Source: Hormiphora californensis (Eukaryota; Animalia; Ctenophora). Taken from it: a stretch of 64,000 bases of DNA. Under the pieces are notes generated by a model. It did not search any database and was not told the DNA's origin. It worked only from the letters and a program-made list of their open reading frames with translations. A program made the translations under genes and the position numbers. Positions 1 to 64,000 of this stretch are shown piece by piece; position 1 is the first letter of the stretch, and every line of letters starts with the position of its first letter. The stretch is taken from NCBI GenBank assembly GCA_020137815.1, contig CM035351.1, forward strand, positions 5,766,001 to 5,830,000, in the 5' to 3' direction.

Positions 1-530
1 TCACGTGAACGTCCTCACAACACCAGAAGAAGATTCCCGCCTGGTGTTGTTAGAGGTGGGGGCAATTCGAACAATGTAATCTACACGCAATCTACACGCT
101 GGTCGTTCTTGTTCGAATTGCCCCGGTATCACGCGTGATCACGTGGTACAAAGAACTGCACATCATTGGCCCGGGAGTTAACCAAATTGCCCCGGTGTGT
201 TAACCAAATTGCCCATGTTCGAATTGCCCCGGTTGTTCGAATTGCCCCGGTAATCTTAATTTACCAGAATTTGGAATGAAAACATGCGAATATTTAAATA
301 ATTTTTATACCATCTGAAAGCTGATATTATTAGCTTTCAGCTGGTTTTTTCAAATCGGAAATTGACCAACTTAAACCGGATCTAGAGCCTATTTAGTGGT
401 AACGGGCAGGCTCGAACGAGCAGTTTTCTTCTGGAGATAGGATGACGTCATTATGATAGCTTAACTAGGTGAGAGACGGGCAGTACTATGTTCATATTGC
501 CCCAGTTGTTCGAATTGCCCCGGTTTACCC
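1..530. mobile_element. Right part of a non-autonomous DNA transposon/MITE with subterminal TTCGAATTGCCCCGG repeats
   Basis: The motif CGAATTGCCCC(GG) recurs several times, once inverted near 60-72. It ends ...CGAATTGCCCCGGTTTACCC followed by TA at 531-532. The left end lies outside the window. Confidence 0.5.
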
Positions 531-757
531 TAATTAAAGGAGAGGGGTAATTAGTTAGGAGGGGTAATTAGATAGGAGGAGAGGGGTAATTAGTGGTAAG
601 GAGGGGGAGAGGGGTAATTAGTGGTTACAAATTCAAGGGAAAAGAGGTGTGAGAAAATTGAAGAAGAAATATATTTTTGATGAACTGGAAGAACGAATAT
701 AGTTTCAGTGGTACAAGCCCGCTCACACACACACAAACACACTCTCACTCACACACT

Positions 758-12053
<11,296 letters not shown>

Positions 12054-12769
12054 GTTGGTGGCTTAACTTCTCTCTGCAGATGCCCTACCCTATTTTAACA
12101 GTGTCTGTTAGTGTCAGGTTGGTTTTACTTTCGGAGGGAAACACAAAATCATACTATTATTAAAGCAAATAGGGAAATCCAGTGTAACGTTTTTTACCTT
12201 ATATGGCATTTAGCACGTGCAGGTTTAGAGCCTAGAGGTGAACTGTGGAGTACTATTGGAGTGGGGCCAGGAGTCGGAGCCGTTGCCAATGGCATGGTTG
12301 CTACTGTTATACTGCACGTGCACGTGCATTTGATCTTGCTTTAGTCTGTTTCACTGTTCCAGCTAATTATATGCTCTCTTCAACAACTCTTGATATACGA
12401 CAGCGACAATTGGAGTTATTCACGCAAGATCTCACCGCTATTCTCTACTTTTCCATACACTGAGGGGTTCAAATGCAGCATCACCAAAAGAAGTGCAGAG
12501 AGAACGAACAAGACGTTAGAGGTTAAACAGAACCGATGATCAATCTCAGAGATTAAGGCAGATGAATACTGCAAGCAGACGAAATAGTAAGTTCTTTTAT
12601 AACTTTGATCGCCGGATCATCATTTGACGTTCTGAAACCAGAAACTCGCAGCGATCCCGCCTGAGCTCCTTCTAAGGTACCGTTACTTAAGATGGGATTG
12701 TGCATGTCATTAGTTAGACTGATGATGTCAGTGTTCCCTATTCCAGCTACCAATACCATTTCCCCGAAA

Positions 12770-12798
12770 TTCGCCCGTAGGGCGAACGGGTTTACTAG
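12770..12798 (+). mobile_element. Helitron-like 3' terminus
   Basis: A GC-rich hairpin TTCGCCC-GTA-GGGCGAA is followed 8 nt later by CTAG|T. The 5' end was not identified. Confidence 0.55.
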
Positions 12799-14084
12799 TA
12801 GTTAGAAAGAGGGCAAAGAACTTCCGAAGTTTTAAACCTTCTTATAACTAGAAATTAGAAGATGGAATGGTATCGAAGGAAGATATCAGCAATATCCCCT
12901 CCCCACCCCATATTTAATTATCAGCTCTCCACAGAGCCTTCCCATTATTATCTCAGATATCACTCGATTCGATTAGGTATTTTGTGAGTAAAATCGAACT
13001 TCGAAGCCCCCCCCCCCATCAGCCATGTAATCACTGTTGGTACTTGGTGTCCAATCTGAAATCGATTGGCAGATTTCTTTCGAGCATTTTGGTAAAGTCC
13101 GTTTCAAGCGACTTGACCCGTAATTCTTGGAATTTGGCGCATTGCGCGTGTATTTACAAAGGGGAAATCCTGAATTTCCAGGAATCTCAGGTCAAGTCGT
13201 TTGAAACGCACTTTACCAGGGGCTGGAGTGTTGGCCTATGCTACAGGCCCTGTGGAAAGCCGTGGAAAACGCGCGCACTTGGGGCCTGCAGCGCATGCCA
13301 AGCTGGAGTGGTGACGGTCTAGGATTATTATCAGACAGGCCTTACAGACGCAATTGCAAAACGGCAAACCCGAATCCCCAGGGCCCAGAAGTACTTCAAA
13401 CCCCCAATAAATACTTTATACGAAGGTTGAGGCTTAAGCAAATAACGGAGTAGCCACCGTCAGCCGTCTAAGGTTAAAATCTAGGCCAAAGTAGGGCCTG
13501 GCACCAGGCACCGTGGCCAGGAAGCAGGACAGAGCGCAGGGGCCCGTTTTTGGTTTTTTGACCTGTTTCTGGGACAGGAAAAATCTGATAAATTTCAATT
13601 TTTTTATGAATTTTGTCGTTGAAGCGCTGCATTTCATGTAACACGCGAAAATTAAAATAACTTGCGCTGCACAAACTGAAAATTCGTGCGCGCACTGAAA
13701 AAAAACTTTTCAGTGCAGTTGCAGTTTTCTTTTTCTCTTTTTTGTTTTCAAATTTTGTTTTTTGAATTTTGACATTTTTTATTCCTTCACGAATCACGTC
13801 TGACATCACAATTCACATCTAAGACATCCCAATAGCTTCAAAGATGTCGCTCAAGCTACTAAGAGCAGCAAAACCAAATAGTATCACCATATTATGATGG
13901 CTGAGTTCAGGAGGCGCCAAGCGGTGTACAGCAGACAGCTTTGAGCCGCTATGGGCCCAGGCTGAACCTGCTTGAGGATGTTTCTTCCCCCACTCCCCCT
14001 GACCGAGGCTGCCCAGCACCGTCCTTGGGTCCAGCCCTGCCTAAAATGTAATAAAATAATCACAATCTTTGCTGGGTACGGATT

Positions 14085-14123
14085 CAAACTTTCATCAACT
14101 ACAACGTAAAACTATTTATTGAG
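14085..14123 (+). other. Spliced-leader-like 5' sequence of the retroposed unit
   Basis: (TT)CAAACTTTCATCAACTACAACGTAAAACTATTTATTGAG begins immediately after the TSD, is AT-rich and ends in GAG. It resembles my recollection of a ctenophore SL (TTTCAAACTTTTCAAC...TTAATTTGAG), which needs verification. Confidence 0.6.
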
Positions 14124-14170
14124 ATATGTCCTCAGGATGTTGAGACCGCCCGTAGGGGCAGGAAGAAGTT

Positions 14171-15193
14171 ATGACGGAGAAACTCAATACCTCTGATGCA
14201 GATGCCGATCCACTGAAATGTGTTGATCCCTCGGTGATGGAACTACTTCGTTATGCAGTAAGAGACGTTTTGTTAATCAGGAATGGAACCAAACCGAGTC
14301 ACCATCAGGTGGATGAAGAGCTGCGAATGTTATTCTTGGATTCCAGTCGGTCACTGCCAGTAGACTACGCTATAAGAAATTATAATGGAGATCAGTTCAT
14401 GGCCTTCACCAAGAACCTCTGCCGTCATATTCTTCTGATAGCGAGGGAAGCTGGACAATGTATGAAAAATAACGATGAAACTGTCCGTATGAAAGAACGT
14501 CGGGAACTAGAGGAGTGTAATCGGAAACTCAAGGAGGTACAAAAAGAGCTTGGCTCATTCAAGGAAGAGGTTGATAAACATCGGGTATCAAGGATTGAGT
14601 TACAAGAGAAGCTGATTGAAGCACAAAAAAGTTTGATTGAAGTACAAGGTCAGAAACTCAATTCGGTGTCGGAGTCTGTTCAGAAGCAATTGCAGGGCTA
14701 CTCCAAAGTACTAGTCCAGAACTGCTCAGCGGCTATTGCACCATCCCGCCTCCAAGCAGCATGGAAGAAAGCGTCAGTGCCCCTTCCCACAAGTACAACA
14801 GAAGAAGCAACTCCTGATCGAAAGCTGAATTTGGTTTTGTTTGGGCTACCAGAAACAACTGCAAGAACCACTGAGCATGAAGTTCGAGATATTTTTACAG
14901 AGCTGAATGAAAAACCAGTCATAACTTCCACAAAGCGAGTCGGCGAAAAGACTGATAACCGACCAAGACCAGTAATCGTTACCCTTGAAAGGAGGGAAAC
15001 CTTGTTGCAGCTTCTCAGGAAAGCAAAGCAGCTCCGGGATTCAGAGAAATTTTCCTCGGTATTTCTTTCCCCCGACCTAACACCGGAGGAACAGCGAGAA
15101 CGGAAAACTCTCGTTGATACAGTGAAAGGACTGAGGCGAGACAATCCGAATGGACGATATTGGGTTAGCAGGGGGGTAATCAAATGTGGCTGA
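14171..15193 (+). CDS. LINE (CR1/L2-type) ORF1-like protein, 340 aa: coiled coil + RRM-like + CTD
   Basis: Heptad-rich middle region, then the motifs RKLNLVLFGLPE, KRVG...RPRPVIVTL and VFLSPDLTPEEQRERKTL, typical of non-LTR retrotransposon ORF1 proteins. Confidence 0.8.
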   Translation: MTEKLNTSDADADPLKCVDPSVMELLRYAVRDVLLIRNGTKPSHHQVDEELRMLFLDSSRSLPVDYAIRNYNGDQFMAFTKNLCRHILLIAREAGQCMKNNDETVRMKERRELEECNRKLKEVQKELGSFKEEVDKHRVSRIELQEKLIEAQKSLIEVQGQKLNSVSESVQKQLQGYSKVLVQNCSAAIAPSRLQAAWKKASVPLPTSTTEEATPDRKLNLVLFGLPETTARTTEHEVRDIFTELNEKPVITSTKRVGEKTDNRPRPVIVTLERRETLLQLLRKAKQLRDSEKFSSVFLSPDLTPEEQRERKTLVDTVKGLRRDNPNGRYWVSRGVIKCG

Positions 15194-15556
15194 CTTCTAA
15201 TCAGTGACATGTGCACTGAAGAGACTTCTAATGGGACTTATTAATGGCTATCCGTTTTGCCCACAAAAAAGGGGCAGTATATGTAATGTATACATTTTAG
15301 AGTTAATAAATAATAAATAAAATGGGTACGGATTGAAGAATGCGATGGAGTTATTCATATTTCATTCGAGCCGGTTTGTGATATCAAATGGTGTCAATGA
15401 TGCTCCTATCAAGTCAGTACTCAGTGCTTGCAGTTTTCTGGTCGAAATTGAGTGAGAGGGAACCGAATGTTTGTAATTTATGTTGAAAACGAAAACTGCA
15501 CCCCGACCCCGACCAATTGAAACTCATTGGTTCTCAAAATGTGTCATCAAAACGAA

Positions 15557-17176
15557 TTATTGCAATTGACTTTCAACAACATGAACAGTTTCATTTTCGA
15601 TCTCAGACTGCTTAGAACAGCATGAGTGTAGCTCATTGTCATCACTTGGTTGGACTTGCTGGTGACAAATAAGCCTCTCGTGGCTGACACACCGCTGATA
15701 TCCCTCCCCTCCATGTTCCGTAATATCAAGTCCCACTTTCTCCGTCTCTAGGTCCACCCGTAGATATGACGTATACTGAAAATAAATGTGTGATAAAGGA
15801 GTTCTAAACTAGTCGAAATAAAGAAATTATTTGCTAGTCCTTCAAAATAGTATACACGTCTCAGACCTGCGTTTTCAAACACTGTGATTACCTTTAGAGC
15901 AGTAAAAGTACAGAGAGAGAAACAAGCGGCCCACGAGGCGACAGCAATCAGTGTCACAATATTAGCAAAGAACTGTTTTACTCCATTTCCATTACATTCG
16001 TAGAACAGCCCACAACTTCCCGTTCCGTAGGCTGAGTTAACATTTTCCGGTGCTGCAAATAATCCAGCTGCAATCGTTCCCCATGTCCCGCAGAAAAGAT
16101 GAACGGGGGATGCACTAACAACATCATCAATCTTCAGTCTATCCAGGACCAGGTCCGCTCCCACATAAGTCAAACCACCAATAACTCCGGTCACACATGA
16201 TGTAAAAGGCGTCATCACATTGGCACCCGCTGTCACACTGACCAGTCCAGCAAGAGCACCATTATTCATCCTTGTCACGTCCACAGTCCCCGATAAAAAC
16301 CATCCCAGGATTGTTGCAGTTATTGCAGCAGAGGCAGCGGAGATAGTGGTTGTAACAGCCGCCAGTCCGGCAACATCGTTCATACCATCTGATATTGTTA
16401 GTGAACTGCCACAGTTAAAACCATACCATCCAAACCATAGCAGTAGGGTTCCAACGGTTTGGTTTGTTATCGATTGCTGGGGGAGAATCACAAGTGAGCC
16501 ACTCTGAAAGCGGTTGTACCGTGGGCCAAGAAGAATTGCCGCTATCAAAGCCGTCATTCCACCAATCACATGCACAACAGTACACCCTGCAAAATCGATC
16601 ACTCCAACTCCAAATAGCCGTGAATCTGCATCCAGGGAAGGAGAGGCCCATCCCTCGGCAGACCAAACCCAATGCACCGCAATGGGGTAGATAAATGTGA
16701 TCAGTCCTATTGAGCAGATAAAGTAAGCTCCCATCTTGCATCTCTCTGCTACTGCACCTGATACAATATTAGCGGCTGTTGCAGCGAAGGCAAATTGAAA
16801 AGTGAAGTACGCGTAACTGTATCCTTTTGTATCAGCATCTACAGCTGAAAGTGCGAAATTGTTTCCGCCTATGAAAGAGTTTCCTTCGCCATACGCAAAT
16901 CCAAATCCGATCAACCAGAAAGATATCCCTGCAATACAATGCGATGGATAAGTTTTTCACAAGAATATTTCGTGTGTTCTTCAGCGATACACTACCAACT
17001 TCGACCAATGCAAAACCAGCTTGCATAAAAAAGACCAAAGCTGCACAAAGAAGAAGCCACATGGTATCCATTGAGCTTGTCACTGACGCTGTTGCATTGG
17101 CTCTTATTTCACTAACCAAAGTCTCTAGACTGTCGTAGTGAGCATCCTCGCCATTCGAAAATACAATCCCAGCCAT
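15557..17176 (-). CDS. AMT1: Ammonium transporter, AMT1 type (one intron about 15777-15891; apparent frameshift about 16940)
   Basis: Motifs LVFFMQAGFALVEVGSV..KNTRNIL, FQFAFAATAANIVSGAVAER, DFAGCTVVH, WFGWYGFN, NNGALAGLV, IDDVVSASPVH and, after the intron, LRVDLETEKVGLDITEHG. Confidence 0.93.
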
Positions 17177-17373
17177 TTCCGATTACAATTAATAAGTTGT
17201 TTTTTTTTCAATTATTCATCGTTTATCAAGCAGCAGTTAGTCAAGGTCAGTATGAAATGAGCTGCTGATTTCCCAGAAATCAAAAGCTTGCTCCTTCATA
17301 AAATCATTTACTTTCGTATCCGAATTTTAATCACGACTCTTTTATAGCAAAGGCTTGGTTTCACATTTCAGCA

Positions 17374-18314
17374 ATGGTAAGTAGTTTTTAAACTCCATTT
17401 AAATATACATTTAGATACTAACCCGCATAGCTATATCATATCTTTACCCCCAAATGATGTCTTATCCAGGACGTTTACATTATGATGAGAAGGAAGAAGT
17501 CCACCATCCTTACCGATGCCAAAGAGTTCTCCACCGTTGGTGACCTCAAGAAGATCATTGAAGGTATGTTTCAATTTGATTGTTGGCAGCTAATTCTAAT
17601 TTATACACCTCACTGTATGTTACTAACATCCCCTGTAGGTCTGATAAACGTTGGTATTGACGACCAAAGGCTGCTGTTTGATGGAATAATCCTAGAAAAT
17701 GCAAAATCTCTGTCAGATTCTGGTATCACAGTAAAGAATGCCCAAGCAATGTCACCCGCTCAGCTCACTCTCGCTGTGAGAGACCCCTCAAGTGAGTTGA
17801 CCCAGTGGTGTGGCCCAATTTGTCACACTGATTTTGCTGCATCGCTGTAGGACGCGAAACGAAACTTGTTGATTGGCTGACGCGGGGTGTTGGGCGCGTC
17901 GTACGCGCGTTCTCTGTTGTCAAGCAGTCACTACCGGTCACAATCTGTCACATCAATCAACAGAGTTACAGTCAGACACATGATCCATTCAGTCCAAAAG
18001 ATTAACATGAATTTGGCCTAAATTACAAGCCTCCTGGCGGTCTAAAATTCTAAGAAAATGTGCAAAAGAAAAACAAAAAGCTTCCCATGCCGGGAATCGA
18101 ACCCGGGTCTTGTGGGTGAAAGCCACAGATGCTAGCCCCTACACCACATGGGAGACATGACTTATGCAATTCTAAGTACTTTATATCTGTGCTATCTTGT
18201 GTTTCAACTCTCCATTATTTTGCAGCGGGTGAGTTCGAAGAGGAAAGCGTGGAGCCATTCTCTGTGCCTCCTGAGCTTCCCGAGGCACTCAAACAAACAG
18301 ATCCAGCCTGCTGA
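17374..18314 (+). CDS. ELOB: Elongin B (4 exons)
   Basis: M|DVYIMMRRKKSTILTDAKEFSTVGDLKKIIEG|LINVGIDDQRLL...AQAMSPAQLTLA...|GEFEEESVEPFSVPPELPEALK matches the Elongin B ubiquitin-like fold and its C-terminal PFSxPPELP motif. Confidence 0.93.
18082..18153 (-). tRNA. tRNA-Glu (TTC), antisense in ELOB intron 3
   Basis: The reverse complement is TCCCATGTGGTGTAGGGGCTAGCATCTGTGGCTTTCACCCACAAGACCCGGGTTCGATTCCCGGCATGGGAA. It has a paired acceptor stem, anticodon loop CTTTCAC, a GTTCGATTC B-box, and is followed by a T-run Pol III terminator. Confidence 0.95.
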
Positions 18315-18552
18315 AACGAATCAATTTGTTTTTTGTACAAAAACTGTTTGTAGATGTCAGTTTATTTGAGAAATCACCAATATATCTGACTTTGAGATAT
18401 GTCCCAAAAGTAAATCATATGGTTTTTGGTTGTGCAACATCAGTGTACCGCTACGTAAAATGTTTTTATTTAATGTACAATGTGATCTCACCCAATTACT
18501 TCTCCCTATCTCTAGCAATGAAGGAATAGCAACCCCTCTTGTATATCAAGGA

Positions 18553-20800
18553 ATGTCTGAGGCACCCACTGAGGGTTCCCTCCAGGGATCATTGGCAATG
18601 GTGAGGTCCCATGAAAATGATCAATTTCAAGACAAAGTGCTCACTGTTCTTCCTCTGGATAGACTACGAGAAAATGCTATGGCAAAAGGGTCATCTGATG
18701 GTCTAACATTCCACGAACACCTTGCTAGAGAGGTGAGTAGCAAGATAAATCTGTTAGAACTGTTTGATCCTGTCTCACCAAATGTAAAGGAGGGATAGAT
18801 TCTAACTTAGAACATAACCAATAATAACAAATCGAACCTGTTAAATTATCGAAATTTAAGTTGGGAGTGAGTCAATTTATTCTGTATCTCTCTCCAGGTC
18901 ATGCGATGGTTCAAGCACTCCTTTTTCAAGTGGGTCGACTGTAAGCGATGTGACGTGTGTGGGGGAGAGGGTAGGGCAGGAGAGCCTCTACAGCCCACCG
19001 TTCAGGAGCGGTTATTTGGTGCTTCAAGAGTTGAATCTCACCATTGTACATCATGTGGTATGTACTACACACATACACGATGTGTCCACATAATGTAGAG
19101 GTTGGTTACGAAGTCACCCCTTTTATTCCATGAGTAATAATAACAGAGGGGTAATTTCATTACCAAATGTAGAGGTACATCTTAATTCTTATTCATATCT
19201 GAAGAGATGAGTTTTACAACCCCTGCTCAGTTCATCAACAACCCACCTAACCTCCATTTACAGGCCGAGTACAGAGATTCCCACGGTACAACGACCCTGG
19301 GAAGCTGCTGGAGACGAGGGAGGGACGATGTGGGGAGTGGGCAAACTGTTTTACAGGAATCTGCCGAACTCTAGGATACGATACTAGGTTGGTATAACAC
19401 TCTCACTTAGAGACCGCCGTTGCCCCTCGGCGTTCAAGAAACAAAACAAGTGATGTATCAATAATCTCTGGGCAACAAATTACAACTAATCACCTCCCCA
19501 TATCTCCCAGATTCATCAGTGACAACGCAGACCACGTCTGGACGGAAGTTTACTCGCCCCATCTAGGACGCTGGGTCCACATGGACTCCTGTGAGAATGC
19601 CTGGGACAGACCTCTTGTGTACGAGCAGGGTTGGAAGAAAAGAATAACTTGGGTTGTGGGGAGTTCCATTCATGAAACTGTCGATGTGACATACAGGTAA
19701 ACACTATTGATTAAAGCCTCCTTATATTACCCCACTCGTCATCTAATTTCCGATTTAAGCAGGGTTGAATATCAAATTAGAGAAAGTACTAAAATATATA
19801 CCCATTTCCAGGTACACAATAGAGCCGGTAGAGGTGAGATCCCGAAGGGGTGCCAGGGAGCCGGGGGTACAACAAATGATAACTCGCTTCAACAACTCCC
19901 GTTACTCACACCTCTCAGAGAACACTAGAGCGGCACTGAACAAAAGGCTTGCTAAGGAGCTCACCCAGATGCTTCTCAAGGCAAATGAGGGAGCAGGACA
20001 GCAACAACAATACGGAGGGAGAGAGAGTGGATCTTTATCCTGGAGGAGGGAGAGAGGGGAGACTGAAGATCCAACTCTAGGCCAGATAATAACTGTGCCA
20101 GAGGATACCTCCCAGTATACAGTCCGGTACAGCCCTGCCTCGGATGTATACACGGATGGGACGGGTGCTGTGTTAGCACGGGGGTTTAACTCTCTGGCGT
20201 ATAGTAACGAGGGTGTAGTGAGGAAGACTGAGTACGATTGGAATATGGTGTATCTAGCAAGGGAGAAAAACGAATCCATCTCAACTATTGGTGAGTATTA
20301 TTGTACCCTGGATCCCTCTGTATGGCGGCGCCCATACCCCAATTTGATTCTCAGATGGGGTCGGCGGCGCCAGACAGGGATCCCTGCAGGGGTCACTGAT
20401 CCTATTACCAGCTCAGTCTTATTTCCAGTTATTTGTCTCTTATTGACCATTTTCATTCTATTCTCTCACTTGAACCAACTGACCACTATAATATTTTCAG
20501 AGTGGAGGGTAAAGTGTGCACGACCTATTGTTTCTGCATCCCTCTCAATGCTCCACACCACTTTTAATATGAGTGTTGTTGAGTGGTGCTGTCTCCCTAC
20601 CTCTACCTCCGAGCTGACCTACCATGAGGAAGTTCTCAGATATCGATTTGACATTGCTACAGGAGTGCACTGAGTTCCGACTAGTTGCTAGGAATGAAAA
20701 GCGTGCTGTACCGGCTGATAACGCTTGGCAACACACACAGCTGTTTAGGACTAAACTAGATGGAAATGAGAGCCCCTTTGAAATTAATCTTGAATTCTAG
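18553..20800 (+). CDS. NGLY1: Peptide:N-glycanase (transglutaminase-like core + PAW domain, no PUB domain seen)
   Basis: Motifs [11 protein letters not shown], two CxxC zinc pairs, [56 protein letters not shown] and C-terminal AWQHTQLFR. The last motif lies in a shifted frame after an apparent indel near 20667. Confidence 0.95.
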
Positions 20801-21457
20801 TGAGGGCATATGCATGTGTATATTGTTTTTGTGTGTTTATTTAATTAGATGTGTTGATACTTTGTGATTTATGACGACTAGATTCTGTTTACATTTTGAA
20901 CTGCGTGTCTTTACTTTTACAACTGGAATTGGCTTGTTTTATACGACGGGGTAAATGGTTAAGTGTTTTATGGGTGAAGCAATGAAGCGATTCCTGGTAT
21001 GATTTGTTTAGTAAGGGTATGAAAACAAGGTATGAGTCATAATCTTGTTGTCATACACTTGACTATGACATGTCCAGGCCCGACGGGCAACTCACACCAA
21101 CTCACTTCATTCTCCGAAACGGAAACTTGATCCGTTCAATGTTTTGGTGCGCGCGTGTTGCGCCATATCACCATCCTGAAGTGTACCGCTCCCTACAAAC
21201 TTGAAAAGAGGGGGCCTGCAGCAACTCCGTGTAACGAAGTTTGCTACTCCACACTCGTTCAGAATGTGCGTGTGTCATGTGTGAGAGGTAGAACAAGCCC
21301 AGAGGGAAGACGCACTTGACTTCGCGAAAGCTGCATACCAAATACATAAAACACTGGAGTTTAACGTATGATAAATATGAAACCTTATTACAAAATGACA
21401 AATATATATTACACAACATATAAAACTCCACTAAAACCAAGTCATAGTTTCTAACAA

Positions 21458-24400
21458 TCAATCCTCTTCCTCCTCTTCCTTTCCCTCTCTGATAGCCATC
21501 ACAAACTGAGCGGGTTCAACTCGAACAGCGTAGTGACCGAGCAAGGCCAGATGGGGGAAATAGGCCGCCACCACCTCCAGAAAATAGTTTGGAATATTGT
21601 GGCACCCACCAAGATAGAGATATCGCAGCTTGGGACAATTTAGAACTGAAAAAGAATTTCTTTAATTAGAATAGTAGGGCTTGTTAAACTTTGGGACAAT
21701 CAAAAACTGAACTACATGTCAGGTGTAGTTGGAGCGATGTAGTAACACATGTTTGAAATTATGAAATCCTAATTACCTGGTAAAAGGGTAACGAAGGAAT
21801 GGACCCGTTTAGTCCTTTCAGTTTCAGTGAGACAAGATAGGGGCACCCAGATAGTACATGCTGCAATACCAACATCAGTTAGGGAATGACTGTAAGCTCT
21901 GGGATAGCTCTAGGTATTGGAGTTGAGGGCTCAATTCTGACAAACCTACCAGTCCTTGGTCATCCAGCTGGAGAGATAGTTGGAAATTATTACTTTGTCG
22001 CAAAGAGGGAGAAGGGAGAGCAGAGACAAGGAGATGTATAACAATTAACATCATAAACCAGTGTTATACCACTACAGTGTTAACCTACCCCTAAACAGTC
22101 AGTTAAGATGTAGTCGTGTGATTCGTTTTCAGAGAACTCATGAGGATGGTGTAGACACTCAGCTCGTTAGATCATAGCACCGTGATAACCTATGAGGGTG
22201 GGAAGCTTTATAATGAGTTTTTAGGTCCCAGCTGCAGTAGCCAGTAGGGGTTTACGAAATATGGATAAAGGTACTAACTTCCCCTTTACAGAAAAACTCG
22301 ACTCCCCAATCTAACCCTCCTGACTTACTTTAGGGTGGTAAGGCTGTGGAGGTTTTGTAGCGATTTAAGTCCGTGACATGTAAACTCGTCACAATATTGC
22401 AGCTCCAAGTAATCGAGCGTTTTTAGTCCCGATAGAACTCGCAAACTGTCGTCTCCCAAGTTTCCACCATCTGAAAAAAACAAGGAAATGTTGTTGTATC
22501 TACAAGAGGTGGGAACTATAAAATTTGTTAACAAAGGATAGTATTGGAATTGTAGTCCAAAATAACTTACCAAGACAAAGAAATGCCAGAGTCGATGAGC
22601 AATATTGAACTAGGTTCTGTATAGTTGGTGTCCTAAGATTTAACACACCTCCCGCCTCCAAACCCCGCAATTTACAAGTTCTTATAATGCGCTCAATACC
22701 TCTGGAAAGAGATTGGATGAGTTGTTTGTATCCCAATATGTTATACATAGATTAGATAACATAACATTGATCTACGGAACCCTCACAGAGCGGTGTGAGC
22801 CACACAACTTTAACACTTGGTGAGCCACACAACTATAACACGGTGTGAGCCACACAACTATAACACGGTGTGAGCCACACAACTATAACACGGTGTGAGC
22901 CACACAACTATAACACGGTGTGAGCCACACAACTATAACACAGTGTGAGTCACACAACTATAACACGGTGTGAGCCACACAACTATAACACAGTGTGAGC
23001 CACACAACTATAACAAGGTGTGAGCCACACAACTATAACACGGTGTGAGCCACACAACTATAACAAGGTGTGAGCCACACAACTATAACAAGGTGTGAGC
23101 CACACAACTACCGTGTGCGGCAAAAAAAAATGCCCCCCCCTAGACCACCATAGTTGCCGATGTGGTGGAGAGCTGTTACTTGGCAGGGTTGCTCCACTAT
23201 GTCTATCTTGATCCTGACAGAAAAATCAGAGCTCTAGCTCAAAATTCATTTTCATGAACGGAATGAACATTGTCATTCATTCCAGGAAAAAATATTTTCC
23301 GGTTCAAAATTTAACTAATTATGTTTGGCTATCGATTTGCTTTCCAATGTGACCAAGATCAGCTAAATTGGACAACCACAAGAGACACAGTGTCATGTTT
23401 CTTAAAGTTAGTCAGGTCATGTGATCTTCACTGAATCGTTGATCGTGTTCAGTATTACGAATTGGTCTAAGTGGTAGAGAATCACGTATCACATCTGCTA
23501 ATGAGGGATGACGATGCTGATTGGTCATCAGATCTGTAGCTCTTTGATAAATGTCCTCTTTCCTCGAATCACATCACCCTGTATTGGTACACATACCCAA
23601 TTAGCGGCCATGATACGAGATTCCTTTGCCCATTGGCCCGATTAGCAATCCCGGAAACTCAACGATTCGGTGAAGATCACATGACCTGACTAACTTAAAG
23701 CAACATGACACTGTGTCTCTTGTGGTTGTACAATTTAGCTGATCTTGGTCACATTGGAAAGCAAATCGATAGCCAAACATAATTGGTTAAATTTCGGACC
23801 GGAAAATATTTTTTCCTGGAATGAATGACAATGTTCATTCCGTTCATGAAAATGAATTTTGAGCTAGAGCTCTGATTTTTCTGTCAGGATCAAGATAGAC
23901 ATAGTGGAGCAACCCTGCCAAGTAACAGCTCTCCACCACATCGGCAACTATGGTGGTCTAGGGGGGGGGGGCATTTTTTTTGCCGCACACGGTATAACAA
24001 GGTGTGAGCCACACAACTATAACAAGGTGTGAGCCACACAACTATAACACGGTGTGAGCCCCACAACTATAACACGGTGTGAGCCCCACAACTATAACAC
24101 GGTGTGAGCCACACAACTATAACACTTGGTGATGCCATCCCCTCTTCGTGTGGCTGGTAGTGGAGGGGTGACTGCGTCACCAACTATAACACAGTTCTCT
24201 AGACCTGTCAGTGATATCATCGCATTGTAGAATCCCCAAACTCTCCAGATTCTGGCAGTTAGCCAAGAGGTGCAGGGTGTCATCCCCTACCCAGGGGTTA
24301 TCAGAGAGGTCTAGGTGGGACAGATTGGGGCAACACGCCACGATCATCTCCTGCAAGTTGGGGTCCAGGTCCAAGTGGTATAGGTGGAGGTGGGTCAGGT

Positions 24401-24929
24401 GGACACCAGACCTTATCAGAAACTTGGTCATCGCTTCTGTTGTGATTACACTGTTGTTTGTATCTGCAAGTGGAAAATAAAACTGGAGTTACATAGAGAT
24501 TGGGAAGAGCTGTCACGAGAAAGGTGTGAAGTAAAACAGAATATAAAACTAAAGAATATTATATTATTATTAATTATAAAACTTACAAATAAGGGATTTT
24601 ATCAATGGGTGTCTCGTTGTGTACTGTTCGAACGCCTCATCATCAAACCCTGCTGGGACATCCAGTGTTGACCACAGAACCTGAAATACATGATAACTCG
24701 TTGTCACTGCTCTGGTACACTTCAGGAAACAACTTGACACTACACTACACGGGGTAGGGATGTGTATTGTAATATAATAAACGGACTAAACGGAGTTGAG
24801 CGATAAAACTTTCACCTCATCTGAAGAGCTATAATAGAGGTCTGAACAGGTGGCTGAGACCTCAACCAGGTCCCTGATATCTAGGTAGGAGAGAATGCGA
24901 GTCTGGATCTCATATGGGAGAGTGTTCAT
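21458..24929 (-). CDS. F-box/LRR protein (FBXL-type); several apparent indels at 21850-22170
   Basis: N-terminal F-box MNTLPYEIQTRILSYLDIRDLVEVSATC, then cysteine-containing LRRs (CPNLSHLDLSDNPWVGDDTL, LKTLDYLELQYCDEFT, CPKLRYLYLGGCHNI). Ends REGKEEEEED* at 21458. Confidence 0.85.
22791..24125. repeat. 25-bp minisatellite (GGTGTGAGCCACACAACTATAACAC) split by a MITE, intronic
   Basis: About 13 units lie before and about 5 after the inserted element. Each unit contains the mini-palindrome GTGTG-AGC-CACAC. Confidence 0.95.
23111..23992. mobile_element. Foldback MITE with about 330-bp TIRs and TA TSD (Tc1/mariner/pogo-type)
   Basis: Termini CCGTGTGCGGCAAAAAAAAATGCC... and ...GGCATTTTTTTTGCCGCACACGG. 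TA is duplicated at 23109-23110 and 23993-23994, inside one minisatellite unit. Confidence 0.93.
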
Positions 24930-25161
24930 GGTCACCAGGTCCTCTCAACATTACTGAATACTGCTAGCCTAATGGCCGAGGAAGGGGCTGGGGTTCGTTT
25001 TTGAGGACAAGCAAGATCCCAAGTTAAAATCGAAAACGTAAATCGTTCACTTGTATGAAATGTTTACAAAAGTACACAACGTAATGTCAATTATCGTCAG
25101 TAGTCACCCAAAAATAAATCATTAAGAACTCTTTCTATGAAGTATCACATTCAGATTAAAA

Positions 25162-26073
25162 CTATCCACTTGGTTTGTCAAGAAGATATCCCATCTTAAC
25201 CAACCTCTCAGTCATCTCATCATAAACTCCGATCAGATCTGTTGGGTATTCTACCTCTGCCAGCACCTCCCTACCCCCAACACCCCACCATCCCGCCCTA
25301 GCTGCCAAGACCCGAAGTGCGGAGTAATATAGCCGCATGTCAAGATGATTTGCCCTGGCTATTTCACGATACAACTCTTCAGAAATGTGGTTGTCCCTGG
25401 CAATGTTATCCGCTGATAATTGGGAAGCCGCCCCTGCCTCCGTGTCATTATTATTACCAGGAAGAAGTGAGCGAGAAATGGAGGGGAACTCTTGGATTCC
25501 GATAAAGGTGAAATTCTCCATTGCGTACAGAGCTGATTGAAGAAGGATCTCACCTTGCTCGGGAGCTATAACTGTCTGGGAGCAGGATGATGTTGAAAGC
25601 ATGAGAGTCTGTCTATTGATGGCAGGGTTGTCATGACAACCCAGGAACTCTGTCAGATCATCTACCCGCCAACATGCCCTATTTTCTGTGTAAGTTTGAC
25701 CATAACATTTTCTCCACCGCTTCCCAATGCTGCCATTTCGTTCTTTGAATTCCCTCAAAAATCGGGTAACTGGGTGACAGAGGATTGTTACAATGCTGAG
25801 CTGGCGAGATACCATGAGGCATTGTTTGTAGCTGGATGTAGTCGCCAGGGGTCCACAAGATTTACCAGCCGGTAGGATAAGATTATCGGCAACCCAATCG
25901 TGCGGGTCAACACACCCGGGAATTGTGATGAGAGCTAGATCTTTGAGCTGGTCTCGAGATATAACCACGGCTGGAGAAGTTACGGTGGTGGGAAATTGCA
26001 GCCATGTCAGGAGTGGCACAAGAAGGAGACATAGGGAAAGGATACCAATAATAATCGTTCTACGACCAGTCAT
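25162..26073 (-). CDS. Heparan-sulfate 6-O-sulfotransferase-like type II membrane protein with degenerate PAPS motifs, single coding exon
   Basis: N-terminal signal anchor, then TILCHPVTRFLREF, LTEFLGCHDNPAINRQTLML, LLQSALYAMENFTFIGIQEF and IARANHLDMRLY, which parallel conserved HS6ST blocks. Confidence 0.75.
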   Translation of the reverse strand: MTGRRTIIIGILSLCLLLVPLLTWLQFPTTVTSPAVVISRDQLKDLALITIPGCVDPHDWVADNLILPAGKSCGPLATTSSYKQCLMVSRQLSIVTILCHPVTRFLREFKERNGSIGKRWRKCYGQTYTENRACWRVDDLTEFLGCHDNPAINRQTLMLSTSSCSQTVIAPEQGEILLQSALYAMENFTFIGIQEFPSISRSLLPGNNNDTEAGAASQLSADNIARDNHISEELYREIARANHLDMRLYYSALRVLAARAGWWGVGGREVLAEVEYPTDLIGVYDEMTERLVKMGYLLDKPSG

Positions 26074-26169
26074 GTTACATTCTCCATCGCTATGAGGTGT
26101 TTTGTATTGACAAGTAATATGAGACAGACAACTTACATCCAAATTTCAAGTTTCAAAAATTCGTGCTAG

Positions 26170-26628
26170 TAAATGTAAATGTAAATGTAATATATGCATT
26201 TAATATACCACTTTCTAGTGTAAATAATACGGTGTCCGTATTGATAGCCAACGCTATACGAACACACACACTTCCTAAAGTGGTTATAAGACCAAAAAAC
26301 ACGAACGTTCTACGTAAACATACGAAACGAGTTAGTAACCCATTTTAATGATCCCGTTTTGAATGTAATATTTCCCCAGTTTTTGGCCGACTCGTTTAAT
26401 TGATTTAGTAACAGGTTTCTCATTTAACTCTTCAAATAGTTCTTTCACTGAGATTGAATCAACTCGGGTCGTAGACTCAGGTAAACCAAACACCACGAGG
26501 TTTTTAGCTCTATCAGGCTCCACCACTGCATTGCTAGACGCTGAGCTCCGAGGGGTTGCTGCATTTTTCACTACCTTAGGGGTGATCACAGAGCAGTTTT
26601 GACTCAAAACGGTAGAATATGCTTTCAT
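26170..26628 (-). pseudogene. Truncated, internally deleted relative of the ORF1 at 14171, with a (TTACAT)n tail
   Basis: YSTVLSQNCS...PDRAKNLVVFGLPESTTR...LFEELNEKPV..SIKRVG..GKYYIQNGIIKMG aligns by eye with YSKVLVQNCS...PDRKLNLVLFGLPETTAR...IFTELNEKPV..STKRVG...GRYWVSRGVIKCG. GTAAAT repeats lie at 26169-26190. Confidence 0.75.
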
Positions 26629-26974
26629 TTTAGCAACAGAACTGGACGCAGACTCGAGATGGCTAGAATATTTTGAAGCTTTTCACCCATTTTCTAAACA
26701 AAATCGATGTTTGTTTCAGAGTGCAGTGTAGCAATGATTTATTGGCCTACGCTGCAGTGCCCCTCTCATAGCTGCAGCCTGATAGCTATGATAGCCGTCG
26801 AAAGACGAAAACGCGAGATGCGAAAGTGAAAAATTTAGAAAACTGGGGTTAAAATTTTTAAAAAACTGGAGGAAATATCTTTGGAAAATATCTTTGGAAA
26901 ATTGCTCGCGCGCTGATAACCTGTTGCGCGCCTTCCAATTGCATCGTTAAACTGCACTATCCGCGCGTCACGCC

Positions 26975-27036
26975 TGTTTGTCTGTTTGTCCGTCTGTCTG
27001 TCTGTCTGTCTTTCTGCCTGTCTGCCAAACTTTTTT

Positions 27037-27067
<31 letters not shown>

Positions 27068-27849
27068 GTCTGTCTCTCTGTCTGTCTCTCTGTCTCTCTG
27101 TCTGTATGTCTCTCTGTCTGTCTGTCTCTCTGTCTGTCTGTCTCTCTGTCTGTATCCCTCTGTCTCTCGCTTTCTGTCTGTCTCTCTGTCATGTCTGTCT
27201 CTCTCTGTCTGTATCTGTCTGTATCAGTATGTCTCTGTCTATGTCTGTCTGTGTCTGTATGTAATGTCTCTGTCTATCGCTGTCTGTCTCTGTCTATGTC
27301 TGTCTATCTCTGTGTCTGTCTGTCTCAGTCTGTCTAGTGTGTCTGTCTGTCTCAGTTTGTCTAGTGTGTCTGTCTAGTGTGTCTGTCTGATTGTCTGTCT
27401 GTCTGATCCTCTGTCTCTCTGTCTGTCTCTGTCTGTCTGTCTCTGTCTGTCTCTGTCTGTCTCTGTCTGTCTCTGTCTGTCTCTGTCTGTCTCTGTCTGT
27501 CTCTGTCTATCGCTGTCTATCGCTGTCTTTCTCTGTCTGTATCAGTATGTCTCTGTCTATGTCTGTCTGTGTCTGTATGTAATGTCTCTGTCTATCGCTG
27601 TCTGTCTCTGTCTATGTCTGTCTATCTCTGTGTCTGTCTGTCTAGTGTGTCTGTCTGTCTCAGTTTGTCTAGTGTGTCTGTCTAGTGTGTCTGTCTGATT
27701 GTCTGTCTGTCTGATCCTCTGTCTCTCTGTCTGTCTCTGTCTGTCTGTCTCTGTCTGTCTCTGTCTGTCTCTGTCTGTCTCTGTCTGTCTCTGTCTATCG
27801 CTGTCTATCGCTGTCTTTCTCTGTCTGTTTCTCTGTCTCTCTGTCTTTC

Positions 27850-27880
<31 letters not shown>

Positions 27881-28030
27881 TTGTCTGTCTCTGTCTGTCT
27901 CTGTCTGTCTCTGTCTATATCTATATCTGTCTGTCTCTGTCTCTGTCTGTCTCTGTCTGTCTCTGTCTGTCTGTCTCTGTCTGTCTCTATCTGTCTCTGT
28001 CTGTCTCTGTGTGTCTCGGTGTGTCTCAGT
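26975..28030. repeat. (TGTC/TCTG/CTGTCT)n microsatellite with an internal higher-order duplication of about 310-320 bp
   Basis: Directly visible. The block starting TCAGTATGTCTCTGTCTATG occurs near both 27224 and 27542. Confidence 0.95.
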
Positions 28031-28409
28031 GTGTCTCATTGTATTTCACTCGGCCAATGACAGTCTCAGTCAAGGTCAGCCAGACACAAATGTGTGTTTT
28101 CTTTGTGTTCACTTTACTTCAGCATTTTTTGGCACTGCTCCGTTTCTATTCAGAGGATGAAAGAGAATATAAAAAGATCCCCTATTGGCTAACGTTCATT
28201 GCACTGCGGGGCATCCCCGGTACTCACGGAATCAGTTTCCCAGCTGCACAACTACTCAGGATTTTAGTCGCCAAAATGGCTGACCGCTACTCAGATAGTT
28301 TAATCATCTTTTTCATTTCTAACGTCATTAATCAGGGCCGTATTAAATCAACGACCACCCTATGTCGCGTGTCCTGCATCTCTGCCCTGGGGCTTGTTTT
28401 TGTGCAGGG

Positions 28410-30000
28410 AGAAAGAGGGAGAGAGAGAGAGAGAGAGGGAGAGAGAGAGATAGAGAGAGATAAAGTAGAGACGGCATCTAATGATCGCTCTCTCTCGTCT
28501 CTCTATATCTATGCTTCTCATATCTACTCCTCTATCTCTCTCTCTCTCACATCTCTAGCTCTCTCTCTCATCTCTCTCTCAGTCTCTCCTACTCGCTCTC
28601 TCTCTCTCCTCTCTCTCTTCGCTCTCTCTTCTCCTCTCTCCTCTCTCTCTCTCTATCTCTTTCATCTCTCTCCAGCTCTCATCTCTCTCTCGCTCTCTCT
28701 TCTCGCTCGCGCTCTAGCGCTTTCTTTTTTTCACCCAGGGGGCCCCGGGGTTTGGAGGTTAAGTTCGGGGGCCTAAAAGCCCCCCCCCCTTTGAGCCCCC
28801 CTTTAAACCCATCTTTGCACGCCCCCCCCCGGCTTCCTTCACCAAACAACTCTCCCCCCAAAATTTTAAATTTTAGGGGGCCAAAAAAATTTCAAAATAG
28901 CTAGCGGCCATTTTTCCACCCTTTTTGGCCCCTTTTCTCCTTTCTCCTCTCTTTCCACAAAAAGTGGGCCCGTATAGGTGGAAACTTTTCAATAGAGTAA
29001 TCCACCACGGAAATCGAAAAAAAAAACCCCCCAAGACCCCCCCCTCTCCCCTTTTCTTTTATTCTCCCCTCTCCCTTATAAAAATTTGGGGTGGCCCTTA
29101 AAGGGGGTTTGTTCAAAGGTTTTAAGAAAAGAAAAACCCCCCCTTTTTTTGGGTTTTGGGGGTTAAAAATAAAGGCAGGGAAAAAAACCGAAGCAAGGGA
29201 GGAAAAAAAAAGGGGGGGGGGGTTTTTTAAACCCCCCTTTTTTTTTTTTTTCCCCCTAAGAGGGGGGAAGGAAAGAAAATCCCAAAAGGGAGGGGAGGAT
29301 GGGGGACCCCAGGGAGGGACGGAGAAGAAAAAATTTTTAAAAGTTTCCTTTTATTTTTTTCGGGGGTCCCCCCCGAGGGGTAAAAAGGGGTGGATAAGAA
29401 GGGGGGGGGAGGGGAAAGGGAGGGGGAGAGAGGAAGAAGAGGGGGAGAAAGGAAAAAAAGGGGGGGGAGGAGAGGAGAAAAGGAGAGAGAGGAGAAAAAG
29501 GGGAAAAAGAGGGAGAAGGGGAAAAAGGGGAGAGGTAAAGAAGGAGAGGGAGAGAGAAAGAGAGAGAAAGGGGAGGGGGAAAATTTTGGACGAGAGAAAG
29601 GAATTTTGGGGGGCCCCGGGGAAAATTGCGAAAAATACAATTTTTTGTTTTTTAAGTCCCCCTAAAAATGTCGGGGTTTTGTTGGGAAGGTGTGGGGGGG
29701 GGGAGAAAAAAAGAAAGAAAGAAGAAAAGGAAAAAAGGGGGGGAGAAAAAGGAGAGAAGGGGGGAAGGGGGGGCCCTTTTAAGGGGGGGGGTTTTCCCCA
29801 TTTTTTGCGGGGGCCCCTATTGGTTAATAGGATTGCAAGGATAGGACACCCAAAGGTACGTGAAGGAGGTATGTGGGGGGGGGGTTTGGAAAAAACCAAT
29901 TTGTCCAGGCCCTCCTTCCTTTGTGTGCCCTTTGGGGGCCCCCCCCCCCGGGGGGAAATGCTCATTTTTAGCTGCCCCAAAAGGTGGAGTGTTTCACCTC
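28410..30000. other. Homopolymer-inflated, low-accuracy sequence (probable unpolished read)
   Basis: Runs of G/C/A/T dominate and GA/CT tracts are scrambled. The ORFs here are low-complexity. Confidence 0.75.
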
Positions 30001-31109
30001 TGTTGATCTCCTCTCTCTGCTACCATCACACCTCCTCGAGTCTACCCTCTCTCAGCATGATGGATCTCTTCCTAACTATTCGCTACCTGAGCTGTGTTTT
30101 GGACTTGTTTGATCAGTAATGTTGACATGCAGATTGAACACTTTTGTCTAGGTCTCAATGCCTGGAACAGCTGCAGATTAGTTCCCGATATCTCCCACCA
30201 TGATGTGGGCATGTGTTGCAGTCCAACGAATTGGAACCTTTGCTACTTGTGATGACTGTTATTCGCCTATACAGTAGCTACAATGGGGGTTCAACCCCTC
30301 AAAGCTGCTGGCAAACAACCCATCCCTGTGGTTGGTATGAGTAGCTCTTTCTAACCGTGTCTACAACCCCGGCTACTGCCGCAGTCCCCGCTAACTGCTA
30401 CAACCCCGGCTACTCAGCTCTCTGCAGTCCCTGTTACAACCTCGCTGTGCTACCGCTCCATCAACCTTCTGCTACATCCCACTGCTACCAGCCAACTTCT
30501 ACAACCTCCCCGCCAATGCTACCGCTCCACCAAACTCCTTCAACAAGGACACCTTCGCTGCTGTGTAAATGTGTGTGTGTTTGTGATTGCTATGTGACGT
30601 CTCTTGATTGATTGTGTGCTGTGAAAAACTCTCAAAAAACTTTTGAAAATGTTTAAAAAAAGAACTCTTTTGTTTTACAAAATGAATTGTGTGATTTATT
30701 GCATTCTGATTTTGTTGGCTGGTCCAACACTTTGTTTTGAAAAACCGTCTTTTTACGTGTTCATTCTATGGGGACAAAAACTGGAATTAAAAACACAATC
30801 ATAAGCTGATACCATTGACATACTGCATTCAAATTTTGTTGAACTCAACAATTCAAATCTTTATCAGTATCACATGTGACCACAATCACGGAATTCACGG
30901 TAGGTGGGTTCGGACGGCCCATTTGACATTTGTGATCGGGTGTAATGAATCGGCGGTGTGTAATAATGAGGGGCACCAATTGAATCATCTGAGGCTGAGG
31001 ACTACGGCCACACCGAGGATCACAATTATATCCAACTGAGGACAAAGTTCAATGAAAACAAATATCGCGCCAATATGGAATCTAAAGCCTCGTCGTCCGT
31101 GTTTTATGT

Positions 31110-31466
31110 CCAAATAAGGATATTGCCCAAATAAGGGAACTATCCAAATAAGAGAACTATCCAAATAAGGCTGTTGCCCAATTAAGGCAACTGCCCAAGC
31201 CCCAAATAAGGCAACTGCCCAAATAAGGGAACTGCCCATTTAAGGCAACTAGTTGCAACTGCCCAAATAAGGGAACTGCCCAAATAAGGCAACTAGTTGC
31301 AACTGTCCAAATAAGGTAGCTACCCAATTAAGGCCACTAGTTGCAACTGCCCAAATAAGGGAACTGTCCAAATAAGGCAGCTACCCAATTAAGGCCACTA
31401 GTTGCAACTGTCCAAATAAGGGAACTGCCCAAATAAGGTAACTAGTTGCAACTGTCCAAATAAGGT
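31110..31466. repeat. Tandem array of 17/27-bp units carrying CC(A/T)6GG and the GCAACTAGTTGC palindrome
   Basis: About 17 copies of CCAAATAAGG / CCAATTAAGG / CCATTTAAGG. Confidence 0.9.
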
Positions 31467-31672
31467 AACCATTCAGAAGGAACGCTACCAGGCAGTACCA
31501 TGAGATGGTTTATCCGGTTAGTGTTGGGTTATCTGTGTCATATGTTAGTAGAATGTTATCCGGTTAGCAGTTAGGGGAATACCAATTATACCATGTCTTG
31601 TATCCAACGGTGTTGATAATTTGAGCTACTCGAGGCTCGAGCTGTTTGTGTCACCATGGTAACATGCTTGTA

Positions 31673-32045
31673 AGTTACCACGACATCACTCAGTTGTCAT
31701 GACAACACTCAGTTACCATCACAACACTCAGTTATCATGACAACACTCAGTTACCATGATAACACTCAGATACCATGACAACACTCAGTTACCATGACAA
31801 CACTCAGTTACCATGACAACACCCAGTTACCATGCCATGACAACACTCAGTTACCATGACAACACTCAGTTACCATGACAACACTCAGTTACCATGGCAA
31901 CACTCAGTTACCATGGCAACACTCAGTTACCATGACAACACTCAGTTACCATGACAGCACTCAGTTACCATGACAACACTCAGTTACCATGACAACACTC
32001 AGTTACCATGACAACACTCAGCTACCATGACAACACCCAGTTACC
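31673..32045. repeat. 19-bp minisatellite AGTTACCATGACAACACTC (about 19 copies)
   Basis: Directly visible. Degraded units reappear at about 34189-34235. Confidence 0.95.
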
Positions 32046-34130
32046 GGTGATCACCCTATAGGGCCCTAGTCCCATACTTTCGGGATCCCATACTCCCAAT
32101 TAGAGAGAGAAAGTATGGGATCTCGAAAGTATGGGACCACGACGGTGCCTCCCCTGGTGACCTACAAGCCTGGTGACCTACTCCTGTAAAACCTAATTAG
32201 GGGACCAGTAGGTCACGGCGACTAGAAGTCGCAATTACCTACCAGCCTGGTGACCTACTCCAAGGTGTGGCATACCAATCACACTGATCATAGTGTTTTT
32301 CTCCAATCAGAAATCTGACCCCGTTTCATTGACAATGACCCATAGAAGCTAGAGCTAAGCGTATTTTAATATCGATTCGGATGACCCAATCAGTTAATCA
32401 ATCGCTCTGATTGGGCAGTACATCGTACCCTGTCAATACATCAACGGAAACCGTGCTTGGACATGCAAGGATAGGAGAAAATATGATCCCGTATGTAAAG
32501 GAAGGCTGGCAACCAATGGAAGTGAGGTGGTAAAGGAGAACCCTCATTCCCACCAAGGATGCTGGAAAACTGCACCTGAGCCCAAGAAGTCCTCTCCATT
32601 GTCCGGACAACAGCAGTCAATGACTATGATCCCACTATCAAGGAGGCTCTTCATTCTCTCTTTGGATTAGCATTAGCATTCGTCCCAGCAACTGACGTTA
32701 CATCTGTGTGGATGGAACTACAACATCACCTAGGAAGAAGACCTGACTTTCTACCTGTCCTGGAGTACGTGAAGAAGGAATGGATCTACAACCCAACCGT
32801 CTACCCGATCAACATGTGGAACGTCCACTCTGCAGTCCTTTCTGGCAGCCCAAGGACTAACAACTACTCTGAGCTTGAGGGTTCAAACAACGCTTTAAAT
32901 AATACTGCAGCTTCCGCTCATCCTTCCATACCGCGGCTGTTGGAAATCCTGAGGACTTTCAATGCTAAAACGGATACCATGATCCTGCATATCTTGACGG
33001 GAAAGCCACTATACCGCCAAAGAAGAGGAAAACCGTATATGTACAACTGGAGAAAAGGCTACAAACGAGTGTTTGATTTTATGGAAGGATAGCGAATGTT
33101 ATGTACTGTAAAAATATTGGATATCTAAACTGATTGTGTAAAATTAATTTTTTTGTTTTTGTTTGAGAAACAACGTGTTTTAGTTTCTGTCATTCAAAAC
33201 TATGATGAAGTTCAGCAGTAGGTAACGAGTACCTGTATGGCCTTATGACCTACTCGCCCGATCGCATACTCCTGGTCTCTGATTAGGCCAATCAGAGAGT
33301 AGGTCAACAGGCTTGTAGGTCACCAGGGGGTGAATCACCACGACAATTGTCCGAGATCCCATACTTTCTAATTATGTATGTGATACGAATCTGGGATGCC
33401 CTATTAGCACTACTAACACATTATTCGGGGTATGAAACACATGATTCAGATTTCAGAGAAGCATATTAGCAGTGTGAGACGATATGAGACACGATTCGGG
33501 TAGGGTTTCGTGAAGGTTTCTCCCCTTTTAGGGGGGTTTAAAGAGAGAAACAATAAAACCGTTTTCCACATTGATTGGATAATATTGTGCGAAACAATAC
33601 CCTATATACCGTTCAAACAGCCCTAGAAACGCCCCCCTCAAGTAACAGGGGTTTTTTTACCATCTGATCAGTGATCAGCCATCAAAACCTTTGACTGGTA
33701 CCCCGTTTGAACTTGAGTAATCGACTCCCTAAGTGTCGACCGGATGGAAAAACCGGCGAGTTCATTTACCATTGATTTGCATTCACGATTCACTGATTAG
33801 AATTTCGTGACAATGCTGAATCATTCGGGAAATCTGACACGAAATTCCCAAACCCCACACCGTTTTTTATGTGAAAACCGTAAATAGTACAAAGGTTTAA
33901 CAAATTTGCCCCCACATAACTCTTTTTAAAATTCCCCAATTTAGCGTTTCCCAAACACCGTTTTTTTTGGTTTGGATTAGCATCTAGTGCCCCCCAAAAC
34001 CCGAAAAGTAGGGGACTTCGAAATTTATGGGATCCGGAAAGTATGGGAAACGGCAATTGCCCCGGGGACCCCATACTTTTTTTTAATTAGGAGTATGGGA
34101 CCCCAAAAGTTTTGGGAAAAAACCGATGGG
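32046..34130. mobile_element. Foldback element with CCCATACTTT/AAAGTATGGG subterminal repeats, apparently inserted in the 19-bp minisatellite
   Basis: The left arm (32046-32143 plus 33345-33373) is approximately the reverse complement of the noisy segment at 34000-34130. The right boundary is uncertain. Confidence 0.55.
32144..33336 (+). mobile_element. Defective Mutator-like element (MULE) with 8-bp TSD
   Basis: TIRs ..CCCCTGGTGACCTACAAGCCTG.. / ..CAGGCTTGTAGGTCACCAGGGG... ACCACGAC is duplicated at 32136-32143 and 33337-33344. A transposase C-terminal relic reads LALAFVP..DV / WNV...PRTNNYSE.EG.NNALN...HPSI (32670-33092). Confidence 0.85.
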
Positions 34131-35480
34131 ATTCGTAACGGGGAAATTATGGGTTTTACCCTACTCATTTTTACCAGACAAAAAAACTAGTTACCATGAA
34201 AAACACTCAGTTACCTTTCAAAAACACTCGTTACGTCGGTTTTAAAACCCAATTAAGCCACTTTTAAATTTCCCCAAATTTATTTCCCCCAATTTTAAGT
34301 AATTGCAGTGTTATTTTCCCACGCTGTTTGGTTTAAACGGGAAACCCCCTTTTTTATGGCCCTTTAATGGGGTTTTTGGGAAAAATTTGGGGTAAGATGA
34401 AGACTAAGAAAAATAGGTGTGTCGAGCCTTGACAACTAAAAATTTTTTCCCCCCACTGCTTCCCCTTTTTTCCCCCTTTCTTTGAGAAAAAAAAGTCAAC
34501 ATTTCATGGTTTTCCCCATCAATCACGCCTTTAAACCCTCTTTTTCCCTCAATTTCACCCCCCCTTTCTCCCCCAAAAATATCTGAGATATCCCCCGGGG
34601 GGGCCCAAAGGGGCCCCCTAAAAAAACAGTGGAACATCCCAAACAGGAAAATTGCAGCTGGTGATCACGTCCGGGCCCCCCCCACGACCCCCTCCCCCCT
34701 CGAAGGGCCGACGTTTTTTTGTAAAAGGCCCCCTTTGCAGAGGGAAAAAAGGGAGACATTTGGGGGAAATCGTTTGGTAAAAACCGGGGGCAGGGAACAA
34801 ATTTGTGAATGGGAAAGGCTGTGAGATTCAAAAAGAAAAATGTGTCAAAAGATTTACTGACCAAATAAAATGATCAGCTGATTTGCACTTAAATATATGG
34901 ATAGAGAAGTTCTTCGCTGCAGTTCAGCCCGTTTTATATTATTCTGGCGACAGAAATAAACGGAGTTATTAGAAAGATGAAACTTGGTGAATAAGATAGA
35001 CATGGATAAATAGATCTAAAACCGTGTTTATGTCTATCCTTGGAATAAGTATAAACGGCTGGAAACTCTTGTCAGGTCGTAACGCCTGGAGGCAAATTGT
35101 AGAAGACGAGGCGATAGGCGCAGGGGAGACGAGAGAGGTATGAGAGAGAGAGTGGTGCGAGGATGAGAGGAACGAGAAGAGGAGAGAGTGAGAGAGAGAG
35201 TGACGAGAGAGAGAGAGCGAGGAGAGGAGAGTAGCGCGGGGGGTGGGAGTGGGGGGAAGCAGAGTAGACGCAGGAGGAGAGGAGACGAGAGTGACGGAGA
35301 GATGAGGGAGAGCGGAGAGACGAGAGATGGAGGAGAGAGAGGATGAGCCAGATAGACGAGGAAGAGATGAGAGCGATTGGATCGAGAGAGGAGAGTGACG
35401 GAGAGAGATTTGAGGGAGAGAGTGCGAGAGATCGAGAGGAGCGAGGGCGACTGAGAGAGAGAGAGGAGAGAAGAGAGATG
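33500..35480. other. Largely low-accuracy, homopolymer-inflated sequence and scrambled GA tract
   Basis: Noisy copies of nearby repeats and long mononucleotide runs. Confidence 0.7.
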
Positions 35481-35722
35481 AAGGTGGTTTTTAGCTAGAA
35501 AATGGGTAGCAAGGTGCGGCTAATAGAAACTCCCGAGAAACTTCATGTGTAACACAACAGGAAACAAGCTCAGTAGGCCACATGTAAGGAATCTCTGTAG
35601 CACTCTCCGATAGTTTGATTGTTATAGCTGTGTTTGCCATGGCTTACTACTTGTTGGGTGACCCCTTACCCATATCAACAACAATCTGAACACTTTTTCT
35701 AGGGACAGCTATAACTACAACC

Positions 35723-36276
35723 ATGGCACAATATGGTTCCAACGCTGCTCTTGTTATATACCTGGCACTACAACTTCCCGTGGAGGGTCTATCACGGGTT
35801 AGCTTCGATCCAACCCATCATCTACAGTTTTGTCGCAATTTCATCGATCTCAAACGAAAGGGAATTGACAAGAACTCCACCTGTAACACATACAAGGAGA
35901 ACTGCTGTGCATATTGGACTAGTAGCCCCCATGAGAACACGATTAAGGAAGGTACCCACCCATGCTGACCATCTCGTGGCCTACTGCTGCTATGAATTAT
36001 GAGGATTGTTGCTATGGAAACTGTTGTAAAGGGGAATCTGAGATCTGCTGCAAACCGGACGCAATCAATCTACCTGGCGTCTGTTGTTCTAATAACTCAG
36101 AGTGTTGTCTCAATACCAGAGGGGAGACGGTATGTTGTCCAATGCCCGTTAGACAGATATGGATTCTCATTGGGGTGTTTCTCTCAGCGTATATGGTGGT
36201 AAAGGTGGTTCGGGCGATTCAGACTTATTGTAACATCACCCCTTTTGAGGAGGAGAATTTTGATCTCCTTCCCTGA
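35723..36276 (+). CDS. Small Cys-rich single-pass membrane protein (frameshifted in this assembly)
   Basis: Pieces in three frames join into a signal-like N-terminus, many CC pairs (NCCAYW, YCCYE, DCCYGNCCKG, ICCKP, VCCSN, ECCLN, VCCP), a hydrophobic TM segment (IWILIGVFLSAYMVVKVV) and the tail EEENFDLLP. Confidence 0.6.
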
Positions 36277-39200
36277 GTACAGGGTTCACGAGCTAAAGTA
36301 TTGCTTTTGTGGGATTAAAGAACCTCAACCGTGCTACGGAGCGTGATATGGTCGGGTGGAGATATAGAGTCATGAAGTGGGACAAATGGGAAGCAGGAAG
36401 TAGGAATGTAGAAAATGAATTTGAAGATGAACAGACAGGAACAGAGTGATAGAGTGAGAACTATTATAACAGTGTGATAAACAGAGTGGGCTAGGGACAT
36501 GGACAGAGAGATAATTTCTTTTGGAATGTGAATTCCTGAATCCTGCCTACTTTCTATTCACGTCTACTAAGATCATGACCGGGTGGGTACCGAAGTGCGG
36601 TATTTTATTGTCTGTCACCAGTGTGATAATGTGATCCTTGAATTCGGTGTTTCTTTTCTCTACAAATGAATTCTAATGAAAGACTAATGACCAACTCATG
36701 GGACGTCGTCTCATGAGACCTACTTCTACTAGTGTCGGCACTGCGGAGACATATCCAGTGTGGCCGAATGATCGGACAGACTACTTTTGTCCATTGCCAG
36801 CAGTAGATTCAGGATCATTTAGATTGATTTGATCTTTGAAATGTGATAGACATTGTAGTGAGGGGAAGTACTAAAATAGAAACAGAGAAATAGGAAGGTA
36901 TCTCTTCTCATGGGGAGGCTACTAAATGAGGTTATCTTTGTAAGGTTATTATTCAGCTTTCCGTCCTGTAGCTTCTTATACTAGGGCTATTATAGGAAGT
37001 GAGTAGTCAACCGATTCGGAGAGAGCGAGAGAGAGAGAGTAAGGCAAAAGTGAGGAGAGAAAGGGAGAGAGAGAGCGAGAGAAGAAAGGGAGAGAGAACA
37101 GGGAGAGAGCTGAGTAAGCTACACAGTAGTCAACTAAACCCTGAGGGGGCTTGCAATTAGGAGTAGAACTCTCCCACAGGGCTTTCCAAACAGAGGAGGG
37201 GGAGGTGAGAGTAGAAAGAGTGAGAGTTAGCTGAATAAACATTGGTGAGCCGTCATTCAAACCAGGATACAACCCTTCTAAACTCTCTCTCTCTCTCCAT
37301 CTATCTTTTCCCTCTCTCTCCATCCTCTCCTCCACTCCCCCCTGGCCCTCTCACTCTCTCATTCGTCATTCATTTGTCCGGTGAGGTAGACGTTTTAATC
37401 TCTCACTATATCCTCCTTCCTCATACCTCTAGATCTTCTTTGGTTCATTCCATCAATCTCTCATTCTCTCTATCTCTATGTCTGTCTCTCCTCTCCCTCC
37501 CTTTCTCTCTCCCCCCTCTCTCTCTCTCCCCCTCTCTCTCTCCATCTCTATCTTCCTCATTCCAATGGTATATTTCTCTATCGCCCCTCTCTCTCTAACT
37601 CTGTATCATATGCTTCTCTCAGTTCTCACGATTACTATCTTTCTATTCGCTGTCTTGATGACTTTGTGTCATTCCGCCCTAGTCTGGCGGGAGGAGGGGG
37701 CCAAAGCTACGGAGAATGAGAGAGAGATAGAAAGTGAGAGAACTATATTTATATCGCGACCATTAATCGAGTTTAAGATGCCACTTGGACGCGGACGGTG
37801 ATCTGCTGGGTGGGCGAAGAGGCGCCAGGTTGCCTGGGCTTCAATTCTCAGTGTGTGTTCCACCGCGGCGCGACCATGGATTGATGAACTTAGCAAGCAT
37901 CTGAAGTTGTTTATTCAGCCGCGGCAGCGGACCACGTCTTTCTTCTCCTTCAATTTATTGTTTAGATCGTGCATGAGTTGTAAAGAAACGCGTTATCGTC
38001 ATTCACGGAGAGAGCGATAGACAGGGAGGGAGGGGGAATCTGAGAGAGAAAGATAGAATTTGAGAGAGAAACAGAGAGGGAGAGAGAGATACTAGACAGA
38101 GGGGAAGATAGAGAGAGATAGAGAGATATGGTGAGTGATAGTAGATGGGACCACGGAGATTGCGTGCTATAAATTCACCCAGCCCTGTTCACCGGTTCAC
38201 GGGAAATCATTCACGCCTACCCCCGCTCAAACCGAATGCGGGGGACAAGAGTTAGAGAACTCTGGTGGCTATCTCAACTCTTAATTCGCCCTAAAACAAA
38301 AAAAGATGGCATGTCACTATTTCTACCCGGTTTGTAATAACTGTTCCCACGGATCAAAGCCCGTGAATGCCAAGTAAGGATTTCGCAATTAAGAACCTGG
38401 AGAAGACCCAGTGTGATGGTGACCAATATTAAATTGAGCTTGTAACACTTGTAGGGTGGGATATTGCGAAATGAGGGGCTGCAGCTGTATGTTGTTCTCT
38501 CACAATCTTACAATTCATCCCTACCAATCGGATGATTACTCTCAAGAGCTAAGAGCTACCCAATTTTTATCGCCTAGCTGAGTTTCTCAATCGGCTAATG
38601 AATCACGAATCTTTAGATTTACGGGGGTCATAACACAAATTATTATGGATTTAGACAGCAAGAGAGAGGGAGAGGGAGAGGGGACGTGAGAATAAAGAAG
38701 CATTTCATGATGCGTAGAGAAAGTTTGAGTAATATTTTGAATTTGGCATAATAATAGCTGTGATTGAAATTTGAATGATATTCCCATTTCATTGTGAGCT
38801 CCAGTCATCTTTAGACAGTGACACCTGACAGGAAAACCTAAATCAAAGCTATAAGCACCTTGTATCTCACAGCTAACTGTAACGGTTGTCAGTAGATAAG
38901 ATACATATTCTCATGTTGTTGAATAAAAGATAAGTGGACCTCTCACAAACTCTTATCACGATAAAATGCAAGGCGTGGTAAGCAGGGATAAACCAAACAC
39001 ATTGAATAGAGGGATACAACAAAGATAACGAATAGAAGGGGAGTGGCTTGGGGGTGTCGGCCGGAATTCCTAAATAGGATCATGAGTTAAAATAAAATAC
39101 GAGTCTGAGAGTGTGAGAACCAATATATTGGTTGTATACAAGATAACAAGAGAGAGAAAACAGGGAGACAGAGAAAATAGGGAGGGAAAGAGAATGCTGT

Positions 39201-40149
39201 TGCAATGTTGCGAGAATATGATTGGTCGAACAACTGCAGCACTACCGTTCAACTGATAAGCAACAAGTTGTGAGATGTAACGCCTCCTCCACCAGCCCAA
39301 TCTGCTGCAGATCTCTCTCTCTCTCTCTCTCTGCATTGTTATCAGAGAGTCCCGATAACGCCTCTTCCCCAGGCCTCCCTCTGCAGCTACCAAACTCTGC
39401 GCTTATCTTTCTCTTTCTCTCACTCTCTGTCACACCGCGCGATGGTTCTTTGTTTCACGAACTCTCTTTCTTTGTTTGAGATTCTCGGTCGCACATCAAG
39501 TTTATATTTGAAAGTTTGGGACATGCTATTATTATTTTTGTATGTAAGATGAACCTTACATTGAACCCTAATCCCTACTTTCTCTTCCCATACGTAGCAA
39601 TTATCCATGAATCTGACGAATATCTCTCTGCTACTAACTGGAATGGATATCACCCTGCTTTCTCTCTCTCTCTCTCTCTTGCTGATAAAACCAAACTGAT
39701 TCTGATTACTGTTAGAGCCGACATTTTGGGATCAATACAGAACACATGCTACTATTAGATAGAGGAGGAGCATTGCACCAGACACGCTAACTTGGAAGCT
39801 GGGACCGCTATTCTTTGAGGTAGGAAAGAATTGCCACCTAGATCTATCTCTCACACAGCTCACAGCCGATATATGGTGGTATAGCTGCTGCAACACGCTC
39901 ATGACGCAATCTCCACCCACTAATTCTCACAGCACCTAAATTCCCTAGAACACCCTTCTATAAACACTTTTTGGCCAGTACTATCACAATCAATAATCGC
40001 ATTTCGAAATTCTAGTGAAAATCCGGTTCTTTTAGCTTGCAATCTGGGCCGTGAACAAACACCAGCTTCCCCTGTTCTCTTTCTCTGCATCTCTCCCTCT
40101 CTGTTCTAAGCTAGCTCGCTCTGTAGAGATTGGGGCACATGTGACTGGG

Positions 40150-40340
40150 CAACACTAGCCAATAGCGGCGCTGCAATCGACGTCGCGTGACATCTCTCCA
40201 GCCAATAGCAGAGCACTTTGTGAGGAGAGAGGGAGTCACGCAGTGCGCTGAGCCGGCCTCTCGAGTAGACATTGCGCAGCTCGCACGTGAAGGTCATTCC
40301 CCTCCTTCGCAGAGCTGAGGTGCCCTCTGATTGGACGTTG
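40150..40340 (+). promoter_or_regulatory. Candidate promoter of the zinc-finger gene
   Basis: CpG-rich patch with three CCAAT/ATTGG boxes, GACGTC and CACGTG motifs, about 200-350 bp upstream of the proposed first exon. Confidence 0.4.
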
Positions 40341-40515
40341 GTCCGCTGACCCGTTATCGAGTAGTTAAGACTCCCTCAGATTTATGACCACTGCGACAGT
40401 CCTAGTATCACACGTGACATCTTTCATGATTTTTGGGAGTATCTCCCCATCTGACTTTAGTTCTTACTTGGACACTTTCCGATTGCTATAACCCAACTTG
40501 TCTTAAGTTTACACT

Positions 40516-43500
40516 ATGCTTGTTCAAAACGTCTTCAACTCGACTGCCGTGCCCATTTCCCAGAACACTAAGAAAGGTATGTTGACAGAGGTTCACCGCA
40601 CATGTTTTTTCTAAGTCACAATAACACAATTTTATATAAACCACCTGCAATATACCCATGTTATTGCACCCACCTACTGCAGCTATCACTGTTATAGGTC
40701 CTATAGGTTCATAATATATCTGAACTTTACTTATATTATTTTACCAAACTTTTATAAAATTTATAAACCAACACACAACACTACCACACACACATGGTAG
40801 ACCCACAGCACAACCCAAGCTATGTTATCAAGGTAGATCGCATCAAGTTATAATATTTTAACACATCCCTCCAACTTCAATAAAATATAGCACACTGTTA
40901 TAGCCCCACACCATTTCCCCAGTGCCACTATCACCACACAAATATTACCATAGCACCGTACAGGATCCTATAGCATTATAGGGGAGGGGTCTATTAGATC
41001 GGGTTCATGGGACTTCATACTGATATAGCACTCATCTAACATTGATAATATTTCCACTGCAATATTCAACCCTATTCTAGCTGCATTGGTAGGTTTAGTC
41101 ATGGCCGGCTAGGGAATACTATCTTGTGGCACCGGAGAAATATCCTCCAAAAATTTATCCACCACTTCATGAAGTGTAAAATAGCCGGTGAAGCTTCACC
41201 CGTTATTTTACAAGCTCAATGGATTTTTAGGTGCATCTCCCCGGTTCACTGGGCCAATATCACTATCAGTAAAAATTCCTTGGCCGATCTATCACTGCAT
41301 GGCCCATTGTATCACAGCTCTGCATCTGGTCCCACATGGAACAGTCCAATTTCTGCATTTCTTCAACAATTTATTTGCACTACACCATCCAGCTGTGAAA
41401 CAATGCATGTATCTCATTCCCTTTTTTCACATCTCAGCTCATGCAATTTTGTTCATGTGTGTCCATGAGGGTTGGCGGGCTGAAGTGGAACCCTCCGGGC
41501 TTTCCAATGGGTATTCTCCCGCCATTGCGCACACAGCGCAACCTATCCCTCTTTGTTTCTCTTCGCGATCCTTTATTACTAAGCCGTCTTCAATCCTTAG
41601 CCCCTCCAGAAAACATGATTTTAGGTAAAATAATCATCTCAGCTCTATCGCACTATTTTTCTATGGCTCACAGTATTTTTCTCTGCACTATCACAAACAT
41701 CATCACATTATGAAATACAGAATATTTAAAAAAATTTCAATAACTTCAACCACACAATAAACAACACATTTATTTTATCGTGACTAGGGCTGCACAGATT
41801 TTTCCAAATATTATCATATCAGAAAAAATAGGCCATTTGGCCAGTTCTCTCATTATATTTATCACTGATAAAATATTTCCTGGTCGCTAACACAATTTTT
41901 CCTTCCCTCAGAAAAGCGTTTCCTGTGCGATGTGTGCAACAAACAATTCCAGCACAAGGGAAACCTCAACTCCCATATGAGATCGCATACCGGAGAACGG
42001 CCATACAGCTGTGATGTGTGCGATAAGCGGTTCTCTACCTCTGGCATCCTCAAGACCCATATGAGAACACACACAGGCGAGAAACCTTATCTCTGCGATA
42101 CCTGTGGCAAGCGGTTCTCTCACATCGGCATTCTCAAGGTAATTTAGCTTGCAATATTGCAATATTTTTGTCTTGTACCATCAGCCTTTTTGCCCTCCTG
42201 ATCGGACTTGTGTCCCCGAATATTTGATTGTGATAAAAATTAGCACACCACCTATTTGCCTTGCTCCTAAAATCTTCGCATAATTTTTGTTAACAGCTTG
42301 GAAATATTCTGAAGCCTCTTCCTGTGAATTCCTATAATAATTTTCTGATACAAGAAATATTTTTTTCGGTGCCTACTGCCTAGAAATATTTGTTGTTTCA
42401 GTAAAAATAAAAATATCTCGGGGCGGCATAACCATTGGAAAATCGCACATCGCACAACTTATCATAATCGCAGGATGGCCGAAAAAATATTTCTTGTATC
42501 AGAAAATTATTAGGAAGCGCAGAAAAAAAGTTCAGCGATTTTCAAGCTGTTTTAAAAATTATTCTGCTTTATCTTGCCTCCTGAACTGATTATATTTCCT
42601 GTTTCGATCTCAGCACGACATTTGAACTACAATGCCACCTGCAGAAACTTGATGATACCTCATGGGCTTGCCCTACCATTCATCTATAATATTGCAATAT
42701 TTCTCCCTGGCCCTAACAAAGTGCAATATTACCACCTAATGCCTGATTTATTTGTGCTCAACTGGTGTAGATATTTTTTCTCTGTCTCGCCATCCCATTT
42801 TTTTTGTTGCTTGATCGCACTTGAGTGATCGCACGGCTACATTTTTATCTGCACCCCTGACTATAGCCCATGCTATATTTTTGCACTGGCCATTTGTTGA
42901 CCCCCTTGCTCAACAACTGGCCACAGCTTTAGTTTTATCATATCACGACCTTTCTTATGAACTTATTGCCTACCTTTTGAACAGTTCTCTGACCCATATC
43001 TTTCCCTCTCAGAACCACATGCTGACCCACAGTGGCGAGCGACCCCACCGTTGTCCCATTCCTGATTGTGGAAAGGACTACAGTCGTGCTGCCAACCTGA
43101 AAATCCACATGCGATCTCATACCGGTGAGTTCTCGTTCTTTGTTTTATTCGATCTGATAGTTTTGCTGGTAGCAAGCTCAGCTCTGTATACCACGAGCAA
43201 GCTGGTGTGAGCGCGGCGCGACCTGGTGAAGACTCATTCTCCGCCATTGCTGAACAGATGGGCTTTGCGAAATTTTTAGGCGGGCACCCTCGGGGCGAGT
43301 TGCATTGAAAGAGGGGGTGATTCTTTCTATGTCTCTCTGTCATTAGACGCCCTCTTAATAACTGCTCAGGGGCTTGACTGCTCATTGCAGCTGTGAATAG
43401 TAATTCTATTTACCGCACACAATGAGCCACAGTTGAAGCAGGAAACTGCAAAAAACGTGCCCAAACTCAATTTAACCTGAGCTCTTAGTACAGAAAACTG

Positions 43501-44854
43501 ACCCATACCCTTCCCCAGGTGAACGACCCTTCCGATGCGAGTACCCGAAATGTGAGTGGAGTTTTGTCTCCAGTACCGACCTGAAGGTTCACCTGAAGTC
43601 GCACACCGGGGAGAAGCCCTTTACCTGCAATGTCAGTGGGTGTGGACAACAGTTTACCGATCACGGCAACCTGAAGAGCCACATCATGTCCCATAACAGC
43701 AACAACAAGAATGTTACTTCCCGAACCCCTGAGCCAGCTCCCATTGCCGTGAGGAGAACAGTTGCCGCAGTCGATCACCTCCCCAGCTACAAACTTATCG
43801 CTCTTGATGGTAAGTTTCAGATTGTTGTTTGAGATATGGTGTAGCGCGAGCGCTCTTTGTCTTGCTAGAGGGGTCCATGATTGAAGATTTATCTCTCGCG
43901 CTCCGGCGCGATCTCAGGCGCAACTATTTTTTCTTTGTTCTTTGTGTGTTGACCCAATCATGTTTCTAACCTATACCCCTTCTTTCAGGTGACTTCCAAA
44001 AGACCTTCGTTGAGCAGATGAAGCCAGTTCAGCAATTGTACGCCTGTTCTGAGTGCTCCAAAGGATTTGATGCTCTGGCCAAGCTGAAGCTCCACATCAA
44101 GGAACACGACACCATCACCGATACCCGGCCGTACAAATGTGGCGATTGTGCGAAGAAGTTCTCTCAGCCGCGGAACATCCACCGACATATGGTTCTGAGC
44201 CACGGACAACCCGAAACAACCGGACCCTTCACCCTCGCCCTCATGTCTCCCGAGAGGACGCCCTTTGCTGACAAAAACGAGCAGACCACAGTTCAGAGGG
44301 GGAGAAAGAGGCCCCTGGATGAGCTCCACAAGTCGGCCTTTACACCCGTCGCCAAGTCGCCCACCACCTCACCAAATGGGAAGACCAGCCCCGGACTAAA
44401 TCAGCTGTTTATCACAGGCGTGAAGAGCCTCCGAGAGGACCCAACAACTGTTCTGCAACTGCAACAGGAGAAAAACACGCTGGTGATTAAAAAGGAGAAA
44501 GTCTCCCCTGCCCGTGTTCACCCCTACAGCAGGCCAGGACCTAGGAAAGTTGCCCCTGCTACCCGACCTGTTCTTCCCAAGATCGCCCCTAAACCAGCAC
44601 CAAAGGTGGAGAAAACCGTCACACCTCCTCCTCCTCCTGCAGCCCCTACCCCTGCTCCCCTGCGCCTTCACACACCCGAGAACGTGCACAATGTGACATT
44701 TGTGGATGAGCTGAGATATGCTGCTGTTGCTGCTTCCTTTAACATGATGGTACAGGGTGCCATGGCCTACCGAACCTACCAGACCCTCCGGTGCTTCTAC
44801 AAGTGCCTGACCACCGCTAAACAGTCCGTGGAACTGGGTGCCATGCCTTGGTGA
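40516..44854 (+). CDS. C2H2 zinc-finger transcription factor, 8 fingers, Pro-rich C-terminus
   Basis: Exons at 41911-42138, 43013-43124, 43519-43809 and about 43989-44854 carry TGE(K/R)P linkers. The proposed first exon 40516-40576 ([20 protein letters not shown]) has the matching phase-1 donor but is less certain. Confidence 0.88.
42280..42562. mobile_element. Degenerate inverted-repeat (MITE-like) element in zinc-finger intron
   Basis: TAATTTTCTGATACAAGAAATATTTTTT pairs with AAAAAATATTTCTTGTATCAGAAAATTA, with weaker pairing further out. Confidence 0.6.
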
Positions 44855-46131
44855 AGGAAGGATGGAAGTTAGCACAGCGTGCAGCACTGTTGATCTGTGG
44901 TGAGGATGGAAAGAAAGAGAGAGGTAACTCGATCAGGGAGCTCGTGATGTGACACCCGGTCCAGCCAGTTGAGACACTCTCGACTGGAAACTGAGGACCA
45001 ACCCCAAGGATTTAACTGCGAAGAGCTACAGCTAAGAGGACGAGTAACTTACGAATGAAGAACGAATGAAATGAAAGAAAAAAGCCACAAACTGTAACTG
45101 TATCATATTGCAATTTATACAGAAGCTTTTGGAGAGCAAGTTTAGTTATTTATTTATTTTTTACCATTTTTATGTCTGAGATAATATCTAAAGGCGTTAC
45201 CCTAAAACAAAGATACTGCTTTTTACTTTTCTTAACTCGGGGCTGGAGAGAATGTGGTATCTTCTCAGTTCTCTAAATTATCAGAGGTGGACAGTCCATC
45301 TCTAGCATCTCTCTTTGTCGATTGCTAATATAAGCTGGTGTCGAACGTGGCTGTATCGTAGCATAGGCAGGTCGATCACCGGGCCCACTCTAAGCAATCC
45401 GGTCGCCGGTCGGTATCTCTAGCCTCCTGGTACAAGTCTGAGCTGACTTTTTTACTGCCCTCGCAGCGAGTAGCGACGCCGACAGCTGCATGCATTAAGC
45501 GGCCTCTGCTCTGTGACTCAGTGTGAGGGTGAGGGGCAGCGTAATTGTCAAGAGGTTGTGTTTGTTCGTCAGTGTTTTTAAAGAAGATGACGCCGGCCGT
45601 GAAGGTTTCTTGAAGGTTCTACCGAGATCGAGACAAAGAACCCGTACCTGAACCTGAGCTGCTCAGGTGCAACCTTCCATGGTTGACAGGTGATCCAGGT
45701 GATGCGAGATGGTGCGCGCGCAGGTTATACCGTGTGGTTGCGCGGTCCATTCTACCTTGAATGCACCGCGCCCTACAGACATAACACTTGGAGACTGCTA
45801 GCGGGGATTGGAACGTAAAAACATCATTTGCATTTTGCATCCCACCTCCATCTATGTTGCAAGATTTTTTGATTTTTAAGAAAGCAAGAGAAATACCACC
45901 TCCCCCTCCAATTATACTGAAAATGTTCAAATTGTCGACCTCTACGGAATCCAAAATAAGGACCCTACGTCAAATCAATGAGGCTTGTTTGAAATAAAAA
46001 GAAGGCAAAATGGTGAACATTAACAATGTTAAATAATATTTCAATCTATATTTTCGTTCATCTCAACAGTTTAACAACAGTTCAGATACGCAATATTACA
46101 GCCAACAACCGCAACCAGCTGATAAGTATAA

Positions 46132-46302
46132 CAGTCGGACCCCGATTTAGTGGCATCCTCGGGGGAAAGGGTTTTGTCCACAAAATCGGGGTGTCCACTA
46201 AATCAGGGTCAAATAATGGTAATTTCCTATATCGGGGGGAAAAATCCTGCCACTAAATTGGGGTGCCACTAAATCAGGGGCCACTAAATCGGGGTCCGAC
46301 TG
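46132..46302. mobile_element. Tc1/mariner-type MITE (CAGTCGGACCCCGATTTA TIR)
   Basis: Termini CAGTCGGACCCCGATTTAGTGG / CCACTAAATCGGGGTCCGACTG|TA. Same family as 54688-54828. Confidence 0.85.
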
Positions 46303-46306
46303 TATA

Positions 46307-48714
46307 TAGTAGAGTCGATAACTACATCGACCTCTCCCAATTGTTCCAGTTTTTGTCACATCTGTTTGGAGCCTCGACACGACCTCTAAACAGGTGTTAC
46401 TTTTTCACAAACTGTTTTCATCTTGGTGTAATCAGCAGTTGAAATGTTGTTGATCATAACAAAAACCTGACTAAATTTTTTCAACTTGGGGTAAAACCAT
46501 GGGTGTCAAAAGTTAGCTCTAGGTCCCCTGAGTAACCATACGGAGACTCCAAGAGATATTTCAAGCCGTTATCCTGTAATCATTAATCCCGGTAGAGCAC
46601 ATATTTGAGTATGGACGTACGTGCAATTGCCTACAACCTCAACTTTAATGTATAACGTTAATGTGCGTCTCTCTCTTTTCTCCCCCTTGAGAAAGAGTTA
46701 TCTCGCGCGGCGCAACCGCACGTGCGGTTTTTCCAGAGAGAGTGAGAGACATACAATAACATGTAAACAGCCTGCCAGCGCTCACGTACGTCCGCATTGT
46801 ATTTTTTTCTCCACCGGGATTAATGATTACGGGAGAACGGCTTGAAATATCTCTTAGAGTCTCCGGATGGTTACTCAGGGGACCTAGAGCTAACTTTTGA
46901 CACCCATGGTTTTACCCCAAGTTGAAAAAATTTAGTCAGGTTTTTGTTATGATCAGCAACATTTCAACTGCTGATTACACCAAGATAATAATAATAATAA
47001 TAATAATAATATTCCGCGCTTATATACCGCCCATACCCGACGGAAATATGTCAAAATATTGGCGATGCTCCGTCTGGTCATCAGAGCGGTATATCCTCGA
47101 GTAAATATATGACACACACAAACACTCTGGTTGAAAAAGACAATATATAGAAGCCGATATAACTGGACTTATAAAACTGGTGGAAAAAACTGGTCCCATA
47201 AACCTGTAGATATAAATTTAAAACACACTATACTCACACCTGTTAGGAAAAAAGGATACTAGGTAGTGATTTAATAGCATGGCTAGAGAGAAGATGACAC
47301 CGATTGCCCGCAGGCTCCACAACTACAACAAACATTACAACTCAGCCGCGGGTTCCCCATCACCCACTCCAAATGCACCAACGAAGAGATGTGTCTTCAG
47401 ACGGGCCTTGAATGTATCCACATTGGGGATTGATCTGAGCTCAAGAGGTAACTCATTCCAAATAGTAGGCAGGAACACTGATAGTCTCCTACGTCTCAAC
47501 TTAGAGTTGGCGTTGATACTTGTCATCTTTGGGTGTTTTAATCTGTACGGATCAGTAACACTAGTCATCCTTGTTGTCCTGGAGAGACCCCAGCTGTCAT
47601 CAAGTGGCACCATTTCCTGGAGGTAACGGGGAGCTGTTCCATAGACTATTTTGTAGGCGATCAGACAGGCTTTGAAGTCCAGTCTGTAGGAGATGGGCAA
47701 GATATGGCACTGCCTGAAGTATTCCAAATAGCTTTCCTGGTGTCCATGGATGTTGTATATAAAGCGCACACAGGCGTTGAGAAGTTTCTGGAGCCCACTG
47801 AGAACTCGAACCGGAAGTCCACAGTACAGTATGTTACTGTAATCAATTCTTGATATGATCAATTGTTTGACCAACATTATCTTTGTTGGAATATCAAAAC
47901 ACCTGTGCAACTGCCAGAGATTCCGTAATGCCAATCCACACTGCTTTCTCACATTGTTGACCTGTCGTTCAAGATTGAGATTGTGATCCAGGAGGATTCC
48001 TAGGGTTTTCCCGGTTGTTCCACTACATTCACTAGGGGAGATTTCTGTTCCTCCAAAGTTAATGACTGGATCGAAAGTGACCTTGCCCAAGGAACTGCGC
48101 TTTCCAAGAAGGATGAATTCTGTCTTAGCCTCGTTGCACTTCAACCACTGTCCCACCATCCACCGCTTCACCTTCGCCAGACATTCCTCAATATCCACCT
48201 TTGCCTCCGACCAGCCAGTAGAATCTGTAGGAACCAGACTCACATAGAGCTGGGAGTCGTCCGCATATAACTTTATCCTGAGTCCATATGGTTCCACAAT
48301 GTCCTGTACAGCCTCAATGTATAGTAGAAACAAAATAGGACCCAGGAGGGACCCTTGGGGCACTCCACAGAGTAAGGCCAGAGTATCCGAGAGACACTCA
48401 CCAACCGAGACTCTACAAGATCTGGAACTCAGGTAGCTCTTAAACCATTGAAGAGGATCACCATCCACTCCAAAACGTTTCTGCAGCACCTCTAACAACT
48501 TCTCGTGATCCACTGTGTCAAACGCAGCGCTCATGTCCAAACATATGAGAGCCACAACATTTCCTTTATCCATCTCCCCTAACACATCATCGAACATACA
48601 TGAAAACAGTTTGTGAAAAAGTAACACCTGTTTAGAGGTCGTGTCGAGGCTCCAAACAGATGTGACAAAAACTGGAACAATTGGGAGAGGTCGATGTAGT
48701 TATCGACTCTACTA
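46307..48714. mobile_element. Academ-like foldback element (about 285-bp TIRs, ATA TSD) interrupted by a LINE
   Basis: TAGTAGAGTCGATAAC...GTTATCGACTCTACTA with ATA on both flanks. The right arm is split at CACCAAGAT|...|ATGAAAACAG. Confidence 0.9.
46987..48599 (-). mobile_element. 5'-truncated LINE (CR1/L2-group) with RT domain and (ATT)n tail
   Basis: The ORF ending at 47335 contains LDMSAAFDTVDH, GVPQGSLLGPILF, YADD, KTEF and RIDYSN. A 3' UTR and (ATT)n tail follow at 46987-47010. Confidence 0.95.
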
Positions 48715-48846
48715 ATAACTATACCGGCATTGTTATTATTTTCAATAGTTGTCCCTACAGCTAGGATCAGGAAAAACAGGATAAAAACAAATAAATATTA
48801 CACACTGGGGGACCCCCTCTCAAATTCCCCAATCTCACTGAACATC

Positions 48847-51431
48847 TCACGGGAAAACTTCGCTGTTGAAATCGCTAGACACACTGGTTAGTCCATGTTC
48901 AGCGTCTGCGTATCTGTACGTGGACCGTCTCTGGCCCTCCTCTGTAGCAGGACAGGACATTCGGAGGAGGATAACGACAAGAAAGATGGTTCCAACGGTT
49001 CCACCAACAAGAATTATTAATCTCTGGGAGATCTTATCGAAATCAGTGGAAATACTCTGCGGAGAGAAAAATTGGGTTAAAGTAAAATACAGCTGTATTA
49101 TTTCGTTGTTAAAGTATACCCAAACTAAAAAGACCCTCACTCGGGTTTTGTGAAATCTCCTGCAGTCATTATTCCACCACCTGATGAGATAAAGACTTGA
49201 CATTTTGAGGTTAGGTAGATCATGTCGAGCTCTTCCTAACTTCAAAAGTCTCTATCCGTCATCAGGGGGTGTGGAGCAATGATTGTGGGCCGTGGGAAGT
49301 TTCGCAAAACCCAAGTAAAGGTATTTTTAGGTTTGGTTTTACTGATTATTAGCCGTAAAATTATTGTCTTGCTTTGTAATGTTTTTACGGAGCACAGAGA
49401 GAGGGTCGAAAAGGGCAAGTCTTGCGCCCCCTGCAGCCAAAGTCGGATTTTTTGAAGTTGTCACCGCCCTGGGTAGCGCAGGAGTTTTTATTTGCCCGCC
49501 GGAAACTTGTTTTGGCTCCCACGCCTTTGTTTCTTGACCAATTTTGTCAAACAAAACTTTACGGGCTCACAAAATTATGCTCTTTCTGATGATGTGCGGC
49601 TTTTTTGCCAAAAAGTGAGAGCAAGTGGGGGCTGTCACACACAAATACGACGCCGCGCGTGAAAAGGGGCGGGGGGTGACAACTTCAAAAAATCCGACTT
49701 TACCCCTATTTGATGCTCATCAGTCATCACACATCAAAGTGATGAAATACTTTTACATATTATTGCATCATGTCGATCTGTTGCTATTGTTTTGGCTAAA
49801 GTTTGAAACTTCCTTTTACAGTATTATCAACCCACCCAACCCATTATCAACACTTTGTTATATACATACTTATTGTTACCATGTGATCGTGTTTTTCTTT
49901 CTTATACTTTTTAAGTGAGTAACTTAAAGTTAACATTTAAAGCGCAGGGACCGCACTATTCAACCACGCCCTATTGTAAAAGAGCTATTTTACCTCGTCA
50001 AAATTGTTCCATGTGTGCTCCGGAAGTTGGGGATGATGTAAAACGGGGGCCTCGTCATGGACCCCTTTAGAGAACTCCACGGCAGGATCCGCCGGCCGTT
50101 GTCGAACCGGTTGTTGTTGTTGTTGATGTTGTTGTTTAACGGCCATTAACTTCTCATGCAACCTACTATCACGATCACCCTGATCCTGGGTGGCTCTTGG
50201 CTCATTTCTACCACGCTGATCTCCACTCTTTAGAGGTGCAGGTGAATCTTTTACAGGTTCTCGTTTAATGGCAGATCCTGGTTTTGCTGGTTCAACTTTA
50301 GCTGGTTCAACTTTAGCTGGTTCAACTTTTGCTGGTTCAACTTTCACCGGTTCAACTTTAACTGGTTCAACTTTAGTAGGGTCAACTTTCACCGGATCAA
50401 CTTTTGCTGGTTCAATTTTTGCTGGTTCAATTTTAGTAGGTTCCACTTTGACAGGTTCAACTTTTGCAGGTTCAACTTTTGCTGGTTCAACTTTAACTGG
50501 TTCAACTTTGACAGGTTCGGTTGATTTAGTAGATTCGGTTTTCACAGGTTCAACTTTTGCTGGTTGAACTTTAGCTGGTTCAACTTTCACAGAATCTACT
50601 TTAGCTGGTTCAACTTTCACAGAATCTGCTTTTGCCGGTTCAACTTTCACAGAATCTGCTTTTGCCGGTTCAACTTTCACAGAATCTACTTTTGCTGGTT
50701 CAACTTTCACGGAATCTGCTTTAGCTGGTTCAACTTTCACAGAATCTACTTTTGCCGGTTCAACTTTCACAGAATCTGCTTTAGCTGGTTCGGTTTTCGT
50801 AGAATCTACTTTAGCTGGTTCGGTTTTCGTAGAATCTACTTTTGTTGGTTCAACTTTCACAGCTGTTCCTGTTTCGGGTAAAGCAAGTTCAACCTTAGCA
50901 GGTTCAGTCTGCACTGTTTCAATTTTCGATGATTCAGTTGCCGGGGTAGTGATGGGGGCCACTACCACATGTTCCTGCTTCTCAGTCTGCAAGTCCACCT
51001 GGGGAAATGCGTTGACCCCATTCAAGTCTACATAATCCTGGGAACCACCGGGTTCGTCCATCCCAAAAGCATCCTCTCCTTCAGAACCAGTCAAGAAATC
51101 TCCATCGTCGTATGAGAAGGCCTCATCGGGTTCCTTGTCATCCTCTTCATTTGTAAGGATGTCCGGGTTATCCTTTACAATATCTGCCAGGGCCAGGGCA
51201 AGGGAGGATGGCTCTGTTTTTTCGTCCCCAACCTCGTATTTCTCAGGGCTGGTCCTCATGATCGTCCTCCATTGAGGCGGCGAGAATATCACTGGTATCA
51301 AAACCAAACTCCTCCGGAACCGTAGCGTCTTCATCATAGCTCTCAAAATCGGCAGTGTCGATGTCCACCAACCAGGCTGGGGCCAGTTGGAGAAGGAGGA
51401 TGAGCGATAGGAAGATGTGACCAAACGCCAT
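48847..51431 (-). CDS. Type I membrane protein with acidic region and long KVEPA/KVDSV pentapeptide repeat (2 exons; frameshift about 51243)
   Basis: Signal peptide MAFGHIFLSLILLLQLAPA, acidic stretch and 15-bp repeats (about 50280-50860). A phase-0 intron (49993-49057) leads to an exon with a TM segment (LIILVGGTVGTIFLVVILL) and a cytoplasmic tail. Confidence 0.75.
49439..49701. mobile_element. MITE-like element with 27-bp inverted repeats, intronic
   Basis: AAAGTCGGATTTTTTGAAGTTGTCACC ... GGTGACAACTTCAAAAAATCCGACTTT. Confidence 0.65.
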
Positions 51432-52418
51432 ATCGCTAAAATTAGAGAATTGTGTTAGCGGTGTTATAGTATAAAGTAGAATTAAAAGTAGATCAAGTAT
51501 ACTGACTTGATCTGAACACAAGAAATTCATGGAAGTCGAGATGAACAAACAAAGAGTTGAGTGCTCGAAGTATGATGTTTTATTCAAAGAAACTTGGAGC
51601 ACTCAACACACTTACATCACTCAGTCGCGAGATATCTAAAATAGAATGAAACTCTGACCAAGATTTCGAGATAGAGAACGTAAACTGCAAGCAAAAAAGG
51701 TATAAAATAAATACTAAAACAGAAGTATCAACGTCAGAGATGCAAAGTCTTCCCCAGCTATTTTAAATCCGTAAGGTCTCTTTTTATGCGTATGGGCGTG
51801 GTTATAAAGCACGTAATGCACACAAGCTCACGCATAGGGGGACCGGGGAGGTGCAAATTCCAGATGGTAGAAGTTGTTACTCAACTAGTTACAACAAGGG
51901 GGGACACGCAAGGGGGGGGGGAGCGGCCGGCGGGGGCACAGATCGCGTAGTGAGATCAACATGACACTGAAGTTCGTAGTTTCGTACAATTATGAAACCA
52001 AACTAAACAGCTGGGAAACAATTTGCAAGAGGCTAATTTCATCACTGATACATCCCCCAGAACAGACAGACAGACAGACAGATAATGGTAAAATGTTCTG
52101 AACACAGCGTGGCGTGACGTACCCAGAGCATTTAGTTGTATTTATATAGTACACAACATCTGAGGCCCCGTTGTCGGCTTGTTGTTTCTCTTTCAGTGCT
52201 GTGCCGGTCATGAATCATCTTTAGTTCTCGTATGTACAACTTGTGAAGGAGGGGCGTGCCCATTCGAGAAACAGGGGCGCCGGCACGGGTATAGGCAGGT
52301 ATGGTGTGCGCTTTAGAGAGACAAGGCAAACCACAAGATTGATGCTGGGGAGTCTCCCGACCGGCAACCCCTTTCGACTTTTGAGCGATGTTGTGTTCTT
52401 ATAACCGCCAACCAGTGG

Positions 52419-53783
52419 TATAAGTATGCTGAGGAATTACTTACTAAACTAATAGAGCGGCAAGTTTTCGGCATAATCTTTATAAAGAGGACTACCTCCC
52501 TTACATGAGAGAAACCCACATTCTCCCTGTGGAGCAACGGGTGATCTTTAAGGCCTGTCTCATGGCCTATAAGATTGTACATGGAAGTGCTCCAGATTAC
52601 CTCATTGAGCAAATACCTACAGATATCGTTGATGTTACTTGCCGTACCAGATCGACTGCTGTTCCAGACCCTTATAAGCTCCAGTACCCGAAGCTGTCGA
52701 GCATTAATGCAAATTCTAAACTGAGGAAAAGGAGACCATCTGTTCTCCTGCCAGATCTGTGGAATGCACTCCCCCTTGAGTTGCGATCTCGGCCTGCTGT
52801 GGAATCTTTCAAAATGGGGTTAAAGACAAGATTGTTTGTGGATGCCTTTGGATCAGGCTAGTTCCGGTTGTTTTTCCTTTTTCCAGCCTACATCTTTTCT
52901 CGGTACCTACTCCTCCCATCACGCTGTACTGTCTAGCGTAAGTATTGTACTTAGGTCTGTATCTTACCTCGTGACAAGTTTTTAACTGATCTTTATTCGA
53001 TGGGTTTGCAGCATGAGTGAAGCACGAGTGTGTAATTTTTTTCCGATTTTCAGTTATCCAGTTGTTCAGAATCTGTTGTCTGAACATTTGATCTGTGTCT
53101 ATATTTGGAGTGATGAAGTGACAGTGGTGACATTTATCCTGTGGCCTTTTTTTTCGAGTTTTTTCTATTTTGGTCTGTTATGAGCCTAATCTGTTTTCCA
53201 CTTATGTGAGCCGGATAATTTGGATTTTTTCCACCGTTTTTTGTTTGAGTCTCTATATTTGGGTTAAGAGTTAGTTAACTGCTCTGAGTTTCCTCCAGTG
53301 GCAGCATCTGTAAAGCTCTGCTGTCCCTGTAGAATATGGGCAGGATATAAGTATGAATATTATTATTATTATTAAAGCTAATTCCACTTTTAGGGTACTC
53401 TATAGGGTCTAGAAACAACCCCTGAGTTTGTCTCAAAATCGGCGATGAAGAAGTTAGGTTTTTAGGGCCATTTCCATTACCTGCACTTCTAGCCTAGCTT
53501 AGGAAAGGTGCGGAGAAGACATCGATGACACTAAATTTATAGTCTCCTCGATTTCTTCTCTACTCCTTTCCCATATGCATACCAATGTATTCTTCTAAGC
53601 CTAGAAGTATAGGTAAATGGTGTTGTTCCAAAACCCCAAATTCTTCATCCCGTCCGCCGATTTTAAGAGAAACGCAAGGGGTTTTATAGGGACCCTACCC
53701 TAGTGGTGGATTAGCTTTAGAACGATCATACCGAAATCATATTACCGCTCTATAACAAGTATAATATAAGGCGTATACTTATA
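52419..53783. mobile_element. Old degenerate foldback element with a LINE fragment in its left arm
   Basis: Removing 52488-53377 restores ...ATAGAGCGG..TTTCGGCATAATCTTTATAAAGCTAATTCCAC, an imperfect reverse complement of GTGGATTAGCTTTAGAACGATCATACCGAAA..CCGCTCTAT. Confidence 0.7.
52488..53372 (+). mobile_element. 5'-truncated LINE fragment related to 46987-48599; TAAAG TSD
   Basis: HILP..R..FKACL.AYKIV.G.AP.YL and SINANSKLR.RR.SV.LP..WN.LPLELRS are shared with the other copy, as is the 3' end TATGGGC.G.ATATAAG...GAAT(ATT)n. TAAAG occurs at 52483-52487 and 53373-53377. Confidence 0.9.
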
Positions 53784-54687
53784 GCAAGTATCATACAGCC
53801 CGTTTGCAGGCCAAAAATAGCACTTGAATAAGAAAAAGAAGTTTCAACATCTGAGACTTGAGATGTGTTACATGACCAAGTAAGGAGTTAGAAAATACTG
53901 TTTTATTTAGCAATTAGCTCGCATATTTAAGAAACTTTTCAACAAGTAAGATTTTTTTTGCACAAGAGTAAGCAATCCTAAAATACGTTCTCATGGTTTC
54001 TTATTGCATTTTTATAAACTACAGAACCTTGAATCGTTCATACTTTCTTTTCATTCTAAAAAGCACGGACACAGTGTCAAGCGACTCAAGAAAATCTCAA
54101 GTACATCAAACGGCTACACACTTAGAAAACTAAAAAATATAAAAAGAGTCTCTCATCTCTATTAACATATCAAAGGTTGAAGTCGAAATTGTCCAGTGTT
54201 GGTGTTATTATGAGTATCCCACAACTCAACTTTTGAATCGTTGCTTATAAAATGAGGTATACCATTCTCTTAGAGAGCATTGTTAAAGTAACGTTCTTAA
54301 CTCAGTGAGCTCTGAATGGCATTGCATTTTACAAAGAAGCTCGATACTCTGGTGATACCGATATTGACCCCAATCATACCGTAATGATAGCTAGCTTAGA
54401 AGAAATCACCTCGTTCTTTGAAGAAAGCACTCTCGTGCTTGTTGAAAGGAGATGCAAATAAAAACAGAACTATGCCCCGGTGATAATGCAGGTCACCCTG
54501 CTGAATGGGGGCAGTCTTTTGTGTGACAAGAGCATAATATTAAGGGTGCAGTGATAATCAAGCAGAAAAAGAATAGAATTTTATCTAACACCGCTATTAC
54601 ATGAACTTAGAAATCATAAGGACGGAGGAGGATTTATGACGATTTTTGCTTATTTTCGACACTTTTGGAAGTACACAGATACTAGTA

Positions 54688-54828
54688 CAGTCGGACCCTG
54701 ATTTACCGGGATGCTTGGGGGAAAGGGTTTTGCCCGGTAAATCGGGGTGCCCGGTATATCGGGGTCAAATACTGTTAATTTCCTATTTCGGGGGAATATT
54801 ATCCTCCCGGTAAATCGGGGTCCGACTG
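54688..54828. mobile_element. Tc1/mariner-type MITE, TA TSD
   Basis: TA|CAGTCGGACCCTGATTTACCGGGA ... TCCCGGTAAATCGGGGTCCGACTG|TA. Confidence 0.9.
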
Positions 54829-54841
54829 TACTATGGCCAAC

Positions 54842-56015
54842 GTTAAAATCTGGGTGTTTGGAGTGTCAGCACTCACGGTTGGGGTTTTGGTTGGGGTTAG
54901 GGCTTGACATTTCCTATCAGATAAACTTTGGATTAGCCAACACTACAGCTATCGACTAAACGGTACCAGTTGGAGCTTCATCTTCCTCTTAGACCCCAAT
55001 AGTATAGTAGTACAATGTTTCCCTGTCTATTTACCCTGACCACGAATTCCTGGTGACAACTGACAACACCATCTATTGTTTACATATCAGCTAAGAAATG
55101 TTTCAGCTAAGAAAGGTTCCTTTATAAACTTCAATCAATCTCCGCACGTCATATGAGCTGTTCTATACTGTGATTGGTCAAAGTATGTCAAATAGTGCAG
55201 ACCTGGCCATTTCCGAAGTTGCTCATGCAGCACTTTTAAATAGCGATCCGTAAAGAAGTTCAAAAGCCTCGATGAGCCTCCAGTCACAGTATAGGAGATA
55301 CGCAGGGGGAGGGGCTCACCACAGCGTGAGAACATAGCGCTCATAGCGCTCATAGCAGGAGAAATGACCTGGACCAGTCTGAGTGGACTGGAGGCACTAT
55401 CCGCAGTAGGGGAAAAGGGTTTGCAGCTGGGAGCTGCAGCAGTTCTCGCGTTTTCCAGAGTTTATTCCCATCTGAAATTACTTATGTTGTAAACGTCTGA
55501 ATAAACTCTGGCAAACGCGAGAACTGCTGCAGCCCCCAGCTGCAAACCCTCATATCAGGAGACATGAGATAACCGTACCACGCTGTGTGATACTGGGGTG
55601 TCCACCTGCTCTGGGTTGTTGGTACTCAACAAGCTCTGCACGTCTCACAGGTATAACGAATAAAGGTGAAAGGTATGATATCTATTTTGGGTATACCTTT
55701 CTTTTCATCCTGTGGCGAGTCTCCTGTGGTTCACCTGTCTGGCACACGCTGGACAGGAGTCTCATGGCTCGAGCGGGCGCCGTTACTCGATCTGGGTGTA
55801 TAAAGGCCTGTTTATATGACAGGTGTGCGGCGCCAAAAAGTACCCTGCACTAAAATGGCTCTCACCACCAAACCGCTCAACCGTTTTGGCTAATTCAAAG
55901 TTTATCTGATAGAAAATCTCAAGCCCTAACCTCAACTCGAATCCCAGCCCTAACCCTGCTTTAGCCCTTACCCTAAAAACGTGAGTGCTGACACTCAAAA
56001 CACCCAGATTTTAAC
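54842..56015. mobile_element. TIR element with telomere-like (GGGTTA/CCCTAA) subterminal repeats
   Basis: GTTAAAATCTGGGTGTTTGGAGTGTCAGCACTCACG...TATCAGATAAACTTTG at the left pairs with CAAAGTTTATCTGATA...CGTGAGTGCTGACACTCAAAACACCCAGATTTTAAC at the right. No TSD was found. Confidence 0.7.
55416..55550. repeat. About 50-bp-arm hairpin nested in the TIR element
   Basis: AGGGTTTGCAGCTGGGAGCTGCAGCAGTTCTCGCGTTT... / ...AAACGCGAGAACTGCTGCAGCCCCCAGCTGCAAACCCT. Confidence 0.85.
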
Positions 56016-56583
56016 TCGGAAAACGCTGCTGCCTGCTGGCTCCCCGCAGCTCGGGATAAGGCAGCGCTTTTCAAAGATTTTAACGTTTAAAAAACTTCCT
56101 CGGCTCGAGTGCACCGGCCGCGGTGCTGCGCGTTTAGCTTTTTGCAAGAAAATGTTGAATTGTGTGCACAGTTGACAGAATTGAGCGCCGCGGCTAAAAA
56201 GTTCGCCGAAAACGCTGCAAAAGGGGAGCCGCGCAGTTTTTACAGTCGCGTCGCGTCGCGGGAAAAAGGTTTGTCGTTTTCTTCTTAACATTTCCGATGA
56301 TCTAAAAAGACTGTAAACCAGAGCCTAACCGCTAACGGGCAGCTCCTTCCCGTTTGGACGCCCAAAATCGATAAATTGTTAACACGGAGATGCAACCGCG
56401 GACCGCCACCTTGGTGGCGCCGTCACCTCTCTTTGCGGGCTTCGTTTTACCGCGCTACGCACGGGAGTTGTAAGATTAAGGGTGACTGCGGCATCAAACC
56501 GCCACCCAGAGGCCAGATCTGATATTATATAGAAAACTAAAAGCATCTAAGAAATATGAACAATTAAATATTAGAATCAAGCT

Positions 56584-57112
56584 ATGAACATTCCGTTGCC
56601 AGTGGTAGTTGACAAGTCTGTAAACCACTACACAACCCTCAATTGCAGCAGACACTCAGGACCTGAGCAGATTCAAGCTGAGTACAAGATTCTCGCTAAA
56701 CAGCACCACCCTGACACACCCAATGGAGATAAAGATATCTTTCAGGTAGAGAACTCATTGCCTTGTTCGACCCTCGGGTTTGAACAAAACAGAGAACTCA
56801 CCTCACAACCTCCCCAATATATGAAAATCTTTATTTCAATATTGTTTACAGAGAATTGAAGAGGCAAAAAGGGTTTTGCTCGAACCAACTGAGAGAAAGC
56901 AATACGACCAATGGCTTGACAGTGGTTTGTCCATAAGTTTCGAACTCTGGAAAGAGAGAGCACACAAGAACATGCATTGGAGCAATAAGAGTGATCTAGG
57001 AACGAGACTCCTCGATTCTTCAGATGTTCCAGTGTCCTCAACTGCTGGGAGCCCAGATTGGACTAGACACTCAGACCCCACTATCAACTTATTCAGACAG
57101 GGAAAATTGTAA
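56584..57112 (+). CDS. DNAJC12: J-domain co-chaperone, DNAJC12-like (2 exons)
   Basis: HYTTLNC...[17 protein letters not shown], then [16 protein letters not shown]...MHW and a terminal LFRQGKL, matching the DNAJC12 pattern. Confidence 0.85.
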
Positions 57113-57181
57113 AGATTGTTAAATGTTGTTGTGTGTGAACATTATAGTTTCTTTTATTTCAACTGTTTTTGTATATTTAGC

Positions 57182-58531
57182 ATGTCAGTTATCCCTTCGG
57201 ATAAGGTTGACAAAGCTAAGGAGGTGATTGGACAGATCCTTGATGAGGAGAAGGAGTACAAGATCAGGGAACTAAATCTGGTCACGGAGCGCCTCAGACA
57301 AACCGAGGATACTCTTGATAAACTTAGGTAAAACGGAAGTTTATAGTTTGAATTGGTCTTCTAACAAACAGGATGTTATGTTGGTAACACTCCAACACTA
57401 ATTTTATACTCTCCCAATAAGGTCCTATTTGTTGGGTTGTCTCTATACTGGTATACCTGAGGAAACGAAAGTGATCGTCCCAAAACGATATCCTATATTC
57501 GAGGTACAGGTTGATGTTATAAATATATCTACTACCCCCACAACTGCTTACTACCCCCTCCCCTACTCCCTCCCCTACCCACTACCTCTCCCCTCCCCTA
57601 CTCACCACCTCGCCAAATTGTTGCAGGATGATGTTGGAGTGAAATCACGAAGGGTCATCATTGGGAACGTTAGCAAGTACATATCAGCTGATCAGCGAGA
57701 TAAACACAGTGACCAGTAAGTCAGATCAGGGGGGGGGGGTTGTGTTGTACATGAGTACCATTATCATAGTGAAGAGACACATTGCAGTAGGGAGTTTACT
57801 GTCATTACCATCTTGCCAATGATTGTCTCGCTGATAGTGTTAGAATGCCCCACCACTATCCCCGGCAACTCCCCACACAGGTTTACCTATAAGTGGCTGT
57901 TATATGTGAGGACCCCGCCCGGTGATCCGCCCCTTGAAACCTTTGTATCTAAGGTAGTAGTTAAACTGGATCCTTCCTACATTCCTAACGATATCATCGA
58001 ACTGACAGACGTGAGTAGAGACGGAGAGATGTTAGTAGAAACTAAATTAAAAGTTAAAACTGATAAAATTCGTTGTTTTGTAAATTAATAACTGACGACC
58101 CTGATTCCTATCTCTCCTATCTCTAGGCTCCGTTTGAGGTCCGAAGGAGGGGTTGGGGTGAGTTCCCTGTGCAGCTAAAACTATTCTTTGGACACGATGA
58201 GAGAGAGGTCGATGTCACCCATAATCTGACTCTTGATACAACATTCTCAGGAGTTCAAACACCCGGATCAGAAACGGTAAGTTGTTACTTGTTTTGGATC
58301 TGAAGATCACCTGCGTGGAGAAGTGCGTTGTGCCCAATACTCTAATATTCGTGTTTTCAAATCCCGTTCTAACTCTACCTCCTATCACACCTAACTTAAC
58401 ACACTCTCTTACAGATAGTGGAGATTGAGTTTGGTTGCTATCAGAACGAGATGCCCCGAAATAGGATATCAGACATCAAAAGGACTAACGCTCGTACTGT
58501 CCCAGCAAATATTGACCTGTCTAAATCATGA
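57182..58531 (+). CDS. YEATS2: Short YEATS2-like protein (N-terminal coiled coil + YEATS domain; 6 exons)
   Basis: RVIIGNVSKYI, TYKWLLYVR, FVSKV..KLDPSYIPND, APFEVRRRGWGEFPV and HNLTLDTTFSGVQTPGSETIVEIE. Confidence 0.85.
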
Positions 58532-58712
58532 TATAGAATGTGTTTTTAGTGAGAGCGGGTTTTTATTAAACTTTTAACCGTTTTTTGTAAACTTTTACAC
58601 TCCTTTAGTGAGTACTGAGTAGTGAAAATAAACTGTCTTTTTATTGAACTTATACAAAAACAAACTGGAAACTTTGAATCTCATACCACGACACATATAT
58701 CTCCTAGCCAGG

Positions 58713-59145
58713 ATGGTGGAAAATGATGCACGTTTCCTGATTCGGTACAGTGAGAAATACAGCGATGAAGAATTCGAGTATCGCCATGTGACCCTCCCTG
58801 AATCCATCGGCAAAAAGGTACGAAATGATTCAAAATAAATCCAAACGGGGCGAGAGAACGGTTGAACTGTTTCAGGAGTATAGTAATAATTTTGGAGGAT
58901 TTTAATGAACATTCATCAACATTCCACATCACTTCCAACAGCCTCAATATCTTCTTGAGAAATAATCGCAATTTATATTGATTAGCTAAATACAGTGCCC
59001 CTATTTTCAGGTTCCCACAACTCACCTGCTCACTGAGACAGAATGGAGGAATCTGGGTGTTCAACAGAGTCCCGGATGGGTACACTTTATGATTCACTCT
59101 CCTGAGAAACATATTCTGCTGTTTAGACGGGCCATTACAAAATGA
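58713..59145 (+). CDS. CKS1: Cyclin-dependent kinases regulatory subunit (2 exons)
   Basis: [20 protein letters not shown]...|[40 protein letters not shown]. Confidence 0.96.
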
Positions 59146-59442
59146 ACAAGAGAGAGAGAGATGTGTTCTTGATCTGATCTGAGTTGTGTGGAGTATTATA
59201 GTGGAGGGTGGGACAAGATTCATACAGAATGGACCTGCATGTGTGCGAGATCAGTATTATTATTTGTATGACCCGCGTTTTTAATCAAAATATTACTTTT
59301 TCATGTGTGCAATTAACATTTAAGATTTCAACTTTCTGACCATACAATTTTAACAGACTTCAACGAAACCTCAACGAATCTTATGAGTGTCTTATCTTCA
59401 TTATTGTAACTCAAACATTACCCCCTCCCCCTCTTGAACAGT

Positions 59443-60719
59443 ATGAACAAATGGCCCATATTGTTGGGATTAGCGGCCCTGCTACGTGGATGCCTTATCA
59501 TATACGGAGAGTACCACGACTCAGTTAGTGTGGTGAAATATACAGATGTTGACTACAAGGTCTTCACAGATGCAGCACGGTATATGGTACAGGGAGAGAG
59601 CCCCTACACTCGTCTTACATACCGGTAGGTGTGGGGCTAGTCTTTCTATCCTCCTATCACGTGTGTAAGCCATGACTGCGTGGTTTCTTTTCGCACGTTA
59701 TCAAAGAGAGTTAGCCCCAACAGAGATCAACTCTCCCCTCTAGATCCACTTGTTAATATTCCTCCTCCCCTCTAGGTACACTCCTCTATTGGCATTCCTC
59801 CTGCAGCCCAACATCCTACTTCACCCAGCATTTGGTAAAGTCCTCTTCTCCCTATGTGATATCCTTATCGGCATCCTAATCCGGTCTATCCTACCTCCCT
59901 CCTCCTCCCTCCTTTACCCTTGTCTGTGGCTCTTCAACCCAATCTCAGTGGGGATATCGACCCGGGGCAACGCTGAGTCACTCCTGGGGTGTGTTATATT
60001 AGGTGCTCTGTTAGCTGTACTCCGCGGACGACCCCTCCTAGCAGGACTTCTCCTATCCCTGTCTGTGCATCTCAAGATATATCCCATTATCTACTCTCTA
60101 CCACTCTACCTTTATCTAGCATACAGGGCACCTGGTGCTACTGGCAGGTTCTTTTCCCCACATACCATCAAGTTTGTAGCAAGTTTCATCATCCTACAAG
60201 TGCTCCTGTTTACAGGGTAGTTACCAATTATACGGACAACAATTCCTTCATGAAACCTATCTGTATCATGTTACCAGATCGGATACTCGGCACAATTTCT
60301 CTCCCTACTTCTACCTTCTCTACCTCACCAAACAAGCAGCTCCAGATTCAGTCCTCCGTTTTGCGTGCTTCCTCCCCCAAGCCCTCCTCTGTGGACTATT
60401 CTCAATTAAACTGTACCACCGCCCGGGTCTTTGTATGACTCTGGAAACACTGGCATTTGTTATGTTCAACAAAGTCTCTACCTCCCAGTATTTCTTGTGG
60501 TATCTCTGGTTGGTCCCTGTCACCGGGGTGAGGGGGTGTGACCTTCTGACTGCTGTGGGTCTCACCGCAGCATGGCTGGGTGGTCAGGGGCTCTGGTTGG
60601 CTACTGGGTACCAGGTGGAGTTTCTAGGAGATAATGCATTTCTGAGCATGCACTTTGCTGGACTGGTGTTCTTGGTTGTTCAGTGTGCAATCGTGTGTAA
60701 ACTGATACGGTGTGCTTAG
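59443..60719 (+). CDS. PIGM: GPI mannosyltransferase 1 (2 exons; apparent frameshift about 60217)
   Basis: VKYTDVDYKVFTDAA, SPY.R.TYR|YTPLLAFLL.PN, ISTRGNAES, VHLKIYPIIY, YLYHVTR.DTRHNFSPYFY and FNKV.TSQYFLWY. Confidence 0.95.
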
Positions 60720-60870
60720 GCTTTATTTATTGTTGATATCATAGCTTTTGTTGTTATTTAAGTCTCTTTGTTTTGTTGGTGTAAGAATTTAATGAAGTGG
60801 TATGTTACAATGTTACAATGTTAGTAATGTAAGTTAGTTCTAGTTTTGTAGAAATGAATTCCATGGTAAA

Positions 60871-61527
60871 ATGAATATTGTGACTCGATTAGGATCTGCA
60901 GCAGTCCGACATCTAATTACAACTAACACAGTTATCAAGAGAAAGGCCCTTGTTCCAGAACTCAGACTCCATCTAATAGACCCCACCTGTCCCTGGTACC
61001 ACCAAACGACAGTACCCGAGTGCAACAGTGACCCATTCTGGACTGTATTCTGGCCAGGTGGTCAGGCCCTGACTCGGTTTGTACTAGATAACCCGACCCT
61101 AGTACGGAGTAAACATGTTCTAGATGTTGGGTGTGGGTGTGGTGCCACTGGAATTGCAGCCTCCCTATCCCACGCTCAACATGTCACCTGTAATGATATA
61201 GACACCCTTGCTGCCACTGCTACTGGGCTAAATGCCAAGATTAATGGGGCTTTTGTGGAGATTAGCACTGAGAATCTTCTAACATCCCCACACACCCTCT
61301 CCCCTGGTTCTGTGGTGTTTCTGGGGGACATGTTTTATGATCAGCCCACCGCTGAGATGATCCTGAAATGGTGTGAGAGGAATTCTGGATCTCAGTTCTA
61401 TGTGGGTGATCCGGGTAGGTGGGCGCTGGACTTGATATCAGACAGGATTGAGTGTGTAGAAGAGTATGGGATAGAAGATGAGGACTGTCCTGAGTTTGAT
61501 TCTGTTAAAGTTTATAAGTTTTTGTAG
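60871..61527 (+). CDS. ETFBKMT: ETF beta-subunit lysine methyltransferase (METTL20), single exon
   Basis: PELRLHLI, DPFWTVFWPGGQALTRFVLDNP, VLDVGCGCGA, NDID, LGDMFYD and VGDPGR. Confidence 0.92.
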   Translation: MNIVTRLGSAAVRHLITTNTVIKRKALVPELRLHLIDPTCPWYHQTTVPECNSDPFWTVFWPGGQALTRFVLDNPTLVRSKHVLDVGCGCGATGIAASLSHAQHVTCNDIDTLAATATGLNAKINGAFVEISTENLLTSPHTLSPGSVVFLGDMFYDQPTAEMILKWCERNSGSQFYVGDPGRWALDLISDRIECVEEYGIEDEDCPEFDSVKVYKFL

Positions 61528-61679
61528 CACAAATGGAAGTGAAGCAGTCGTGTAAGTTTTATAGATTTTGTTGATTGTTTGTTGGACAAATGGCAGTTTT
61601 TGTAGTGTTATTGATTTCGTTGTTTCTATTTCTAGACACACCTTCATTCTAATCACTCTCTCCATGGTGTTAGCTAGGT

Positions 61680-64000
61680 ATGGGCCGTACAAAGGATGAG
61701 AGGGGTGATCCTATAACGACAACAGGCCGGAAACCAGACCGTTTTACTATCGATGATACTGGGGAGCTCTATATGGTTGGCAGTGAGGTGGGATCACACT
61801 TCAAGATGACACGTGGAATACTTTACAGAAAGTACGTGTGTGTTCGTGATTCGGTTTAGTTAATAGTTGTGTTTGATTGTATTGTGTTCGGTTTAGTTTT
61901 CTGTACGTGTGTGCATGTTGTAGTTTTCTGTCCATTATTGGCCCGTCTCCAATTCCAACGTCTCTCTCAGGTTTCCTGGGTTGTGGAGAAAGCAGGCCTC
62001 GTCTGATGAGCGGAAGCGGATTGAAGATCAGGGTATTATCAGTAGCATGAGTACAAATAACATCACACTAGTCAAGGCCTCAGAGATCGATGATATTATT
62101 GATGGAATCGATGATAAGGTGAGATATGATTTGAGTTCTTATAACTGAGAGTTGTGAGATTTGAGTAAAACGTCCGATTACTAACCGTCCTCCCTCTCTC
62201 TCCTAGTACCGATATGACGGCTCCAAGACTATCACAGAATCACACACAAGAACACCACAGCCAACCAGAACGACTCGGGCTGCTGCAGAGGTAACGCAAC
62301 TACCCCAATTTGACTTGATGCCCCATCTTCTTGATTCAGATCACGATCCACCGAATTACACATTTCGCGGGGATTGATGTAACGCGCGGTCGCCCAACAC
62401 ACCTCTTCATGGATATCTCGCGCGCACGTAGACATCTCTCCTTTGTACGCAGGGCGCTGACAAGGACTTACACTCGGCTCGTAAGTCATGCAGGCGCTAC
62501 CAATCACCATACACGTGTTCGCCGTTCGGAGTTGACATATCCAGTTTGCTTAACCACTGTTAATTTCAGAAAGATGACTCATTTACACCTGCCCGGCGGA
62601 CTCGGCAAGCTGCCAAACCCCAAACAGGGTGGGTGCCACAGACGGTACCAGCTACCCAGTCACATCACTTGGACGCAGTGCCTACCGCCACCGCTGTCAG
62701 TAGGAATAGATTTGTAACTAAACGCGTCAGGAGCAGCCCTATCATGTAAGTAGGGGAGAATACAGGATACTTGCTTGAGACAAACATTCCATTTCTCCCT
62801 TCCCCTCTTAAACCCTAACCTTCCCCTCTTAAACCCTAACCTTCCCGCTCTGAAGCACAGCCCCTACCCTTCATTGACCCTTCAGAAACGATATGGACGA
62901 GATAGCGATGAAGGAAGCGGCTCAGAGAGAGGAATATCTCGTACCAATTCGTCTTGATATTGATCTTGAGGGACACCGCCTCAGAGATACACTAACATGG
63001 AACAAAAACGGTTTGTTTCTCTTTACTACAATGTTATTTTACTGCAATATATCTCACTCCCATTTTCAAAGAATCTCTCTCTTCAGAGAAAAATCTGACT
63101 CCTGAACAGTTTTCGGAGATCTTGGTGGATGATTTGGAGATTCCAGCAGCATTTGTACCCGTCATTTCAAATATAATTCGCACTCAGGTACAAATTATCC
63201 TTATTTATGATACATAGTAGGGTTAGTTTCTAGTAGAATCTGTATAATTTCTACAGACCATGCATGTTATTCGGAACAGCCTGTTCCGAATAACATGGAA
63301 GGTCCGAACAGGGTTGGAGGAGTGAAAGTGAGAACGCACCGTGCCTGAACTATGCGAACACTTCATTTTCAACATCTGATCTATCAATTTGTCTCAGGTA
63401 GAGGGATACGATGCAGATACAAAAGCTCTTGAAGAGAACTCTGACAACAGGGTCATAATCAAGGTAACATCTATAAAAGTCGACCTATTCCCAATTCCAT
63501 GACAACTATGCTCACCATTTGACATTTGTCCCCCTCACATTTGGTATTCCGTGCGACCTGCTCTAACATTCCTAACATCACCCTATCCCCCAGTTGAATA
63601 TCCATGTTGGTAACACGAGCCTGGTTGATCAGTTTGAATGGGACCTGAGTTGCCCTGACAACGACCCAGAAGAATTCTCTAGGATTCTCTGTCAGGAACT
63701 GGGACTCGGAGGAGAATTCCTGTCTGCTATCAGTTACAGGTGAGCCATTAATCCTCTGGCTCTTCCCAAACTTAAATATCATGTAAAAGCTAACCCAGTC
63801 TATTTCTCTCTTAAAAAGCTCTCTCTCTCTCCCCAACTAACCCCTTCCCATCCCTCAGTATCCGGGGTCAGTTGGGATGGCACAGCAAGACTATGACCTT
63901 CACAGAGGCCCCTCTAAAAAGGATAGAAGTGCCTCTTCGAACGGAACACCTGGACAAATGGTCACCGACAATTGAAAACCTAACCGATCAAGAAATGGAG
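61680..64000 (+). CDS. SMARCB1: SWI/SNF subunit SNF5/INI1 (3' end outside window)
   Basis: [79 protein letters not shown] and [20 protein letters not shown]. Confidence 0.97.
63263..63297. repeat. Perfect 17-bp-arm palindrome in a SMARCB1 intron
   Basis: CATGTTATTCGGAACAG-C-CTGTTCCGAATAACATG. Confidence 0.9.

Follow-up and report, generated by a model that had tools for sequence, protein, structure and literature searches.

A polymorphic ORF1-only non-autonomous LINE with a spliced-leader-type head in the ctenophore Hormiphora californensis

The element at 14073-15334 of the window, which is the whole 64-kb stretch of Hormiphora californensis DNA that was analyzed, was classed as an ORF1-only non-autonomous LINE of the HAL1, HeT-A or Ag-Sponge kind that carries a spliced-leader head. 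It is probably a polymorphic copy of a multi-subfamily ORF1-only retroposon whose RNA was given the host spliced leader before a partner LINE likely supplied the reverse transcriptase for its insertion into the genome. An ORF1p-type protein, the lack of an ORF2, a target-site duplication with a tail and mobility, and a multicopy family under selection were all found. In the literature searched, ORF1-only LINEs, leaders on transposon RNAs and leader-bearing retrogenes are known, and a spliced-leader head on an ORF1-only LINE was not found. The window copy has the following parts.

14073..14084, + strand: left target-site duplication, 12 bp; the final 2 nt are common to the leader, and empty alleles have a single copy
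14083..14123, + strand: spliced-leader-type head, 41 nt, with an AG solely at its 3' end; identical in the relative L001
14124..14170, + strand: 47-nt 5' UTR with no relation to the L001 one (14 of 47 positions match ungapped)
14171..15193, + strand: ORF1, 340 aa, a putative type II (L1-like) ORF1p by its predicted fold and the ORF1 types in the passage of PMC4120745
15194..15302, + strand: 3' UTR with a weak hairpin at 15258-15275 (z -1.97; 10 of 200 shuffles equally good)
15303..15322, + strand: TAA/TAAA simple-repeat tail, 20 nt; (TAA)n in other copies
15323..15334, + strand: right target-site duplication, an exact match to 14073-14084

The positions of the repeats, the leader, the intact 340-aa ORF and the A-rich tail agree with those given in an earlier note on this DNA. 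The 12-bp direct repeat is exact, extends neither way and occurs just twice in the whole window. Such a 12-mer pair has a chance of about 1e-3 of arising within 100 x 200 positions at the ends of the element. Since a few more isolated 12-mer pairs, spaced 1-1.5 kb apart, are present in the window, the repeat by itself is suggestive only. Contigs from four public runs (X4, X5, X8 and X24) were mapped onto window positions 13950-15450. In X4 and X5, which are DNA runs of two samples with the same organism label from separate studies, one contig each skips the element, keeps a single repeat and continues into the right flank. Both filled junctions were found in X4 (13990-14109 and 15293-15399). 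The empty-site alleles in the two runs therefore indicate that the 12-bp repeat is a true target-site duplication, and 14073-15334 is a recent polymorphic insertion. The target-site duplication that the earlier note had read was thus confirmed by empty and filled alleles for the window copy, the one copy with a known duplication; none was visible on the 1.0-1.3 kb contigs of its relatives L001-L003. One correction concerns the leader start. The left repeat ends in TT, and these two bases are also leader bases, a 2-nt overlap at the 5' junction that was assigned because L001 shares 41 nt from 14083.

Summed contig depth was 100-420 in the flanks, about 5,000-90,000 over the ORF and 140,000-240,000 in the leader bins, so that the ORF stands at about 10-200 times and the leader at several hundred times the flanks in relative contig depth, which is not copy number. 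These values were taken only to mean that the element is multicopy and the leader far more so. A multicopy family had been proposed earlier, and both the contig depth and the relatives at 37-98% identity bear this out. Within 14124-14200, depth was about 38,000-52,000 at 14188 as against 7,000-12,000 at 14216, in X4 and X5 alike; this step may come from a derivative family that is leader-headed and shorter, or from conservation of the 5' end among subfamilies. The marine RNA run X8 gave just three short contigs on the ORF, which were not taken as proof of expression.

The ORF1 protein is predicted to have N-terminal helices, a long coiled coil (about 73-188), an RRM-like domain (about 219-290) and a small C-terminal domain. 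An AlphaFold2 model was built on 14 sequences (pLDDT 64, pTM 0.26) and compared with the PDB using Foldseek. The first ten matches were all human L1 ORF1p, the best with an E value of 7e-5 and eight with E values up to 0.001. By its predicted fold, then, the 340-aa protein is a LINE ORF1p, and the identity claimed for it in the earlier note held up once a structure prediction had been run. Searches by sequence were less informative: Pfam on the ORF and 14 aligned members gave no named family, coiled-coil noise alone, and a PDB sequence search with the ORF returned weak keratin-type matches and nothing else. When the C-terminal 127 aa were modelled from the single sequence, the folds matched were generic ferredoxin-like ones (best Z 7.6), with no ORF1p among the matches listed, and the result was set aside as uninformative. 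In the passage of PMC4120745, type II ORF1 occurs in L1, CR1, L2 and R1 elements and is common in CR1 and L2 LINEs, so that several parent clades would fit this ORF1.

Protein searches returned 13 and then 27 relatives at 37-98% identity. In the three nearest ESM Atlas clusters (54, 58 and 277 members), ctenophore was the most frequent label among the few taxon-labelled members, and the ORF1 family is probably a multi-subfamily group of ctenophores. No relatives were found in viral contigs or in prokaryote genomes. A metagenome scan yielded three confirmed relatives (L001-L003) out of 67 candidates, all on short contigs of 1.0-1.3 kb. The comparison of dN/dS among copies that had been proposed earlier gave values of about 0.15: the ratio was 0.14-0.16 in all three unsaturated pairs, which are those among L001-L003, and the three pairs of the window copy with a relative were saturated at synonymous sites. 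Furthermore, 20 of the 35 in-ORF variants listed are synonymous, as against 23% of sites expected (p 2e-5). Judged from these comparisons, the ORF1 family is under purifying selection.

The leader resembles the published ctenophore leader and ends in TGAG, as judged by eye for the window copy and L002. The Hormiphora leader printed in the passage of PMC8527503 is identical to the window leader, again by eye, at the first 10 and the last 5 nt. The ctenophore spliced leader with which the earlier note had compared it is the Hormiphora type, and the window carries a related second type. Both boundaries of the leader are sharp in the two DNA runs. Mixed sequence precedes 14083 in at least 10 and at least 15 contigs and follows 14123 in at least 16 and at least 20 contigs (agreement 0.51 and 0.45), and in X4 and X5 a wide variety of sequences is joined to the leader at its 3' boundary. 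The end of a Hormiphora-type leader stands before 14119 on the body of this element in X5 (a single contig, 11 letters). Run X24, which is RNA by guess and may not be RNA, gave five contigs, all leader-only, differing by 2-3 bases and with a depth of up to 440.

The relatives carry the same kind of 5' end. L001 has an identical 41-nt leader at 45% protein identity to the window ORF, with saturated synonymous sites and unrelated UTRs. The first 26 nt of L002 are, by eye, the end of the published Hormiphora leader, and L003 starts with GAG at the same junction as L001, so that three leader bases are visible. In all, the 5' ends seen as DNA are of leader type in 4 of 4 cases, L003 by its 3 nt. 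A leader that stays identical despite saturated divergence, and that comes in two types at a single junction, fits fresh addition by trans-splicing and not inheritance. The earlier proposal that the 5' end was acquired by trans-splicing gains support from this exchange of leader types at the same junction, and the sequence comparisons support a leader that behaves as an exchangeable module of host spliced-leader type. No second leader of either type was found elsewhere in the 64-kb window, and leader matches were absent from viral contigs. A 10-mer leader match at 49798-49807 was rejected, since the sequence diverges at once.

The 3' ends are of a different kind from that expected earlier. The window tail is 70% A in units of TAA and TAAA, and in two contigs from other copies (TAA)n continues after 15309; it is thus a simple-repeat tail of LINE type and not plain poly(A), and the polyadenylated mRNA that the earlier note had envisaged was not borne out. 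The second repeat lies 129 nt past the stop codon in the window copy. L001 ends in (TTTGTA)n at 221 nt past the stop (1032-1252) and L003 in (ATTGAT)n at 206 nt (981-1186). The contig of L002 stops at the stop codon and is uninformative; the other three units end 129-221 nt past the stop without an ORF2. On the + strand, no frame is open for more than 130 codons in the 3 kb beyond the element, and therefore no ORF2 follows the window copy. The first of two earlier options, a non-autonomous family that gains its 5' end by trans-splicing, is favoured by the short simple-repeat-tailed ends of L001 and L003.

No pairwise 3' UTR similarity among the window copy, L001 and L003 was significant. L001 and L003 have proteins that are 84% identical yet unrelated 3' UTRs and tail repeats, which suggests tail swapping between partners. 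The near-tail hairpin is alike in the window copy and L001, is weak (z about -1.9) and is absent in L003. A candidate partner was considered within the window:

46985-48699, - strand: 5'-truncated LINE with an intact RT frame (profile match to RVT_1, E 3e-18) and an (ATT)n tail

This RT-coding LINE at 47.0-48.7 kb was set aside as an unlikely partner; its 3' end (46981-47335), the one LINE 3' end used in the comparison, had no significant match to any of the three UTRs, and no partner LINE was found. Simple-repeat tails point away from L1, given the tail habits of the clades.

A cycle can be proposed from these features. The host spliced leader is likely trans-spliced onto the RNA of the element at a fixed site, and insertion into the genome follows. 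The ORF2p of a partner LINE would then act in trans and start target-primed reverse transcription at the simple-repeat tail, and, by analogy with LINE biology, the ORF1p would be retained for packaging the RNA that encodes it. Any upstream promoter is lost from an RNA that has been trans-spliced, and the copies therefore need a way back. Genomic copies would be re-expressed through passing host transcription and not from a promoter of their own; re-splicing at the terminal AG of the old leader would let a fresh capped leader replace all upstream sequence. Each cycle would in this way restore unit-length RNA, with no need of an internal promoter and with no remnants of earlier leaders. The leader contains one AG and this is terminal, so that re-splicing would leave no relic, as seen. 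Re-splicing at the AG of a relic leader is described for dinoflagellate cDNA recycling in the passage of PMC3229502. However, re-splicing at the leader AG is made less likely by its GAG context, as the host acceptors in the window are CAG or TAG in 8 of 8 cases (by eye). Re-expression from passing transcription with re-splicing at the old AG is the least certain step, and we lean slightly to the side of doubt on it. The wider picture of a promoter-less protein-coding family, in which the previous leader makes each copy a trans-splice acceptor and passing host transcripts are cut there, is offered tentatively.

The main alternative considered was that source copies have their own promoter and an ordinary outron, and that the leader-headed copies are promoterless by-products of efficient trans-splicing. 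The poor acceptor quality of GAG beside the YAG sites of the host would be explained, both leader types are accounted for equally well, and trans-splicing of transposons appears common, the leader being present on about 30% of Hydra transposon long reads in the passage of PMC12220107. Nevertheless, every 5' end seen as DNA is leader-type, and no non-leader upstream end at 14124 was present among the loose ends listed from contigs, on which upstream ends and a downstream ORF2 were judged. Such source copies are therefore considered unlikely. The element could also be the processed ORF1 half-message of an autonomous two-ORF LINE that is cut and retrocopied separately. CR1 and L2 LINEs often have an ORF1 of type II, and RT-coding LINEs are present in the genome, but simple-repeat tails of their own are found in 3 of 3 complete 3' ends. 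None of the contigs of 66 cluster members is longer than 2,548 nt, a weak point as contigs of this sort tend to be short, and the one protein of greater length is a PSF3 fusion, not an RT fusion. A cut half-message is accordingly thought improbable. In the gene model P0072, the C-terminal half of this ORF1 is fused to PSF3 domains; it is probably a family copy beside or inside a PSF3 gene.

An internal promoter in the leader itself, inherited with the element like the head of a SINE, would follow the rule that SINEs have small-RNA heads (passage of PMC5786205). The same body with two leader types, and saturated relatives with an identical leader, require exchange, which makes an inherited promoter highly improbable. 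A leader exon is reported to act as a promoter in a nematode, and this was counted in its favor. Retrocopies of a domesticated host gene, similar to L1TD1, would have an intact ORF under purifying selection as observed here, and leader-bearing retrogenes are common in dinoflagellates. The many subfamilies at 37-98% identity, the high relative depth, the simple-repeat tails and the swapped 3' UTRs all argue for a mobile family instead, and a domesticated gene is scarcely credible as the source. Addition of the leader to the RNA of an ORF1-only retroposon is thus the preferred reading.

Bao and Jurka reportedly described ORF1-only non-autonomous LINEs in 2010, and Slamovits and Keeling are said to have described recycled cDNAs of dinoflagellates in 2008. 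HAL1 (L1 clade), HeT-A (Jockey) and Ag-Sponge (CR1) are known ORF1-only non-autonomous LINEs in the passages of PMC5786205 and PMC5753468. They resemble the window family in encoding ORF1p alone, in the duplication and tail and in a presumed dependence on a foreign reverse transcriptase. They differ in that the 5' end of the window family is a host spliced leader of two exchangeable types, and that its 3' UTR and tail vary between subfamilies only 16% apart in protein; HAL1 proper is L1-derived with a poly(A) tail, and the simple-repeat tails here point away from L1. The dinoflagellate DinoSL retrogenes (passage of PMC3229502) share the reinsertion of leader-bearing cDNA and, as proposed here, re-splicing at the old leader AG, but they are host genes in which truncated relic leaders pile up. 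The window family has a transposon protein in an animal, and no relic since the only AG is terminal.

SINEs whose heads derive from small RNAs (7SL, tRNA, 5S, U1/U2 and 28S; passage of PMC5786205) also combine a host small-RNA head with a LINE-type tail. The window family, in contrast, is protein-coding, with a head apparently added after transcription, and the word "spliced" is absent from the text of that source on SINE heads. In Hydra (passage of PMC12220107), transposon RNAs likewise use host trans-splicing, but only RNA is concerned, and no leader-headed genomic families are reported in the passage. Genomic leader copies number 718 in Hormiphora and 491 in Mnemiopsis in the passage of PMC8527503, hundreds in ctenophore DNA, with no link to retroposons made there. 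No leader-headed ORF1-only family was found in the openly available full-text literature searched, and the Hormiphora supplements may list leader variants or loci of relevance to this result.

Elements like the window copy may account for part of the ctenophore genomic leader copies. To our knowledge, all non-LTR elements have to restore their 5' end and promoter in each cycle; the known solutions are internal promoters, small-RNA heads and ribozymes. If the proposal is true, borrowed host trans-splicing would be another way for a transposon to define its 5' end, and some of the hundreds of leader sequences in ctenophore genomes would be the heads of such elements. Genomic leader matches in ctenophores should accordingly be treated with caution, as not all would be SL RNA genes. 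Re-splicing can be tested in this family by comparing the leader type on the RNA with that at the source locus, and the family would provide animal evidence for a dinoflagellate-style recycling of leader-bearing cDNA.

Other features of the window are as follows.

about 10280-10920: long inverted repeat (MITE-like), by eye, in the region of a clathrin heavy chain gene
15748-17176, - strand: intronless ammonium transporter gene (Pfam E 1.5e-66)
17372-19700, + strand: elongin-B-like gene at 17372 and a following gene at 18516, about 200 nt past the stop of the first; names by eye, and Pfam on the first gives the ubiquitin family only
18082-18153, - strand: tRNA gene (Rfam) within the final intron of the elongin-B-like gene
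22791-23110 and 23993-24125: one 25-bp minisatellite, present as two arrays

The ammonium transporter gene is split over two frames near 16950, by a frameshift or an assembly error. Rfam over 13500-19000 gave nothing besides the one tRNA. At both the elongin-B-like gene and the next gene, a YAG acceptor lies one base upstream of the start codon, which suggests that these are trans-splice sites and that the two genes form an operon-like pair. The 13 nt at 18392-18404, in the 3' region of the first of these genes, match the leader/UTR junction at 14119-14131 exactly (by eye), probably by chance.
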